64,000 bases of DNA from a virus, in IMG/VR virus record IMGVR_UViG_3300017782_004332, positions 40,926-104,925 of that record. The stretch is one strand, 5' to 3'. Position 1 is the first letter of the stretch, and each line of letters begins with the position of its first letter. A program made the translations under genes and the position numbers. Shown here piece by piece: positions 1 through 64,000 of the stretch. Under the pieces are notes generated by a model. That model had not been told where the DNA came from. It did no database searches and saw nothing but the letters and a program-made list of their open reading frames with translations.

Positions 1-186
1 GCCGGCGATGGAACCTATGGCGATCTAATTGAAATGGGTATTATTGATCCTACTAAGGTTACAAAAACTGCCCTTATCAACGCGGCGTCAGTGGCTGGTT
101 TAATGTTAACTACAAATTGTGCTATTAACTTTGTTCCTGCAAAGGAAGGTGAAGCACCGGCTAACATGCCACCACAAATGATGTAA
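1..186 (+). CDS. groEL: Chaperonin GroEL, C-terminal end (partial)
   Basis: Frame 1 reads ...[32 protein letters not shown]...PPQMM*, matching the GroEL C-terminal signature GIIDPxKVT...NAASVA. Confidence 0.93.
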
Positions 187-204
187 TCAAAGCATTACCG
201 GATT

Positions 205-229
205 AAGGGGGAGCAATCCCCCTTTTTTT
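205..229 (+). terminator. Rho-independent terminator after groEL
   Basis: GGGGGA-GCAA-TCCCCC stem with GNRA loop followed by T7. Confidence 0.9.
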
Positions 230-269
230 GTGGCCGAATCAAGCAGTTATCTTATTAAATACTTTTGGC

Positions 270-275
270 TAAATA
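270..275 (+). promoter_or_regulatory. T4-late-like promoter box TAAATA
   Basis: TAAATA upstream of AAGGA SD and ATG 296; the same box precedes most structural genes in the window. Confidence 0.65.
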
Positions 276-295
276 ATAGTACATAAGGACATAAC

Positions 296-2065
296 ATGGC
301 AGATAACTACATTACAAATTATAACGGTTCTATTACCGCATTAAGCGATAATATTGATGTTAACGGAAAATCAATACAAGGTGCTGAAGTAAACATCAGA
401 ACAAACGCTTCCAACGGTGACGTTAACATTGATGCTAACGGCACAGGTAATGTTGTACTTTCCGGATTGAAATTTCCCAATACTGATGGTAATCCCAATG
501 ATGTATTAATTACAGATAGTTTTGGAAATTTAAGTTTTGCTCCACCATCAGCAGGTGGTGCAAGTGGTAGTTATTATTGGCAAGTTGCCGCAGATGATTC
601 AACAGAAATTAGAGTCCTTTCAGATAACACAATTAAATTTATTGGTGGTACTGGGTTAACTTCTGCATCTGATGCACAAGGTAATATTACATTTAATCAA
701 GTATCAAATGACTTTTCATTAACAGGAGAAGCAACTGCTTCCGCTGTATCATATGATGGTACAGGTAACGTAGCGTTGTCAGTAACACTTGATCATAATG
801 CATTAGATACTGAATACTTAAGATTAGACGGAACAACACAACCGGCAGGAGCATTGAACTTTAATGGACAAAATGTTACAAATGCTGGAGCAATTACAGC
901 AACAAGTTTTACAGGACCACTTACAGGAAACACAACAGGGTATCACACAGGTGACGTAAAAGGTAGTGTTGTTGCAGATGACAGTACACTTATTGTCGAT
1001 GCTGTAGGCGGCGGTGTTCCTTTTACAAGAATATTAAATAAACCAACCGATGTTGCAGGTTATGGAATTACAGATGCACTTGCACTTTCAAGTTTAAGTG
1101 TTGGAGCAGATGCTTCAGCAAGTGGCAGTGGTGGAATTGCATTTAATGATGGAACAGGTGTTTTCACTTACACTCCACCAGACTTTACGCCTTATCTAAC
1201 TGCTGAAACAGATACACTAGATAATGTAACTGGCAGAGGTGCTACAACAACAAACGATATTACAGTTGGAACAATTACAACAACAGGTACTAATGCAATT
1301 ACAACTGCTGATTTAACAATTTCCGGAACTACAATTAGAGGAACTACTTCAAATTCAAATATTGAAATTGATCCTTCTGGAACTGGTGTTGTAGATATTA
1401 AGTCTGGTATTACTATGCCAGATGCGTCTAACTTTACTATTGGTACAGGAAATACTATTGCAGGCGCAGGAGCCAATGTATTAGATGTTGCTTCACAAAC
1501 ATTAACACTAAAAGCAAATACATTTACAGTTAAAAACTTTGCCGATGATAATACGTTGTTGAGTGCAAACAATGGTGGTAATGTTCACTTATACTATAAC
1601 AATGTAGCAAAACTAAACACTAGTGCAGATGGTGTTGCTGTTACAGGTGAACTAGAAGTTTCAACAAATTTAAATGTTACAGGAGACATAGGTAGTGCTA
1701 ACCTAACAAATGGTAGAATTACTTTTGCTACAACAAATGGTGTTCTTACAGACAATCCAAAACTAACTTGGAATGGTGCAACACTTGATGTTAATGGTAC
1801 AGTTGATGCAACTACTGTTGAGACAGAAGGATTAACGATTACACAAAACGATATTAGTGGTACACGTTCAAATGAAAACTTAACTATCGCCGCTAATGGT
1901 ACAGGAAAAGTACAAATTGATGATCCTATGGTAGTTGGTGCAACACTAGAAACAACAATTGGTTCAGATGGCGCGGCGGCTGGATTGCCGGCGGCACCAG
2001 AACGATATTTAAAAATTAACGTTAATGGAGCAGATTATAAAATTCCATTATACTTAATATCATAG
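296..2065 (+). CDS. Tail fibre/virion structural protein
   Basis: 589 aa, G/T/N/S-rich beta repeats, AADDST and 'I...NGTG.V' motifs typical of myophage fibres. Confidence 0.65.
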   Translation: MADNYITNYNGSITALSDNIDVNGKSIQGAEVNIRTNASNGDVNIDANGTGNVVLSGLKFPNTDGNPNDVLITDSFGNLSFAPPSAGGASGSYYWQVAADDSTEIRVLSDNTIKFIGGTGLTSASDAQGNITFNQVSNDFSLTGEATASAVSYDGTGNVALSVTLDHNALDTEYLRLDGTTQPAGALNFNGQNVTNAGAITATSFTGPLTGNTTGYHTGDVKGSVVADDSTLIVDAVGGGVPFTRILNKPTDVAGYGITDALALSSLSVGADASASGSGGIAFNDGTGVFTYTPPDFTPYLTAETDTLDNVTGRGATTTNDITVGTITTTGTNAITTADLTISGTTIRGTTSNSNIEIDPSGTGVVDIKSGITMPDASNFTIGTGNTIAGAGANVLDVASQTLTLKANTFTVKNFADDNTLLSANNGGNVHLYYNNVAKLNTSADGVAVTGELEVSTNLNVTGDIGSANLTNGRITFATTNGVLTDNPKLTWNGATLDVNGTVDATTVETEGLTITQNDISGTRSNENLTIAANGTGKVQIDDPMVVGATLETTIGSDGAAAGLPAAPERYLKINVNGADYKIPLYLIS

Positions 2066-2073
2066 GATAGATA

Positions 2074-2538
2074 ATGACAGACTTTATACAAAATATTAAT
2101 TTAAGTTGGGATAGCACAGAAACTAATCCTGTACTAGCAGGCGACCTTGACACGAATAACAATAACATCACAAGTTCAAATAATGCTAATATTAATATTG
2201 TTCCTAATGGAGCAGGTCAACTAATCCTTGATACTGTTAAAGTAGTAGGTAATACTATTAGTACAGTTAACGGACAACCATTAACATTTAGTAATAACGT
2301 AACATTCTCAGGAACAGTAGAAACAGCAGGTGCAGGTACTCCTGTGCTAGAAAGTAGTACTGATATAGAACTTGATGCAACTAATAGAGTTATTATTAAA
2401 AACTCACCTTTTAAATTAACTTCGTATACTACAACTGCAAGAAACGCTCTTTCAGCACAAAACGGTGATATGATTTATAATTCTACTACAAATAAGTTTC
2501 AAGGATATGCAAACGGTTCTTGGGTCGACTTACATTAA
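2074..2538 (+). CDS. Virion structural (tail fibre-like) protein
   Basis: PVLAGDLDTN motif and C-terminal 'TTTARNALSAQNGDMIYNSTTNKFQGY..W' phage fibre motif. Confidence 0.6.
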   Translation: MTDFIQNINLSWDSTETNPVLAGDLDTNNNNITSSNNANINIVPNGAGQLILDTVKVVGNTISTVNGQPLTFSNNVTFSGTVETAGAGTPVLESSTDIELDATNRVIIKNSPFKLTSYTTTARNALSAQNGDMIYNSTTNKFQGYANGSWVDLH

Positions 2539-2549
2539 GGTAGGATATA

Positions 2550-4613
2550 ATGGCTGATAACAGGTATTACGAATTAGCAACACACAACGAAGCACAATTT
2601 GATGAATTGTTTCTAGAGATAACAGGAACAGCATCAAGCCCAGATACAATTCCAGATAGAGCAGTTGAAAACACAGAATACTTTCAACATAGTCCTGTGC
2701 GTGGAGAATTTTTACTTACTGACGATGAAGCAGAAAATTTAAAAACAGATGCAAGAATAAAATACATTCAACTATCACCAGACAAGTATCCTGATATTTT
2801 TAACGCAACTGAAGATGACCTTCGTGCAGACGTTACAGGTAATGAATATGAAAGATATAGTTTTTCTGTTAAGAACTATCAGTTCTGGGCAAATAGTGGG
2901 GCGATATCAAGTGCATTTGGTACAGGCGCGGCAGATCTTAATCATGCATCAAATCAACTTTATAGAATGGGTCAACAAAGAAACCCATGGATTGTAAGTG
3001 GTACTAGTAGTACAACTGCTATCTCAGATACTATTACACAACGAGGTGCAGGAGAAGATATAGATATTATTTGTGCTGATAACGGAACATGGATTGGCCA
3101 TGTTGAATTTATTAATACAGGTGTTACTAATGCTGTTAATCCAGATGATTACACAGGCGGTAATGTTTTACCCGGCAACGGATATTGTGATGTATTAGAT
3201 GTTATTTTAGATGGACCTTATTATATAGATCCAGATTGGTTTAACGCTGATGCGGCGACTAGATTAACCACACGTTGGGACGGAACAACAGTGCCTGTAG
3301 AAAGTGTTGCTAGAACATGGTGGGGAAACAGTTCTCAACGTTCTGCCGCATTTGCTAGTGCAGGAACAGTAACAATAAGTTCATTTTACACAAGAGATGG
3401 TGTACATGGATCTAACACAACACATCCAACAGGTGCCGCGGCTACACACGGAACTCAGTGTGCAAGTTTGATATACGGTCGTACACACGGTTGGGCATAC
3501 AACGCAAACAAATGGCATTTAAATTTATACGGCGCTAGTAACGCAGGGTCAATTGAGCGTGGGTTTGATATTCAAAAGATTTTCCATGAAAACAAACCTA
3601 ACAATTCAAGATACGGAACTAAAGATCCAACTATAAGTTCAAACAGTTGGGGATATAGAGCAGACAAGTCAGGAACACATTATTATTTTCGTGATAGCGG
3701 AGCAGTAAGTTATCCTGGATCAGTTGACGAACCAGAATTTTTAAAGTATATGGGTATAGATGGAGATGGTGGTCGTTGGAAATCAGAATTTTATGATAAT
3801 AGTTTAACTCAGGCTGGAGAAGAATTAGTAAACAGTGGAGTTATTTTTGTAGTGGCGGCTGGCAACAGTGGACAGATGCAAGTTAATCCAAGCCATCCTA
3901 ATTACGATAATAGAATTGCTAACAATAATACTGATAGTTTTTACAATACCACTTACAGTAGTTTTGGTTATAGTGTTACAGGGTCTACAAATAGAAGAGG
4001 TTTCCCACAACACATTGGTAAATCAGTAAGTCAAAGTTCACAAGGTGATACAGTAAACTTTCCTGCTATTAACGTAGGAGCACTAGATGATTCATTTCAA
4101 ACTGGTCCATTAGAACGTAAAGTTAATTATAGTGATATGGGGAATGCTATTGACTTATACGCACCTGCAGACGGAACACTTGCGGCGGCAGTAGGAACAT
4201 ATGGAACTGATGTTGCACGTCATGATGATACTTACACAGATCTATCAACAACAGATTGTCGTGATACACGCTTTAGTGGTACTTCAGCGGCATGTCCAGT
4301 TGCGGCAGGATTTTTAGCAACTATCTTACAATACAATAGAGGTTGGACTTATACTGATGTACGAAATTGGATTACAACTAATGTTCAAGGTGTTGACAGC
4401 ACCAACGAATTTTATGTAGGCACAGAAGATACTACAGCCGAAAGCGCCGGTTGGGCTGATCGCAACAAACCACAAAATAGTGCAGATGATGTACGAGTTC
4501 TTTATCTAGCACCTTTTACAATTTCAACACCCGACCCACAAACAAACCCTACTGTTTCAATTGGTAATGGATTAACGTTCAGTAAAGGTCTAGTTCTTAA
4601 AAGACGTGTGTAG
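2550..4613 (+). CDS. Subtilisin-like (S8) serine peptidase, probably virion-associated
   Basis: Catalytic motifs ICADNG (D), THGTQCAS (H), VAAGN oxyanion, FSGTSAACP (S). Confidence 0.88.
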   Translation: MADNRYYELATHNEAQFDELFLEITGTASSPDTIPDRAVENTEYFQHSPVRGEFLLTDDEAENLKTDARIKYIQLSPDKYPDIFNATEDDLRADVTGNEYERYSFSVKNYQFWANSGAISSAFGTGAADLNHASNQLYRMGQQRNPWIVSGTSSTTAISDTITQRGAGEDIDIICADNGTWIGHVEFINTGVTNAVNPDDYTGGNVLPGNGYCDVLDVILDGPYYIDPDWFNADAATRLTTRWDGTTVPVESVARTWWGNSSQRSAAFASAGTVTISSFYTRDGVHGSNTTHPTGAAATHGTQCASLIYGRTHGWAYNANKWHLNLYGASNAGSIERGFDIQKIFHENKPNNSRYGTKDPTISSNSWGYRADKSGTHYYFRDSGAVSYPGSVDEPEFLKYMGIDGDGGRWKSEFYDNSLTQAGEELVNSGVIFVVAAGNSGQMQVNPSHPNYDNRIANNNTDSFYNTTYSSFGYSVTGSTNRRGFPQHIGKSVSQSSQGDTVNFPAINVGALDDSFQTGPLERKVNYSDMGNAIDLYAPADGTLAAAVGTYGTDVARHDDTYTDLSTTDCRDTRFSGTSAACPVAAGFLATILQYNRGWTYTDVRNWITTNVQGVDSTNEFYVGTEDTTAESAGWADRNKPQNSADDVRVLYLAPFTISTPDPQTNPTVSIGNGLTFSKGLVLKRRV

Positions 4614-4628
4614 TTTATAATAGTAGCA

Positions 4629-4634
4629 TAAATA
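4629..4634 (+). promoter_or_regulatory. Late promoter box TAAATA
   Basis: Intergenic TAAATA followed by GAGGG SD and ATG 4661. Confidence 0.6.
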
Positions 4635-4660
4635 CTTTTGAGCGAAACAGAGGGTATATT

Positions 4661-4939
4661 ATGGATTTTTTAACGTTTATCGGTGAAGTTGGTTTTCCTA
4701 TAGCAGGAGCAATCGCCGCAGGCGTATTTGTTTTCACAACATTAAAATTTATTCTAGCAAGTGTAACAGGATCTGTACAAGGTCTTAAAAATATTATCAA
4801 TGCACTAGACAATCGTGTGCAAACAATGAATAATGATCTAATTAAAATTGATGCCCTACTATCTCATGTAGTTGGGGTTAAACCTAACATAGAAAGATTA
4901 GCCGCGAACGAAGGCAAGGAAGATGCAAGGAGAGATTAA
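4661..4939 (+). CDS. Small membrane protein, YvrJ-like (GFPI motif) with coiled coil
   Basis: EVGFPIAGAIAAG TM segment then heptad-rich tail; paralogous to 5321..5641. Confidence 0.55.
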   Translation: MDFLTFIGEVGFPIAGAIAAGVFVFTTLKFILASVTGSVQGLKNIINALDNRVQTMNNDLIKIDALLSHVVGVKPNIERLAANEGKEDARRD

Positions 4940-5122
4940 ATGATTTGGATGGACTACCTCGTAGAAAGTTTCCCAGACGGAAGTTTCACAGTTAAAGGTG
5001 ATTGGCCACAAGAAGTAATGGGCAAACAAAAAGATGGTGCCGACAAAGGTTATGCATTATATAAACCAGGTGACAAGTTTGTTGTTGACAACAACGGTAT
5101 TTTAAGGAAAGTAAACGCATGA
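4940..5122 (+). CDS. Hypothetical protein
   Basis: 60 aa ORF abutting neighbours, AGGAG upstream. Confidence 0.55.
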   Translation: MIWMDYLVESFPDGSFTVKGDWPQEVMGKQKDGADKGYALYKPGDKFVVDNNGILRKVNA

Positions 5123-5319
5123 AGAATTTTTATAGAACAGTAACAGGCCATAAACCAACTGACGATTTTTTGCAAAGACAAGGTATCTGGTACGATAGCG
5201 ATATGATTAAATCAGTTCTTATTGGTTTAGCAATAGGAGTTGCACTTGGATTCATTTGGGGATTTGGTGTAGGTGCTCCAGACTTTAGTGGACTCGTATC
5301 CACAGGAATAACAGGATAG
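5119..5319 (+). CDS. Hypothetical membrane protein
   Basis: ATGA overlap with upstream gene; one hydrophobic segment. Confidence 0.55.
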   Translation: MKNFYRTVTGHKPTDDFLQRQGIWYDSDMIKSVLIGLAIGVALGFIWGFGVGAPDFSGLVSTGITG

Positions 5320-5320
5320 T

Positions 5321-5641
5321 ATGACATCAGAGTTAGCGGCGGCAATAAAAGACTTTGGCTTTCCTATTGTTGCGGCAATGGGTTTAGGTTACTTTGTCTA
5401 CTATGTTTGGCAATGGGTAACACTACAAGTTAAACCTGTTCTAAGTGATGCTAGTGCAACACTTATTAAATTAGTAGATCGTATTCGTATGCTAGACAAC
5501 GATATGATTAGACTAAACACAAAATTATCTATGATACTTGAATACTATCAGAAAAAAGGTATGGAACCTGATAAGGATCTAGAAAAAGTTATTACAAAAT
5601 ATCAATCTCAAAGTAATACACTTAAACAAGATAAAAAATAA
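5321..5641 (+). CDS. Small membrane protein, YvrJ-like (GFPI motif) with coiled coil
   Basis: DFGFPIVAAMGLG; shares DR..M.ND.I motif with 4661..4939. Confidence 0.55.
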   Translation: MTSELAAAIKDFGFPIVAAMGLGYFVYYVWQWVTLQVKPVLSDASATLIKLVDRIRMLDNDMIRLNTKLSMILEYYQKKGMEPDKDLEKVITKYQSQSNTLKQDKK

Positions 5642-7687
5642 TTATTTGGTTGTTGCTATAAAGACGCCGTTCCAGTCTTTAGGTAAGTCTTGTGTTTTCT
5701 GATATTTACAACGTTCAATCCACATATCATAATAAGCATCCATTTGTCCATCAAATTGTCCTTTAAGGTCTTTACACATTTTAATAGCAATATCAAAACG
5801 TTGATCTTTATATTCTTTGTGCATATGATCGTGTAGTTCTTTTGCCTTAGCATGATCTTTTATAACAATATCTAATACTGTCCATATACCTATTCCTACA
5901 CTCTTGCCTTTAACAGCAAGATCATCTACTTTTAAGTAGAAGAAATCATTCTTAGTTGCTTTATAAGTTGTTTCACCTACTAATAGCAAACATCCGTATT
6001 CTTTACACTTGCTTTCAATTCTTGCGGCTGTGCTGACGGCATCACCAAGTACATCGTAGGAGTGTCTTGCTGTCGACCCCATTTCTCCAAGGTAACCAAG
6101 TCCGGAGTTAATACCCGCTCCCATACCGATGGCTGGCCTTCCTTCTGCTGTAATTTTTTCATTAAACTTCTCCACTGCTCGTAGCATATTCAATCCAGTG
6201 CGGACTGCACTCTTAGGATGATCTGGATCATCAAGTGGTGCACCATGTACATGCATACTTGCATCTCCTATATACTTAATTATCATTCCGTTTTCGTTTA
6301 AAACAGGTAAAGTAATAGCGTCCATATATGAGTTCATAAGTGTTGTCAATCCTTTTACATCATCTCCAAAACTTTCACCCAAAGGAGTAAAGCCTCTCAG
6401 ATCACTGAAGCAGATTGAAATTTCTTTCTTCATGCCTTCTTTGATCAGTGCAGGATTTTCTTGTAGCATACGCACAACTGTTGGTGATGCATATCCTGCG
6501 AACTGTTTCTTAATTGCTTGTTTTTCAAAGAACTCTTTGGAAAATCGATTGAACACAGAATGGAAACCAACAATAGTAGTTACTAGTACTATCCAACTCC
6601 AATCCCATAACTGTAGATGCCCTATAAACGCTGTATAAGCACCGTACACAGGCGCTATGATTACTGTAAGCATAGTAGTACCAACGACCCAGTAAGGCGC
6701 TTTAAACGCTATTATAATTAGAATAAGACCTATAATAGTAGCAGTTATATACTCTAAAAACGTAGCATAATCAAAACGTACAATAGTATCCCCATTAATG
6801 ATAGTTTGGAGACTTGTGCCTATAAGTTCGTGTGCATATCGTTCTCCGTTTGGAGTAGCAATAATACTGCCTATACCTTCTGCTGTAGTTCCAATAATAA
6901 CTGTTTTGCCTGCAAATTGTGTGTAATCTTGTTCTGTTATACTGTAGGTAGGAAACTGCTTGTTCCAACGTAGCCATATCTGTCCATTTGCATCTGTTTT
7001 GATTGTGGCGTACTTTGGAATACGCATTGCAGTAATACCGCCTTCTTGCGTTTTAACTTGATAACTTGGATCTCCAACAGCAACTCTGATGGCTTCAATT
7101 GCTATAGCAGGATATGTTTCGTTGCCTACACGTACAATAAGTGGCATTCTACGTACAACCCCGTCTATCTCTGAACCTGTGTTTAAAACTCCAACACCGT
7201 CTGCATTTAATCCTAATAATTCTATTGGTCCTAACATGCCAGGCCATTCAAACAACCATGGCATAGGATCGCCTATCTTAGCAACACCTCGTGGTACAGA
7301 ATTCTTGTTTGCATTTCGCGAACCTACTTGTCCTATGACTACAGCATTACCTACTAATGCTTGAGCAAGTTCCATGTCACCACCAAGTCTATCTTCCTCT
7401 GAAAATAATATAGGCAGTACAATTACTCCTGCACCTGACTCACGTAACTTCCATATAACATCAGCGAGTACTGAACGTTTCCAAGGCCATTGCCCATACT
7501 GCTCGATCGCTTTTTCGTCTATCTCAAGTATGGCGATATCTTCGCTAACAACTGGAGTATCGTATTGTTGAACAACATCAAATGCTTTTAGTCTCAATAG
7601 TTGCTTAACATAAGGATCTGAAAATCCGTATATTGTAAGAAATGCTAAAGTAATCAGGGCGGTTGCCCAGTGGGTTACATATTTCAT
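5642..7687 (-). CDS. CHASE2-domain class III adenylate/guanylate cyclase
   Basis: CHASE2 motifs IDEKAI..GQWPW.R and DGVVRR; three TM helices; cyclase motifs FSDLRGFT, KYIGDA, GMGAGINSG, GDAVSTAARIES. Start moved from 7693 to 7687 to fit TAAATA-N5-ATG. Confidence 0.92.
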   Translation of the reverse strand: MKYVTHWATALITLAFLTIYGFSDPYVKQLLRLKAFDVVQQYDTPVVSEDIAILEIDEKAIEQYGQWPWKRSVLADVIWKLRESGAGVIVLPILFSEEDRLGGDMELAQALVGNAVVIGQVGSRNANKNSVPRGVAKIGDPMPWLFEWPGMLGPIELLGLNADGVGVLNTGSEIDGVVRRMPLIVRVGNETYPAIAIEAIRVAVGDPSYQVKTQEGGITAMRIPKYATIKTDANGQIWLRWNKQFPTYSITEQDYTQFAGKTVIIGTTAEGIGSIIATPNGERYAHELIGTSLQTIINGDTIVRFDYATFLEYITATIIGLILIIIAFKAPYWVVGTTMLTVIIAPVYGAYTAFIGHLQLWDWSWIVLVTTIVGFHSVFNRFSKEFFEKQAIKKQFAGYASPTVVRMLQENPALIKEGMKKEISICFSDLRGFTPLGESFGDDVKGLTTLMNSYMDAITLPVLNENGMIIKYIGDASMHVHGAPLDDPDHPKSAVRTGLNMLRAVEKFNEKITAEGRPAIGMGAGINSGLGYLGEMGSTARHSYDVLGDAVSTAARIESKCKEYGCLLLVGETTYKATKNDFFYLKVDDLAVKGKSVGIGIWTVLDIVIKDHAKAKELHDHMHKEYKDQRFDIAIKMCKDLKGQFDGQMDAYYDMWIERCKYQKTQDLPKDWNGVFIATTK

Positions 7688-7692
7688 ACTCA

Positions 7693-7798
7693 TATTTACC
7701 TAGTCAGACCGTCAAATTTCCAACATTCTTGTTGTACAAATTATTTCGACCGTCAAAATTTTGTACCAGCATTATTTGTGGGGTGGCGTTGGTAAATA
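7693..7798. promoter_or_regulatory. Divergent late promoter region (TAAATA on - at 7693-7698 and on + at 7793-7798) with GACCGTCAAA direct repeat
   Basis: Two outward-facing TAAATA boxes; GACCGTCAAA at 7707-7716 and 7748-7757. Confidence 0.65.
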
Positions 7799-7814
7799 CG
7801 TATGGAGGGCAATA

Positions 7815-8285
7815 ATGCGTAATAACATAACATTTAGAGTAGTACCACTAATCGGACTATTAATCGTTACTTTAACAGCAAATTCTGTTGCTAGTGAACT
7901 AGTACATGAATTCAAGAATCCTTCCTTCTCAGGACAGGGTTATAGTAACCATGTCTTGTCAATAGAACAATTACAATTCCAACGTAAAAAAGAAGCACAG
8001 GAAAAGGCAGAGGCAGATGCGGCCAAGGCTAAGCGTGAAGCAGAAAGCACTACACTAGCAAAGTTCTTGAACAATGTGGAATCTCGAATTTATGCTCAAC
8101 TCTCTAAACAGTTAGTAGATAATATGTTTACTGACGATGGAGACACATCAGGCACTGCTGAGATTGAAGGTGCAACAATTTATTGGGTCAAAGATACTAC
8201 CTCGGATACTATTACTGTAACAATTACAAATGAAGACGGTACTACCACAGAGATAGTTGTTCCATTAAGCGGATTTGGATTTTAA
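7815..8285 (+). CDS. csgF: Curli assembly protein CsgF-like
   Basis: Signal peptide then SELVHEFKNPSFSG (cf. CsgF F.F.NP.FGG) and FL..VESRIYAQLS; start at ATG 7815 after GGAGGG. Confidence 0.82.
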   Translation: MRNNITFRVVPLIGLLIVTLTANSVASELVHEFKNPSFSGQGYSNHVLSIEQLQFQRKKEAQEKAEADAAKAKREAESTTLAKFLNNVESRIYAQLSKQLVDNMFTDDGDTSGTAEIEGATIYWVKDTTSDTITVTITNEDGTTTEIVVPLSGFGF

Positions 8286-9324
8286 GAAAATGAGTAAGAT
8301 ATTGGGTCTGTTTGTGTTATTAACACTACTAGGTGGCTGTGCGACTACTATGCCCGATTCTATGGTCAAAGATCCACAAGCGGCAAGAAGTCCTATTGCA
8401 AGTATTTTAAAAACAACACCTGAGTTAGACGGACCATTAATCACTATAGCACTTTATAGTTTTACAGATAAAACAGGACAACGTAAGCCTAGTCAAAATT
8501 TTAGTCAATTAAGTTCAGCAGTTACACAAGGTGCTGAAGTTTGGGTCATTGACGCACTACAAAAAGTAGGTAATGGAACTTACTTTACAGTTTTAGAAAG
8601 AATAGGATTAGATAATTTAGTAAAAGAAAGGCAATTAATTAGATCAACAAGGGAGATATATGAAGGCAAGAAAGGGCAGAATAAATTAAAACCAATGAAG
8701 TTTGCAGGTTTAATTTTAGAAGGCGGTGTTGTTGGTTATGACTCGAACATAACCAGTGGTGGCACAGGAGCAAGATACTTTGGTATCGGTGCTAACACAC
8801 AATATCGTACTGACAAAGTTACAGTTGCAATAAGAATTGTGAGTGTACAAACTGGAGAAGTATTATTAAGTGTAGCCACTGAAAAAACAATCGCCAGTTA
8901 TTCGTCCGGAGCGGATGTATTTAGGTTTCTTGATTTAGGGACAAAAGCATTAGAAATTGAGGCTGGTGCGGCAATCAATGAACCGACCAATTATGCTGTG
9001 AGGTCCGCTATTGAAGCGGCTATAGTTGAATTGGTGAAAAATGGAGAAATAAAAGGTCTTTGGAAGTTTAAAGGAAAAGTGTACAAAGAAAAAGTTGTAG
9101 AGGTGCCGAACCAACACAATGAAGTCAAAGTAGATACTCCTTTACCAAACCTCCGCCCACTGCCAGACGTTGAGGCGTTTAAAAAGTGGCCGGGTCAGAC
9201 TTTGTATTGTTCAGAGGATAATCTGTGTATACCATCAGATGTTGCTGTGATGCAGTTCAAGTATGAAAGACTGAGACAAGAAAACAAAGAAAACAAAGAT
9301 AGCGAGGATAATAATGATGAATAA
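8275..9324 (+). CDS. csgG: Curli secretion channel CsgG-like lipoprotein
   Basis: Lipobox LLGGC; FTDKTGQRKP, SSAVTQGA, VLERIGLDNLVKERQLIR, EGGVVGYD, YRTDKVTV, NEP motifs of CsgG. Confidence 0.92.
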   Translation: MDFKKMSKILGLFVLLTLLGGCATTMPDSMVKDPQAARSPIASILKTTPELDGPLITIALYSFTDKTGQRKPSQNFSQLSSAVTQGAEVWVIDALQKVGNGTYFTVLERIGLDNLVKERQLIRSTREIYEGKKGQNKLKPMKFAGLILEGGVVGYDSNITSGGTGARYFGIGANTQYRTDKVTVAIRIVSVQTGEVLLSVATEKTIASYSSGADVFRFLDLGTKALEIEAGAAINEPTNYAVRSAIEAAIVELVKNGEIKGLWKFKGKVYKEKVVEVPNQHNEVKVDTPLPNLRPLPDVEAFKKWPGQTLYCSEDNLCIPSDVAVMQFKYERLRQENKENKDSEDNNDE

Positions 9325-10021
9325 ATCATTTGCAATAAGAAATATCCTTTTTGTGGCTATGTTAATCTTTATTTCACCGGTGCAGGCGAATGACATTTAC
9401 ATTCAACAGTCAGGTGACAATTTGGATTTAGATATATCACAAGACGGACAAAACAACGTAATCGGTACATCACAAACTGGTGTGACTCTTACCGGTAACG
9501 CCATGACGTTTAACATTGACCAAATTGGTGGTGCTAACGTTGTATCAGCAATAGTTAAAGGTGTAACTTACACAGGTAATATTGATCTTACTGGTGACAG
9601 TAATGATGTAGCATTACTCTGTGATAGTGCAGGAGCAGGAAACTGTGATACTGTAAGTTTGAGTATTGACATAACTGGTTCAAGTGCAGATATTAATGTA
9701 AGTGTAGGTGAAGCGGCAGACGCAGAAACCTTCACTGGTACAATAGATATCACAAGTGGTGCATCTGAAACAGTTACACTAACAGTAGACGGTAAAAGTG
9801 CAATAGCAGATATTGACATTTCAAACAGTTTAGGTAGTGCAGGTAATACAGCAGTGATTGACATTAATGATGATGGCGATGTCAACGGACACACTTTAAC
9901 ACACAGTCATACAGGAGATGGCGGATTGATTAATATTACGCAGAGCGGGTTATACGATAATATAATTAATCTTACAACCAGTGGTGACAGTGCTGATATC
10001 GACATAACGCAGGACGATTAA
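9314..10021 (+). CDS. Secreted curlin-repeat-like protein
   Basis: Signal peptide (VQA|ND); NDIYIQQSGDN, DISQDGQNN, NITQSG, DITQDD repeats; follows csgG. Confidence 0.72.
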   Translation: MMNKSFAIRNILFVAMLIFISPVQANDIYIQQSGDNLDLDISQDGQNNVIGTSQTGVTLTGNAMTFNIDQIGGANVVSAIVKGVTYTGNIDLTGDSNDVALLCDSAGAGNCDTVSLSIDITGSSADINVSVGEAADAETFTGTIDITSGASETVTLTVDGKSAIADIDISNSLGSAGNTAVIDINDDGDVNGHTLTHSHTGDGGLINITQSGLYDNIINLTTSGDSADIDITQDD

Positions 10022-10022
10022 C

Positions 10023-11129
10023 ATGCTAAAACATGTTCTCATACATACCGTCCTCTTATTTGGTTTTTCATTCCCTGCCCTTGCGACTATTGGCGATGTT
10101 ATCCAACAAGAAGGTAACGCTGTCATTGAACGTGAGGCAGGAGAAATAGTTACAAGCCAAAAAGATACTGATGTGTTTAGTATGGACACAGTATTAACAC
10201 AGCAAGGAGCAACTTCTATTCAATTTATAGACGATACAAGAGTTGACGTTACTCCGCATAGTAAATTAGTAATAGACGATTTTGTTTATGATCCTAATTC
10301 TAAAACAGGTGCTCTGTCGTTAAAAGCATCTTTAGGAACTGTTAGATACGCAAGTGGACAAATAGCAAAAAATTCAAGACAAAATGTCAAGATAAAAACA
10401 CCAACAGCAGTGATTGGTGTTAGAGGAACAGATTTTACCATGACCGTCGATGAGACTGGTAGTACTATGGTAATCCTACTGCCCAGTTGTACAACAAATG
10501 GGATATGTATAGTAGGAGAAATTTCAGTGGAGTCAGACGTGGGTATAGTAATACTCAATCAGGCCTTCCAAGTTACTTCTGTTGACACTCCTAAGAGTGC
10601 TCCACTGAAACCCTTATTGTTAGATCCAACTAATTTGATCATTAATAATATGTTGATTATACGCAAACCTGTGTATGACGATGAACAACAAGAATATGAA
10701 AGAGTTAGAAAGTTAGGCGACTTCTTAGGCGTTGACTTTTTATCCTTTGATGAACTTAATACAAACTACTTTGCAGAAAGTGAAAAAGGTCTTTGGATGA
10801 CCGATTTAGACATAGACTTCTTAGGTCATAACTTTCTTGCAAACGTATTAGATCAAATTAATCAAGCATTAGCAAGACTTATGCGTGGAGCATTAGACTC
10901 AAGACAAAAGGGTATACAGTTAGGTAAAGATCCAGAAACAGGAATAGAATTGTATGATCAAAACCCAGACTGGGTATTAAGACGTGATGACGGATTAGGA
11001 AACTTTTATGAATTACGTTTAGATCAACAGTATGGTTATAATATTAATATGCAACAGAACGATTTTGAATACAGAGACTACCAACTTGGAGATGGACAAA
11101 ATGAAATTGACATTGTCCAAACACAATAA
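10023..11129 (+). CDS. FecR-domain secreted protein
   Basis: Signal peptide; D.V.T, F.DDT.V...S.L.IDDF.YDP, G..RY.SG, KTPTAVIGVRGTDF FecR signature. Confidence 0.85.
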   Translation: MLKHVLIHTVLLFGFSFPALATIGDVIQQEGNAVIEREAGEIVTSQKDTDVFSMDTVLTQQGATSIQFIDDTRVDVTPHSKLVIDDFVYDPNSKTGALSLKASLGTVRYASGQIAKNSRQNVKIKTPTAVIGVRGTDFTMTVDETGSTMVILLPSCTTNGICIVGEISVESDVGIVILNQAFQVTSVDTPKSAPLKPLLLDPTNLIINNMLIIRKPVYDDEQQEYERVRKLGDFLGVDFLSFDELNTNYFAESEKGLWMTDLDIDFLGHNFLANVLDQINQALARLMRGALDSRQKGIQLGKDPETGIELYDQNPDWVLRRDDGLGNFYELRLDQQYGYNINMQQNDFEYRDYQLGDGQNEIDIVQTQ

Positions 11130-12592
11130 TGTTTGAGAGATTTATTATAAGATTGGCACTTGTATTATTTGTACTTATGGTGATGTTAGCATCTAAACCT
11201 GTACAGGCTAATGACGCATTTATATATTATAAAAATAGTGGTACCTATGCTACTACAAGCCAGTACAACAACTTAAAAACAGAACTTGAAGATGCAGGCT
11301 TTACTGTTTCAAGTAGCACAAGTGGTACTGTAAGTTCAAGTGATGTGTCAGGTCAGGACCTTGTGATTGATATCACAGGTGGTTCAAACTGTGGTAGTAC
11401 TTGTAAATCAGTGTATGACAGTTATGTTAGTGGTGGTGGTAAATTAGTTATAGTAGGAACCTACGGAGCAACCAACAGAAATAGCAGTATAGAAGCACTG
11501 ATCGAAACTAAGATGAGTGTAGGAAGTTTCACTTTAGGTGGAGGTTGTAGTACTTGTTATAGTTCAGTTGCTGTAGGAAATTACGCTTCAACAGGTGTAG
11601 CAGGTGAGAATGTTTTACCAGGTACAGACCACTATATGTACAGCGTATCTGGTGGTACCGCAATGGCTAATAACTCCACCAGTAGTTCTAATATAAGAAT
11701 GTGGCACAAATGGGACTATGGTAGTAATGGTGGAAGTGTAGCAGTTACTTTTGGTTATGGACAATTTCTTTCAACTCACACGTATGCAAGTAATATGAAT
11801 GACTTCTTGTATCGAGCAATGCAAGAAGAAGGATTAATTACAACAGCGTCTTATACTTCAAGCATCAGTAACGCACAGACCACACAAATGACAACATCAA
11901 GAGGTGTAACACACAATGGTAATGGAATATACATTAATCAAGTAGGCAACAGTAATTCACTTACTATTGTACAAGACGGCAATGATAACTTAATAGCAGG
12001 TGTTGGTAGTACAACAAACAGTTTAGTTGATGCAGATATTACAGGAAATAACAACACTACTACACTAAAACAAAAAGGTAACAACAATGTTATGTTGTTT
12101 GATATTACAGGCGATTCTAATACGACAACTGTTGATCAAGGTAGTACATCAGGTGCAGATGATAATAGAGTTGAGTTTGATATTAATGGCGACACTAATA
12201 CAACAAGTATAACACAAAATCATAACAACGGTATAGGAACTAATGGACACTTCTTTGCATTAGATTTAGATGGTGACAACAACAATGTTTTAGCAAGTCA
12301 ACTCAATGACGGAGATAAAAAAGCATTCCTAAGTGTACAAGGTGATGATAACGACATTGATCTAATACAACAAGGTGCAGGTTCGCACTATGCAGAAATT
12401 GCTGTTGGCAGTGATCAAACTGTTGACATTACACAAGACGGCAGTGGACAACATAACACTTCAGTGTCTATGTCAGGGTTTAGTGCAACACTTGACCTTG
12501 ATCAATCTGGTTCAACAAATCAAACATATTCAATAAACCAATCTTGTATAAATGCAAATGGTTGTGGTACAACTACTGTAACACAACAATAA
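11129..12592 (+). CDS. Secreted protein with N-terminal globular domain and C-terminal curlin-like repeats
   Basis: Signal peptide (VQA|ND); IYINQVGNSN, IVQDGNDN, KQKGNNN, VQGDDN, ITQDGSG repeats. Confidence 0.75.
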   Translation: MFERFIIRLALVLFVLMVMLASKPVQANDAFIYYKNSGTYATTSQYNNLKTELEDAGFTVSSSTSGTVSSSDVSGQDLVIDITGGSNCGSTCKSVYDSYVSGGGKLVIVGTYGATNRNSSIEALIETKMSVGSFTLGGGCSTCYSSVAVGNYASTGVAGENVLPGTDHYMYSVSGGTAMANNSTSSSNIRMWHKWDYGSNGGSVAVTFGYGQFLSTHTYASNMNDFLYRAMQEEGLITTASYTSSISNAQTTQMTTSRGVTHNGNGIYINQVGNSNSLTIVQDGNDNLIAGVGSTTNSLVDADITGNNNTTTLKQKGNNNVMLFDITGDSNTTTVDQGSTSGADDNRVEFDINGDTNTTSITQNHNNGIGTNGHFFALDLDGDNNNVLASQLNDGDKKAFLSVQGDDNDIDLIQQGAGSHYAEIAVGSDQTVDITQDGSGQHNTSVSMSGFSATLDLDQSGSTNQTYSINQSCINANGCGTTTVTQQ

Positions 12593-12602
12593 TAAATACG
12601 TT

Positions 12603-13022
12603 ATGAACAAGAGTAGGTGGCAACGTTTTAAAGAATGGTGGACCATTGATCATGTAGTTGATCTTTGTGTTGATGCATTGCTTTTAATATGGGAAGTAGT
12701 TTCAAGTCCTATTCTTATTGTTGTTAGAATTATTAGACACTTTATAGGTGATTGGTTTGTTGGCGGACTTAAACGTATTGCCCGAGCAATAGTTCATTGG
12801 TTTGCACGTAAGAGAGCATACCGCAAAGAACACGGACACGGAATATTTAGAACCTATTGGTACCTAATACTAACAAGTCCTTTTATAGCATTTTTCCTTT
12901 TTATTTTTCTTGCAATGATAACAGGTATTGCACAAGACCTTCCTGAAATGTTAGAACTGCTAATACGTGGTTGTGATTCTTTACAGCCTGCCGCAGAACA
13001 ATATTGGTGCAATATTAACTAA
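12603..13022 (+). CDS. Hypothetical membrane protein
   Basis: Hydrophobic segments; TAAATA at 12593-12598. Confidence 0.55.
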   Translation: MNKSRWQRFKEWWTIDHVVDLCVDALLLIWEVVSSPILIVVRIIRHFIGDWFVGGLKRIARAIVHWFARKRAYRKEHGHGIFRTYWYLILTSPFIAFFLFIFLAMITGIAQDLPEMLELLIRGCDSLQPAAEQYWCNIN

Positions 13023-13054
13023 ATATATTTGTTACAAGAGAAGGGCGAGGGTAA

Positions 13055-13537
13055 TTGATTGATCCAATATCAGCGGTCATGGCCGCAACATCAGCCTTCA
13101 GCACAGTCAAGAAGTTTGTAAGTGCTGGACAAGAGTTTGAACAAGTAGCAGGCCAACTTGGCAAATGGTACACAGCAGTCAGTGACTTCCGCCACGCACA
13201 ACAAGAACAAAAGAAACCACCCTTATTCAAAAAATTATTTGCCGCAGGTAGTGTAGAAGAAGAAGCACTACAACTCCTAATACACGAAAAGAAAATCATG
13301 GAGCAAGAAAAAGAACTTGCGGTGTTGCTGAACCTACGTTTCGGATACGGGACAATGGAAGAACTCAAAGAGATGCGTCGAAAGATTAGAACCCAGCGTG
13401 AACGCACCATATACAGACAAGCACAACGAAAGAAAGCATTCATTGAAGCAGTGTCAATTGCCGTATTGTTAGGTGTACTTGTTGTTGCTGTAGGTATTAT
13501 GTTTTGGTTTATAGGAAAGGCGAAAGGTTTATTTTAA
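13055..13537 (+). CDS. Hypothetical coiled-coil protein with C-terminal TM
   Basis: 160 aa ORF after TAAATA 13020 and GAGGG. Confidence 0.6.
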   Translation: MIDPISAVMAATSAFSTVKKFVSAGQEFEQVAGQLGKWYTAVSDFRHAQQEQKKPPLFKKLFAAGSVEEEALQLLIHEKKIMEQEKELAVLLNLRFGYGTMEELKEMRRKIRTQRERTIYRQAQRKKAFIEAVSIAVLLGVLVVAVGIMFWFIGKAKGLF

Positions 13538-13837
13538 TTGAGATATGTTTATGAGAACTATGTTTTTGTAAATGATAACAACAAAGGTATACTTTACAAA
13601 GACAACACATTGGTGTTCATGGGAAATGCCTGGACTGGCATAAACATATTCTTAAATTCTACAAACCATGCTCAAGAAGTCCGAGACATGTTTAAATCAC
13701 AATTAGATCAACGAGAGCAAATTAGATTCAAAGCAGAATCTAAAAAACCCAAAGACCCTGATCCTATACAACGACCAGAGCCAAAGAAAGATCCAGTGTT
13801 AAGGCGTTCAAGGAATGACCGGAGACTTGTTAGGTGA
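13538..13837 (+). CDS. Hypothetical protein
   Basis: ORF abutting neighbours, TTG start. Confidence 0.5.
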   Translation: MRYVYENYVFVNDNNKGILYKDNTLVFMGNAWTGINIFLNSTNHAQEVRDMFKSQLDQREQIRFKAESKKPKDPDPIQRPEPKKDPVLRRSRNDRRLVR

Positions 13838-14052
13838 TACACGCATTTATGTTAGTAGTATTGATTGGTGGAGACTTACAACCAGCACCTATGTATTTTA
13901 GAAGTATTGATGTTTGTCAATACTATGCTAAACGCATACCAAGACAGTATGGAAACTATTCACACAGTAGTTTAGTACCTTCTGAACACAGAGTTACAGC
14001 ATATTGTAAGCCTGTAAAAGTCCAGGACGGACCTAACATATACGATCATTAA
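13834..14052 (+). CDS. Hypothetical protein
   Basis: GTGA overlap; hydrophobic N-terminus, two Cys. Confidence 0.5.
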   Translation: MIHAFMLVVLIGGDLQPAPMYFRSIDVCQYYAKRIPRQYGNYSHSSLVPSEHRVTAYCKPVKVQDGPNIYDH

Positions 14053-14081
14053 GATGGTAAATACAAAACAAAGGAGTTGTT

Positions 14082-14303
14082 ATGGAAAAAGTAATTAATA
14101 TCAAAGAAAATGCTCGTGTAGAAGACGAGGATTATGTAAAGTCAAAAGAAGAACGCAAAGCAGTTGAGGCTAATAAGGCTCCAGCAGTTGAAAAAGGCGT
14201 TGACCCTTCAATTGAATATACAGATGAAAATAGAGAAGAAGTAAATGATTCTGATCTAGAAAAACCTGTTCACGCAGTTGCTACAAGTAAAAATAGAAAA
14301 TAA
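14082..14303 (+). CDS. Hypothetical charged protein
   Basis: TAAATA 14058 and AAGGAG SD. Confidence 0.55.
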   Translation: MEKVINIKENARVEDEDYVKSKEERKAVEANKAPAVEKGVDPSIEYTDENREEVNDSDLEKPVHAVATSKNRK

Positions 14304-14629
14304 TAGGTTGTGATATGCAGGCTTTGGTCTACAGTCTGCAACAACCAAAATTCCCTATCACTTTCAATAATATTATATTTCTTCTTAATATAAGTTTTAG
14401 AAAAATCTATATTCCAGTGTGCAATATGATCTATTATTCCTAGCATTAGTGCAATCTGAAAATCTACAAAAAAAGCACTTATTACAAATGTTAATAATGA
14501 ATGATGTAGATAATGTATTTGTGCTCGTGGATTAAAATAGAATTGCTTAACCGATCCTGTTACAAAATATCTTTGTAATGCTAAGTCGGCTATTGTGTGT
14601 TTGATACAGTACCAGAAGAAAAGTTCCAT
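14270..14629 (-). CDS. DUF3307-like membrane protein
   Basis: KHTIADLALQ, H..H, HW.IDF.K, DQ.LH motif pattern; TAAATA on - strand at 14665-14670. Confidence 0.7.
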   Translation of the reverse strand: MELFFWYCIKHTIADLALQRYFVTGSVKQFYFNPRAQIHYLHHSLLTFVISAFFVDFQIALMLGIIDHIAHWNIDFSKTYIKKKYNIIESDREFWLLQTVDQSLHITTYYFLFLLVATA

Positions 14630-14712
14630 CAACAGTAATTACCCTCGCTCGTTGGGGACATTGTTATTTACTGGTTTTGGAAAAATAATAAACACGTAGT
14701 TTAAAAAAGTGG

Positions 14713-14741
14713 TTGACCTTTGAGTAGAGTTGTGTTACTAT
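14713..14741 (+). promoter_or_regulatory. Sigma70-like early promoter
   Basis: TTGACC-N17-TACTAT. Confidence 0.65.
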
Positions 14742-14778
14742 ATAAACATAGTTAGGAATTAGACAAGAGGAGTATTCC

Positions 14779-15042
14779 ATGGCTTACTGGACTCACACTA
14801 AAAATCCAATCGGCGCATTTACGGAAAAAGATGTAGGAAACATCTTTGAGTATTCTGTGAATGACGATCAGTTTAATATCGACATGCCCCACAAAATATG
14901 GGTAGGCGGATTAGTGAATGACTCCGGTTTTAGATATGGCCAAGTTAAAAAAACTGTGGCGTATATCGTTACCGACGAAGACGATTATGGATTGCCAGTT
15001 GTTCAAAAATGGCAAATTAAAAATCAGCGGGAGTATAGTTAA
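14779..15042 (+). CDS. Hypothetical protein
   Basis: GAGGAG SD, 87 aa. Confidence 0.6.
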   Translation: MAYWTHTKNPIGAFTEKDVGNIFEYSVNDDQFNIDMPHKIWVGGLVNDSGFRYGQVKKTVAYIVTDEDDYGLPVVQKWQIKNQREYS

Positions 15043-15049
15043 TATCTTA

Positions 15050-15126
15050 CTGCCCGTAGAACAACTGGATAGTTCATCAGTCTTCTAAACTGAGGGTTGC
15101 AGGTTCGAATCCTGCCGGGCAGGCCA
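15050..15126 (+). tRNA. tRNA-Arg(TCT)
   Basis: Acceptor CTGCCCG/CGGGCAG, anticodon arm TCAGT-CTTCTAA-ACTGA, GGTTCGAATCC T-loop, encoded CCA. Confidence 0.95.
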
Positions 15127-15261
15127 ATTCGTAGCACAGAAGTGCTACATTTAAGGAAAGATCTGGGGATCCGTGAGCGTTGTTTGTATGGGACTCCGTG
15201 TTCATAATGAGCCAGATCATCAAGTAGGCGGGTTGGGGGCTGTACTTGGAATAATTAAAAG

Positions 15262-15291
15262 TTGACAAATGACTAAATATACGTATATAAT
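15262..15291 (+). promoter_or_regulatory. Sigma70-like promoter (TTGACA-N18-TATAAT) with nested TAAATA
   Basis: Read directly; ATG follows at 15300 with no SD. Confidence 0.6.
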
Positions 15292-15299
15292 TAATTGTT

Positions 15300-15863
15300 A
15301 TGCCTAAATATGATAATTGGAATAGTTCTGACGCAGTAGATAGATCGTTACTTGATAACGACATATACTACCTAAGCGGAGAAATTACTAACGAAAACGT
15401 TGGTGAATGTATCAAATGGATTCTTAGTGCAAATTTAGTTAAGAAACCAAAGAGAACCTTAGAACTTTATATTAACACAACCGGCGGAGATCTATATGAG
15501 ATGTTTGCTTTAATTGATGTAATGAAAAACAGTTATCACAATATAAGCACAGTAGGTGTTGGTGCTGTTATGAGTGCCGGATTTATGATTTTTGCAAGTG
15601 GTACAAAAGGATATCGTTGGATTGGTAAGAACACAGGTATTATGAATCATCAACATTCAGACACAATGGAATCTAAAATGCATGACATGAAAGCACAGAT
15701 GAAAGAAAATAATAATTGCGAACAAAGATGTATGCAAATTCTTAAAGATGCAACTGGAATGAGTGTCCAGGAAGTTAACAGTAAATTTATTAAAAATCCT
15801 AGTGATCAATATTACACAGCCAAACAATTGGTTGACCTAGGTATAGCAGACGATATATTATAG
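15300..15863 (+). CDS. Divergent ClpP-like protease subunit
   Basis: LYINTTGG, VMSAG (Ser), IMNHQ (His), YYTA..LV.LG.AD.I. Confidence 0.82.
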   Translation: MPKYDNWNSSDAVDRSLLDNDIYYLSGEITNENVGECIKWILSANLVKKPKRTLELYINTTGGDLYEMFALIDVMKNSYHNISTVGVGAVMSAGFMIFASGTKGYRWIGKNTGIMNHQHSDTMESKMHDMKAQMKENNNCEQRCMQILKDATGMSVQEVNSKFIKNPSDQYYTAKQLVDLGIADDIL

Positions 15864-15870
15864 AGGTAAC

Positions 15871-16359
15871 ATGAAAAAATTTAAAGACAATGTAGACGAC
15901 TTTTTTAAATGGGTCAAAGGCACAGAACTTGTAGAACTAGACGACATTGATGTAGCAGAAGATCCGGTAAGGCCTGAACTAACACTAGGATTTAGAATCA
16001 CGCATGGACGTAAGATTTTTGGGCTAAAGTACGAAAACGAAATTGAAGCAATCGTTTGTACGGCGGCCTGTCCTGAAGTTCCATTTACTGTAAGAGAAAT
16101 GGATTACATGTCACAGGCGGCAAATCAGGGTGCTGAAAGAGGTCAAATTCTTGTTGCATACACAGTATGGTCACGTAAGCGTGGTGCAGGTAAAGAAATT
16201 ATTAAAAAGTTAGGCGAATATGCAGATACTCAAAACTTTGAGAGACTAGTTACATTATCACCATTAACACCTATGGCTACCCACTTTCATATCAAGAATG
16301 GAGCCAAGCAAGTAAACATTAACGACGAAACTCAAAATTTCGAATATAAGTTAAATTAA
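15871..16359 (+). CDS. Hypothetical protein, possible GNAT-like fold
   Basis: YTVWS.KRGAGK.II resembles an acetyl-CoA binding loop; VTLSP.T.MA..FH.KNGA. Confidence 0.5.
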   Translation: MKKFKDNVDDFFKWVKGTELVELDDIDVAEDPVRPELTLGFRITHGRKIFGLKYENEIEAIVCTAACPEVPFTVREMDYMSQAANQGAERGQILVAYTVWSRKRGAGKEIIKKLGEYADTQNFERLVTLSPLTPMATHFHIKNGAKQVNINDETQNFEYKLN

Positions 16360-16380
16360 ATACATTGATAGGAGAAAAAA

Positions 16381-16815
16381 ATGCCAGTTAGATCATTTGC
16401 ATGTGAAGAATGCGAGATGGAATGGGATCAACTCGTTGGTATAAATGAGACCATTGATGTTTGTCCGAACTGTGGTTCTAGTAAAGTAGAAAAACAAATC
16501 ACAGGAGCACCTGTTCTTAGAAAGGGTGAAGAATCTTGGAATGCAAGAAAAGGTAAATGGGAAACTTCTAAAGCAGTAACTGATAGACATTCTACACAGA
16601 TGGATGTCGGGTATAGACCAATTGAAGAATCTAGAGTAAAAGAATTTGATAATGTTTATCCAACTGCCGTATATGGTGAATATGAAGATAGAGTAAGTGT
16701 ATTACAAAAAGTTGATTACGATCCTAAAGAAATTAAAGATAAAACAAAAGAGTGGGAAAAGAAAATGGAAGGAAAGGGAGCGACTGTTGGTGTTATTAAA
16801 CCTAAGTCAAAATAA
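16381..16815 (+). CDS. FmdB-family zinc-ribbon protein
   Basis: MP...F.CEEC ... CPNCGS. Confidence 0.7.
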   Translation: MPVRSFACEECEMEWDQLVGINETIDVCPNCGSSKVEKQITGAPVLRKGEESWNARKGKWETSKAVTDRHSTQMDVGYRPIEESRVKEFDNVYPTAVYGEYEDRVSVLQKVDYDPKEIKDKTKEWEKKMEGKGATVGVIKPKSK

Positions 16816-16820
16816 CTGCC

Positions 16821-17525
16821 ATGTATCTTTCAGAAATCCAACAACCGATTAGTCGAGAAGAAATTGAAATTGCACTAGAACCATTTCTTATATTTTTAAG
16901 TAGTGGTGATCAACCTCTTAAAAGAAAACACATTGCTAAAAAATTAGAACAAACACTAAAACAATTTGGTGTTGATACTGTAAAAGTTATCGCAAGTAAA
17001 AATGTAGATAGTGGCGACATGAATATGAACGCCGCATATGACCCGTATGATGACGAAGATGGGTTTGATCCTTTTACTATTGATTTAATTTTTAGTGAAC
17101 AAGATACAGAACTAGAGTTTACTAAAGAAGGAATAGTAAACATTAAAGATAGAATAATTGATGCATTAGAACATGAAATGATTCATATGCGTCAATATAG
17201 ATCAAGAAGGTTTGTTCGTCAACGTGAGTATAAGACAAAAGATAAAGAACCTGATGTTAAACGTGCTAAGGAATATCTTGGCAACGATGACGAGATTGAA
17301 GCATTTGCAAAAAATATTTCAACAGAACTTTTAAGAAAAAGAAATAAAGAAGATGCAATGAATCTTTTACGTAGTGTAAAAGACACTGCCGGTTTAAAAG
17401 ACGAACTAGGTTATCTTCTTTCACCTAACCTGTTAGGTTACCTTGCAGTGTGGGGATTTAATACATCACATCCTGTGATAAAAAAAATGTTAAAAAAAGT
17501 ATACAATAACATAGAAAACAGTTGA
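16821..17525 (+). CDS. HExxH zincin-like protein
   Basis: LEHEMIHMRQ plus downstream DEIEAFA. Confidence 0.55.
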   Translation: MYLSEIQQPISREEIEIALEPFLIFLSSGDQPLKRKHIAKKLEQTLKQFGVDTVKVIASKNVDSGDMNMNAAYDPYDDEDGFDPFTIDLIFSEQDTELEFTKEGIVNIKDRIIDALEHEMIHMRQYRSRRFVRQREYKTKDKEPDVKRAKEYLGNDDEIEAFAKNISTELLRKRNKEDAMNLLRSVKDTAGLKDELGYLLSPNLLGYLAVWGFNTSHPVIKKMLKKVYNNIENS

Positions 17526-17550
17526 CAAAGTTACCATTCGGTAGTATTAT
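17522..17550 (+). promoter_or_regulatory. Sigma70-like promoter for tRNA cluster
   Basis: TTGACA-N17-TATTAT. Confidence 0.7.
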
Positions 17551-17570
17551 AAGGTATAGTTAGAAACACA

Positions 17571-17656
17571 GCGGGCGTGGTGGAATAGGTAGACACACAA
17601 GACTTAAAATCTTGAGACCACAGGTCGTGCGAGTTCGAGTCTCGCCGCCCGCACCA
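17571..17656 (+). tRNA. tRNA-Leu(TAA)
   Basis: GCGGGCG/CGCCCGC acceptor, CAAGA-CTTAAAA-TCTTG, long variable arm, CCA. Confidence 0.95.
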
Positions 17657-17756
17657 AAAGAGGAATGAGTATAAACATGGTTAAGCCTGTAACCTCTATA
17701 AAATTAAGACACAGGTAGGAAACGGTGGCCGCCTTCATAGAAAGGGCCACGCCTAA

Positions 17757-17830
17757 GCCGGGATGGTGTAGTGGCAACATGATGGTCTCCAAAACCACAG
17801 ACTGAGGTTCGATTCCTTGTTCCGGTGCCA
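17757..17830 (+). tRNA. tRNA-Trp(CCA)
   Basis: GCCGGGA/TTCCGGT acceptor, TGGT-CTCCAAA-ACCA, GGTTCGATTCC, CCA. Confidence 0.92.
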
Positions 17831-17846
17831 ATTAATAGGATTATAT

Positions 17847-18017
17847 ATGTGGGAAATATGGTGCAAAGCAATAGGAGAAAAAGCATATGAAGATAACAAT
17901 CGCTCTGACAGAGTTGCAATTATACGCAGTTGCTGGGTGTTGCTACACATTCTTACTTGCCTTGCTATTATCTTAAATGCAATAGCAAATCACGGCTGGG
18001 GATTATTAGGCCTATAA
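17847..18017 (+). CDS. Small hypothetical membrane protein
   Basis: ATG after AGGA; the longer ORF-track start overlaps tRNA-Trp. Confidence 0.5.
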   Translation: MWEIWCKAIGEKAYEDNNRSDRVAIIRSCWVLLHILTCLAIILNAIANHGWGLLGL

Positions 18018-18030
18018 CAAGGAGATAAAG

Positions 18031-18189
18031 ATGAAAAGCACAAAAAGTGAAGCAGACCAAAAAGCAATTGATGAATGGTTAGCAAAAGGAAATAAGATTA
18101 CTGTCTATCCTAAGTTTCAACGTACTGCTAATACTGATGTAAAATATGCGTGGGGACGAAAGAAGAAGAAGAAAGAAGAAAAGAAATAA
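18031..18189 (+). CDS. Small basic protein (not in ORF track), weak SutA RNAP-binding-like motif
   Basis: AAGGAG SD; MKSTKSEADQKAIDEWLAKGNKITVYP...KKKKKEEKK*. Confidence 0.55.
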   Translation: MKSTKSEADQKAIDEWLAKGNKITVYPKFQRTANTDVKYAWGRKKKKKEEKK

Positions 18190-18195
18190 TATAGT

Positions 18196-18271
18196 AGGCC
18201 TGTAGTTCAGTGGTTAGAACCAACCGCTCATAACGGTTTTGTCGTCGGTTCGAATCCGGCCGGGCCTACCA
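18196..18271 (+). tRNA. tRNA with CAT anticodon (Ile2-like or elongator Met)
   Basis: AGGCCTG/CGGGCCT acceptor, AACCG-CTCATAA-CGGTT, CCA; lacks initiator features. Confidence 0.9.
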
Positions 18272-18293
18272 ACTTACTTGAAAGGTAAAGATA

Positions 18294-18530
18294 TTGGGAA
18301 GAGTTTTTATTGAAGAAGCAATGCAAAGAACAGGCATTAATAGAACGGATCTAGTCGGAGTGCTTACATACTTAATTAGAACTAAACAAGCAACCAGCCA
18401 AGGCGATGCAATAAACAAACTTGAATCAGGAGAGTTTGACGGTGTTAACTTAAAAGAAAAATTAATTGAATACTATCAAGTTAAACTATCTGATTTAGAA
18501 GATAATGAAGAAGAGGTTGACAAAACTTAA
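18294..18530 (+). CDS. Hypothetical protein
   Basis: 78 aa, TTG start after AAGGT. Confidence 0.5.
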   Translation: MGRVFIEEAMQRTGINRTDLVGVLTYLIRTKQATSQGDAINKLESGEFDGVNLKEKLIEYYQVKLSDLEDNEEEVDKT

Positions 18531-18568
18531 ATTGATGCTATTATATATTAATAATAGAGGAGTAGAAA

Positions 18569-18739
18569 ATGTCAACATTAAACGAACAAGCAGAGACCCT
18601 AGCACGTATGTCAACAGATGAACGTGATAATTTTGTAGAAAGCATTGTAACTAGATATCCTAATCTAGCAGACGAACTAATGAGTTCGATCGGATATGCA
18701 CTACTAGAACAAGACATAGGAGAAGACAATGAAATTTGA
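18569..18739 (+). CDS. Small hypothetical protein (not in ORF track)
   Basis: GAGGAG SD, MSTLNEQAETLARM...; TTGACA at 18517 upstream. Confidence 0.55.
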   Translation: MSTLNEQAETLARMSTDERDNFVESIVTRYPNLADELMSSIGYALLEQDIGEDNEI

Positions 18740-19013
18740 TGAAATAAAATTTAAAGAAACTGATGTTCCTAACGGCATTCAAGCAATGTTGAACTTTGGT
18801 GTTTATGACCTGAGTATAGTACAGAGTGACTTCTCTTATGGTGGTAAGCAAGGTCTATATGAGATCGCAGTGTTTGAAGGCAATGATCAAAAAGAATTAG
18901 CGGGTATTACTGAAAAAGGTGATACAGTTAAAGGCTTCTTAACTGAAGGCGAAGTAGAAGCAATTATTAAAAAAATGCATCTAGTGACTGGTACGGATCC
19001 AGCAAATGGGTGA
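18729..19013 (+). CDS. Hypothetical protein
   Basis: AGGAG SD; SYGG..GLYEIAV motif. Confidence 0.6.
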   Translation: MKFDEIKFKETDVPNGIQAMLNFGVYDLSIVQSDFSYGGKQGLYEIAVFEGNDQKELAGITEKGDTVKGFLTEGEVEAIIKKMHLVTGTDPANG

Positions 19014-19197
19014 GTATCCTAAAAAAACTGGTCCAAACAGTTGGATAGTACAAGTTCGCGAGAACGGTAAAACGAAAGAACTTTACCTAGAATTTCCTGA
19101 AGGTTGTATTGATCAAGTTGGTTGGGACATCGGAGACACGCTTATGTGGGAAGAATTAAGCAACGGTGATTGGTCATTAACAAAGAAGGTTGAATAA
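19006..19197 (+). CDS. AbrB/MazE-like swapped-hairpin protein
   Basis: LYLEFP...DQVGW.IGDTL.W pattern. Confidence 0.5.
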   Translation: MGEYPKKTGPNSWIVQVRENGKTKELYLEFPEGCIDQVGWDIGDTLMWEELSNGDWSLTKKVE

Positions 19198-19205
19198 ATA
19201 TCTAT

Positions 19206-19448
19206 ATGAAACTAGTATTTAAAACACCATCAGGCCCTGTCGAAGCACAAGGTGAATTTACAAAAAGATACAAGGTTGTATCTAATAATTCTACTAGTGC
19301 ATCAGACATTACACAGTTCTGGACTTGGTTGAAATACGAGTTACCACACTTAGATCAAAATAAAACCCAACGTGTGTTTGGAGCATCTTTGTTAGATTTT
19401 AACAAGATAAATGCACAATGGAAAGATAAATTCACTTTTGAGTCATAA
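19206..19448 (+). CDS. Hypothetical protein
   Basis: TAAATA(19195-19200)-N5-ATG. Confidence 0.55.
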   Translation: MKLVFKTPSGPVEAQGEFTKRYKVVSNNSTSASDITQFWTWLKYELPHLDQNKTQRVFGASLLDFNKINAQWKDKFTFES

Positions 19449-19522
19449 ACCACATTCGAACCGGTTGCTTTTCTTCACAAAGATATATATAATTTGTAAA
19501 GTATATTCAATGGAGATTATTA

Positions 19523-20797
19523 ATGGCATTACCAAAAGGCCCTAGAAAAAAGAAACCTATAGTTAGACGCACCAAAGGTAACGAACCATCGTACGATGGT
19601 GTTGAACAACTAACTGGTAAAGCATACGGTAGTTTTAGATCGGCATGCCAGGACCATTATCGTATGGAATTTAAAACTTCAGATTACAAACAATGGACTA
19701 TAGATTATCTAGAGAATATTGAATACGGAAAATACAAAGACGTTATTAGTATTGTAAAAAAGAATCCAGATAATAATTTTAGTTCGACACTTGGCGGTCT
19801 TTGTAGAATGCGTTTAAAGGGTGTTGCTGATTACAACGAAGAGTATGATACCTATTGGCAGTCATTGCCTGGTACTAGTGGTTTTGTAAAACCAATGAGT
19901 GCGTTTATTCAACGACAGATAGAAGAATTAAAAGAAAAAGGCAATGCCATTGTTGAAATTAAGCAACAAGAAAAAAAGAAAGAAGAAGAAAAGCCAAAAA
20001 AATATATTCCAACTATACAAGAAAGAATACAAATGGCAATCCCAGCAATGACTGATCAATTTGAAGATGCTATTGACGAGTTTGCAATGCAAAGCAGATT
20101 AGACTTTAAAGATATTAAACCTTTAACAATATTCCGTCAGCGTGATGTTAAACAACCACATGCAAAGATTATTGCAGAAATATACGAACCTGCACTAGCA
20201 GAAATGCGAGAACTGTTAAATCCGCCTGTATTAAAAACAGAACATGATAAAGATTTTCATCAACAATTAAAAGATGGTTATTCACATTACGATAAAAAAC
20301 AAATTAAAAAGTTATATGAATTTTATTCTTCAATAATTACTGCCTGTGATGGTATCATTGCAGAACGTAAGGCTAGCCGTAAACCACGTAAATTGAGTGT
20401 TAAGGCCCCAGAAAAAGTAGTAGCCAAATTGAAATATAAAGTTAGTGACGCAACATATGGAGCAAGTATCGAACCACATAAATTCATTATGGCAAATATG
20501 TTGGTAATTTTTAATTGCAAAAATAGGAAATTGGGCGTATACTATACTAATAATGAAGATCCATTGGGCCAAAAAAGAGACGGTACTGGTCTTTATTTGA
20601 AAGGACAAACTATCCAACGATTTGATGAAAAGACATCGGTATGGAAAGTGTTACGTAAACCACAAATACAACTTGAGGAAATGCGTAATTTAAATACAAG
20701 ACGTAAATTTGAAAACTGGTGGAGTACTGTTAAAACTACTGAGACTAAGATGAATGGCAGAATTAACCCAGAAACAATATTGATAGGAGTATATTGA
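19523..20797 (+). CDS. Hypothetical basic protein
   Basis: 424 aa; TTGCTT-N17-TATAAT at 19465-19493 and GGAG SD. Confidence 0.65.
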
Positions 20798-21390
20798 TGA
20801 GTAACCTAGTACCTATGGTGGTTGAAAAATCACATGACGGAGAAAGAGCCTATGACATTTTTAGTCGTTTGCTTAAAGATCGTATCGTTTTTTTAAACGG
20901 TCCGGTGCATGACGGTGTAGCACATAGTTTAACTGCACAACTAATTTTATTAGAATCAGATAGTGGAACAAAACCGATCCACTTTTATATTAATTCACCG
21001 GGTGGTGTAGTAAGCAGTGGTATGGCAATTTATGATACAATGCAATATATCAAGTCTCCTGTTTATACATATGTTATGGGTCAAGCGGCATCAATGGGAT
21101 CTTTACTTGCTCAGGCAGGTGATCCAGGACACAGGTATATGTTGCCACATGCAAGACACATGATTCACCAACCAAGCGGTGGTGCTAGTGGTCAAGCAAC
21201 TGATATTCAAATTCATGCAGAAGAAATTATCAAACTTAAAAAAGAATTAACAGAAATATATGTTAAGCATAATTCAAAAGAAAAAACATTTGATGATTTA
21301 AGTAATGATATGGAACGTGATAAGTTTATGACTGCCTCAGAAGCACTTGAATACGGACTTATTGATGAAATCTTTGAAAGGAGAGACTGA
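20794..21390 (+). CDS. clpP: ATP-dependent Clp protease proteolytic subunit
   Basis: [53 protein letters not shown]. Confidence 0.96.
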
Positions 21391-21572
21391 TGAAAGACGG
21401 ACCTATGTTTGAACATATCAACAGAAGCACAGAAGGTATGATCAAAGCAGAATATATTACATACACTGTGAAGGACGGACAACTTATAAAGGAAACTTCT
21501 ATTAGACAGTTTCAAAAAAGTGGAGACTATCATGATAGTTTTCTAAGTGATCCATTGGTAGAGGTAAAATAA
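21390..21572 (+). CDS. Hypothetical protein
   Basis: Translationally coupled 60 aa ORF. Confidence 0.55.
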   Translation: MKDGPMFEHINRSTEGMIKAEYITYTVKDGQLIKETSIRQFQKSGDYHDSFLSDPLVEVK

Positions 21573-21733
21573 TGGAACCAGTAGATCCTAGCAAGAAACA
21601 TTTTTATATTAGTTTAGTAAAGAGTGCGTTACGTATCCTAGGATGTGTAGCAGTTTTGTTAGGTGGAGGTATTATATACCTAGCAAGTGCATTTTTACTT
21701 GCTGAACTGTTGGGTATTGCAGAGGAATTGTAA
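21572..21733 (+). CDS. Small membrane protein (not in ORF track)
   Basis: MEPVDPSKKHFYISLVKS...AELLGIAEEL*, TAATG coupling at both ends. Confidence 0.6.
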   Translation: MEPVDPSKKHFYISLVKSALRILGCVAVLLGGGIIYLASAFLLAELLGIAEEL

Positions 21734-22842
21734 TGCCTGTAGCAACCTTTGATAAACCAATCGACAATATTAGGGTCTCGCAATTAGATATTAAGAAGGG
21801 AGAGTTTCCTGGTGACTGGGTCAAGGGCGGTCCTATACAAGATTTCAGCAGTATTGGTATCGACGATCGTGCTAGTAAGATATCGTTAACTGTTATCGAC
21901 GATACTGTTATTGTTGATACTGTGAAAACAAAAACATTACTAGGCGATATTGATTTTACAGGTAATGTAAATTTTAAAAAAAATGTATTTGTTGCTGGCA
22001 AACTCGAAGTTGACGAATTAATTACAAAGCAGTTAATGGCGGACGAACATACCGAAAGACAGTATGTTGAATTTAGCCACAAGAATAAACGCAAAACAAG
22101 TGTCGGAACAGGATTTATTTGGACACATCCTAAGCAATACACAAAGCAATTTGTATATCTAAATAAACCTGACAGATTTTACAGCACAGAACCATTAGAA
22201 TTACATAAAGATAAGTCATATATGATAGGACAACAAGATGTATTATCACAAAGTACACTTGGTGCTAGTGTAGTTAAAAGTAGTTTACAACAGGTAGGAC
22301 AACTTAAAAATCTTAAAGTAAGTGGACGAGTTGAAATTGGGGAATACATATTTTATGATCCTAATTTAGATAGAATAGGGTTTGGTACAGACAAGCCTGC
22401 AGGCGATCTTGCTATTCTTAATTTTGAATATGATACAAATTTTGTTATTGATGCTGATGAAGGACTTATTAAACTAGGTGCTTATAATAATAAAAGTGTT
22501 GGGTTAATTACAGATGACCAAGTACGATTAACTATTGATCCCAAAGGTAACTTAACCGTAGGACAAGAAGGTAACAATGATGCTGTTCATCACATTTACG
22601 GAAAAGTAGGAATTGGCATTAAAAACCCGCAACATAGTATGGATGTTGTTGGAAATATAAAGTTTCAAAACAGGGTGTTTACTGTTGCTGATCGCCCACC
22701 TTTAAAAGGTAGATGGAATAAAGGCGACACTGTGTGGAACAAAAATCCTAAAGAAGATGCACCAGTTGGATGGATTTGTACTGTTGGTGGAAACCCAGGA
22801 CAATGGAACAGTTTCGGTTTTATCGGCAAACCTAACAATTAA
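21733..22842 (+). CDS. Tail fibre-like structural protein
   Basis: LGASVVKSSL..VG.L, VGIG..NP, and C-terminal G.W.KGD.VWN..P....GW.C motifs. Confidence 0.55.
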   Translation: MPVATFDKPIDNIRVSQLDIKKGEFPGDWVKGGPIQDFSSIGIDDRASKISLTVIDDTVIVDTVKTKTLLGDIDFTGNVNFKKNVFVAGKLEVDELITKQLMADEHTERQYVEFSHKNKRKTSVGTGFIWTHPKQYTKQFVYLNKPDRFYSTEPLELHKDKSYMIGQQDVLSQSTLGASVVKSSLQQVGQLKNLKVSGRVEIGEYIFYDPNLDRIGFGTDKPAGDLAILNFEYDTNFVIDADEGLIKLGAYNNKSVGLITDDQVRLTIDPKGNLTVGQEGNNDAVHHIYGKVGIGIKNPQHSMDVVGNIKFQNRVFTVADRPPLKGRWNKGDTVWNKNPKEDAPVGWICTVGGNPGQWNSFGFIGKPNN

Positions 22843-22883
22843 CCATATACCTAATTTCTTAAATCAAAACAATAAATATTGGT

Positions 22884-23222
22884 ATGAAGAACATTATTTT
22901 TTTAAAGAAAGAGATTCCTAATCGCATCAGGAAACAAGTAGAATATTGGAACCTGTTTGCGAAGTTAGCACCAATAGCATTTGTTGTTGGAGGGTTCTTT
23001 TTCTATGAGTTTAACTTTTGCTCGTTACAAACACTATTGTTTGTAGGCGCCGGGATGTTTACTGTCACGGCAGTTATTTGGTGGTTCTGGACTGTTAATA
23101 CTATTGGGTTTGTATCAGACAGAGTACATAAAGCAGAAGAAGGAATTCAAGATGTTCTATCAGATCTTAAAATAATAAAAGAACTTTTTCGAGAAATTAA
23201 AGACAACAATAACAAGAAGTAA
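22884..23222 (+). CDS. Hypothetical two-TM protein
   Basis: TAAATA-N5-ATG; two hydrophobic helices. Confidence 0.6.
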   Translation: MKNIIFLKKEIPNRIRKQVEYWNLFAKLAPIAFVVGGFFFYEFNFCSLQTLLFVGAGMFTVTAVIWWFWTVNTIGFVSDRVHKAEEGIQDVLSDLKIIKELFREIKDNNNKK

Positions 23223-23230
23223 ATAACACT

Positions 23231-23851
23231 ATGAGTGCTTATGTTACAGTTATTGGAAACGGTGAAAGCCGTAAGGGATTTGACTTATATACCTTAGAAT
23301 GGTTAGGTGAAACTGTTGGAACAAATGCAGTACACAGAGATTTTATTCCTGATAACCTTGTTTGCTGTGATCGACGTATGGTTAGCGAAGCCGTAAATAA
23401 CGATTATAAAAATCCGTTATACACTAGGAAAGATTGGCGTAAGAATTTTAGTTTTTGGCAGAATGTTAGAGAACTGCCAGCCTTACCATATAACGGAGAT
23501 AAAAGAATTGACGACCCGTTCCAATGGGGAAGTGGAGGACATGCACTCAATCTAGCATGTACTTTCAATCCTAACTTTGTAGTAATGATTGGTTTTGATT
23601 TGTATAGTTCGGATAAACTGTTTAATAATATATATAAAGATACAGAAAATTATAACACAAAAACCAAACATGCAACTGATCCTTCATATTGGATATATCA
23701 AACTGCTAAACTATTCGAGTTATATCCTAATATAAAGTTTCTTCAAATACAACCAGATGACTGGGAACCACCAGAAGAATGGGATCAATACGATAACTTT
23801 TTTATCGATAATTACGAAAACTTTAAAATATTGGTTGACAAACACAAATAA
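23231..23851 (+). CDS. Rossmann-type transferase-like protein (DUF115/sialyltransferase-like)
   Basis: VIGNGES, VGTNA, D.LV..D, WGSG..A, MIGFD motifs. Confidence 0.55.
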   Translation: MSAYVTVIGNGESRKGFDLYTLEWLGETVGTNAVHRDFIPDNLVCCDRRMVSEAVNNDYKNPLYTRKDWRKNFSFWQNVRELPALPYNGDKRIDDPFQWGSGGHALNLACTFNPNFVVMIGFDLYSSDKLFNNIYKDTENYNTKTKHATDPSYWIYQTAKLFELYPNIKFLQIQPDDWEPPEEWDQYDNFFIDNYENFKILVDKHK

Positions 23852-23863
23852 ATCTACTATAAT
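23835..23863 (+). promoter_or_regulatory. Consensus sigma70 promoter upstream of queD
   Basis: TTGACA-N17-TATAAT. Confidence 0.8.
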
Positions 23864-23969
23864 ATGTGTATGTTAAAAATATTTTGTAGTAACATAAGAC
23901 TGCATATATACAATACAGGACTTGGCGTCAACCCTTCTAACTCTGCCGCTGTTATTATAGGAGAATAAT

Positions 23970-24446
23970 ATGGCTTATTACAGCACAAAAACATACGGAC
24001 ACAACATTGGACTTTCAGCAGTGTTTAGACAACCAAATGCAGATCATTCACACTGTCATCTGCTTCACGGATATAGTTTGCAATTTAAATTTACATTTGG
24101 ATGTGCAGATCTTGACAATAAAAACTGGGCAGTAGACTTTGGCGGATTGAAACAAGTCAAAGCATGGCTTGAAGATAACTTCGACCATAAGACTTGTGTA
24201 GATATTAACGACCCGCACAAACAAGACTTTTATGATTTGCAAGACAAAGACTTGTGTGAAGTACGAGAGTTTGATGGTGTAGGTGCAGAGAAGTTTGCCT
24301 ACCATGCATACAATTTTGCAAACAATCTTGTTGAGAAAACGAGCAACGGACGTTGCTGGGTTGAATCTGTCGAGTGTGCAGAACACGGTGCCAATAGTGC
24401 AATCTATACACCCTTTGAATCTCAGAAGATGAGATTCGATGGCTAA
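23970..24446 (+). CDS. queD: QueD/6-pyruvoyl-tetrahydropterin synthase family
   Basis: CHLLHGY, VDFG.LK, FDH, E.FA motifs of the T-fold PTPS/QueD family. Confidence 0.85.
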   Translation: MAYYSTKTYGHNIGLSAVFRQPNADHSHCHLLHGYSLQFKFTFGCADLDNKNWAVDFGGLKQVKAWLEDNFDHKTCVDINDPHKQDFYDLQDKDLCEVREFDGVGAEKFAYHAYNFANNLVEKTSNGRCWVESVECAEHGANSAIYTPFESQKMRFDG

Positions 24447-25332
24447 GGTTGATAAATCTAAATATTCCAAAGCAGAATGGAAACGGATTCGCCAAGAGCG
24501 TAGAAATTTAAAAGCACAAGATAGCCATGATAAGGTTGTTGGAGCATTACGTCGACAACAAATACCAGAAATAGCACCAGTATTTGAAAAAGGTTATCCC
24601 GACTATGAAGCAGTTAATAAAGATGAAGTCAGTAATTATGTTTTATGTCTAAAACATGGAACAAAATATAGTGCAGAATACGTGAACACTTTATATAATA
24701 TGGTTAAAAGAAACTTAGGTGTTCCTTTTAAAATGGCATGTTTAACAGATAATCCTAAAGGTATCAATGAAGATATAGAATGTATTAATATACCTCATAA
24801 TTTATCTGGTTGGTGGTGCAAACCTTATATGTATAGTTCTAGTTTACCACTACCAAACGACTGTACAATTTTGTATATGGATTTAGATGTAGTAATTTCA
24901 GGACCATTAGATAAACTGTTTACATATCAACCCGGAGAATGGTGCGTTATTAGAGATTTTACTCGTGCTATGCAACCTCAATGGCAAAAATATAATAGTT
25001 CAGTAATAAGATTTAGAAAAGGTCAGTTAAATGATGTATGGGCAAGATTCATTGCAGATCCACAAAAAGTAATAGGCAGTCATTTCGGAGATCAAGATTG
25101 GTTATGGACAGCGGCACAAGGAACTGCAAAACTTTGGCCTGACGAATGGATTAGAAGTTATAAATGGGAAGTAAGAAAAGATAGACATTTATCAGCAGGT
25201 GTGAAAGGTGAAAGAAAATTTACTAAACAAGAAAATCCTAAACCCGACGAGCAGTGTAGTATAGCAGTATTTCATGGAGATCCTAATCCACACAACTGTG
25301 ACGATCCTTGGGTAGTGGAGAACTGGAAGTAA
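24439..25332 (+). CDS. GT-A fold glycosyltransferase
   Basis: CLKHGTKY..EYVN, CLTD, WW.K, YMDLDVVI (DxD), NSSV, GDQDW, VFHG.P.P. Confidence 0.8.
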   Translation: MAKVDKSKYSKAEWKRIRQERRNLKAQDSHDKVVGALRRQQIPEIAPVFEKGYPDYEAVNKDEVSNYVLCLKHGTKYSAEYVNTLYNMVKRNLGVPFKMACLTDNPKGINEDIECINIPHNLSGWWCKPYMYSSSLPLPNDCTILYMDLDVVISGPLDKLFTYQPGEWCVIRDFTRAMQPQWQKYNSSVIRFRKGQLNDVWARFIADPQKVIGSHFGDQDWLWTAAQGTAKLWPDEWIRSYKWEVRKDRHLSAGVKGERKFTKQENPKPDEQCSIAVFHGDPNPHNCDDPWVVENWK

Positions 25333-25333
25333 T

Positions 25334-25930
25334 ATGGATCATAAATTACATAACGTTTTTCCAACTCTTGTAATGGAGTTTAATCTAAATGCAGATGTAG
25401 ATACAAAGTTATTACAAGGTGTTTTACAAAAAGAACAAACCAAACCTCATCCATTACTTTCAAAGAATGCTGAAAGTTCTTATTTTTCAGGCAATCATAA
25501 TATACTTGACATTGACCATCCGTTAGTTATTAAGTTAAAAGAGACATTTCAAAACTGTATTGATCAATATATTCAAACTGCTGGACTAACACAATGCAAT
25601 ATATCAAATAGTTGGTTAAGTATTATGGATACAAACAGCAAACTTGTTCCTCACAGACATGAAAACAGTGTGTTAAGTGGAGCATATTATCCAAAAGTTC
25701 CGAAGAACAGTACCGGATTAAAGTTTTTCAATCCAACTAAAATATATAAGATGTGCGAAACACATCAAGAAACAACTATGTATAATGCTGATAATGGAGA
25801 GTTTCCGGCACAAGAAGGAGTTCTATACATATTTCCTAGTTGGTTAGAACATGGTAGTGAAACTAACCAAACCGATAATCGTATGGTGATAAGTTTCAAT
25901 ACATTAAATATGAATGGAGTACAAACATGA
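25334..25930 (+). CDS. 2OG-Fe(II) oxygenase family protein
   Basis: H.H..S..SGAYY, FPSWL.H, R..ISFN. Confidence 0.85.
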   Translation: MDHKLHNVFPTLVMEFNLNADVDTKLLQGVLQKEQTKPHPLLSKNAESSYFSGNHNILDIDHPLVIKLKETFQNCIDQYIQTAGLTQCNISNSWLSIMDTNSKLVPHRHENSVLSGAYYPKVPKNSTGLKFFNPTKIYKMCETHQETTMYNADNGEFPAQEGVLYIFPSWLEHGSETNQTDNRMVISFNTLNMNGVQT

Positions 25931-26511
25931 GCATAGAAGAATCATATATTAGAGAATATCCAGGCGCATTTTCAAAAGAATATTGCGATAAAGTTATTGA
26001 TCGTTTTGAAACGATGAATAAAAATCATCAAACATCAAACTATGACGGTAGTGTTAAATTTAATGCCGACACTCGTGTAGTTTATGATTGGGCACCACAC
26101 CATAATATGTTTTATCATGATCCTGCACTTTGTGAAGAATTTTATAAAACTGTAAATGAATATTATGGTAAAAAATATGTTAGCGAATTTACTGTTCTTA
26201 AAGACAGCATGATTAAACACACACCCAAAGGCATGAGTGTTCAACGTAATGGTCCAAAAGAAGCATACCATATCTGGCATATTGAAAACAATGACAGGGC
26301 AAGTAGAGATCGTGTTGCTGTTTACATGCTATATCTTAACACTGTAAAAGAAGGTGGCGAAACAGAGTTTCTTTATCAAGGAATAAAGACTAAACCTGTT
26401 GCTGGTAAACTAGTGTTCTTTCCTGCTACATGGCAACATCCACACAGGGGCAATCCAATATATGATGGATACAAATACATTATTACAGGGTGGTTTACAT
26501 ACGACGAATAA
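25927..26511 (+). CDS. 2OG-Fe(II) oxygenase (prolyl hydroxylase-like)
   Basis: WHIE, YLN....GGET.F, FFPA...HPHRG, KYI.TGW. Confidence 0.88.
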   Translation: MSIEESYIREYPGAFSKEYCDKVIDRFETMNKNHQTSNYDGSVKFNADTRVVYDWAPHHNMFYHDPALCEEFYKTVNEYYGKKYVSEFTVLKDSMIKHTPKGMSVQRNGPKEAYHIWHIENNDRASRDRVAVYMLYLNTVKEGGETEFLYQGIKTKPVAGKLVFFPATWQHPHRGNPIYDGYKYIITGWFTYDE

Positions 26512-26515
26512 TCTA

Positions 26516-27235
26516 GTGTCTAGTAGATTTATTTTCGACGTCGATGGAACGTTAACACCTAGCAGACAACCGATGGACGCTGAGTTCCAGAAATGGTTTG
26601 CAAACTTTCAAGAACATAATTATGTCTATCTCATTACGGGTAGTGATAGAGATAAAACATTAGAACAAGTTGGTTCGATAGTATATAATTTTTCTGTCAA
26701 GGTATATAACTGTTCAGGTTGTGATGTATGGGAGCAAGATAAAAATGTTTATACTAGTAGTTGGGCATTGCCTCAAGATGCTCGCAATTGGTTGAATATT
26801 GAACTAGACAAAAGTAAATTTGTTCTACGCACAGGTAATCATATTGAGGAACGTCCTGGCATGGTTAACTTTAGTATTGTAGGGCGTAATGCTACAATAG
26901 GTGAACGTAAGTTATATGTTCAATGGGATGAAAACAACCTAGAACGCAAACACATTGCGGCACAGTTTAACTTTCGCTTTCCAAAATTACAAGCAGTAAT
27001 TGGTGGAGAAACAGGCCTAGATATTTTTCCTAAAGGAAGCGACAAAAGCCAAATTATAAGAGATTTTAATCCACATGACATTTTACATTTTTTTGGTGAT
27101 GCTACATTTAAAGGAGGAAATGATTATCCTTTGAAAAAAGTAATCATTGACAACGATCTCGGTTACTGTTATAATGTAAAAGACTACAAAGAAACTTGGA
27201 AAATATTAAGAGAACAATTTGAATGGATGATCTAA
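26516..27235 (+). CDS. HAD-IIB phosphomannomutase (eukaryotic PMM-like)
   Basis: FDVDGTLTPSR, TGSD, IEERPGMVNFS..GR, GG..G.DI.P...DK, FFGD...GGND; probable GTG start 26516. Confidence 0.85.
   Translation: MSSRFIFDVDGTLTPSRQPMDAEFQKWFANFQEHNYVYLITGSDRDKTLEQVGSIVYNFSVKVYNCSGCDVWEQDKNVYTSSWALPQDARNWLNIELDKSKFVLRTGNHIEERPGMVNFSIVGRNATIGERKLYVQWDENNLERKHIAAQFNFRFPKLQAVIGGETGLDIFPKGSDKSQIIRDFNPHDILHFFGDATFKGGNDYPLKKVIIDNDLGYCYNVKDYKETWKILREQFEWMI
27147..27175 (+). promoter_or_regulatory. Consensus sigma70 promoter inside the PMM gene 3' end
   Basis: TTGACA-N17-TATAAT upstream of uvsE. Confidence 0.7.
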
Positions 27236-28353
27236 AATTTATGACAGCAGGTAATTTTATTACAGGTCAACAAGACATACATCGTATAGGCTTTGCATGT
27301 AAGTACATGCATCCAGACCAAACACAGAAGAAAAAACTACTAGAAGAAATTCAACGACCACTAAATACTCGTAGCACAACAGTACAGTGGCTTAATAGGC
27401 AAACACGTGAAGTTGCTGAACAACGTTTGTGGGATATCATGGTTCACAATATACAATCGTATATGAACCTTATTACCTATGTAGGAGGATTACCAAATGA
27501 ACTGCGTATGGTTAGACTGGGTAGTGATGTGCTACCGGTATACACACAAGCAGATTGGTCTTACTTTTGGCAGAAGCCAGATGTACGTGCCTACTGCGAG
27601 AAAAACTTTGCCAATGTCGGCAAACAAGCAAGAGCCCTCGATGTCCGACTATCGATGCACCCAGGCCAATTTACTGTACTTGCGAGTGACAACCCCGAAA
27701 TTGTAGATAGGAGCGTAGAAGAATTTGAATATCACACCGATGTCATCAGGTGGATGGGCTATGGACGCTCATTCCAAGACTTTAAATGCAACGTCCATAT
27801 ATCAGGCAGGCAAGGTCCAGCCGGTATCAAACACGCAGTTAACACAAGATTATCTCAAGAAGCGAGAAACTGCATCACGATCGAGAACGACGAAAACAAA
27901 TGGGGCATCATGGACAGTCTTGAATTGGTCGACACCTGTGCCCTCGTACTTGACATACACCATCACTGGTGCCGTGAAGGTGAATACATTTTGCCAGCCG
28001 ACGATAGATTTTCTCGCGTAATTGATTCATGGCGTGGTGTACGTCCTGTTATACACTATTCATACAGTAGAGATGAAGCATTACCTGAAGGCTTTGCACA
28101 CGACACAATGCCCGACATGCCTGTACTATTAGAATCAGGCTTTAAAAAAGGCAAACTAAGAGCCCATAGTGATTACTATCCTAACAATGCAGTTAACGAC
28201 TATGCACTTTCGTTCTTAGAACACGCTGATATTATGTGTGAGAGCAAGGCAAAGAATTTGGCTAGTATCGGTTTGCATAAATATTATTATGAAAATTACG
28301 GAACTAACCAACACAAGTTGTCCAAGAACCAAAGCCAAGCAGTGCCAGTGTGA
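27223..28353 (+). CDS. uvsE: UV damage endonuclease
   Basis: RIGFAC, RLSMHPGQF.VLAS, IENDE, LVLDIHHH, HYS, RAHSD, MCESKAK. Confidence 0.93.
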   Translation: MDDLKFMTAGNFITGQQDIHRIGFACKYMHPDQTQKKKLLEEIQRPLNTRSTTVQWLNRQTREVAEQRLWDIMVHNIQSYMNLITYVGGLPNELRMVRLGSDVLPVYTQADWSYFWQKPDVRAYCEKNFANVGKQARALDVRLSMHPGQFTVLASDNPEIVDRSVEEFEYHTDVIRWMGYGRSFQDFKCNVHISGRQGPAGIKHAVNTRLSQEARNCITIENDENKWGIMDSLELVDTCALVLDIHHHWCREGEYILPADDRFSRVIDSWRGVRPVIHYSYSRDEALPEGFAHDTMPDMPVLLESGFKKGKLRAHSDYYPNNAVNDYALSFLEHADIMCESKAKNLASIGLHKYYYENYGTNQHKLSKNQSQAVPV

Positions 28354-28852
28354 AAGTGTTAACGCACTAACCGAATCACAAGATACTGTATTTGCTGTTG
28401 TTTCAGAACTTATCCATTCAGATAAAGTTAAAGGACAAATACTTTTCATGCAACAAGCAGATGGACCTACTTTAATTAAAGGTCGTGTTACAGGTCTTGA
28501 ACCTGGCAAACACGGATTTCATGTTCATCAATTTGGTGATCTGTCAGATGGTTGTGATTCTGCCGGCCCTCATTTTGATCCTGATGGTGTTGACCATGGT
28601 GATCTTGATAAAGGACATGTCGGTGATTTAGGAAATATCACAGCGAACACTTCCGGCATAGCCGATTTCACTATAGTTGCAAAAAGAGTGGATCTTGTAG
28701 GAGATCGTAGCATTGTTGGTCGTGCTATTGTTATTCATGCCGACGAAGATGACTTAGGTAAAGGCGGCGATGAAGAATCACTTAAAACAGGAAATGCAGG
28801 AGAAAGAGTAGCCTGCGGAATAATTACACTTAAAGATAAATCAGGAGAATAA
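28289..28852 (+). CDS. sodC: Cu/Zn superoxide dismutase with unusual N-terminal extension
   Basis: GLEPGKHGFHVH, SAGPHF.P, HVGDLGNI, GRAIVIH..EDD.G, GNAGER.ACG; start reassigned to 28289 (TAAATA-N5-ATG). Confidence 0.93.
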   Translation: MKITELTNTSCPRTKAKQCQCESVNALTESQDTVFAVVSELIHSDKVKGQILFMQQADGPTLIKGRVTGLEPGKHGFHVHQFGDLSDGCDSAGPHFDPDGVDHGDLDKGHVGDLGNITANTSGIADFTIVAKRVDLVGDRSIVGRAIVIHADEDDLGKGGDEESLKTGNAGERVACGIITLKDKSGE

Positions 28853-28855
28853 ATC

Positions 28856-29074
28856 ATGTTAAATTGGTTGAAAAAAGTTTTCTTGCCGGCTGTTGAGGAT
28901 ATCGATGCGTTGGTATTAGAAAAGCAGGTGATTGAAAAGAAAGCAGAACTAACAAAAATGACTAAAGTACAACTTGAAAAATTAGGTCGTGCTTATGATG
29001 TTGAATTAGACCGTAGATTAACTAAAGCAAAACTAGTTGATCAATTATGGAAAGTAGTAAAACCTAAAAAATAA
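28856..29074 (+). CDS. Small protein with HeH/Rho-N-like motif
   Basis: L.KMTK.QLE.LGR...VELDRR.TK..LV. Confidence 0.5.
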   Translation: MLNWLKKVFLPAVEDIDALVLEKQVIEKKAELTKMTKVQLEKLGRAYDVELDRRLTKAKLVDQLWKVVKPKK

Positions 29075-29084
29075 GGAGAACACA

Positions 29085-29258
29085 ATGGTAGATAAATTTA
29101 AAGGCTGGGTAGAAAAACGTTTTAAAGAACGTACATCTTGGGACGGAGCAATGCTTGTCCTACTAGGAGTTTTAGTATTAATTGCTAAACCAATTGCAGG
29201 CTTACTTGCATATGCGGCTATCGCATATGGTGCTTGGACTATTTGGAAATCAGAATAA
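29085..29258 (+). CDS. Small membrane protein (not in ORF track)
   Basis: AAGGAG SD; MVDKFKGW...ERTSWDGAMLVLLG...WKSE*. Confidence 0.6.
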   Translation: MVDKFKGWVEKRFKERTSWDGAMLVLLGVLVLIAKPIAGLLAYAAIAYGAWTIWKSE

Positions 29259-29546
29259 TTAATTTTTTCCAATTGGTTTGTCTGTGCTTACAGCCAAATC
29301 CCAAACTAATCGTTTCTCAACGCCACGCTTTTGAGCAAAGCGTTTAGGATCACATTGAGGGCAAACGTGGAAATAGTTGTTACTTAAACGTCTAGGATCC
29401 ACTTTGCCTTTCTCTCTATTAAACTCTTGTTCACAACTGTCGCACTTAAATACAACTACTGTACGTTTTCGAGTATATGGATGAAATTTGCCTGTACGAC
29501 TCTTACGCACATATGATTTTGTAACAATATCTTCTCTTACAAACAT
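29259..29546 (-). CDS. Basic zinc-finger-like protein
   Basis: CDSC...CPQC; TAAATA-N5-ATG on - strand. Confidence 0.65.
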   Translation of the reverse strand: MFVREDIVTKSYVRKSRTGKFHPYTRKRTVVVFKCDSCEQEFNREKGKVDPRRLSNNYFHVCPQCDPKRFAQKRGVEKRLVWDLAVSTDKPIGKN

Positions 29547-29599
29547 ATTGTTATTTACACTTTACATTCGGTTTATAAAAAGAAAGGCTAAATATTGTC

Positions 29600-29923
29600 A
29601 TGAGCATAGTAAGTTTAACAGAAAATGCAAGAGAACGCATGGAAGTAATGCTTAAAGAGCATGAAAAAAATGTTGTTAGACTAGCATTAAAAGGCGGTGG
29701 ATGTGCTGGTTTTAGTTATGAATGGACTTTAGATGATGAAGTACAAAACGACGACGAAGCAATTGAACTTGAAACTGGCAAATTTGCTATAGATGCAACG
29801 AGTATAATGTACTTGTTAGGAAGTACAATTGATTACAAAAAGGAAGTATTTGGATCATATTTTGCAATAAACAACCCTAAATCAACATCGAGTTGTGGAT
29901 GCGGAGAATCAGTAGGATTTTAA
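29600..29923 (+). CDS. iscA: Fe-S cluster assembly A-type carrier (IscA/HesB)
   Basis: GGGCAGFSY, GSTIDY, NP....CGCGES. Confidence 0.92.
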   Translation: MSIVSLTENARERMEVMLKEHEKNVVRLALKGGGCAGFSYEWTLDDEVQNDDEAIELETGKFAIDATSIMYLLGSTIDYKKEVFGSYFAINNPKSTSSCGCGESVGF

Positions 29924-29926
29924 AAA

Positions 29927-32900
29927 ATGGCACGTAAAACAATTAACATTGGTACAACAGGTAACGACGCTACCGGCGATAGTATTAGAGAAGGCTTTAA
30001 TAAAGTCAATCAGAACTTTACTGAAATCTATGCATCATTAGGACTTGGCGGCGGATTAACATTTACATCTTTAGACGACACTCCACCAACACTCACTGCT
30101 AACACAGTATTAACAACTAACACAGCAGGTGATGCTGTTAGTGCAAGAGTAATTGAAGGTGAAGGTATTGCAGTTGATTTTACATCTGATCCTACTAAAC
30201 TTAAATTACGAACAACTGGTACAGAAATTAGATTAGATACAACTCCAGAACTTGGTGGTGACTTAAATGCACAAACGTTTTTAATTGAAAACTTAGGTAC
30301 TCCAGTTAAAGATCAAGATGCTGTTACTAAAAAATATGCAGATGACAAGTTTTTAGATGCCTCTGGTGATACTGCAACAGGTATTATTAAATTACAGGAT
30401 TCAGGACAGCCAAGAGTACCAAATAGTCAAGACGAAGCAGTCAACAAAAAATATGCTGATACAAAAATAAGACTTGCTGGTGACTCAATGACTGGACCGT
30501 TGGTTCTATCACAATCACCTACATTTACCTCAAGCGAGTTACAAGCGGCTACTAAACAATATGTAGACAATAACAGTTTTACAAGTAAGAAAAATTTATT
30601 CGTAAGCACCAACGGTAGAACAGAATCACAAATGATTGCTGACGGTGTAGACCGAACACAGGTTGGTCGTTCTTTAGCATACGCATTTGACAATGTTAGA
30701 GAAGCGGCGTTCTATGCAGAAAGAATTATTAAAGGTGACATTACACTTAAAGATCAAGGTCTACTAACTGGTGATGTTGTTTTTCCTGTACCTGGTAGAA
30801 AGCCTGGGCCATACACAGTTAACATGGCGGCCGATGGAACTGAAGATACAACAAATGTTTTAGCAAACAAATTGTTTGTTAACAACCGAGAATTTATTCA
30901 ACGCGAAACACTTGCATTTATTGAAGCAGAAATTAACGACGGTGATAACACAGATGACTTTGCTTCTAACTTTACATTTAACAGAGAAAAATGTTTCCGT
31001 GATATTGGATTAATTATTGATGCAGTAAGTTTTGATTTAACCTACGTAGGAAATTCAAGAACAGTTGATGCGGCGGCTTCATATTGGGACGGTGCTACAT
31101 CAAGAGTAGCAGGACAACAAACCGAAACTGTTGCGGCACTTGTATTTGCTAAGAACCTAATTCAAAACAATGTGTTGACAAATACTGCTTATGTTGCTCC
31201 ATCGAACACAGAAAACCCGTATGCTGTTGCACTTATTAATGCAAACAGAGAATACATTGCAGACGAAACTATTGCTTACATTGAGGCACAAATTGCGGCT
31301 GGCGCTGGTATTTGGAACGGATTTACATACGATAAAACAAAATGTGAACGTGATGTAAAAATTATTTTAGATGGTATTGCATTTGATTTAAAATACGGTG
31401 GTAACTCTGAATCAAGAGAAAATGCTTCACGTTATTGGAACGGTGCTACAAGTTATGTTGCAGGTCAACAGCCACAAACAGTTGATGCATTAAACTTTAC
31501 TAAAGACCTAGTAAGAAATAATATTATTCTAAACACAGCATATGCTTCAAGACAAAGTGTAACTGAACAGGTTACTAACAGTAACAACGGTGAAAGTTCA
31601 GCAAGTACAAAAATTAATACACTAATGAATATGATTGCTGACGTTATTACTAACGGCTTAGGCAACTTACCTGTACTAGAAGGTACTTACAGTAATCAAA
31701 GTGGTGCTGAACAATTTATTGATTCATCGGTTATTGCTGAGTCAGGAGCAAGTACTGAAATTGGTAACTTGATGGATATTGTTACCAATGTTATTACTAA
31801 CGGATTAAGTGCATTACCTGCAAAAATTGGCGGAGAAGGTAGAGAACAAAATGTTCCACTACCTGAAGTAACTATTCATGTTGAATCAGGATTTTATGAA
31901 GAACTTACACCGATTGTACTTCCTGAGAACTGTTCAATCAAAGGCGACGAATTTAGACGTGTAATCATTCAATCTCAAGTAGGTGTACGTCCACCACAAC
32001 GTGCATTAGATTTAACATTTGAACGTGGTGATCAAAAACGCTACGATGGTACTGGTACACCCAAAGCGGCACGTTTCCGTAATCACTATGACTCACAATA
32101 TTCAAGAGCAGATACAGGAGCCGGTGTTAACCAAACAGGTGCGGCGCAGATTAGATTAAAAGATTTAGTTTATTACCCACGTTGGGGGCAATACTTTGAG
32201 TACAACGGTACAACTTATTACGTCAAAGAAGTTAGTTTTGATCCTGCTGGTGTAGAAGATTTTACAAGAGCAGACTTAACGTTGTATAGTGATATTAACT
32301 TAACAACTACTACAACACTTCAAGATGATGTCCCAAATAATACTGTTATTGAATTAAAAATGCTTAACCAACACGGTGATGTGTTCTTAGTTAATAACTC
32401 TACAATTTTAAGAAATATAACAATACGTAGACACCAAGGTGCAGTTATGGTACTTGACCCAGAAGGGCAAATCCTAACCAAATCACCATACGTACAAACA
32501 TGTTCTTCGTTCTCATCACAGGGTGGTGCAGGACAACTTGTTGATGGTAATGCAGGTGCACAATATGGTGTAGTTGTAGATAATCCAGCAAGTGGTGCAA
32601 CACTTACGCTAAAAGGATTGACTAGAAAAATCCAAGTACCGACTACATTTATATACCAAGGTGCAGGTGGTACAGAAAAGAAAACATATAGAGTTATTGC
32701 TGTAACTGCGCCAGTTGATGACGGCGACGGTAACACACCTGCGACATTTAAACAACAATTAACACTTGCGGCAACAACTACTATTACTGTTGATGCTAAA
32801 ACATTACCTACAGGAACTATACCACAAAATGATGAAATAAGAGTTGAAACTGCTGGTAACAAGTCAATGACATCAAATGACTATACACAGATTAACAATG

Positions 32901-35900
32901 ACGGGTATGGATTGATTGCAACAAACAACGGACTAGTTGAAACTGTTTCAGTATTCACATACTATTGTGACACAGCATATTGGGCAAGAAACGGTGGTCA
33001 AATTAGATCATTAAATGGTTCTAACGCTTATGGTAGACTTGCACTTAAAGCAGAAGGTTCAGATCCAAACGAAAATATTCAGTCAGGAAGTATTTTCCAT
33101 AGAGAACTTAACGCTTTGGTTGAATCAGACTCATCAAGAAGAGATTACTCGCAACCATTTAAAATTCATGACCCATCAGGTGCAGGTGATATTACAACAG
33201 GTGCAACTGATATACCAATTAGAGATTTTGAATTCTTACCTGTTCCAGGAAGTATTTTTAGATTAACACAGTATGCATCAAATTCAGATACTACTGATTA
33301 TAAAATTGACGAAGTTGAAGATGTTAGTGTTAATATAACAGCAATTTCAATTGCCGCTGAGGCAGTAATTACAACTGACGTTACTCATTATTACAGAGAC
33401 GGAGCAATGGTGTTCCTAACTGGTGCCAATGCAAATGGTATGACAGGTGTTGACGGTGCCTATTATGTTAAATTAGTAAATGCAACATCATTTAAACTTT
33501 GTACTGACATTGGTTTAACAACTTTCTTAGATACAACCGCAAAAGGAAATCCAAGTTATAATGGTTCAGGTTGTGTTGCTAAAGGTGGTGGTAGAGCAGT
33601 ATTAAAACTAGGATCTCAACTAAGCCTTGGTGTTGGAACTACAGTACCAGACGCAAGTGAAGTTATACTTAAACTAGGTAAAAAGGTATATGTAAGAAAC
33701 TTAACAGATACTCCTAGAGTTTTACCAAGTTCGGCACTAACATTCGCTACAGGCGATCAAACAGTATTTAGAATTTTAGGTGTAGAAAGATTAGTAACTA
33801 GTGAAGTTGGTGATTCAAACGTTGATCATCAATTAATGAGTTTGGATTTACAATTTCCAGCAGATAGATTTAATGGCGACGTTGTAAAAGTAACAACTAA
33901 AATTTCTACATTAAGAGCAACAGGACATGACTTCTTAAATATTGGTTGGGGTAACTTTGCAAACTCTAACTATCCAAACAATGTGTTTGGTGCACCAAGT
34001 GGACGACCAGACTTTGCTTCAGACCAAGCAAGTGAAGCAGTTGAAGTAGGTGCAGGTAGAGTGTTCTATGCAAGTACTGACCAAGATGGTAACTTTAGAG
34101 TTGGTAAGTTCTTCCGTGTTAACCAAGGTGATGGATCAGTTGAACTTAATGCAAATATTTCATTAACGAATGTTGATGGATTAGGATTTACAAAAGGTAC
34201 TGTTGTTGATGAATTTAGTACAGATGATAAACTCTTAGGTAAGTCAGATGATGCTGTACCAACAGAAGCAAGTATTGTTACATACCTTAATAGTGCTATT
34301 ATTGGACAACACGAAGATGGTACTGCGTTTCCTGAATGGACAACTACAGGTGCACAGAGTGGTGGAAACTTTGGTGTTTTAACTAGAGCAGGATACAATA
34401 GTACAAACCTTTCTTGGAATAGAATGTATGGTGAACTTAATATGGGCACCAACAAAATTACAAACATCTCAATGACAGGCGCTCAAGATGTTGACGGTGT
34501 AAACAAATTATATGCTGACAATGTATTCCGAGGCGGAACAACAGATAGTATTAGAACAGATGTAAAATCATTTACTATGTTAAATGATAGTACAGTTGAT
34601 AGTGGTGCTATTGATATGGCGGGTAATAGAATTAAATCTTTAAGAGATCCGTTTGATGGGTCTGATGCTGTAACAAAACAATATGTTGATGAACAAAATA
34701 GAATAGGTGGCCTAGAAGGTGTTACTGTAACTGGTGATCCAAGCAATACAGATTTACTAATGTTTAGCGGAACTAACCACACAGATGGTTTAGGTAATGC
34801 AATTCAAGGTGCTGTAAATGTTGCATTAGATACTACTATAGATAACACAGGCGGAAGTCCAACATTTGGTGAGCCAACTGGCACAGGTTCAGATATTAGA
34901 TTTACTAGAATTAATAATGAGATTAATATTCAACTTGCTAGTGGTGCAGTTAAAAATGCAGACATAAGTGCGGCGGCGGCAGTAGCACAAAGTAAATTGA
35001 ATATGAATGCGGCAACTACTAGAGTAAATGCTTCAGGTATTACACAAGCAGATTTAGGTCTAGCAAGTTTTGATAGTACAGAATTTTCAGCAACAAGTGG
35101 TTGGATAGAATTAAAAACTCCAACATTGGCCAATCCAAATGATGGTGTAACATTAGATAAAATAGAATTTATTACAGGTACAAGTATACTTGGTAACAGT
35201 TCAGGTAGTGAAGATGCTGTAACTGCTCTTACACCGGCACAGGTTAGAACACTTATTGATTTTAATAACTCAGTTGAATCATACATTGATGAAAACGTTT
35301 TAGATACTAACGGTGCTATTGTTAAAACTGGTGGTACTATGACAGGTACTTTACAAACACTTAACGTAAGACCTGCAAGTAACGAAACTAGTGATTTAGG
35401 ACAATCAACAGCACGTTATAATACGCTACATTCAAAACAAGTTAACACAGATACAATTCAAGAAGCACGTGGTAATATAGTAAACATCACAGCAATCACT
35501 CAAGCAGATCCGGCAGTTATTACAACAAGTGTTGCTCATAATTTTAAAAATGGCGATAAAGTTAAATTCCTTGGTGTAGGAGGAATGACTGAAATTAACG
35601 GATTACAAAAATTCGTTGGCGGAGTAACATCAAACGGTTTTGAAATTTATGAGGATTCTGGATTATCAAACGGTACTGATACAACAGGATTTACAACATA
35701 CACATCAGGTGGTACAGCAAATACAGTATTTGATTTAGTATTAGGTACAGATGGAACAGCAATTCTTATACTTGATAAAGGTAACAGTTATACTGACAGT
35801 AGATTTATTGGTAGTACTGATAAGTTAACCACTGCAAGAACTATTACATTTACAGGTGCGGCAACAGGCACAGTTGATTTCGACGGTAGTACAGATGTTA

Positions 35901-36526
35901 GTGTGGCATTATCAGCGGCAGTGGCGGCAGGTTCTCCATATGATGGAACCTACATGCGTAGAAACGGTTTAACAGAAGATTCAAACATGACTGGTGTACT
36001 TGGATCTAAAGCAATTATGCCAAGTGCAAGTGTATCCGGTGGTACAAACGTAGCGGCAGATGCAACATATGATATTGGTGAAACAAGTAACAGATATAAT
36101 AATGTATATGCTGTAAGATTTGAAGGTGTTGCTTCAGAAGCAGAGTTTGCTGACTTGGCAGAGAAATACCTAGCAGATACAAATTACGAAAACGGAACAG
36201 TATTAATGTTTGGTGGCGAACAAGAAGTAACTGCTTCGAATCAACAAGGAACTACTAAAGTTGCTGGAGTAGTTTCAACAGCACCAGGGTACACAATGAA
36301 TAATAAATTAGAAGGTGAACATGTTACAATGTTAGCACTACAAGGTAGAGTACCTTGTAAGGTAGTTGGAACCATTGAAAAAGGTGACATGATTGTTGCA
36401 AGTTCAATTACTGGTGTTGGAACAGCAAGTGACGATCCGAGATTAGGATCAGTTATAGGTAAAGCACTAGAAAATTACAACAGCGATAGCGTAGGCGTTA
36501 TTGAAGTTGTAGTTGGAAGACAGTAA
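29927..36526 (+). CDS. Very large baseplate/tail fibre protein
   Basis: N-terminal INIG..GND.TGD..R..F.K.N.NF (T4 gp9/gp10-like); DAVTKKYAD and KC.RD repeats; C-terminal ADLAEKY...GRVPCKV.G....GD domain. Confidence 0.75.
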   Translation: MARKTINIGTTGNDATGDSIREGFNKVNQNFTEIYASLGLGGGLTFTSLDDTPPTLTANTVLTTNTAGDAVSARVIEGEGIAVDFTSDPTKLKLRTTGTEIRLDTTPELGGDLNAQTFLIENLGTPVKDQDAVTKKYADDKFLDASGDTATGIIKLQDSGQPRVPNSQDEAVNKKYADTKIRLAGDSMTGPLVLSQSPTFTSSELQAATKQYVDNNSFTSKKNLFVSTNGRTESQMIADGVDRTQVGRSLAYAFDNVREAAFYAERIIKGDITLKDQGLLTGDVVFPVPGRKPGPYTVNMAADGTEDTTNVLANKLFVNNREFIQRETLAFIEAEINDGDNTDDFASNFTFNREKCFRDIGLIIDAVSFDLTYVGNSRTVDAAASYWDGATSRVAGQQTETVAALVFAKNLIQNNVLTNTAYVAPSNTENPYAVALINANREYIADETIAYIEAQIAAGAGIWNGFTYDKTKCERDVKIILDGIAFDLKYGGNSESRENASRYWNGATSYVAGQQPQTVDALNFTKDLVRNNIILNTAYASRQSVTEQVTNSNNGESSASTKINTLMNMIADVITNGLGNLPVLEGTYSNQSGAEQFIDSSVIAESGASTEIGNLMDIVTNVITNGLSALPAKIGGEGREQNVPLPEVTIHVESGFYEELTPIVLPENCSIKGDEFRRVIIQSQVGVRPPQRALDLTFERGDQKRYDGTGTPKAARFRNHYDSQYSRADTGAGVNQTGAAQIRLKDLVYYPRWGQYFEYNGTTYYVKEVSFDPAGVEDFTRADLTLYSDINLTTTTTLQDDVPNNTVIELKMLNQHGDVFLVNNSTILRNITIRRHQGAVMVLDPEGQILTKSPYVQTCSSFSSQGGAGQLVDGNAGAQYGVVVDNPASGATLTLKGLTRKIQVPTTFIYQGAGGTEKKTYRVIAVTAPVDDGDGNTPATFKQQLTLAATTTITVDAKTLPTGTIPQNDEIRVETAGNKSMTSNDYTQINNDGYGLIATNNGLVETVSVFTYYCDTAYWARNGGQIRSLNGSNAYGRLALKAEGSDPNENIQSGSIFHRELNALVESDSSRRDYSQPFKIHDPSGAGDITTGATDIPIRDFEFLPVPGSIFRLTQYASNSDTTDYKIDEVEDVSVNITAISIAAEAVITTDVTHYYRDGAMVFLTGANANGMTGVDGAYYVKLVNATSFKLCTDIGLTTFLDTTAKGNPSYNGSGCVAKGGGRAVLKLGSQLSLGVGTTVPDASEVILKLGKKVYVRNLTDTPRVLPSSALTFATGDQTVFRILGVERLVTSEVGDSNVDHQLMSLDLQFPADRFNGDVVKVTTKISTLRATGHDFLNIGWGNFANSNYPNNVFGAPSGRPDFASDQASEAVEVGAGRVFYASTDQDGNFRVGKFFRVNQGDGSVELNANISLTNVDGLGFTKGTVVDEFSTDDKLLGKSDDAVPTEASIVTYLNSAIIGQHEDGTAFPEWTTTGAQSGGNFGVLTRAGYNSTNLSWNRMYGELNMGTNKITNISMTGAQDVDGVNKLYADNVFRGGTTDSIRTDVKSFTMLNDSTVDSGAIDMAGNRIKSLRDPFDGSDAVTKQYVDEQNRIGGLEGVTVTGDPSNTDLLMFSGTNHTDGLGNAIQGAVNVALDTTIDNTGGSPTFGEPTGTGSDIRFTRINNEINIQLASGAVKNADISAAAAVAQSKLNMNAATTRVNASGITQADLGLASFDSTEFSATSGWIELKTPTLANPNDGVTLDKIEFITGTSILGNSSGSEDAVTALTPAQVRTLIDFNNSVESYIDENVLDTNGAIVKTGGTMTGTLQTLNVRPASNETSDLGQSTARYNTLHSKQVNTDTIQEARGNIVNITAITQADPAVITTSVAHNFKNGDKVKFLGVGGMTEINGLQKFVGGVTSNGFEIYEDSGLSNGTDTTGFTTYTSGGTANTVFDLVLGTDGTAILILDKGNSYTDSRFIGSTDKLTTARTITFTGAATGTVDFDGSTDVSVALSAAVAAGSPYDGTYMRRNGLTEDSNMTGVLGSKAIMPSASVSGGTNVAADATYDIGETSNRYNNVYAVRFEGVASEAEFADLAEKYLADTNYENGTVLMFGGEQEVTASNQQGTTKVAGVVSTAPGYTMNNKLEGEHVTMLALQGRVPCKVVGTIEKGDMIVASSITGVGTASDDPRLGSVIGKALENYNSDSVGVIEVVVGRQ

Positions 36527-36546
36527 ATACAGTATAGGAAAAGATT

Positions 36547-39444
36547 ATGGCAGACGTAGTTAAAATTGGTAATAACGTAAACGACGGGACAGGTGATGAT
36601 CTAAGAACGGCGTTTGAAAAAGTTAACGCCAAATTTGTAGAAGTCGACGCTAGAGGCGGCGAAAGTAATACAGGTTTGAACTTAGGTACAGAAGCGGCTG
36701 ACGGTCAGGCTGTGTTTGCTAGTAAGAGCGGTTTCAATTTACAATTTAAAAGAATTAAAAGTGCAGATCCTGCAAGATTAACAATTACCAGTGATGGTGA
36801 AAGTATTATACTTGATAACAGTGCTGTTGATAATCCTGCTGTAAGAACTATACAGTGGAGTAATGATATAAACAATGTCAATAATTCCATAACAACTTCC
36901 ACTGGACAAGAAAGTGTTGGTATTGTTGGTGGATCTAATATTACATTATCACAGACTGGAAGAAACTTATTAATCAGTGGTTCATTTACTGTTGACCAAG
37001 ATAGTACACCTGAACTAGGTGGCAATCTTGCAATGCAAAGTAATAACATTATTGGCCCTGGTGAAATTACAAGTTTAACAAATATTGAATCTGCTGATGC
37101 ATTATTAACTGAAGCAACAGTATCAAACCAACTTACTGTTACCGGATTAACAACTTTAACAGGTGTAGTTACTGCTACAGGCGGAGTAACTGGTAATGTT
37201 ACAGGTAATGTAACTGGTAATGTAACTGGAAACTTAATTGGTGGGTTGGGATCAAATCTTGCTACCAACGGATACACAATTGAAGGCGGACATAGATTTA
37301 AATTGCGTAGAGGTGATCCTGCAAACAATGTTCTTGCAGATGAGATAGCAGACGGTGATTTCTATGTACAACTAGACGAAGTGTCGCCAACTGCGGCATT
37401 TAGACGTATAGGTACAGAGAACGATCAAATTGAATCATTCTTAACTGTAAGTAACCATACTACTCAAGGAAGTGTAAACACTGGTATGGGTGTTGGTATT
37501 GATTATTTAATTGGTACATCAACTGGCGTTGGTGAGTCATTAGGACAATTAGGTGCATATAGAAATTCAGGATCTGTTAATGCGTTTATTATTCAACCAA
37601 TTGATCCACTTAATCCAATTGGTGAAACATTTGCTCCAGTAGCAGAGTTTAAAAGCAATAACGAAATTCTTTTAGGGTCCGGTGAAGGACAAATTAAAAT
37701 TAGTGCAGGTACTATCGAAACTGTTGGTACTTCAAATAATAACTTACAATTAAATGCAGACGGTGCAGGCTATGTTGACTTTTATGGTGCATACCAAGTA
37801 CCAAGAACTATTGGACAAGCAGGACAAGTTCTTAAAGTTCCTACTAGCGGTACAGTATTAGAATGGGGAACTGGCGGCGGCGGTGGCGGACAACCAGAGG
37901 CTATTAGTGGAATAACACAAGCAAACCCAGGTGTTGTAACAACAACAGATGCACACGGATTAGGTGACGGTCAAGCAGTAACATTAACTGATGTTGTTGG
38001 AATGACAGAAGTTAACGGAAACGAATACTATGCTGACGTGTTAACATCAAATACCTTTGCATTGTACAGCAATGATAATTTAAGTACAACAGTTGATACT
38101 ACAGGCTTTACAGCATACACATCAGGTGGTTTTGCAACTGGTGAAGCAAGTGGATCAGGATCAGTTGACTTTGTTGGCTTAACAGACACACCAAGTTCTT
38201 ATGCAGGTGCGGCAGGCGATGCTGATAAAGTATTGCAAGTTAACGCAACAGGTAATGGTATTGAATTTACAACTATTGACAACATTATAGATAGTACATA
38301 CATTGAAGGCAAAGGCTTTATGCCTAAGTCCGGAGGAACATTTAGTGGTGATGTTACAGTATTAGATATTATAGCAACTGCAAACACAGATATTGGTTCA
38401 GTTGGAACTCCAGCAAGAGACATTTATGCACAAAACTTTAGAGGACAACACGTTGGTGCTGTTATAGGTAACGTTACAGGTAATGTAACAGGAAATACAA
38501 CAGGAGACGTAACAGGTAATGTAACAGGTAATATTACAAGCACAGGAACCAGCACACTTAATAATGTTACTTTAACAGGTGCATTATCAGTTAGCGGTGG
38601 TAGTATTACTGCAAATATTGCAGGTAATGTTACAGGTAATGTTACAGGTAATGTAACAGGTAACACAACTGGTATTCACAACGGTAATGTAAATGCTACT
38701 AGCGGAACAAGTGTGTTTAACATTACTAATGTTGCTAGTTTAAGTGCAACAGGTAACGTAACTGCAAATTCATTTACAGGTGATATTACAAGTCCAATTA
38801 ATAGTACATTTGATAGCCTAACTGTTAGCGGAACAATTTCAAACGCATCGGGTGATCTAGAACTTAATGATAATACAAATGTTACAGGAACTCTAACAGT
38901 AAGTGGTGTAACAACTATTAACAATAAATTAGATGTTAACGGACAAATTGATTTAGGTGATTTACGTATTGATGCAAATAATATTGAAACACAAACATCA
39001 AACAGTAACTTAAGAATTTCTGCTAATGGTACAGGTAACTTAGAACTAGAAGGTGATATAAGATTAAATGGCACTGTAAGTTTAAGTGGAACTAATGAAT
39101 TAATTATTGGCTCTACACAGTCTCCATCAACAATTAATATGTCATCTACAGTGACATTTGTTACTGTTAATGATTGGACAAGTGCAAGTGCAGGATTAGG
39201 TTTTGCAACATTACCTGATGCTACATCAGAAGGGCAGATGAAAATACTTAAAATGAAATCACGAGGTGTTTATTCATTAGATGGTATTTCAACGTTTGAT
39301 AGATATTTAGAAGTATCTTTAACAATTAATGGTGCCACAAGTACACTTGATCTAAGTAATGGGACAAATAACGAGCACGGCGCCCTTACACTTATTTGGC
39401 ACTCTGGAAGTTGGTGGTTGATAAGTGAATACATTGAAGCATAA
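36547..39444 (+). CDS. Baseplate/tail fibre protein
   Basis: Same N-terminal NDGTGDDLR.AF.K.N motif; GNVT repeats; TAAATA 36524. Confidence 0.72.
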   Translation: MADVVKIGNNVNDGTGDDLRTAFEKVNAKFVEVDARGGESNTGLNLGTEAADGQAVFASKSGFNLQFKRIKSADPARLTITSDGESIILDNSAVDNPAVRTIQWSNDINNVNNSITTSTGQESVGIVGGSNITLSQTGRNLLISGSFTVDQDSTPELGGNLAMQSNNIIGPGEITSLTNIESADALLTEATVSNQLTVTGLTTLTGVVTATGGVTGNVTGNVTGNVTGNLIGGLGSNLATNGYTIEGGHRFKLRRGDPANNVLADEIADGDFYVQLDEVSPTAAFRRIGTENDQIESFLTVSNHTTQGSVNTGMGVGIDYLIGTSTGVGESLGQLGAYRNSGSVNAFIIQPIDPLNPIGETFAPVAEFKSNNEILLGSGEGQIKISAGTIETVGTSNNNLQLNADGAGYVDFYGAYQVPRTIGQAGQVLKVPTSGTVLEWGTGGGGGGQPEAISGITQANPGVVTTTDAHGLGDGQAVTLTDVVGMTEVNGNEYYADVLTSNTFALYSNDNLSTTVDTTGFTAYTSGGFATGEASGSGSVDFVGLTDTPSSYAGAAGDADKVLQVNATGNGIEFTTIDNIIDSTYIEGKGFMPKSGGTFSGDVTVLDIIATANTDIGSVGTPARDIYAQNFRGQHVGAVIGNVTGNVTGNTTGDVTGNVTGNITSTGTSTLNNVTLTGALSVSGGSITANIAGNVTGNVTGNVTGNTTGIHNGNVNATSGTSVFNITNVASLSATGNVTANSFTGDITSPINSTFDSLTVSGTISNASGDLELNDNTNVTGTLTVSGVTTINNKLDVNGQIDLGDLRIDANNIETQTSNSNLRISANGTGNLELEGDIRLNGTVSLSGTNELIIGSTQSPSTINMSSTVTFVTVNDWTSASAGLGFATLPDATSEGQMKILKMKSRGVYSLDGISTFDRYLEVSLTINGATSTLDLSNGTNNEHGALTLIWHSGSWWLISEYIEA
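37186..38690 (+). repeat. Three tracts of 12-bp coding tandem repeats (GGTAATGT[AT]AC[AT], encoding GNVT)
   Basis: Tracts near 37190-37235, 38465-38535 and 38620-38690. Confidence 0.8.
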
Positions 39445-39479
39445 AAATAAGCAAAATAAATACTTGCAAGGAGTGAAAA

Positions 39480-41735
39480 ATGTCTAAACCAACATGGGTC
39501 ACGAATGCAGGTAGTCTTGGAACAATTCAAGAAAATGAAACACAGAATATCTCTTTAGCAACTACCGGCAATGATGTAACATTAAGTCTAATCAGTGGAA
39601 AGTTACCTGCTGGTATGAGATTAGTTGGATCAAAACTTGTTGGTACACCGTTTGACGTTGCAAAATTAACGTTGCATGAGTTTGTTATTAGAGCATCTAA
39701 TACATTTGGATCAATTGATAGAACATTTACAATTAGTGTCGAAGGTGAAGATCCTCCAATATGGTTAACTCCTGTTGGTACACTTGACATCGGTCCTAAT
39801 GGTGAATATTTTATAATGAATAAAACACCAATTGATTATCAATTAAGTGCTAGTGATTTAGATTTAAGTGCAGGTGATACATTAGAATATTATCTAGATG
39901 ATTTAAGCGGTCAATTACCTCCAGGTATTAATTTAAGTAAAGACGGAAAATTAACTGGAATCATAAACGCTCCACTTACATTAGATTATAAAGCAACTAA
40001 CGCAAATTATGATCAACAGCAGTTTGATTCGTTTCCATATGATTATGGCGGCGGTACTCAAGAAGGCGATGCTGTTCCAAAATATCTTTCTAGATTTTAT
40101 GAGTTTGAAGTTACTGTTACTGACGGTACAACTAGAGAACGTAGAAAATTTAGAATCTTTGTTATTAATGAACAACAGTTTAGAACTGACACAACATTAA
40201 TTAGTATTGATTCTGAAACACTATTATCAAGTTCTACATATTTAAGAGCACCTATTTGGTTAACAACAGGTAACTTGGGTGTACGTAGAGCAAATAATTA
40301 TATTACAATACCATTACAAGTTTATGACCCTAATCAATATAGCGGTGATGTTGTATATGAAATTGTAGAACTAGAGGATAGTACTCTAAGTCAATTACCT
40401 AACGGATTAGATCTTGATAGTACAAATGGTGTATTGTTTGGTAAAGTTCCATATCAACCTGCTGTTACATCAACTTTTACTTTTAGAGTAAGAGCGACTA
40501 GAACAGATAGTGTTAATAATGAACAAACATTTAGTCAACGTACATTTATTTTAAAAATACAAGGTGAAGTTGATAGTACTATTAAATTTACAAGTGACGA
40601 ACTTATTGGAACACTTGTACCAAATGAATTTAGTACTCTACAAATTGTTGCTACAACAACATTGCCAAACGCAGATGTTAGATACAATCTAGTAAGTGGT
40701 AACTTACCACCAGGAATTAATCTTAGTGGTGACGGTACATTAATTGGCAAGGTACAACAGATACCTGATACTGGACAACAGAATGGGTTGACTAGTATTG
40801 ACTTAACTAATTTTGGTCTTAATAGTTTCTTACTTGATGGTGGAACAACATCAATTGATAAAGAATATCGATTTACTGTACAAGCAAAAGATTACTATCT
40901 TGCGAGTGCAGTTACAAAAGATTTTAAAGTAAGTGTTAGTGCTGACAGTTTAACACAATACAGTAATATTTTCTTAAAACCGTTACTTTCAAAAACAAGT
41001 AGATTATATTATTATAATTTTATTACAGATGATAAGATTTTTACACTAAAGAATTTATATCGTCCTGCTGATGAACAATTTGGAATACAAAAAAATCTTA
41101 GTATGTTACTACAACATGGTATTGAAACTGTTAGTATCGAAAAGTATGTTCCAATTTTAGCACGTAACTTTAGTAGAAAAAATTATAGATTTGGTACTAT
41201 AAAAAATGCAGTAGCAAAAGATGCAAACAATAAAGTAATTTACGAAATCATTTATGTTGAAATGATCGACGAATTAGAACAAGAAAACAAATCCGTAAAT
41301 AGCAAAGTAGAAATTAGTGGCAACACCAAAGAAATCGATGCCAGCCAAGATAAATTTAAAGTATCAACTGATCTAATCACTATTGATCAATTGGTTGAAA
41401 AATTTGTATATCCAAATAGTACTACTGCTATGAAGCAGAGATTTGCTGAAGCATATCCAAATAATGATAGTTCATTAATACAGATAAATGACTCATTTTT
41501 ACCATTATGGATGCGTAGTATACAAGATGCAACAGGAACTAGTTTAGGCTATATAAAAGCAGTCCCTATTGCGTATGTTAAACCCGGAACTAGCATAAGT
41601 ATTATAGACAATATCAAAGACAGTGGCTTTGATTTTAAAACTATTCACTTTGATATTGACCGCTTAACCATAGATAGTGTTGAGGGTCAAAAAGGTGATA
41701 AATACATTGCATTTCCAAAAAGGAAGGTAATATAA
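39480..41735 (+). CDS. Structural protein with putative Ig-like repeats (baseplate-associated)
   Basis: Repeated P.W.T..G.LG and SG.LP.G..L...G.L.G motifs. Confidence 0.65.
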   Translation: MSKPTWVTNAGSLGTIQENETQNISLATTGNDVTLSLISGKLPAGMRLVGSKLVGTPFDVAKLTLHEFVIRASNTFGSIDRTFTISVEGEDPPIWLTPVGTLDIGPNGEYFIMNKTPIDYQLSASDLDLSAGDTLEYYLDDLSGQLPPGINLSKDGKLTGIINAPLTLDYKATNANYDQQQFDSFPYDYGGGTQEGDAVPKYLSRFYEFEVTVTDGTTRERRKFRIFVINEQQFRTDTTLISIDSETLLSSSTYLRAPIWLTTGNLGVRRANNYITIPLQVYDPNQYSGDVVYEIVELEDSTLSQLPNGLDLDSTNGVLFGKVPYQPAVTSTFTFRVRATRTDSVNNEQTFSQRTFILKIQGEVDSTIKFTSDELIGTLVPNEFSTLQIVATTTLPNADVRYNLVSGNLPPGINLSGDGTLIGKVQQIPDTGQQNGLTSIDLTNFGLNSFLLDGGTTSIDKEYRFTVQAKDYYLASAVTKDFKVSVSADSLTQYSNIFLKPLLSKTSRLYYYNFITDDKIFTLKNLYRPADEQFGIQKNLSMLLQHGIETVSIEKYVPILARNFSRKNYRFGTIKNAVAKDANNKVIYEIIYVEMIDELEQENKSVNSKVEISGNTKEIDASQDKFKVSTDLITIDQLVEKFVYPNSTTAMKQRFAEAYPNNDSSLIQINDSFLPLWMRSIQDATGTSLGYIKAVPIAYVKPGTSISIIDNIKDSGFDFKTIHFDIDRLTIDSVEGQKGDKYIAFPKRKVI

Positions 41736-41736
41736 T

Positions 41737-42363
41737 ATGGCAAGTAATATAGACACAAATAACATAGTTGAAACTTATCCAGTTGCTGGACAGGACAATG
41801 ATAGTCAAGGATTTAGAGATAATTTCCAGAATATCAAAACAGCAATAGGTGTAGCGAAAACTGAAATTACAGCGTTGCAGAATGATGCACCGTCTTTAAC
41901 AACTGACAACAATTTTAACGGTAGTACTCTTAGTAATGCAATTACAAAAGATATTACAGAAAAAACAAGTGCATCACAAATTGATGGTGTCGACGATACT
42001 ATTGATTTTAGTGCTGGTTCATACCAAAGACTTAACTTAACAGTTGAAGATCCAGGTGTAAACAGTATTAACTTTAGTAACTTTGGTCCTAACGATACAC
42101 TTACAAAACTTAGACTAGCAGTTACTAGTGTGGATTCCGGCGATGTCGCGAAAACAACTAGAAAATTTGAAATTAACCTTGCTGGTTCACCTATATACTT
42201 TAAGCAATCAACACCAGGTTCGGCAACCCCTTTAACGTTTCCAATTGATTTAGCCAAAGATGATCTTTCAGTTTATATCTTTGACGTATGGTCATGGACA
42301 ACATCAGGCGGTGTACCTGCAGACATTTATGTTGATTACGTAGGTAAGTATACTAGATCATAA
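41737..42363 (+). CDS. Probable virion structural protein
   Basis: YPVAGQDNDSQGFRDNF N-terminus; TAAATA 41699. Confidence 0.55.
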   Translation: MASNIDTNNIVETYPVAGQDNDSQGFRDNFQNIKTAIGVAKTEITALQNDAPSLTTDNNFNGSTLSNAITKDITEKTSASQIDGVDDTIDFSAGSYQRLNLTVEDPGVNSINFSNFGPNDTLTKLRLAVTSVDSGDVAKTTRKFEINLAGSPIYFKQSTPGSATPLTFPIDLAKDDLSVYIFDVWSWTTSGGVPADIYVDYVGKYTRS

Positions 42364-42623
42364 TGTTACATCCGTTACAAGAAGACGTTACCTCTCTTAA
42401 GGATGATCAATTAGAAGAAAAAATTAGAGAACTTTCTAAAAAATATTCTATAGCAAGTCGTCATTACAATCAGGATGTCTTAGGTCAAATGCAGATGCTA
42501 CTAACTACATATAAGGAAGAACATACTCGCCGTTTGCGTAAGCAGTATAATAATACTATTGCTACCGCAAAAGAAGAAGTTGAAACCGATTTAAATGAGT
42601 TAGTAAATGTTGATAAACAATAA
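42363..42623 (+). CDS. Hypothetical helical protein
   Basis: Coupled ORF, 86 aa. Confidence 0.55.
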   Translation: MLHPLQEDVTSLKDDQLEEKIRELSKKYSIASRHYNQDVLGQMQMLLTTYKEEHTRRLRKQYNNTIATAKEEVETDLNELVNVDKQ

Positions 42624-43239
42624 CGATACAGACCAAATAGCAAACTTCTTCTCGTGGGAAACTGACTTCGATGCAATACTTGCCATCGACGATGTAATAT
42701 ATCCAAACACGTATAATATTAGAATGAGTTTTTTACCCAAAGTAACTGACATCAAATTACAAAATAATAGTTTTGAAAGAGTAAAATATCTTATCCATAA
42801 ACTTTGTGAAAATAGTATGATCATCAAAGCAGGAAGTCCTTTAGAAAAAACTTTTTATAGTATGCCAATAAACAAAGTTTTATTGCCTGGAGATCCATAT
42901 GATCAATTATTTGGCATTGCATTATTTCATAAAATAAAGTCAATAGCAGGTGCATATATACATTTTGGACAAATAATGGTTGACAGCAAGATGGGAGATA
43001 ATGTACAATACACTGTAGACAATGATAGTTATGAAAACAGTGCATTACAAACAAAAACAATTGACGGTACAATTATTGAAAAACCTTGGTGGAACAGAAA
43101 TGACACAGCAACATTTGATCAAGTTATCAGTGAAACTAGTTACTGGCAAGGTGCAAGGACTTGGAGAGATTTAGGATATGGATCAGACGCTGAACAAAAA
43201 GAATTCAACCCAACAATCTTGGACGGCGGTCGAAGTTAA
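42607..43239 (+). CDS. Hypothetical protein
   Basis: 210 aa ORF overlapping both neighbours. Confidence 0.55.
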   Translation: MLINNNDTDQIANFFSWETDFDAILAIDDVIYPNTYNIRMSFLPKVTDIKLQNNSFERVKYLIHKLCENSMIIKAGSPLEKTFYSMPINKVLLPGDPYDQLFGIALFHKIKSIAGAYIHFGQIMVDSKMGDNVQYTVDNDSYENSALQTKTIDGTIIEKPWWNRNDTATFDQVISETSYWQGARTWRDLGYGSDAEQKEFNPTILDGGRS

Positions 43240-43747
43240 TTCAAACGGTAAAGCAGTATTAACTGATTTAAACGTACTCGAATTATTATACCAAGACAAG
43301 ATCGACAATGCAGAACATTGCATTGTAAAAGATACAGACGATATTAAAAAGTATAAGCAGTTTGTTGATATTAATCGTGATAATTTTACGACATTTAACA
43401 CAACAAACGATAACGTTGATCGAGATGGGTTTGATCAATCCAATAGAGAAAATTGGTTTATTCCGCAATCTTACAAAGATCTTGACATAGAAGCATATGT
43501 GTTGGGATTGTGTAAAACTGATCAAGAAAAAGAACGTGTAAATTTTGAACTAGATTTATATAAAAACTTTGCTATGATTGATGTTTTGAAATGTTTGAAA
43601 TACATTATAGATACATTACGTGAAAAAAAATTAGTTTGGGGTGTAGGACGTGGATCTAGTGTAGCAAGTTATGTGCTATATTTGATCGGAGTACACAAGG
43701 TTAACAGTATTAAGTTTGATCTTAATCCAGAAGAATTTCTAAGGTAA
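43178..43747 (+). CDS. dnaE: Stand-alone fragment of DNA polymerase III alpha (C-family)
   Basis: ERVNFEL...YIIDTLR....WGVGRGSSVASYVLYLIGVHKVNSIKFDL...FL matches DnaE G.GRGS.AGS.V.Y.L.IT..DP....L.FERFL; start uncertain. Confidence 0.8.
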   Translation: MDQTLNKKNSTQQSWTAVEVNSNGKAVLTDLNVLELLYQDKIDNAEHCIVKDTDDIKKYKQFVDINRDNFTTFNTTNDNVDRDGFDQSNRENWFIPQSYKDLDIEAYVLGLCKTDQEKERVNFELDLYKNFAMIDVLKCLKYIIDTLREKKLVWGVGRGSSVASYVLYLIGVHKVNSIKFDLNPEEFLR

Positions 43748-43782
43748 TATGTACTTAATAAGTACAGTAACAAGGAGGCAAT

Positions 43783-44232
43783 ATGGGAAAAACATATAGA
43801 ACAATGCAGGGCAGACAGATTGACATGGAGAAACTCCGTGCCCAAAATGAACTTATGCCTGCTGTAGGAAACATGAAGGTTAATGCTAGAGGTGACGAAA
43901 TTGGACCAGGTGGTAAAATTTTACGTACTAGAGAACAAATTATGGGTGAGTATTATGAGGCAAATCCAAATGCAACACCTGATCCTAACGCAAACAAAAA
44001 AGATAATACTGTAACAAATCAAAGTGCAGTACCACCGACAACAACATTAAAAATTGAAGACACTTCAGTTAATGATGTAGTTGAAAATGTAGATGAAGTT
44101 AAAGACGAACCAAAAATGAAAGACGAAACTCTTGCTAAAGTTGAAGAAAAAGTTGCTGAGAAAACTATCGAAGCAGTACAACGAGCAAGACGTAGACGTA
44201 GTGGAATCGAAGACGCAACAGGAGAAAAGTAA
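43783..44232 (+). CDS. Hypothetical protein
   Basis: AAGGAGG SD; AVGNM.VNARGD.IG.GG motif. Confidence 0.6.
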   Translation: MGKTYRTMQGRQIDMEKLRAQNELMPAVGNMKVNARGDEIGPGGKILRTREQIMGEYYEANPNATPDPNANKKDNTVTNQSAVPPTTTLKIEDTSVNDVVENVDEVKDEPKMKDETLAKVEEKVAEKTIEAVQRARRRRSGIEDATGEK

Positions 44233-44708
44233 TGGTAGCATCATTAACAATACACAAAGGCAACGTAAAGGCCAAAGGAGAAGATGTTCTATTAACTAAC
44301 ATGTACTTTGGCGAACAGAAGACTGCCGGAGGACTTATTGTTAGTTCTGATGATGGAGTAGAACGTGGTATTAAACCTCGTTGGGGCCAAGTATTTTCAA
44401 TAGGACCTAATTATAAACATCGGGACGAGATTACAATCGGCGACTGGGTACTCTTAGAGCATGGTCGTTGGAGTAGAGGAATTCATATCGAAGACAATGA
44501 AGGTGTTGAATGGATTATTAGAAAAGCAGATACAGATAGTATTCTAATGGTTACCAGCGACGAACCTTCAGATGTTAGCGAATGGGTCGAATTGCATAAG
44601 GAACAAACACAATACCTTAAGAGCAAAGAAGAAGAAAGAAACACTGCTTCTGACGCTCCTGCAATTACAATTAGAAAAGCACCAAAGCAAACACAAACTA
44701 AGGAGTAA
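44232..44708 (+). CDS. groES: Co-chaperonin GroES-like
   Basis: EQKTAGGLIV mobile loop, G.V..IGP, IGDWVL, IL.V; C-terminal extension. Confidence 0.72.
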   Translation: MVASLTIHKGNVKAKGEDVLLTNMYFGEQKTAGGLIVSSDDGVERGIKPRWGQVFSIGPNYKHRDEITIGDWVLLEHGRWSRGIHIEDNEGVEWIIRKADTDSILMVTSDEPSDVSEWVELHKEQTQYLKSKEEERNTASDAPAITIRKAPKQTQTKE

Positions 44709-44709
44709 A

Positions 44710-44922
44710 ATGTTCACAGCAATAATTTTGACATTTACAAGTTTATTCATGTACGACAATTCAGAGTTCTTTTCAGAAGTTAAAAAAGAACGTGCTGAAG
44801 GTTATAGGTTCGAATATGTGGGTAAACAATCTGCAGATGAATATACTCACAGTATCCCTGTTATAAATCAGGAAACTGGTGAAGAGTTTATTTATTGGCA
44901 ACATAAAAAGCCACAGGAGTAA
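44710..44922 (+). CDS. Hypothetical protein
   Basis: AAGGAG SD before MFTAIIL; ORF-track start overlaps groES. Confidence 0.5.
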   Translation: MFTAIILTFTSLFMYDNSEFFSEVKKERAEGYRFEYVGKQSADEYTHSIPVINQETGEEFIYWQHKKPQE

Positions 44923-44925
44923 GCA

Positions 44926-45336
44926 TTGGCACAAGTAGATCTAAACAAGTACAAAAATTTTGTACAAGAAGTAACCTCATTACAAAGTAATGAAACAGGT
45001 GCTCTAACTTCACAGTTAGAAAAATTAGAAAAAGACAGTGGTGTTAATATGGCATTACTATTAACAGGTGCAATTGGTATTGCATCAGAAGGAGGCGAAT
45101 TTGCTGAAATTGTTAAAAAATGTATATTCCAAGGTAAGCCTTTGGATGCAGACACAATCTTTCATGCTAAACGAGAACTTGGCGACATCGCTTGGTATTG
45201 GATTAACAGTTGTCGTGCTTTGGGCCTTGACCCTAATGACGTCTTAGAAGAAAACGTAAACAAACTAAAAGCACGTTACCCTGGTGGCGAGTTTGATGTA
45301 CATTATTCTGAGAATCGCAAAGACGGCGATCTTTAA
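44926..45336 (+). CDS. MazG-like NTP pyrophosphohydrolase
   Basis: SEGGEFAEIVKK, ELGDI.WY, N..KL..RYP. Confidence 0.85.
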   Translation: MAQVDLNKYKNFVQEVTSLQSNETGALTSQLEKLEKDSGVNMALLLTGAIGIASEGGEFAEIVKKCIFQGKPLDADTIFHAKRELGDIAWYWINSCRALGLDPNDVLEENVNKLKARYPGGEFDVHYSENRKDGDL

Positions 45337-45352
45337 TTAAATCACAAATAGG

Positions 45353-45381
45353 TTGACAGAAACATAAAGGATATGTATAAT
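45353..45381 (+). promoter_or_regulatory. Consensus sigma70 promoter
   Basis: TTGACA-N17-TATAAT, ATG 6 nt downstream (45388). Confidence 0.8.
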
Positions 45382-45387
45382 ATAACT

Positions 45388-45612
45388 ATGACTGATGATT
45401 ACGACATAAAACTTTCCGATGAGATTACTGCTCTTGTTAATGCATTTATAAAAAAGTATCCCCATAGTGAAATAAGCGTTGCAAGTTTTTTGTTTGCTAA
45501 TGCTATTAGAATTTGGAAAGAACAATTAGACGAAGAAGATTTTCATGCGTTACTAGAAGAAGTAACGGATAACATATTATACGACGAAGTTGATAAAAGG
45601 GTATTACATTAA
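45388..45612 (+). CDS. Hypothetical protein
   Basis: Start moved downstream of the promoter. Confidence 0.5.
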   Translation: MTDDYDIKLSDEITALVNAFIKKYPHSEISVASFLFANAIRIWKEQLDEEDFHALLEEVTDNILYDEVDKRVLH

Positions 45613-45621
45613 AAGGACTAT

Positions 45622-45804
45622 ATGAAAATATTTGTAGTATATATTTGGATGACTATGGCGTATCAGCCGTGGGACATTGTTAAGGTAGGCGAGTTCGCAA
45701 ACTGTGAGCAAGGCATTGCTACAGCAAACAATTTATATCCAGGATACGTAGCACTACATTGTATTACACCTGACTTGGTACCACCAGGAGGAACAGGCAC
45801 ATGA
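45622..45804 (+). CDS. Hypothetical protein
   Basis: AAGGA SD, 60 aa. Confidence 0.5.
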   Translation: MKIFVVYIWMTMAYQPWDIVKVGEFANCEQGIATANNLYPGYVALHCITPDLVPPGGTGT

Positions 45805-46211
45805 AAGTAGGATTTACAGCATCATCATTTGATTTGTTCCATAGTGGACATGTTGCTATGCTTAAAGAAGCAAGAAACAACTGTGACTTTATGATAGTTG
45901 GATTACAAACAGATCCTACAATAGATCGACCAGAAAAAAATCAACCAATCCAAAGTGTATTTGAAAGATATGTACAACTAGAAGGTTGTAAGTATATTGA
46001 CGAAATTATTCCATATGCTACAGAACAAGATCTTGTTGATATACTTTTAACCTATAAAATTAATGTACGTTTTATTGGCGAAGAATATAAGTCCAAAACG
46101 TTCACAGGTAAGCAATTATGTGTTGACAAAGGCATAGAATTATACTATAATAAAAGACAACATTCATTTAGTACAAGTGGATTAAGAAAACGTATAAGTG
46201 AGGCAAAATGA
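45801..46211 (+). CDS. Glycerol-3-phosphate cytidylyltransferase-like (TagD family)
   Basis: FDLFHSGH (HxGH), IVGLQTD, ER, FSTS.LR. Confidence 0.85.
   Translation: MKVGFTASSFDLFHSGHVAMLKEARNNCDFMIVGLQTDPTIDRPEKNQPIQSVFERYVQLEGCKYIDEIIPYATEQDLVDILLTYKINVRFIGEEYKSKTFTGKQLCVDKGIELYYNKRQHSFSTSGLRKRISEAK
46123..46151 (+). promoter_or_regulatory. Consensus sigma70 promoter within cytidylyltransferase gene
   Basis: TTGACA-N17-TATAAT upstream of the clamp loader. Confidence 0.7.
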
Positions 46212-47134
46212 AAGATTTATGGGTAGAAAAATATCGTCCTAACACAGTAGGTGACTATGTGTTTAGAGATCAAGCACAAAAAGATCAAATCAACGGCTGG
46301 GTAAAAGATAAAAGTATTCCGCACTTGTTGTTTAGTGGACATGCTGGTATTGGTAAGACTACACTTGCAAAAGTATTATTAAATGAACTAGAAGTTAATG
46401 AGTATGATGTATTAGAAATTAATGCAAGTAGAACAAACAGTATTGAAGACGTAAGAGATAAGATTGTAAACTTTGTACAAATGATTCCTTTCGGTGACTT
46501 TAAGGTTGTGCTACTTGATGAGGCAGATTATTTGTCACCAAATGCACAAGCGGCATTGCGTGGTGTGATGGAAGAGTATCATACAACAAGCAGATTTATT
46601 TTAACTTGTAACTATCCAAACAGAATTATTCCTGCACTACACAGTAGATGTCAAGGCTTTCATATTACTAATCTTGATCAAACAGAGTTTACTGCACGTA
46701 TAGCAACTATCCTGCTAGAAGAAAGTGTAGAACCAGACCTAGACGTTTTAGATACATTTGTAAAAGCAACATATCCTGATATGCGAAAATGTATTAATAT
46801 GTGTCAAATGAATAGCACAACAGGTAAATTACTTCCACCATCTAAAGGCGATACTGGTGAAGCAGATTATAAAGTAAGTATGGTTGAGTTGTTTAAAGCA
46901 GGTAAGATTACTGAAGCACGTAAACTAGTGTGTAGTCAAGCAAGGCCAGAAGAAATGGAAGACATATTTCGTTGGTGTTATGATAACCTTGATGTGTTTA
47001 GCAAAGAAGAAGATAAGCAGGATCAAGCAGTATTAATCTTAAAACAAGGACTAGTTGATCATAGTTTCGTTGCAGATCCAGAAATTAACATGAGTGCAAC
47101 ACTTATCAAACTAGCAAGATTAGGAAAGGCTTAA
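46208..47134 (+). CDS. Sliding clamp loader subunit (RFC small/T4 gp44-like AAA+)
   Basis: WVEKYRP, GHAGIGKTT, EINAS, LLDEAD, AQAALR, SRC. Confidence 0.93.
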   Translation: MKDLWVEKYRPNTVGDYVFRDQAQKDQINGWVKDKSIPHLLFSGHAGIGKTTLAKVLLNELEVNEYDVLEINASRTNSIEDVRDKIVNFVQMIPFGDFKVVLLDEADYLSPNAQAALRGVMEEYHTTSRFILTCNYPNRIIPALHSRCQGFHITNLDQTEFTARIATILLEESVEPDLDVLDTFVKATYPDMRKCINMCQMNSTTGKLLPPSKGDTGEADYKVSMVELFKAGKITEARKLVCSQARPEEMEDIFRWCYDNLDVFSKEEDKQDQAVLILKQGLVDHSFVADPEINMSATLIKLARLGKA

Positions 47135-47135
47135 T

Positions 47136-47384
47136 CTGAAAATAAGATACTATCATAAGATTGATGGCTGGAGGTGGCTAGGATTTATATTAGCAATGAT
47201 CAGTGCATTTACGTTAAGTGGTGGTAACCCAAACATACAATGGTTAGGTTGGACAGTAGCACTAGCATCATGTAGTATTTGGATTTGGATGGGAATTAAA
47301 GACAAAGATATACCAAGGGCATTAATGGAACTAATGTATTTGTTATTAGCAGTGCGTGGTGTATGGAACTGGACAGTAATTTAA
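47136..47384 (+). CDS. Small Trp-rich membrane protein (PnuC-like)
   Basis: Three hydrophobic segments ending G..NW; frame open back to CTG 47136. Confidence 0.45.
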   Translation: MKIRYYHKIDGWRWLGFILAMISAFTLSGGNPNIQWLGWTVALASCSIWIWMGIKDKDIPRALMELMYLLLAVRGVWNWTVI

Positions 47385-47402
47385 AATGGTTAGGAGTATA
47401 AA

Positions 47403-47741
47403 ATGGCACATCTAGTAAATGACAAATGTATAATGTGTAAGCACACAACCTGTGTAGAAGTTTGTCCTGTAGACTGTTTTTACGAAGGTGAAAACATGTT
47501 AGTAATTAATCCAGAAGAATGTATTGACTGCGGAGTATGTATTCCGGAATGTCCTGAAGAGGCCATTTATCAAACAGATGATGAAAACGATCCGTGGTAT
47601 AAACACAACGAATATTTTTCTACTACTGGCAACTGGCCTAATATTACAGAAATGCAAGATCCAATGCCGGGTTATGAAGAATATAGTTTGCAGTCGGGCA
47701 AAACTAAACTATTTTCTAAAAATCCAGCGGGTAAAGATTAA
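47403..47741 (+). CDS. fdxA: 7Fe ferredoxin
   Basis: C..CKHT.CVEVCPVDCFYEG....VINPEECIDCGVCIPECP. Confidence 0.92.
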   Translation: MAHLVNDKCIMCKHTTCVEVCPVDCFYEGENMLVINPEECIDCGVCIPECPEEAIYQTDDENDPWYKHNEYFSTTGNWPNITEMQDPMPGYEEYSLQSGKTKLFSKNPAGKD

Positions 47742-48448
47742 TCTTCGCCGTAAATTGTTAGAACCTCTTTAACTACTTCGTGTCGTTCTACATCTCCTTT
47801 TTCAAAATTACATACGGCTAACCGCTGTAATTGTTTAGGTGAAACTTTATTACAAAAGTCTAACAACCCATTAGATGTCATTCGATCTGCTTGTTGCAAA
47901 TCACCGGTCACTACCATTCGTGATCCTTTACCAATTCTGGTTAACAACATCTTCATCTGACTAGGTGTAGCATTTTGCATTTCGTCAGCGACAATAAAAG
48001 CATTCTTAAACGTTCTACCTCTCATATAAGCAAGAGGTGATATTTCGATAATATCTTCTTCAAGCATACCTTTAATTTCGTGTTTCCAAAAATACTCACC
48101 AAACACGTCAAAGATAGGGCGTGTCCATGGCTCCATTTTTTGTTCAATTGTTCCTGGAAGAAAACCGTGTTGTTCGTCTACGCTTACAGCCGGACGTGTG
48201 ATCACAATTTTATCAACCTGTTTCTCTTTGAACTCCTTGATAGCCATCATTACACCTAACAGAGTTTTACCTGTACCTGCAGGACCTACTGCAAATACAA
48301 TGTCTTTTTTCCTGTCTTTTAGTGTCTCTAAGTATGTTTCTTGGTTAATGTTACGCGGAAGTATAGATACTTCCTGTTTCTTATGTGTGTAGTTGTTATA
48401 ATCTATTACATTATTACTTCTACGTTCTTTGCGTTTTGCTCTTGACAA
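47738..48448 (-). CDS. phoH: PhoH family ATPase
   Basis: GPAGTGKT, ITRPAV, GFLPG, AYMRGRTF, DEMQN, LTRIG, GDLQQ.D. Confidence 0.95.
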   Translation of the reverse strand: MSRAKRKERRSNNVIDYNNYTHKKQEVSILPRNINQETYLETLKDRKKDIVFAVGPAGTGKTLLGVMMAIKEFKEKQVDKIVITRPAVSVDEQHGFLPGTIEQKMEPWTRPIFDVFGEYFWKHEIKGMLEEDIIEISPLAYMRGRTFKNAFIVADEMQNATPSQMKMLLTRIGKGSRMVVTGDLQQADRMTSNGLLDFCNKVSPKQLQRLAVCNFEKGDVERHEVVKEVLTIYGED

Positions 48449-48572
48449 TATAGACCTCCTTTAAAGGTTATGCCCAACTGCAAAAGTATTTAATAGATTT
48501 GCACCATTTTAAACCTATAATATAATATTTTTATTGACAACACAACAGATAAATAAAAGTGGAGACTAAATT

Positions 48573-49100
48573 ATGTATGACGTATTAAAAGTAATAGAAA
48601 ATATCAAGGGTATATACGAGTCTAATAACACACTTAGAGTACTTAAGGACTTTGAACGTGTTATGGACGAACTTGATTTATATGTGTTTGAAAACTGGGA
48701 AGATGGCGAATTATGCGAAGGTCCTATTGTAAACAGACACACTGTAGGCTGTAGTTTTATGTGGCCTAGAGATAAAATGCCTAATCCTAAAGCAGGTGAA
48801 AGGTTACTTGATTATAACTGTAAAGTTACATACAAAAAAGACTTTCTTATGCAACCAAGAAAAATTAAAACTCCAGGCGATTATAGACCGGGTACTAAAA
48901 AAGGTAAAATTGACAGACATCCTATTTGGATAGTAGGTATTGAAATGCCTAAGAGTTTACTGTTTGATATGTATAAAGGTTATCTAAGAAATCTTGATGA
49001 ACAATTATACGGTCAATTAGATGACGTAACAACTCAACCCGAAGTTCAAGCAACACCAGACAGCGACGTGGAGCAACAAAATGACATCACTCAAATCTAA
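48573..49100 (+). CDS. Hypothetical protein
   Basis: TAAATA 48550, GGAG SD, 175 aa. Confidence 0.6.
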   Translation: MYDVLKVIENIKGIYESNNTLRVLKDFERVMDELDLYVFENWEDGELCEGPIVNRHTVGCSFMWPRDKMPNPKAGERLLDYNCKVTYKKDFLMQPRKIKTPGDYRPGTKKGKIDRHPIWIVGIEMPKSLLFDMYKGYLRNLDEQLYGQLDDVTTQPEVQATPDSDVEQQNDITQI

Positions 49101-49796
49101 CGATTTAAAAGGTTTCGTTAACGAAATCTTTACTATTGATTCCTATAAATCAAAAATGGGAAAGGACGAAAATGTTGCAGTTTTAGCATTTGAAGTTTCA
49201 GATCAAGAACCTGCAAAAGACTTAATGTCTTTTATTGAAAAAGGATATCCTTTTATTTTAGATGCAGATGTTAGTTCAGGCGAAAATCGTAAAGGAAAAT
49301 ATGATGTATTCGTAGAAATGGAACGTAATAGGTATATTGGAAAAAATATCAAACAATATTAGACGATGTACAAAAACTTGCAGGAGTCGAAGATTGGAAA
49401 TATCGATACTATAAAGAAATAGAAAGCAAACCTTTCACAGAAGAATTAGATGTTCCAACAGACAAAGAAACATACAATATGTTTATTGAAACATATAAAC
49501 AACAAGAATTAGATCGATTTTTCAATAAAGGCGTAACTGAACAAAAATATATATCTGATAACATGCTTGAATTTAAAAGACATGCAAGTGGTTCTGTTAG
49601 ATTAGAAATTATCGATGAAGGTACTACAGAAGAAATTACAGGAAAATATGTAGGAGCATCAAAACTAGACGAAGTATCAATGTCAGAAGTTCTATGGCTT
49701 ACAAAGTTTTTTGGTAATTATAATATATACAAAGTTGAAGAAAACCTGTTTTTTACTAACGGAGTAAGAACAAAGGTATTACAAAGGAAGAAATAA
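49081..49796 (+). pseudogene. Single hypothetical gene interrupted by a -1 frameshift near 49341-49353
   Basis: 0-frame stops at TAG 49360; the -1 frame is open from 49332 (..TILDDVQKLAGVEDWKYRYYK..) through 49796. Confidence 0.7.
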
Positions 49797-49799
49797 TAT

Positions 49800-50312
49800 A
49801 TGTCTAAAGAAAACTATCAACAAGCATTAGAAATGATTTTACATCATGAAGGAGGGTATGTAAATCACCCTAAAGATCCAGGTGGAGAAACTAACTTGGG
49901 TGTTACAAAAAGAGTTTACGAAGAATGGGGCGGAACAAAAGATATGAAGGATCTTTTAGTTGAAGATGTTGCTCCAATTTATGAAAAAAATTACTGGGGT
50001 AAAGTTAAAGGTGACGATATTCCAAGTGGCTTAGATTTATGTGTATTTGATTTTGCAGTAAACGCAGGTCCAGGCAGAGCCGCAAAGTTTTTACAAGCAA
50101 TGATTGGTACTACTGTTGATGGTGGTATTGGTCCAAACACACTTCGTGCATTAGGAAACTTTGTTGAAAGCGAAGGTGTTGAATCTGCTGTTAAAACATA
50201 TCAAGAAAAACGTCAAGAATATTATGAATCATTATCAACATTTTCTACTTTTGGTAGAGGATGGACAAGACGTGTTAACGAAACTACAGAAGCCGCTCTA
50301 AAAATGATATGA
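49800..50312 (+). CDS. Endolysin, glycoside hydrolase family 108 with PG-binding domain
   Basis: EGGYVNHPKDPGGETNLGVT, FDFAVNAGP, DGGIGPNT, FGRGW..R. Confidence 0.92.
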   Translation: MSKENYQQALEMILHHEGGYVNHPKDPGGETNLGVTKRVYEEWGGTKDMKDLLVEDVAPIYEKNYWGKVKGDDIPSGLDLCVFDFAVNAGPGRAAKFLQAMIGTTVDGGIGPNTLRALGNFVESEGVESAVKTYQEKRQEYYESLSTFSTFGRGWTRRVNETTEAALKMI

Positions 50313-50434
50313 GCCGAGTCTGTCAAAACTGCGGTAGACAACACAGTGGTAAACTAATTGAAACGTTTACAGACGGTGACAATAAACCAATAAAAATTAT
50401 CGTCTGTGAACATGCTCGATATAAGGAAGAATAA
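50309..50434 (+). CDS. Small Cys-containing protein (not in ORF track)
   Basis: MSRVCQNCGRQH...VCEHARYKEE*, ATGA/TAATG coupled. Confidence 0.5.
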   Translation: MSRVCQNCGRQHSGKLIETFTDGDNKPIKIIVCEHARYKEE

Positions 50435-50922
50435 TGTTTGGGTCGATTAAAATAGCAATAGTATTAATTATGTTGGCAGGTGCTGGCGGTGGCTTTGTTT
50501 ATGTTAAAGGCCTTAAAGCAGACTTGGCAACATCAGAAGCAAACAATCTAAAATTAGAACAAAGTGTTGAAAGCCAAAAGGCTGTGATAGAACAACAGGC
50601 TAATGACTTCAAAGCAATTCTTGTTGCTAACCAAGAACTTGAAAAAACAAATAAAACACTTGCCGCAGAGTTTGCCGATCTTGACAAACGTTTCAATAAA
50701 ATTAATGGTCGTGGTGAAGTAAGAGACTTAGGTGATCTTGCTGTAAAAAGAACCAAGCCAATCGAACGTGTTATTAATAATGCTACCAAGAAAGCAATGA
50801 GATGTGTAGAAATTGCTATGGGAGCAGAACTAACAGAAAAGGAAAAAACCGCTACTAAGAAATCAGAGATTAATTCTGAATGTCCAAGTATAGCGAATCC
50901 AAGTTATGTACCATATGATTAA
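50434..50922 (+). CDS. Putative inner-membrane spanin (Rz-like)
   Basis: N-terminal TM, long coiled coil, C-terminal Cys; next to endolysin. Confidence 0.65.
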   Translation: MFGSIKIAIVLIMLAGAGGGFVYVKGLKADLATSEANNLKLEQSVESQKAVIEQQANDFKAILVANQELEKTNKTLAAEFADLDKRFNKINGRGEVRDLGDLAVKRTKPIERVINNATKKAMRCVEIAMGAELTEKEKTATKKSEINSECPSIANPSYVPYD

Positions 50923-51274
50923 AAATACAATTTTAATTTTATTACTTGCTGTTGTTGTAAGTGGCTGTTCAAGTGTGAAAGAACTAAAAATCTTTGAAAC
51001 AGAAGTTCCAAGAGAGAAATTAAACTTACCACACCCTGAAGCGGCTAAAATGGAACCACTACAGTGGGTAATCATTACAAGCGAAAACGCTGAAGAAGTA
51101 TTTGCTAAACTAAAAGAACAAGGCAAAGATCCTGTGTTGTTTGGTTTAAGCGACAAGGACTATGAGTTCCTATCTAAGAACTTTGCACAGATCCGTGCAT
51201 ACATGATCAAGCAACGTCAGGTTATAGATCAATACAAAGACTACTACGAGAACGAAGACAACAAAGCAGAGTAA
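50915..51274 (+). CDS. Putative outer-membrane spanin lipoprotein (Rz1-like)
   Basis: Lipobox VSGC; overlaps i-spanin end. Confidence 0.65.
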   Translation: MIKNTILILLLAVVVSGCSSVKELKIFETEVPREKLNLPHPEAAKMEPLQWVIITSENAEEVFAKLKEQGKDPVLFGLSDKDYEFLSKNFAQIRAYMIKQRQVIDQYKDYYENEDNKAE

Positions 51275-51275
51275 T

Positions 51276-51449
51276 ATGTTTAGAGCAGTAATCATATTAA
51301 CTTTGGCGATTGTTCTGGCTGGTTGTTCAGCAAAAACTTCATGTAAAGTAAAACCCGGTGTTGATATAGACGTTGAAAACATTCAAACTATAGATGATCT
51401 TAAAAATCCTAACGTAACTCCTAAGGGCGAATTAGCCTGTTCTTTCTAA
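51276..51449 (+). CDS. Small lipoprotein (not in ORF track)
   Basis: MFRAVIILTLAIVLAGCSAK..., lipobox LAGC. Confidence 0.6.
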   Translation: MFRAVIILTLAIVLAGCSAKTSCKVKPGVDIDVENIQTIDDLKNPNVTPKGELACSF

Positions 51450-51478
51450 TAAATACTCACATAACAAAGAGGAAAACT

Positions 51479-51760
51479 ATGTGGGAAATGATTGAAAGAA
51501 TGGCAACAGATCGACTATGGATCTATACTGCCTTAGTTGGATCGCTATTCGGACTTGCGTTTTCAACTTATATCAAAGGTACACGTATTGGATTATGGGC
51601 CTATGCAAAGTTTGATTTGGTTGTAGATTTTTTAGTTGAGCGATATGGCTGGACTTGGTTACAACAGCCTACAGATGCTTGGCGTAAAAAGTATCCACAC
51701 GTAACAAAGAAAATCGATGAGTTAGAAACTCGTCTAAAGAAATTAGAGGGTAAAAAATAA
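51479..51760 (+). CDS. Hypothetical membrane protein
   Basis: TAAATA 51450, GAGG SD. Confidence 0.6.
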   Translation: MWEMIERMATDRLWIYTALVGSLFGLAFSTYIKGTRIGLWAYAKFDLVVDFLVERYGWTWLQQPTDAWRKKYPHVTKKIDELETRLKKLEGKK

Positions 51761-52095
51761 TGAGTGATTTAAAAACTGAAAAAGAAAAAATTGCGGCAGG
51801 ACATGCAATTAAAAAGAGTGTACAAATTGATCTTGAAGTAGACACAACTACTACCGACAGTTCAAAAAATCCTTACCAAGGACTTATCCATATGGCAAAA
51901 GCAGTTGATGCTTGGAGAATTTTTCCAAGACTGTTCTTAACTGTTTACATTGTATTGTTATACAAATGTGTTATTTGGTACATGGATCTAGCGGCTCCTA
52001 CAATGGAACAATCAGGTTTGATTAGTATTGTAGTTGGTGCTGGTGCGGCATGGTTTGGTCTTTACACAGGTACATCTAAAAAGTCAGACAAATAG
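51760..52095 (+). CDS. Putative holin (two TM)
   Basis: D.WRIFPR, two TM helices, in lysis region. Confidence 0.5.
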   Translation: MSDLKTEKEKIAAGHAIKKSVQIDLEVDTTTTDSSKNPYQGLIHMAKAVDAWRIFPRLFLTVYIVLLYKCVIWYMDLAAPTMEQSGLISIVVGAGAAWFGLYTGTSKKSDK

Positions 52096-52098
52096 AAC

Positions 52099-52127
52099 TT
52101 GACAAACACCTAAAATAAGTATATAAT
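52099..52127 (+). promoter_or_regulatory. Consensus sigma70 promoter for dnaJ
   Basis: TTGACA-N17-TATAAT, ATG 6 nt downstream, no SD. Confidence 0.8.
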
Positions 52128-52133
52128 AGTACT

Positions 52134-53000
52134 ATGGATTATTATGACTCTTTAGGTGTTTCTCGTAATGCCTCCGAAAAAGAAATAAAAACGGCTTTCC
52201 GCAAATTGGCGGCAAAGCACCATCCTGACAAAGGTGGAGATCATAAAAAGTTTACACAACTTAACGAAGCATATCAAGTATTAAGTAATCCTGAAAAGAA
52301 AGCAATGTATGACCAATATGGAACTACAGAGGCACCACAAGGATTTGGACCAAATGGTTTTCAAGGTACTGGAGGGTTCCAAGATATGTTTAGTCAAATG
52401 TTTGGACAAGGGACTGGAGACTTTGACGGAGAAGAAATTATTTTTGGTCCGGGTGGGTTTACTCGAAGACGTAGTAATAGAAACCACGATGTAAGAACTA
52501 ATTTACAGATTAGTTTAGAAAATGCATATAATGGACATGAAGTAACTGTCCAATTTCCATTACCGCAAGGTGGAACAAGAACAATTGATGTAAAGATACC
52601 AAAAGGTATTGATCATGGACAAACTATTAGATTACGCGGGTTAGGAGACCAAAGTATAAAAGGTGTGCCTCCGGGTGATCTTCATATAGCAGTTTCGATA
52701 CATGATTATAGAGGATATAAACGGCAAGGAAATGATCTCCAAAAAGACTTGACAATTAACGTTTTTGACCTTATAATAGGTACTAAGGTAAAGGTAGATC
52801 ATATTAATGGAGAAAGTTATAATTTAAACATACCTTCCGGAACACAACCTGATACTGTATATAGTATTGGCGGAAAAGGTATGCCTGTTGTAAATGGCAA
52901 TGGATATGGAAATTTGTACATCAAAGTTAAACCCGAGATACCAAAAAATCTTACGCCAGAGCAACTAGAAATGATAACTAAAATTAGAGGAAAACAATGA
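52134..53000 (+). CDS. dnaJ: DnaJ-class co-chaperone lacking zinc finger (class B/CbpA-like)
   Basis: DYY..LGV, HPD, G/F region, C-terminal IP.G...G..IRL.G.G. Confidence 0.92.
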   Translation: MDYYDSLGVSRNASEKEIKTAFRKLAAKHHPDKGGDHKKFTQLNEAYQVLSNPEKKAMYDQYGTTEAPQGFGPNGFQGTGGFQDMFSQMFGQGTGDFDGEEIIFGPGGFTRRRSNRNHDVRTNLQISLENAYNGHEVTVQFPLPQGGTRTIDVKIPKGIDHGQTIRLRGLGDQSIKGVPPGDLHIAVSIHDYRGYKRQGNDLQKDLTINVFDLIIGTKVKVDHINGESYNLNIPSGTQPDTVYSIGGKGMPVVNGNGYGNLYIKVKPEIPKNLTPEQLEMITKIRGKQ

Positions 53001-53509
53001 ACTTAATTTATTACCCAGACGAATTTTTAAACAAACAAGTAAAACCAGTTGACTTCGAAAACCCTGGCATGGATCTAGCAGATGTTAAAAAAGATATGCT
53101 AGACATTATGTATGCTAGTGATGGAGTAGGATTAAGTGCAAACCAAGTAGGCATTGATGCACAGATATTTGTCATGGGAAGTAAACATGTTCCTGATAAA
53201 AGTGCAGTCTTTATCAATCCTAAAGTATTAGAAGCAAGTAAAGAAACAACATTAGATTGGGAAGGTTGTTTAAGTTTCCCTGGAGTTTACGTAAAACTAC
53301 ATAGACCCAAGTGGATAGTAGCAGAATTTTATAACGAGAAAGGTGAGAAGCAAACAGGCAAAATTGAAGAATATGATGCAAGATGTTACCTTCATGAATT
53401 AGATCACTTACTTGGTATTACATATAAAGATCGTGCAAGTGGTCTTAAATGGGAAATGGCAGTAAAACGTGCAAATAAATTTAAGAAACGAGGATTAATT
53501 AATGCTTGA
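52997..53509 (+). CDS. def: Peptide deformylase
   Basis: GVGLSANQ, EGCLS, HELDHL.G. Confidence 0.95.
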   Translation: MNLIYYPDEFLNKQVKPVDFENPGMDLADVKKDMLDIMYASDGVGLSANQVGIDAQIFVMGSKHVPDKSAVFINPKVLEASKETTLDWEGCLSFPGVYVKLHRPKWIVAEFYNEKGEKQTGKIEEYDARCYLHELDHLLGITYKDRASGLKWEMAVKRANKFKKRGLINA

Positions 53510-55772
53510 ACCTGATTCGCAATTAGAAAGTATTTTTGAAAAGGCTATTAAATTAGCACAAGATGCAAAACACGAGTATGTTACTGTAGAACATTTCTGC
53601 TATGCACTTGTATTGAACGAAGATTTTAAAGAAGTGCTCGAAGACTTTGGTGCAGATGCTACAGAGATGGGCAAAGAGTTATCTACCTTCATCGGAACAA
53701 AACTACAGGAAATTGTTAATGAGACCCGCAAAGGTCGTCCGACTAAAACACAAGCATTAGAACGTGTACTCAATAGAGCATTTACACAAACACTGTTTAG
53801 TGGTAGGACTACTATTTCTCCAAGTGATGTATTCATGTCGATAATAAATGAAAAGAAATCTTACAGTTCTTTCTTAATGAAGAAATACAATATTGATAAA
53901 GAAAAATTTAGTAACTTTATTGAAACCGAGGAAGTTCTAGGTCAGGCGGCAAGTGGTGAATATAATAAGAGTCAGTTAGAAAGACTTATAAGTCAATTTT
54001 GTTCTAATCTTTCTGCTAAAGCAAAAGCAGGTAAAATTGATCCTGTTATTGGCAGAGGAAAAGAGATTGAAGAAACTGTGCTTATTTTAGCACGTAGACA
54101 AAAAGCAAACGTAATGTTAGTTGGTGATCCGGGTGTTGGTAAAACTGCAATCGCTGAAGGACTAGCAGTTGAAATAGTTAATGACAATGTTCCAAATTTT
54201 ATTAAAGGTGCAACAGTATATTCATTAGATATTGGAGCAATGGTTGCCGGAAGCAAATATCGAGGAGACTTTGAAGAACGACTTAAAATGGTTGTTCATG
54301 CATTAGAAAAGAAAAAGAATAGTATTTTATTCATCGACGAAGCACATATGATTAATGGTGCAGGTAGTGGTGGACAAGGTCAAGCAAATGATATGGCTAA
54401 TATGCTAAAGCCTGCTTTAAGTAAAGGAACAATCAAGGTCGTAGCAAGTACTACATGGGAAGAATATCGTAAGCACTTTGAAAAAGATCGTGCTTTAATG
54501 CGTAGGTTCCAACGTGTAACAATTGACGAGCCTGATGAGGAAACAACAATTGATATCTTAAAAGGTATTAAAAAATACTACGAAGAGCATCATAATGTAA
54601 AAATTACTGAAAAAGCAATTGAAGGAGCAGTTAAGTATTCAATTAAGTACATGGCTGATAAAAAATTACCTGATAAAGCAATCGATGTAATTGACCGTGC
54701 AGGTGCAAGATTTAAAATAAAAGATGTCGAAAACGGTATTATTGATCATGACGAAGTTGTTTACGAAATTAGTAAACTTACAAACCTACCACTAGAACAA
54801 GTGGCCGCAAAAGATAATGAATCAATGCGTGACCTTGATGGTAATATGAAAAAACGTGTGTATGGTCAAGATGATGCAATCAATAGTTTACTTGACAAAA
54901 TTTTTATTGCTCAAGCAGGATTGAAGTCTCTTAATAAACCTGTAGGTTCATTTTTGTTTGTAGGTCCAACTGGGTGTGGTAAAACAGAAACAGCAAAAGT
55001 TTTAGCAGAAGAAATGGGCACAAAACTTGTACGTTTTGATATGAGTGAATTCCAAGAGAAACATTCTGTTGCTAAATTTATTGGTGCACCTCCAGGATAT
55101 GTAGGGTTTGAGGAAGACGCTGGTCAACTTATTACTAAACTGCAAGAAAATCCTAATTGTATTTTGTTGTTAGATGAAATTGAAAAAGCACACAAAGACG
55201 TTGCTAATATATTACTAGGACTTATGGATAACGGATTTGTTACAGGATCTAATGGTAAGAAAGCAGATGCTCGTAATGCAGTTGTTATTATGACATCAAA
55301 CTTAGGTGCTAGGGAAATGGAAAAAAATGGTGTAGGATTTGGTAACCTCGAACGTGAAGGTGAAGATGATACAGCAGTTAATGATTTCTTTGCTCCAGAA
55401 TTTAGAAATAGATTAGATGGTATTATCAAATTTGGTAAACTAGATAAAGCAACAAGTTCTCTTATTGTTGATAAGTTTATTAAAGAAACTAACGATCTTG
55501 TAAAAGACAAAGGTATCTTTGTTATTCTTACTGATAATGCAAAACAGCATTTAATTAAAAAAGGATTCAATAAGAAAATGGGTGCAAGACCTTTACAACG
55601 TGTAATTGATCAAGATATTAAGAAGCCAATGAGTAAAGAAGTATTGTTTGGTGATCTTGTTAGTGGTGGTAAAGTTACTGTAGATGTAGTTGATGGTGAA
55701 ATTACACTTTCAATTGAAAATTTTATGACAGAAACCACAGGACAAGAAATTGAAAGCGAAACACACAAATAA
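53502..55772 (+). CDS. clpA: ATP-dependent Clp protease ATPase subunit ClpA
   Basis: Clp N domain (HEYVTVEH), GDPGVGKT and GPTGCGKT Walker A, no ClpB middle domain, VGF ClpP-binding loop, GARPL.R. Confidence 0.92.
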   Translation: MLEPDSQLESIFEKAIKLAQDAKHEYVTVEHFCYALVLNEDFKEVLEDFGADATEMGKELSTFIGTKLQEIVNETRKGRPTKTQALERVLNRAFTQTLFSGRTTISPSDVFMSIINEKKSYSSFLMKKYNIDKEKFSNFIETEEVLGQAASGEYNKSQLERLISQFCSNLSAKAKAGKIDPVIGRGKEIEETVLILARRQKANVMLVGDPGVGKTAIAEGLAVEIVNDNVPNFIKGATVYSLDIGAMVAGSKYRGDFEERLKMVVHALEKKKNSILFIDEAHMINGAGSGGQGQANDMANMLKPALSKGTIKVVASTTWEEYRKHFEKDRALMRRFQRVTIDEPDEETTIDILKGIKKYYEEHHNVKITEKAIEGAVKYSIKYMADKKLPDKAIDVIDRAGARFKIKDVENGIIDHDEVVYEISKLTNLPLEQVAAKDNESMRDLDGNMKKRVYGQDDAINSLLDKIFIAQAGLKSLNKPVGSFLFVGPTGCGKTETAKVLAEEMGTKLVRFDMSEFQEKHSVAKFIGAPPGYVGFEEDAGQLITKLQENPNCILLLDEIEKAHKDVANILLGLMDNGFVTGSNGKKADARNAVVIMTSNLGAREMEKNGVGFGNLEREGEDDTAVNDFFAPEFRNRLDGIIKFGKLDKATSSLIVDKFIKETNDLVKDKGIFVILTDNAKQHLIKKGFNKKMGARPLQRVIDQDIKKPMSKEVLFGDLVSGGKVTVDVVDGEITLSIENFMTETTGQEIESETHK

Positions 55773-56472
55773 ATTATTCTTTAGCAAGTATGCATATAGA
55801 TTTGTAATTAAATCGCCGCATATTAGTTGTATTAGATATCCAGAACAAAAACAAATAACAGCATTGTTTAACAGTGAAACATATGAAGAATATCTAGCAA
55901 ACGCACAGTATAGAAAAAAAATGTGGCGTACATGGCAAGACACTGACGTGATTACAAAAGGATTATGGAAAAGTCGGTTTGTTATAAACAAAGTATTTGA
56001 GTTTAAAGAAAAATATCAAAATAAACATAACGATTTTACTATAAGATTAGAAAGTAATACTTGTGGAGTTTATTCTAATGACAAAGAAATGTTTGAAAAC
56101 GGGTGTGCTATTTTTAAAAATGAAATATGCGAATTAACATGGCCAAAAAACGAACGACATCTAAAGTTTCTTTTAGATAACCCTACGAACGAAATAGTAG
56201 AGGCATACCCATATAACAAATATAGATACAGAGTTAATCTAAGAGATAAAAGACTAACAACAGATCAAAAAGAAAACTTTAAGGATTGGATCAAAACATA
56301 CAGTAATTTAAAGATTAGTGACGAAACATTACGGAGAATAAAGTTAGGCGGTTATAACCTGAATGGTAAATTTTTATACTCGACAAATAAAGAAATGATG
56401 TTACTATTACAACTATACCTCGGCGATGCAATTAAAAGTATTACTGAGTTCAAACTAGAAAAGGACATATAA
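55750..56472 (+). CDS. Hypothetical protein
   Basis: 240 aa ORF, TTG start overlapping clpA. Confidence 0.55.
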   Translation: MKAKHTNKLFFSKYAYRFVIKSPHISCIRYPEQKQITALFNSETYEEYLANAQYRKKMWRTWQDTDVITKGLWKSRFVINKVFEFKEKYQNKHNDFTIRLESNTCGVYSNDKEMFENGCAIFKNEICELTWPKNERHLKFLLDNPTNEIVEAYPYNKYRYRVNLRDKRLTTDQKENFKDWIKTYSNLKISDETLRRIKLGGYNLNGKFLYSTNKEMMLLLQLYLGDAIKSITEFKLEKDI

Positions 56473-56762
56473 TGAACAATACAGAAAATGTAACAATAAT
56501 GCAAGAACTTATAAAACGCAATATTGTTAAAGAAGGTACTAGCATTAATGCACAAGTAATTGCTAATGGGCTCGGAGGACAACCTGTTGTCGTTAACAAA
56601 TTAGTTTCGTTAACTAACTTAGGTCGACAAAAAGCAAAAGGTTGGGATCGTTGTGATGCAGGTAAAGACCATACATATAATGTAAAATATAGTGCTATTA
56701 CTGCCGTAGAAGGCATGGATATCAAACGTATGGCACAAGCATATAAAATCAAATTTAAATAA
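56472..56762 (+). CDS. Hypothetical protein
   Basis: Coupled ORF with AAGGA SD. Confidence 0.55.
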   Translation: MNNTENVTIMQELIKRNIVKEGTSINAQVIANGLGGQPVVVNKLVSLTNLGRQKAKGWDRCDAGKDHTYNVKYSAITAVEGMDIKRMAQAYKIKFK

Positions 56763-56770
56763 ATAAGTGT

Positions 56771-57163
56771 ATGCCAGAACAAAGCACAAATTTTGAATTT
56801 ACAATTTCCGGATCTACTACCGTACAAGTAGACCATCCAGGTGACAGTACTGCTGAAGAATACATCAGTGCTAAACTTAAAGGAGATGGTTACTATAAAG
56901 GCGGTGACGGTAGACACACATATGCATTAAAAGTTGATGGTTTCTACGGAACTATTATGATGCAAGGAACTCTTGCAGAAACACCTGCAGAAACAGACTG
57001 GGTTGACATCACAACAACCGAACATACTGCAACATCGGCAGATAGTACTGTTAATAGAGATGGTGCATATCTTTATAATTTTGATGGTAATTTTGTTTGG
57101 ATTAGAGTGAAGGTAACTAACTTTACTGATGGAACAGTAAATTATATAAGGGTAAACTACTAA
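56771..57163 (+). CDS. Hypothetical beta-rich protein
   Basis: TAAATA-N5-ATG. Confidence 0.6.
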   Translation: MPEQSTNFEFTISGSTTVQVDHPGDSTAEEYISAKLKGDGYYKGGDGRHTYALKVDGFYGTIMMQGTLAETPAETDWVDITTTEHTATSADSTVNRDGAYLYNFDGNFVWIRVKVTNFTDGTVNYIRVNY

Positions 57164-57453
57164 TGAGTGAACATTTTGTAAGAATTATTTTTAATGAAGA
57201 ACAGAACGATAAGTTTATGAGAACATTCGCAGGTGCTATGTCACATACATTAGATGAATGTTTACTTGAATCTGCTGAAAACCAAATTACCTTTGAATCT
57301 TATAAGACGTCTGAAGGACACCATGTCTACGAAGTTGCACTAACACAAGAATTAAGTAACGATCGAGCAGACAAAATGGCTAACACTATTGCTTCTGCAA
57401 TTGATGGCGATTACGAAATCGAAGTTAGCGGCGAAGGCCATACTGTACAATAA
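57163..57453 (+). CDS. Hypothetical acidic protein
   Basis: TAATG-coupled ORF. Confidence 0.55.
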   Translation: MSEHFVRIIFNEEQNDKFMRTFAGAMSHTLDECLLESAENQITFESYKTSEGHHVYEVALTQELSNDRADKMANTIASAIDGDYEIEVSGEGHTVQ

Positions 57454-57484
57454 CCACTTTGGTTAAATTAATTACCATAAATCA

Positions 57485-57513
57485 TTGACTTCATAAACAT
57501 TTGACTGTATTAT
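57485..57513 (+). promoter_or_regulatory. Sigma70-like promoter
   Basis: TTGACT-N17-TATTAT. Confidence 0.65.
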
Positions 57514-57566
57514 ATACTATGTAAACACTTAATTGTGAGTGTTGCAAAATGTCAATAGGAGAAAAT

Positions 57567-57836
57567 ATGACTAATAATAGTAAAACAATCCAAGCAAAAG
57601 TTCTTGCTTCTTTACAAGAAGGCAACGAATTAACTGCGGCTCAAATCAAATCAAGATTTGGTGCTGGTAACCCTGGTGCAGTAATCCAAGCATTACGTTT
57701 CAACGGTTTTCCAATTTACCTAAACACTGTTAAAGACAGTAAAGGTAGAACGTATAACAAGTACAGATTAGGTACTGCTTCAAGAGCAGTTGTAGCCGCT
57801 GGTTACAAAGCAATGGCTAAAGGCCTAGTTGCTTAA
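57567..57836 (+). CDS. Winged-helix DNA-binding protein
   Basis: VL..LQ.G.ELT..QI..RFG..NP.A.I..LR..G..I; AGGAG SD supports ATG 57567. Confidence 0.7.
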   Translation: MTNNSKTIQAKVLASLQEGNELTAAQIKSRFGAGNPGAVIQALRFNGFPIYLNTVKDSKGRTYNKYRLGTASRAVVAAGYKAMAKGLVA

Positions 57837-57851
57837 TCAATCTATCCGGAT

Positions 57852-57882
57852 AGAGGCCCCCACTCGGGGCCTCTTCTACTTT
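57852..57882 (+). terminator. Probable intrinsic terminator
   Basis: AGAGGCCCC-CACTC-GGGGCCTCT then TCTACTTT. Confidence 0.7.
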
Positions 57883-57896
57883 ATGGAGGACCACAA

Positions 57897-58127
57897 ATGA
57901 AAGAAGTACTACCAGAGAAAATTAATATTACTTGCACTGATAATGACCAAGTTAAAGAAGCATATTTGAGTCGATTTATAGATGGTGATCATATGGAAGT
58001 AATAGTTAATACAGTTAAAATACACCTAAAACATAATGGTAGAGGCCTTTATGTAGGTAACATGGCTGGGTTTGAATTTACAGCAAAATCACCAGAAATC
58101 ACACAAATCAAACACTTTCGAAGATAA
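57897..58127 (+). CDS. Hypothetical protein
   Basis: GGAGG SD. Confidence 0.6.
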   Translation: MKEVLPEKINITCTDNDQVKEAYLSRFIDGDHMEVIVNTVKIHLKHNGRGLYVGNMAGFEFTAKSPEITQIKHFRR

Positions 58128-58165
58128 GTCCGTTTGCATAAATACTTCTGTAGGAGTATAATAAT

Positions 58166-60616
58166 ATGAAAACAATGGATTTTAGAAAATTAATAAACAC
58201 AGTTGATACCCTGTATACAGAAGCAAAAAAAGAACCTGAAAGGTTATCAATTGATAATGCACTAGAGCATGTTAAAGATATTCAGTGGACAGAACCAACA
58301 CCAAGCGGTAATGAATACAGCATTGCTAATAACGTAGCATTTAAAGACAAAGACCTTACTGATAATGCAGTAAGATTAGAATTATTCAAAAGCGAAATGA
58401 AGCAATCACCTGCAAGATTATTAGGTGAAATTGCACAACGCATTAAACCATCAACAGATGCACAAATTGAAATTGCTATGATGATTGGTAAAATTGGTTC
58501 TAAAATGGCCAACAACGAACCTACTTCTAAAACAGAACAAACACTTGCTATCGAAAGTATTAAGTCTGCAATACGTGGAATGAAAATTGAAAGATCCGCT
58601 GATAACACTCCCTACAAAGACGACAGCGAAGAAGATTTCAAAGACGAGTCACAGTCTTTTAAAAGTGATATTTCTAAAGCCATTGAAGAACAAGACCAAC
58701 TTTCAGAAGAATTTAAAATCCTATGGGACAGAGAACCAATTAAACGTGGTAAAGGAATGTATCAAGCAATTCAGTTTCACAACGGCACTATAAGTTATGT
58801 TCCGATGGCTGTAGATGGTAGACCAATTTGGACTGGAAAAGTACAATACGGTTTTCAAATGAAACAACTTTTAGACTTAGGTTTCGGCCTTCCGGCTTAC
58901 AATTATGGTAGTGGAGATTTTGATCCTGACTTCCAAGGTCAACCAGATGGGTATACAGATGATGGTGCTGGCGAATACAAAGGAACACATAAAAAAGTTG
59001 GTAGTCGTTGGGTAGCACTTGACCAATACAAACATTGGAAAGACAGTGACGATGGCAACTTCTATACTGATCGAAATGACTCACTTTCTGATCTAAGTTT
59101 TGCTGAATGGAAACAAGCAGGGCAAATTAGAAATATTAATCACGAACTAAAAATGTTAGCATTAGAAATTGAAGCAATTCCATTACGTGATAAGAAAGAA
59201 GCATACGAAGCAATCTTAACTGTTAATAGAGCATACCGTGGAGATGCAGAAGCATTTGATAAGATGGTTGACATGATCGAAGCAGGTACTGACATTCAAG
59301 TTATTATTGCTGGTAATGCATTACGTGGTAAGAGAGAATTACAAGATCTAATTAACTCCGACGAAATGCAACGTGCATTAACAAGCAAATCACATGCTGA
59401 GAGAATGGCAGAGATTATTAAAGACGAAGCAACCGAAACAGCAAAAGAGATCAAAGGTGATGCAGGATCTTACAGCACAAATGATCAAGGACAAACTTCA
59501 TTCAAGGGCAACAAAGACATGGCCAAGAATGCACAAGCAAGTCAATCAGGAGGCAACACAAGTGGAAGAAATACTTCAAGATCAACTAACGCTTTAAATT
59601 CATTATCAAAAGATGACTTGCCTGATATTACACTTGACAGCATAGACAACAATAGTGAACAACTTGACGAAAAGATAGTTCATCAAAGAAGAATTCAATC
59701 TAATGGTAATACTGTAAACTTTAATATTGATAAATCAAAGCCAGTAACTAAAGCAAAATATCAAGGTAAGAGTTTTGAAATATATGCAGATCCTGAAGAA
59801 ATTGAAAAATGGTTAGGAACTCGTTATAGTAACGGATGGACAATCGATGACATTGAAAAACAAGATGGAACTACAAGTACTACAAGTAAAGTAACTGGCA
59901 ACCCAGTTAAAGTAGGGACACAAACTGCTAAAGTTGGTACACAAGGTGGTACTGCTAAAAGTGGTGCAGGTAAAATTAATCCAGAAAAATGGGATGAAAT
60001 TTCTGCATTGATTAAACAAGCAGTTGATGATCAAGGCAAAGTTAATAAAACTGAAAAAGATGCAGAGCCAGAGCAAGGTGCTAACAAAGGTGAAAAACTA
60101 GATCCTAATAGTGACGAAGCAAAACAGTTGTTTAAAGATCTTGAATTAGAAAGTATTGAACCTGTTGCTGAAGGTGCTGTTAAAAAAGCATTAGAAGATG
60201 ATGCTGAAAACCTAAGCAGAGAAGAGTTTATTAAAAAACATGGCGACGCAGAATTCTTTGACAACTACAATGGTGTTGAAGAAAGTTGGTTTAACGGACT
60301 AGATGATGTTACATTAAACGGTGACGAGTTTTATGAAAACTTTGGTTGGATCGGTGACAATGAAGAAAACATCGACGAAGCAGAGTATCAAGGACGTAAA
60401 GTTAAACTAAACAAACCAATGCGTGGTGATGTTAAAAAGTTTAAAGTGTACGTAAAAAACCCAAAAGGTAACGTAGTTAAGGTTAACTTCGGTGATCCAG
60501 ATATGAAAATTAAAAGATCAAACCCAAAAAGACGTAAAAGTTTCAGAGCAAGACACAACTGTGATTCTCCGGGTCCGAAGCACAAAGCACGTTACTGGTC
60601 ATGCAGAAAATGGTAA
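58166..60616 (+). CDS. Large modular late protein with basic Cys/His C-terminal module; probable head/internal protein
   Basis: TAAATA 58139; C-terminal AEYQGRKVKLNKP...RRKSFRARHNC...ARYWSC..W. Confidence 0.6.
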   Translation: MKTMDFRKLINTVDTLYTEAKKEPERLSIDNALEHVKDIQWTEPTPSGNEYSIANNVAFKDKDLTDNAVRLELFKSEMKQSPARLLGEIAQRIKPSTDAQIEIAMMIGKIGSKMANNEPTSKTEQTLAIESIKSAIRGMKIERSADNTPYKDDSEEDFKDESQSFKSDISKAIEEQDQLSEEFKILWDREPIKRGKGMYQAIQFHNGTISYVPMAVDGRPIWTGKVQYGFQMKQLLDLGFGLPAYNYGSGDFDPDFQGQPDGYTDDGAGEYKGTHKKVGSRWVALDQYKHWKDSDDGNFYTDRNDSLSDLSFAEWKQAGQIRNINHELKMLALEIEAIPLRDKKEAYEAILTVNRAYRGDAEAFDKMVDMIEAGTDIQVIIAGNALRGKRELQDLINSDEMQRALTSKSHAERMAEIIKDEATETAKEIKGDAGSYSTNDQGQTSFKGNKDMAKNAQASQSGGNTSGRNTSRSTNALNSLSKDDLPDITLDSIDNNSEQLDEKIVHQRRIQSNGNTVNFNIDKSKPVTKAKYQGKSFEIYADPEEIEKWLGTRYSNGWTIDDIEKQDGTTSTTSKVTGNPVKVGTQTAKVGTQGGTAKSGAGKINPEKWDEISALIKQAVDDQGKVNKTEKDAEPEQGANKGEKLDPNSDEAKQLFKDLELESIEPVAEGAVKKALEDDAENLSREEFIKKHGDAEFFDNYNGVEESWFNGLDDVTLNGDEFYENFGWIGDNEENIDEAEYQGRKVKLNKPMRGDVKKFKVYVKNPKGNVVKVNFGDPDMKIKRSNPKRRKSFRARHNCDSPGPKHKARYWSCRKW

Positions 60617-60622
60617 TAAACA

Positions 60623-60970
60623 ATGCTTCTAAAAGAACTATTCGATAATAACGTATCAGAAGATACATCAGATGTACTAATAGACGATATTAAATTTTAT
60701 ATCGAACAGCAGGATGACCTGCACAAAGAGTACTTCCTTCCAGCAGTAGATGAACTAAAAAGAAAAAATCTTTTAGACGACGATTCATGTTATGAATGTT
60801 TCATGCCTATGGTTGAAGCAGGCTGTGAAAATTATCAAGAACAATATAAATTACCAGGTGTTACAGAAGAAATATATACCGACGAATTGAAAGAAATGAT
60901 CTGCAGAAGAATTGCAGAAACATGTATCGATCTAATCAAAGACGGCCAATACGATCCTAAGGAGGTATAA
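60623..60970 (+). CDS. Hypothetical acidic protein, N-terminus MLLKELF
   Basis: 115 aa ORF in late operon. Confidence 0.6.
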   Translation: MLLKELFDNNVSEDTSDVLIDDIKFYIEQQDDLHKEYFLPAVDELKRKNLLDDDSCYECFMPMVEAGCENYQEQYKLPGVTEEIYTDELKEMICRRIAETCIDLIKDGQYDPKEV

Positions 60971-61671
60971 TGCTAGTCAAGGAGTTGTTACTTGAAGCAC
61001 AACCTGTAAAGACCGCAGTAGTAACTTGGGGAAGAATGAATCCTCCTACTACTGGTCATCAAAAGGTGATCGATGTTGTTAAACAATATTCTCAAAGGTT
61101 TCAAGGCGATCCAATACTATTTCTTAGTAAATCACAAAAACCTAAAACAGACCCATTATCATTTGCAGAAAAGTTACATTTTACACAAGAAATGTTTAAT
61201 GTTCCAGTTGATAGAAATACCAGTGTAAAAACAATTATTCAAATGTTTCAGACACTACAAGGCAAAGGATATAGTAATATTGTTCTAGTTGCAGGAAGTG
61301 ACAGAGTACAACAATATCAAGATTTAATTAATAAGTATAATAACAAGCCTGATACAAAAGGTGTAATACCTTTTACATTTAAAAATGCTAAAGTAGTAAG
61401 CAGTGGCGAACGTGATCCAGATGCTGAAGGCATTGCTGGTATGAGTGCAAGTAAATTAAGAGCATTTGCTAGTGAAGGCAACTTTGAAGGTTTTAAACAA
61501 GGTGTTTCAGGAAACGAAGCACTTGCTAAACAAATGTATCAACGTGTGCGTCAAGGTATGGGAATTACCGAAGAAGCGGCTGGTGTTGGCATAATTACTA
61601 AACAAAATAGTACTAAAGATGTTAAGAAAGGTACTATGAAAAAAATGATGAAGGGACTTAAATTGATATGA
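60970..61671 (+). CDS. Cytidylyltransferase-like (HxGH-type nucleotidyltransferase)
   Basis: WGRMNPPTTGH, DPL....K, VAGSDRV, GERDPDA...GMSASK.R. Confidence 0.8.
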   Translation: MLVKELLLEAQPVKTAVVTWGRMNPPTTGHQKVIDVVKQYSQRFQGDPILFLSKSQKPKTDPLSFAEKLHFTQEMFNVPVDRNTSVKTIIQMFQTLQGKGYSNIVLVAGSDRVQQYQDLINKYNNKPDTKGVIPFTFKNAKVVSSGERDPDAEGIAGMSASKLRAFASEGNFEGFKQGVSGNEALAKQMYQRVRQGMGITEEAAGVGIITKQNSTKDVKKGTMKKMMKGLKLI

Positions 61672-62180
61672 GAGCAACAGAATTCTTAATCGAAGGTAAG
61701 CAAGAAATCATGCATATTATTAATGCAATCAAAACGGTTGCTGGTAGAGTGCAAGAAGTAAAACAATATTTAGAAGGAGCAGTTGGTAAACCTTTGAATC
61801 AAATTAGTTCACAGGATATTTACGATAAACTTATTAAAAAAGGTGTTCCGTTTGCTAGAGCAGGTGCTAGAATGGGTAGCCAAGAAGTAGCAAAAATGGG
61901 TTACAGTATGAGTACAATGCTAACCTATGCAAAATGGAATAAAAGCGGTGTAGCACAGGAAATAGGTAAAATGTTACCTGATATGGTATATGCAACTGAT
62001 CCAGAAATGAGAAAAAACATTGCTATTAAATTAAACATTTCAGAACAAGACATTGATGCTGTTATAGATGCGTATGAAGATTTAGCAGACAAATTTCCTA
62101 AGGCGGCACAGTTAATGGAAAAAGGTGATTTCGAAGGTGCACTAGATCAAGTTGTTGCAAGGATGTTACAAGGATTATAA
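61668..62180 (+). CDS. Hypothetical protein, N-terminus MRATEFLIE
   Basis: ATGA-coupled 170 aa ORF. Confidence 0.6.
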   Translation: MRATEFLIEGKQEIMHIINAIKTVAGRVQEVKQYLEGAVGKPLNQISSQDIYDKLIKKGVPFARAGARMGSQEVAKMGYSMSTMLTYAKWNKSGVAQEIGKMLPDMVYATDPEMRKNIAIKLNISEQDIDAVIDAYEDLADKFPKAAQLMEKGDFEGALDQVVARMLQGL

Positions 62181-62183
62181 TTC

Positions 62184-62420
62184 ATGACCAAGGACGAAAT
62201 AACAACATTAAAACGATTAGCAGGAATTACAAATAGTTTTAAAGGTCAGCAACCTGTTAACTTCGAAAATATAACCTATAGTGCTCAAGCAACTAAAGAT
62301 AAAGAAAAGAAACTAGGATTAAAACCTGGAGATAAAGATTGGTTTAAACTTTGGTTTGCAAGACCATTAATGACAGGCGGAAATTTACCACAAGGATTTA
62401 GAGGAAGAAAAAAGAAATGA
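62184..62420 (+). CDS. Hypothetical basic protein (LKRLAGI motif)
   Basis: 78 aa ORF. Confidence 0.55.
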   Translation: MTKDEITTLKRLAGITNSFKGQQPVNFENITYSAQATKDKEKKLGLKPGDKDWFKLWFARPLMTGGNLPQGFRGRKKK

Positions 62421-63355
62421 GTCAAACAGATAATACTCCTACAGAAATTTATCTAGACATGGACGGTGTCCTTGCTGACTTCTTTGCAGAATATGCTAAA
62501 CTTGCTGGTGTAACTTCAGGTAGTTATAGAGATATTCCGCCTGCAAAAGTTGACCCTACATTAAACAAAATGATAGGTACAGACTTTTTTGCAAGATTAC
62601 CAATGTTTCCGTCAGCACAAAAGTTAATGCAACTAGTTTTAAATTACACAGATCATTACAGTATTTGTTCAAGTCCGTTACGCGGGGATCATAAAAACTC
62701 TGAACATCATAAAAGAGTTTGGATATCTAAGCATCTCAACCCACAACCTAAAGATATTGTTATTACAGGTAGAAAAAGTAAGTGGGCAACCCAACCGGAC
62801 GGTACCCCGAACATTCTCATAGACGATAGGGGCAAAAACATAAGTGACTGGATTGCGGCTGGAGGATACGGAATTAAATATCAAGCAGACGAAGATTCAT
62901 TAGAAAGTGTTAAAATGGGGTTGGACAGATTCTTCAGGGGAGATGTTGAAGAACCAAAAACACCTGAAAGTTATTCAAGACAAGAACTTCCACAAGTTAC
63001 ATCCGAATTACTAAACAACATACCTCATACTGTAGAAACAGTAGATATGGAGCATCTTTGTCCAGTACAAAAAGAAATTATAAAAGAAAATTTAGTAAAA
63101 CAATTTAAACGTCTTAAAGAAAACAAATTTAGACCTATTGTAGTTGACAAAGACTATCGTATTATTAATGGACATCACAGATACGAAGTGCTAAAACAAT
63201 TGAATAGCGGCTATGCTGAAGTTGCTCGTATTCCTTTTACGCTTGAAGAAGTAAAAAGTGTAATGGAAAAATGGAGTGCAAAATATAAAAAAAGTATAAA
63301 CTGTAGCAATCCAAAAGGGTTCAGTCAAAAGGCTCATTGTGCTGGAAAGAAATAA
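62417..63355 (+). CDS. 5'(3')-deoxyribonucleotidase-like HAD domain fused to ParB/Srx-like domain and basic tail
   Basis: YLDMDGVLADF, ICSSP, K..W, ILIDD; then PIVVD....IINGHHRY; tail KWSAKYKKSINCSNPKGFSQKAHC. Confidence 0.78.
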   Translation: MSQTDNTPTEIYLDMDGVLADFFAEYAKLAGVTSGSYRDIPPAKVDPTLNKMIGTDFFARLPMFPSAQKLMQLVLNYTDHYSICSSPLRGDHKNSEHHKRVWISKHLNPQPKDIVITGRKSKWATQPDGTPNILIDDRGKNISDWIAAGGYGIKYQADEDSLESVKMGLDRFFRGDVEEPKTPESYSRQELPQVTSELLNNIPHTVETVDMEHLCPVQKEIIKENLVKQFKRLKENKFRPIVVDKDYRIINGHHRYEVLKQLNSGYAEVARIPFTLEEVKSVMEKWSAKYKKSINCSNPKGFSQKAHCAGKK

Positions 63356-63357
63356 TC

Positions 63358-63558
63358 ATGAGGATTGTAGAGGTATTAGAAAACTTCGCTGATGGCAAGA
63401 AAAAAGGCAAATCAAGACCAGGGCGTGTAAAAAAGTCAGGTGCTAGTTGTAACGGATCGGTTACAAGTTTAAGAGCAAAAGCAAAAAAGGCTAGTGGAGA
63501 ACGTGCTAAAATGTATCACTGGTGTGCTAACATGAAGTCGGGGAAAAAGAAAAAATGA
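63358..63558 (+). CDS. Small basic protein, N-terminus MRIVEVLE
   Basis: ATG 63358 just after upstream stop. Confidence 0.6.
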   Translation: MRIVEVLENFADGKKKGKSRPGRVKKSGASCNGSVTSLRAKAKKASGERAKMYHWCANMKSGKKKK

Positions 63559-64000
63559 GATCACAAGAATTTGTAACAGAACTTGTGACTGGTACCAGTA
63601 ATAAAGAACACCTTATAAACCGTGCCAACAAAGTTGCTGACATTTGTGCTACTATGGGCGACAAGCCTTTATTGTATAGACAGGTTCGTAATACTGGTAT
63701 GTACGGCGACAAAGCACTTATTATCAAAGCCACACCAAGAAGCATATACAAAGACGAAAAATTATTAGGCTCAGGAAACTTAATGCAACCTGTTGTGTTA
63801 AAAAAACTCGATATTGAGCATGTTGTGTTTGCCACAATGGATCCACATCCTGGCACACAAGGCAAGTTTGGAGCAAACTATTTTATGGTTCCAATTGGAG
63901 CATACAAAGTTTACAGTAGTCCGCAGGTAAAGGACTTGGGTACAGAAAATTCATACAATGATAAAGATCGCAAAATGTTTGCGCCGCCTAGTGATGAAGA
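63555..64000 (+). CDS. Hypothetical protein, N-terminus MRSQEFVTE (runs off window)
   Basis: ATGA overlap; frame open to the window end. Confidence 0.6.
   Translation, partial: MRSQEFVTELVTGTSNKEHLINRANKVADICATMGDKPLLYRQVRNTGMYGDKALIIKATPRSIYKDEKLLGSGNLMQPVVLKKLDIEHVVFATMDPHPGTQGKFGANYFMVPIGAYKVYSSPQVKDLGTENSYNDKDRKMFAPPSDE

Follow-up and report, generated by a model that had tools for sequence, protein, structure and literature searches.

A curli-type secretion gene cluster with a FecR-domain protein and a CHASE2 cyclase in a viral genome fragment

Gene content of the locus

The window (the whole 64,000 nucleotide stretch analysed, taken from IMG/VR virus record IMGVR_UViG_3300017782_004332) contains at 4661-13537, in order, two paralogous small membrane proteins, a minus strand CHASE2/class III cyclase, CsgF, CsgG, a curlin-like protein, a FecR-domain protein and a second curlin-repeat protein. 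Pfam matches on the cyclase, CsgF, CsgG, FecR and second curlin genes confirmed the placement of genes given in an earlier note on this DNA, and its assignment to a phage agreed with the virus record and with neighbouring genes homologous to T4-like myophage proteins. The features were as follows.

4661-4939, plus strand: small membrane protein, 92 aa (phrog_18771, PHROG match 4.5e-30)
5321-5641, plus strand: paralogue of gene 4661, 106 aa (phrog_18771, PHROG match 4.3e-28)
5642-7693, minus strand: receptor nucleotide cyclase, 683 aa (Pfam CHASE2 3.4e-42, Guanylate_cyc 1.7e-16; phrog_35576 1.2e-194)
7694-7814: divergent spacer between two ATGs, 121 bp, with two GGTAAATA boxes and two direct copies of GACCGTCAAAWTT
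7815-8285 (other start 7761), plus strand: CsgF homologue, 156 aa from ATG (Pfam CsgF 3.3e-17, nearly whole profile)
8290-9324 (alternative TTG start 8275), plus strand: CsgG outer-membrane lipoprotein (Pfam CsgG 1.7e-50)
9314-10021, plus strand: first curlin-like secreted protein (Cur1), 235 aa, a beta-solenoid by AF2 model and repeats
10023-11129, plus strand: secreted FecR-domain protein, 368 aa (Pfam FecR 1.2e-09; phrog_37870 1.1e-125)
11129-12592, plus strand: second curlin-repeat protein, 487 aa (Pfam Curlin_rpt 6.7e-10, 39.2 bits, above cut-off)
12603-13022, plus strand: small membrane protein, 139 aa, with hydrophobic segments
13055-13537, plus strand: 160 aa protein with a C-terminal TM (phrog_32327, PHROG 2.6e-09)

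Export signals were present on all five envelope proteins. The CsgF homologue has a signal peptide and a mature N-terminus in which F-K-N-P-S-F-S-G can be read, a segment which we take to resemble that part of E. coli CsgF which plugs the CsgG barrel. CsgG has an LLGG-C lipobox and matched the solved E. coli CsgG over residues 7-281 (phmmer 3e-52); it has about 70 additional C-terminal residues that most relatives (264-351 aa) lack. CsgE, already reported as not recognisable in the window, was not found when the whole 105-kb record was searched.

The presence of two curlin-like proteins was upheld, for the second by its Pfam match above cut-off and for Cur1 by summed repeats together with a CsgA-like model. 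An alignment revealed repeats of the form xQxGxxNxxxxxQ in Cur1; Curlin_rpt was sub-threshold for Cur1 alone (0.016) and passed at 23.6 bits when neighbouring repeats in frame were summed. The AF2 model of Cur1 (pLDDT 84.9) is all-beta and its best VIA-align match was a solved CsgA (8c50_A, Z 19.2, rmsd 8.5 over 189 residues, 23% identity; runner-up Z 16.0), and as modelled Cur1 is a beta-solenoid nearest to that CsgA. Both proteins have a signal peptide ending at VQA-ND and a conserved cysteine pair (Cys103/Cys111 in Cur1, Cys473/Cys479 in the second). The second has three repeat matches, with curlin repeats at approximately 265-487, and an N-terminal domain of about 235 aa with no assigned fold which is dispensable, since homologues span 227-506 aa.

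The start of the module at 4661 proved genuine, as this gene is the first of two phrog_18771 paralogues travelling with the cluster. Its product has an N-terminal hydrophobic segment with a GFPI motif followed by a predicted helix, and is 75% identical to the homologue of Methylophilales phage Melnitz and 47% to that of Pelagibacter phage HTVC008M; among cultured phages no homologue was found beyond these two. It is probably the gene called "histidine kinase" by Wittmers et al., and a kinase is ruled out by its short length (92 aa). The end of gene 5321 directly adjoins the stop codon of the cyclase gene, which runs towards it. Among loci retrieved with FecR, gene 4661 had a homologue in 63/80 and gene 5321 likewise in 63/80, without exception adjoining the gene 4661 homologue, and the two single-pass proteins are also part of the unit. 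The 139 aa protein at 12603-13022 gave no match in family searches (Pfam, PHROG); homologues occurred in 10/80 loci, often immediately before the cyclase, with 86-92% identity in the closest relatives. The 13055-13537 gene is an occasional companion (7/80 loci) and its membership of the module is uncertain. Upstream of the module stands an S8 subtilase-like gene (2550-4613); it is a homologue of a cyanomyophage hypothetical/virion structural protein (S-TIM54 annotation) and was rejected as a module part.

Linkage of the genes and the divergent spacer

Linkage was counted on best-matching viral contigs retrieved separately by FecR, by cyclase and by CsgG. CsgF, CsgG, Cur1 and FecR were colinear in 76/76 FecR-retrieved loci, the two secreted curlin-repeat proteins were kept in 72-79 of 80, and the cyclase was found in 61 of 80. 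For 18 of the 19 loci without a cyclase the contig breaks off at most 430 bp from the final gene of the module, and the remaining one (L082) has a 3.4 kb flank and a near-identical relative (L083) with the cyclase 5 kb downstream. Where cyclase-retrieved loci had at least 7 kb upstream, FecR, CsgG and CsgF were all present (44/44), and CsgG-retrieved loci with room contained FecR in 55/55 and the cyclase in 24/24. The curli genes, FecR and the CHASE2 cyclase thus form one conserved unit, as the earlier note had proposed, and there was no sign of independent assortment.

The position of the cyclase is less constant. It lies downstream on the same strand in 53/61 related loci and is upstream or inverted in the other 8, and this shifting relative to the curli genes indicates that it is a separate transcription unit. 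Apart from the window, the divergent layout occurred only in two close relatives (L004 and L005) among the 61 related loci.

Both transcription units had been described as starting at TAAATA boxes in one shared spacer of about 110 bp. The spacer measures 121 bp and the box on the csgF side stood: GGTAAATA (TAAATA) at 7793-7798 is 22 nt before the csgF ATG at 7815, a position it shares with the boxes of many other genes of the window. The second GGTAAATA (7698-7693, minus strand) is present but overlaps the cyclase ATG, a placement unlike that of the other boxes. Overall TAAATA occurs within 60 nt upstream of 21/92 window ORFs, against 2.4 +/- 1.6 at random positions, and TAAATAC is found 32 nt upstream of gene 4661. 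The direct copies of GACCGTCAAAWTT lie at 7707-7719 and 7748-7760; L004 and L005, which share the divergent layout, have kept both boxes and both ACCGTCA copies, while the repeat pair was absent from the other loci compared. Co-regulation of the two units was not sustained, as only the csgF box is placed like the others and the layout is confined to these three loci.

The FecR-domain protein and the CHASE2 cyclase

The FecR-domain protein has a signal peptide, a FecR/PupR-type beta domain at approximately 24-200 with conserved Cys156/Cys162, and a conserved but poorly predicted C-terminal half (about 205-368); AF2 pLDDT was 80-92 at residues 22-200 and 30-65 beyond. Foldseek matched the model to 4m0n (6e-4) and PupR (6ovk_R, 1e-3) with probability 1.0.

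The proposal that FecR genes adjoin CHASE2 genes in bacteria was borne out by a sample of one phylum, made up of best-scoring matches that are not phylogenetically independent, in which a FecR-domain ORF lay upstream on the same strand in 14 of 20 CHASE2-cyclase loci; no FecR match was found elsewhere in the 376 kb sampled. The pair was also seen at L092, on a 583-kb bacterial contig. LysM-FecR and CHASE2 kinase operons are described in Burkholderiales and P. aeruginosa (PMC5192318), the locus tag of the S. meliloti FecR-domain gene SMc02177 adjoins that of the CHASE2 cyclase CyaD1, SMc02176 (PMC5498481), and S. meliloti CHASE2 cyclases depend on the outer-membrane barrel NsrA (PMC13001267). 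Since FecR-CHASE2 is an ordinary bacterial operon, the phage FecR is better read as the periplasmic partner of the cyclase than as an iron regulator.

As read from the sequence, the cyclase has an N-terminal TM, a periplasmic CHASE2 domain (about 19-321), three TM (about 312-382) and, followed by a C-terminal tail of 80 aa, a class III cyclase domain (about 422-598). D431, K473, D477 and R558 are invariant and D547 is kept, but residue 554 is Ser where the transition-state Asn is expected, in Melnitz also and in 16/33 aligned family members, so that the enzyme may have reduced or changed activity. A search for the cNMP_binding domain gave nothing in this fragment or in the records of five other phages with the module, of which Melnitz, HTVC008M and a 221-kb relative are complete; in the family of a Pelagibacter MAG (SAR11) the domain was absent in 39/41 genomes. 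These results lend no support to cAMP as the output, as the earlier note had it, nor do they point to a protein that would read it.

Relation to known systems and possible role

The suspicion that the parts were already known was right and went further than supposed, as the complete cluster of CsgF, CsgG, CsgA/B, FecR, CsgA/B and adenylate cyclase was published in pelagiphages by Wittmers et al. 2022 (PMC9599517), and the viral curli cluster is also covered in PMC7029224 and PMC9004378. The same cluster is present in HTVC008M and Melnitz, the latter annotated as CsgF, CsgG, curlin repeat, FecR, curlin repeat and cyclase. The cluster is not new and the window adds another member with the cyclase inverted upstream. 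The pelagiphage type VIII secretion module (HTVC008M, Melnitz and HTVC023P-type podophages; PMC9599517) likewise has one or two small "HK" genes, CsgF, CsgG, a curlin-like protein, FecR, a second curlin-like protein and a cyclase, and the window proteins are 55-75% identical to those of Melnitz and 46-58% to those of HTVC008M. The window differs in having the cyclase and two small genes upstream with the cyclase inverted (a layout in only 2/61 related loci), a CsgG with the extra C-terminal tail and a second curlin with the extra N-terminal domain. In that literature FecR is taken as an iron regulator and the CHASE2 domain goes unmentioned (PMC9599517).

The curli system of E. coli and Salmonella (csgBAC-csgDEFG) shares CsgG, CsgF and Sec-exported curlin-repeat beta-solenoid subunits, but here CsgE is missing from the record searched, and the subunits have conserved Cys pairs and a greater length, 235 and 487 aa; according to PMC9599517, bacterial curli operons lack the FecR, CHASE2-cyclase and small membrane protein genes. 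The bacterial FecR-CHASE2 operons (the sampled phylum, Burkholderia "BiofilmReg", P. aeruginosa and S. meliloti SMc02177/CyaD1) share a secreted FecR gene just upstream of a TM-CHASE2-3TM receptor, although the FecR protein there is smaller, at about 225-330 aa, and has no equivalent of the C-terminal half of the phage protein. At six of these loci a large secreted protein with an aromatic C-terminal residue, presumably outer-membrane-protein-like, lies between the pair. An informal inspection noticed no curli genes at the sampled bacterial loci. The FecR domain of the FecA-FecR-FecI and PupB-PupR systems, which has the fold modelled for phage FecR, binds an outer-membrane protein through the periplasmic signalling domain of the latter, which fits a role of phage FecR as a trans-envelope coupler. 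Unlike those proteins, phage FecR has no anti-sigma domain and no TM helix, and its output would be the cyclase rather than a sigma factor.

Several other readings were weighed. The module could be purely a fibre system, in which a curli-like coat aggregates neighbouring hosts ("sibling capture") or blocks other phages and FecR and the cyclase only control expression, in the way that csgD responds to cAMP in E. coli. It has been proposed before (PMC7029224, PMC9599517), and the minimal export set is complete with both curlins carrying signal peptides and repeats; it overlaps the explanation we favour, the main difference being the purpose of FecR and the cyclase. We regard it as rather unlikely, because no aggregation was seen with Melnitz (PMC9004378) and no CRP or other cNMP-binding regulator was found in the phages searched or in most SAR11-family genomes, leaving the E. 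coli logic without visible parts. The lack of clumping in Melnitz cultures favours a role in lysis timing (Buchholz et al. 2022), in which CsgG, alone or together with CsgF, would be a "pinholin" or gated channel of the outer membrane that helps to trigger lysis, the curlins, FecR and cyclase being accessory or regulatory. This was put forward for Melnitz from structure and synteny (PMC9004378), and the two single-pass phrog_18771 proteins, holin-like in size and topology, always accompany the module. Holins and pinholins, however, act on the inner membrane and CsgG is a channel of the outer one, a simple pore needs no curlins, yet both are kept in 72-79 of 80 loci with the first CsgA-like in fold, and CsgF retains its N-terminal plug motif; we therefore judge it improbable.

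The cyclase domain might instead be a scaffold with little or no activity, an enzyme that consumes ATP or the maker of a different nucleotide product. S554 in 16/33 family members (window and Melnitz included), the lack of cNMP-binding proteins in the phages searched and the absence of class III cyclases in 39/41 SAR11-family genomes speak for this, but the whole family keeps both metal-binding Asp, Lys473, Asp547 and Arg558, the Ser is conserved within its own subfamily, which points to selection on the active site, and a sister subfamily retains the Asn, so that we give it little credence. Least probable is a function in iron regulation or uptake, after Wittmers et al. 2022 and Zaragoza-Solas et al. 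2020, with FecR a ferric-citrate-type regulator and an ungated CsgG pore importing nutrients or cofactors. The Pfam family name and the missing CsgE gate speak for it, and it was suggested in PMC9599517, but the protein is a signal peptide followed by a FecR domain with no cytoplasmic anti-sigma domain or TM anchor, and its bacterial counterparts adjoin CHASE2 receptors and not iron transport genes.

The explanation we lean towards, with confidence a little above even for the whole, is that the virus is an uncultured marine myophage of T4-like type, that its locus 4661-13537 is a further example of the pelagiphage-type "viral type VIII secretion (curli) module" known from publications, and that this module joins two blocks of bacterial origin. 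One is a minimal curli export set without CsgE, in which CsgF and the lipoprotein channel CsgG are joined by two curlin-repeat beta-solenoids exported by Sec. The other pairs a periplasmic FecR-domain protein with a class III nucleotide cyclase that has a CHASE2 domain and is placed in the inner membrane, a common operon in bacteria. The analysis establishes what the genes are, their export signals, the modelled folds of Cur1 and the FecR domain, a near-obligate linkage of all parts and the pairing of FecR with CHASE2 in bacteria; the mode of action that follows is supposition. Against it, Buchholz et al. observed that cells infected with Melnitz did not clump (PMC9004378). Expression would take place in infection, probably via late-type TAAATA promoters, and late co-regulation, like the trans-envelope relay itself, we infer. 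The infected cell would place the CsgG-CsgF pore in its outer membrane and export the curlin-like proteins to the surface, where they may form fibres. The FecR-domain protein would be a periplasmic accessory or ligand-presenting partner, perhaps in contact with CHASE2, rather than an iron regulator, and would tune cNMP synthesis by the state of the envelope or secretion apparatus; that signal, that product and any benefit to the phage are equally conjectural.

Gene content of the module

The genes concerned, followed by two further small membrane proteins, are arranged in the window as follows.

4661-4939, plus strand: 92-aa membrane protein, phrog_18771
between the 92-aa gene and its 106-aa paralogue: two tiny ORFs
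5321-5641, plus strand: 106-aa paralogue of the 92-aa protein, phrog_18771
5642-7693, minus strand: 683-aa CHASE2 and class III cyclase protein
between the cyclase and csgF: spacer of 121 bp
7815-8285, plus strand: CsgF (Pfam)
8290-9324, plus strand: CsgG (Pfam)
9314-10021, plus strand: Cur1, 235-aa repeat protein
10023-11129, plus strand: FecR-domain protein, 368 aa (Pfam)
11129-12592, plus strand: Cur2, 487-aa Curlin_rpt protein (Pfam)
after Cur2, up to 13537: two more small membrane proteins

The earlier note had identified CsgF, CsgG, two curlins, a FecR protein and a CHASE2 cyclase here, with no recognisable CsgE, and this observation was correct given the Pfam matches, the match of CsgG to its E. 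coli counterpart, the fold of Cur1 and the absence of CsgE from the record. CsgG was matched at 1.7e-50 in Pfam and at 3e-52 to the solved E. coli CsgG, and carries the lipobox LLGGC. CsgF was matched in Pfam at 3.3e-17, its 63.3 bits exceeding the cut-off of 25.8, with no direct PDB match by sequence. The 105-kb record, itself a fragment, contained no match to the CsgE family PF10627 at E <= 0.1, and CsgE is likewise absent from the published phage modules (PMC9599517).

Signal-peptide-like starts could be read on CsgF, Cur1, Cur2 and the FecR protein, with the cleavage context VQA-ND common to Cur1 and Cur2. Cur2 matched Curlin_rpt in Pfam with 39.2 bits; Cur1 alone fell under the Pfam threshold and passed, at 23.6 bits, once its repeats were summed, and its family alignment displays curlin-type Q/G/N repeats. 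The AF2 model of Cur1 is a beta-solenoid (pLDDT 84.9), for which the best structural match, obtained from VIA-align wide alone, was Pontibacter CsgA (8c50_A; Z 19.2 over 189 residues, 23% identity, the rmsd of 8.5 A being high), followed by a second match at Z 16.0 and 8% identity. A Foldseek search of the same model against the PDB returned nothing at E <= 1e-3 and weak beta-helix matches only. From their repeats and the Cur1 model, Cur1 and Cur2 are predicted to be secreted curlin-repeat subunits of the CsgA/CsgB type.

Two parts of these proteins are lineage-specific additions: a charged extension of some 70-85 aa at the C-terminus of CsgG (9067-9321), which the window shares only with L004 and L017-type relatives, and a domain of some 235 aa at the N-terminus of Cur2 (11210-11910), which the 227-347-aa homologues lack. 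Neither belongs to a recognisable family, and the ESM Atlas returned only viral curlin clusters for the Cur2 domain, with no fold lead.

The window covers bases 40926-104925 of an IMG/VR virus record, which was rated 30% complete by CheckV. Flanking genes are homologous to proteins of T4-like marine myophages and tail-fibre-like proteins are present; a Pfam search of the record for Gp23 gave no match and was uninformative, the control genomes being silent too. Outside the curli module lies a 687-aa Peptidase_S8 protein (2550-4613), a full-length homologue, at about 40% identity, of proteins of Synechococcus and Prochlorococcus T4-like phages; these homologues are annotated as hypothetical or virion structural, the latter in one Synechococcus myophage copy. 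A ClpA/ClpB-like AAA+ ATPase at 53502-55772 (phrog_4871, 2.6e-249) is about 43% identical to jumbo-phage homologues, e.g. those of PA5oct and Sinorhizobium phage Phosso. Homologous modules were found on viral contigs of 221,447 bp (L083, rated 100% complete), 245,550 bp (L141) and 357,559 bp (L171), and the FecR homologues P0058 and P0081 lie on contigs of 340-347 kb. Viral contigs of 221-358 kb thus place the module also in phages far above the cultured ones of 140-150 kb.

A published pelagiphage module in a rearranged layout

CsgF and CsgG, with three unnamed genes, were first described in pelagimyophages by Zaragoza-Solas et al. 2020, who proposed 'sibling capture' (PMC7029224). In Buchholz et al. 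2022 a pore that times lysis was suggested, and clumping was not observed (PMC9004378). The full set with FecR, adenylate cyclase and a 'histidine kinase' was reported in podo- and myo-pelagiphages by Wittmers et al. 2022 (PMC9599517). The annotation of Methylophilales phage Melnitz runs CsgF, CsgG, curlin repeat, FecR, curlin repeat, cyclase, and the same cluster is present in Pelagibacter phage HTVC008M. The window has every gene of the module of Wittmers et al. 2022 and their order is kept except for the relocated, inverted cyclase. The window is therefore another member of the published pelagiphage T8SS/curli module with a rearranged layout; taken by itself it contributes that one member and layout only, and its novelty is low. 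What can be added is incremental and consists of leads: FecR as a CHASE2 partner, the CsgA-like fold of Cur1, a Ser/Asn split among the cyclases, a missing cNMP receptor and a re-reading of the published 'HK'. This 'HK' stands before CsgF in every case, as one copy or as two (PMC9599517), and by position appears to correspond to the two phrog_18771 proteins, which cannot be kinases since they are 92 and 106 aa long and consist of one hydrophobic segment and a helix.

That the curli genes, FecR and the cyclase form a real linked unit, as had been proposed, was borne out by three retrievals of viral contigs, in which the counts rest on best-scoring, mostly myophage-type relatives. Among the best 80 of 280 viral matches to FecR, CsgF-CsgG-Cur1-FecR were colinear in 76/76 loci. 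The cyclase was found in 61 of these best 80 loci, and 18 of the 19 without it end no more than 430 bp past the last module gene; the exception, L082, is without a cyclase despite a flank of 3.4 kb, and the near-identical L083 has one 5 kb downstream. When the cyclase was used for retrieval (best 80 of at least 578), FecR, CsgG and CsgF were present in 44/44 loci with at least 7 kb upstream. Retrieval with CsgG, which drew on a smaller initial scan and on the best 80 of at least 582 matches, gave FecR in 55/55 and the cyclase in 24/24 of the loci that had room for them. With these counts the independent assortment of cyclase and curli genes that the earlier note had named as evidence against a unit was not observed in any of the three retrievals. 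The cyclase is reported to be less constant in podophages (PMC9599517).

The position of the cyclase varied: it was downstream on the same strand in 53 loci, upstream on the same strand in 4, upstream and inverted, as in the window, in 2, and downstream and inverted in 2. In several lineages it shifts together with the two small genes of the module, and this joint movement and variable position indicate that the cyclase is its own transcription unit.

The T4 late-promoter octamer TATAAATA did not occur in the whole window, against 8.8 expected. Of the 92 ATG-ORFs, 21 have a TAAATA in the 60 nt before their start, compared with 2.4 +/- 1.6 for random positions; the usual form is (A/G)TAAATAC, which stands 22-32 nt ahead of many start codons (examples at 4629, 7793, 14058, 36524, 39457, 51450 and 58139). 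Given this excess, (A/G)TAAATAC is plausibly the late promoter core of the phage lineage. The box 22 nt before the csgF ATG fits the main class, as does that before the 92-aa gene, whereas the box of the cyclase overlaps its own start codon and falls outside this class. The proposal of late, joint expression from such boxes is thus plausible for the plus-strand genes, but the cyclase box is misplaced for it.

The spacer contains GACCGTCAAAWTT twice in direct orientation (7707-7719 and 7748-7760), at a distance of 41 bp. The spacer including this pair is conserved in L004 and L005, the only two relatives with the divergent layout, and the pair is absent from loci with other layouts. The pair could serve as an operator, or could have been left over from the rearrangement. 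A scan of 4400-13700 for sigma-70 promoters and terminators found fewer promoter-like sites than in shuffled sequence and was uninformative. A search with Rfam of positions 1-20000 returned tRNAs only, with no riboswitch or tmRNA by the module; in this the window differs from Melnitz, which has a tmRNA and a glutamine riboswitch near the module. Four tRNA genes, Arg-TCT, Leu-TAA, Trp-CCA and Met-CAT, lie downstream of the module (15050-18271).

The FecR protein and its pairing with CHASE2

The FecR protein has a cleavable-looking signal peptide, a FecR domain directly from about residue 24 (Pfam 1.2e-09) and a conserved C-terminal half. Its AF2 model was confident at residues 22-200, which match the periplasmic domains of PupR (6ovk_R) and BDI_1681 (4m0n) at a Foldseek probability of 1.0, and stood at 30-65 in the C-terminal half. 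On reading of its sequence the protein has neither an N-terminal cytoplasmic anti-sigma domain nor a TM anchor, and it is therefore a FecR-domain protein, not a FecR regulator. By eye, the C-terminus in the FecR family alignment (YNINxQQ...GDGxNEIDIxQ) looks curlin-like. This likeness was not supported: comparison of the FecR and Cur1 profiles with hhalign gave nothing at the FecR C-terminus and a probability of 6% in another region, residues 200-368 had no Pfam match at E <= 5, and AF2 confidence is low there.

Close FecR homologues in bacterial assemblies (FecR-profile scan) were confined to phage-like contigs in MAGs of five unrelated taxa, so that a true bacterial copy of the complete module did not emerge from the scan. 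The complete module, including the phrog_18771 genes, was seen in loci L084-L089, in Flavobacteriaceae, Pelagibacter, Rhodobacteraceae, Pirellulales and Legionellales bins; most probably these contigs belong to phages and were wrongly assigned to the bacterial bins. The origin of L090 (5.9 kb, Bacteroidetes bin) is ambiguous.

Distant FecR homologues were found on a genuine 583-kb bacterial contig (L092), in an operon with a CHASE2 cyclase. All 20 CHASE2 loci sampled from the phylum of this bacterium, which cover that one phylum and are not independent, were CHASE2 cyclases, and in 14 of the 20 a FecR-domain ORF precedes the cyclase in the same orientation, directly adjacent in 10 of them. No further FecR match was found elsewhere in the 376 kb of these 20 loci. 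In six loci (L091, L092, L103, L104, L114 and L115), of which L091 and L092 are 95% identical and the other four belong to the 20 sampled, FecR and cyclase are separated by the gene for a secreted protein of 940 aa with a C-terminal Phe. An outer-membrane protein is a possible reading of it, given its signal peptide and this Phe; for the 939-aa product of the bacterial gene in this position Pfam had no match. The conserved bacterial cassette (L092:8634-17481) consists of a 392-aa secreted protein, a FecR protein of 225 aa, the 940-aa protein and the CHASE2 cyclase, and its two large proteins match no Pfam family. In L092 it is followed by a response regulator with a PglZ domain.

Similar arrangements have been published. 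CHASE2 histidine kinases of Burkholderiales and P. aeruginosa have a LysM-FecR protein encoded before them (PMC5192318), the locus tag of the S. meliloti FecR-domain gene SMc02177 adjoins that of the CHASE2 cyclase CyaD1 (PMC5498481), and S. meliloti CHASE2 cyclases depend on the outer-membrane barrel NsrA to sense their signal (PMC13001267). The bacterial loci and this literature show the pairing of FecR with CHASE2 in the earlier note to be sound in its logic, and because of them the phage module appears to join a curli export set to an older bacterial sensor pair, with FecR apparently inserted between the two curlin genes of the set. In FecR and PupR, the FecR domain binds the periplasmic domain of an outer-membrane protein. 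By analogy, it is reasonable to suppose that the phage FecR protein would couple an outer-membrane apparatus to CHASE2; the full relay of the earlier note, from a surface curlin by way of FecR and CHASE2 to cAMP, is a hypothesis. A complex prediction with CHASE2 (residues 27-325, cyclase family alignment) and mature FecR (residues 22-368, FecR family alignment) scored 0.00 against a mark of 0.32, which counts neither for nor against a contact.

The cyclase, its putative messenger and the place of the module in the ocean

Hydrophobic segments read from the sequence give the cyclase an N-terminal TM segment, CHASE2 (Pfam 3.4e-42, residues 19-321), a three-TM bundle and a cytoplasmic output domain. 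The catalytic residues were assigned on the pattern of Rv1625c-type enzymes. Across 33 phage sequences the metal-binding D431 and D477, K473 and the transition-state R558 do not vary, and the subfamily of the window has D547, which with Lys473 gives an adenine-type, substrate-specifying Lys/Asp pair. The transition-state Asn of the GDxVN motif is absent from the window, where S554 stands in GDAVSTAARIE. Ser occupies this position in 16 of the 33 sequences, those of the window and Melnitz included; Asn is kept in the other 17, HTVC008M included, with Thr or Ser at 547. On alignment, the phage cyclases thus comprise two conserved active-site variants.

No Pfam cNMP_binding domain was found in the 105-kb fragment, nor in complete Melnitz, HTVC008M, a 221-kb relative and two more module-bearing records. 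Among 41 genomes sampled from the family of a Pelagibacter MAG (G200), a cNMP_binding domain was found in 2 and in none of the other 39, and the same counts (2/41 and none in 39/41) were obtained for the class III cyclase domain. In this host clade most of the usual cyclic-nucleotide signalling would seem to be lacking. Should its host be SAR11-like, the phage would bring a messenger without a canonical reader on either side, and this apparent lack of a cNMP receptor in phage or host poses a concrete problem.

An outer-membrane component, a secreted FecR protein and a CHASE2 receptor could together form a general three-tier trans-envelope device with cyclic-nucleotide output, analogous to FecA-FecR-FecI, which the phage would wire to the curli pore so that it reports the state of fibre or pore; we consider this broader reading rather unlikely. 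It would demand a phage-encoded reader of a kind not yet known, since SAR11-like hosts are largely without cyclases or canonical cNMP receptors, and the phrog_18771 membrane proteins are possible candidates.

The module was found at all 65 GOV2 stations, where it made up about 0.1% of assembled viral proteins, and its transcripts were detected; FecR is treated there as an iron regulator and CHASE2 is never mentioned (PMC9599517). The module is thus abundant in the ocean, and it gives infected SAR11/OM43 cells a secretion system otherwise absent from them. CHASE2 receptors form a widespread family of sensors, and little is known of their ligands and accessory proteins. Reading FecR as a CHASE2 partner, and not as an iron regulator, would lead to specific assays for the function of the module and would connect this phage module to the CHASE2 receptors.
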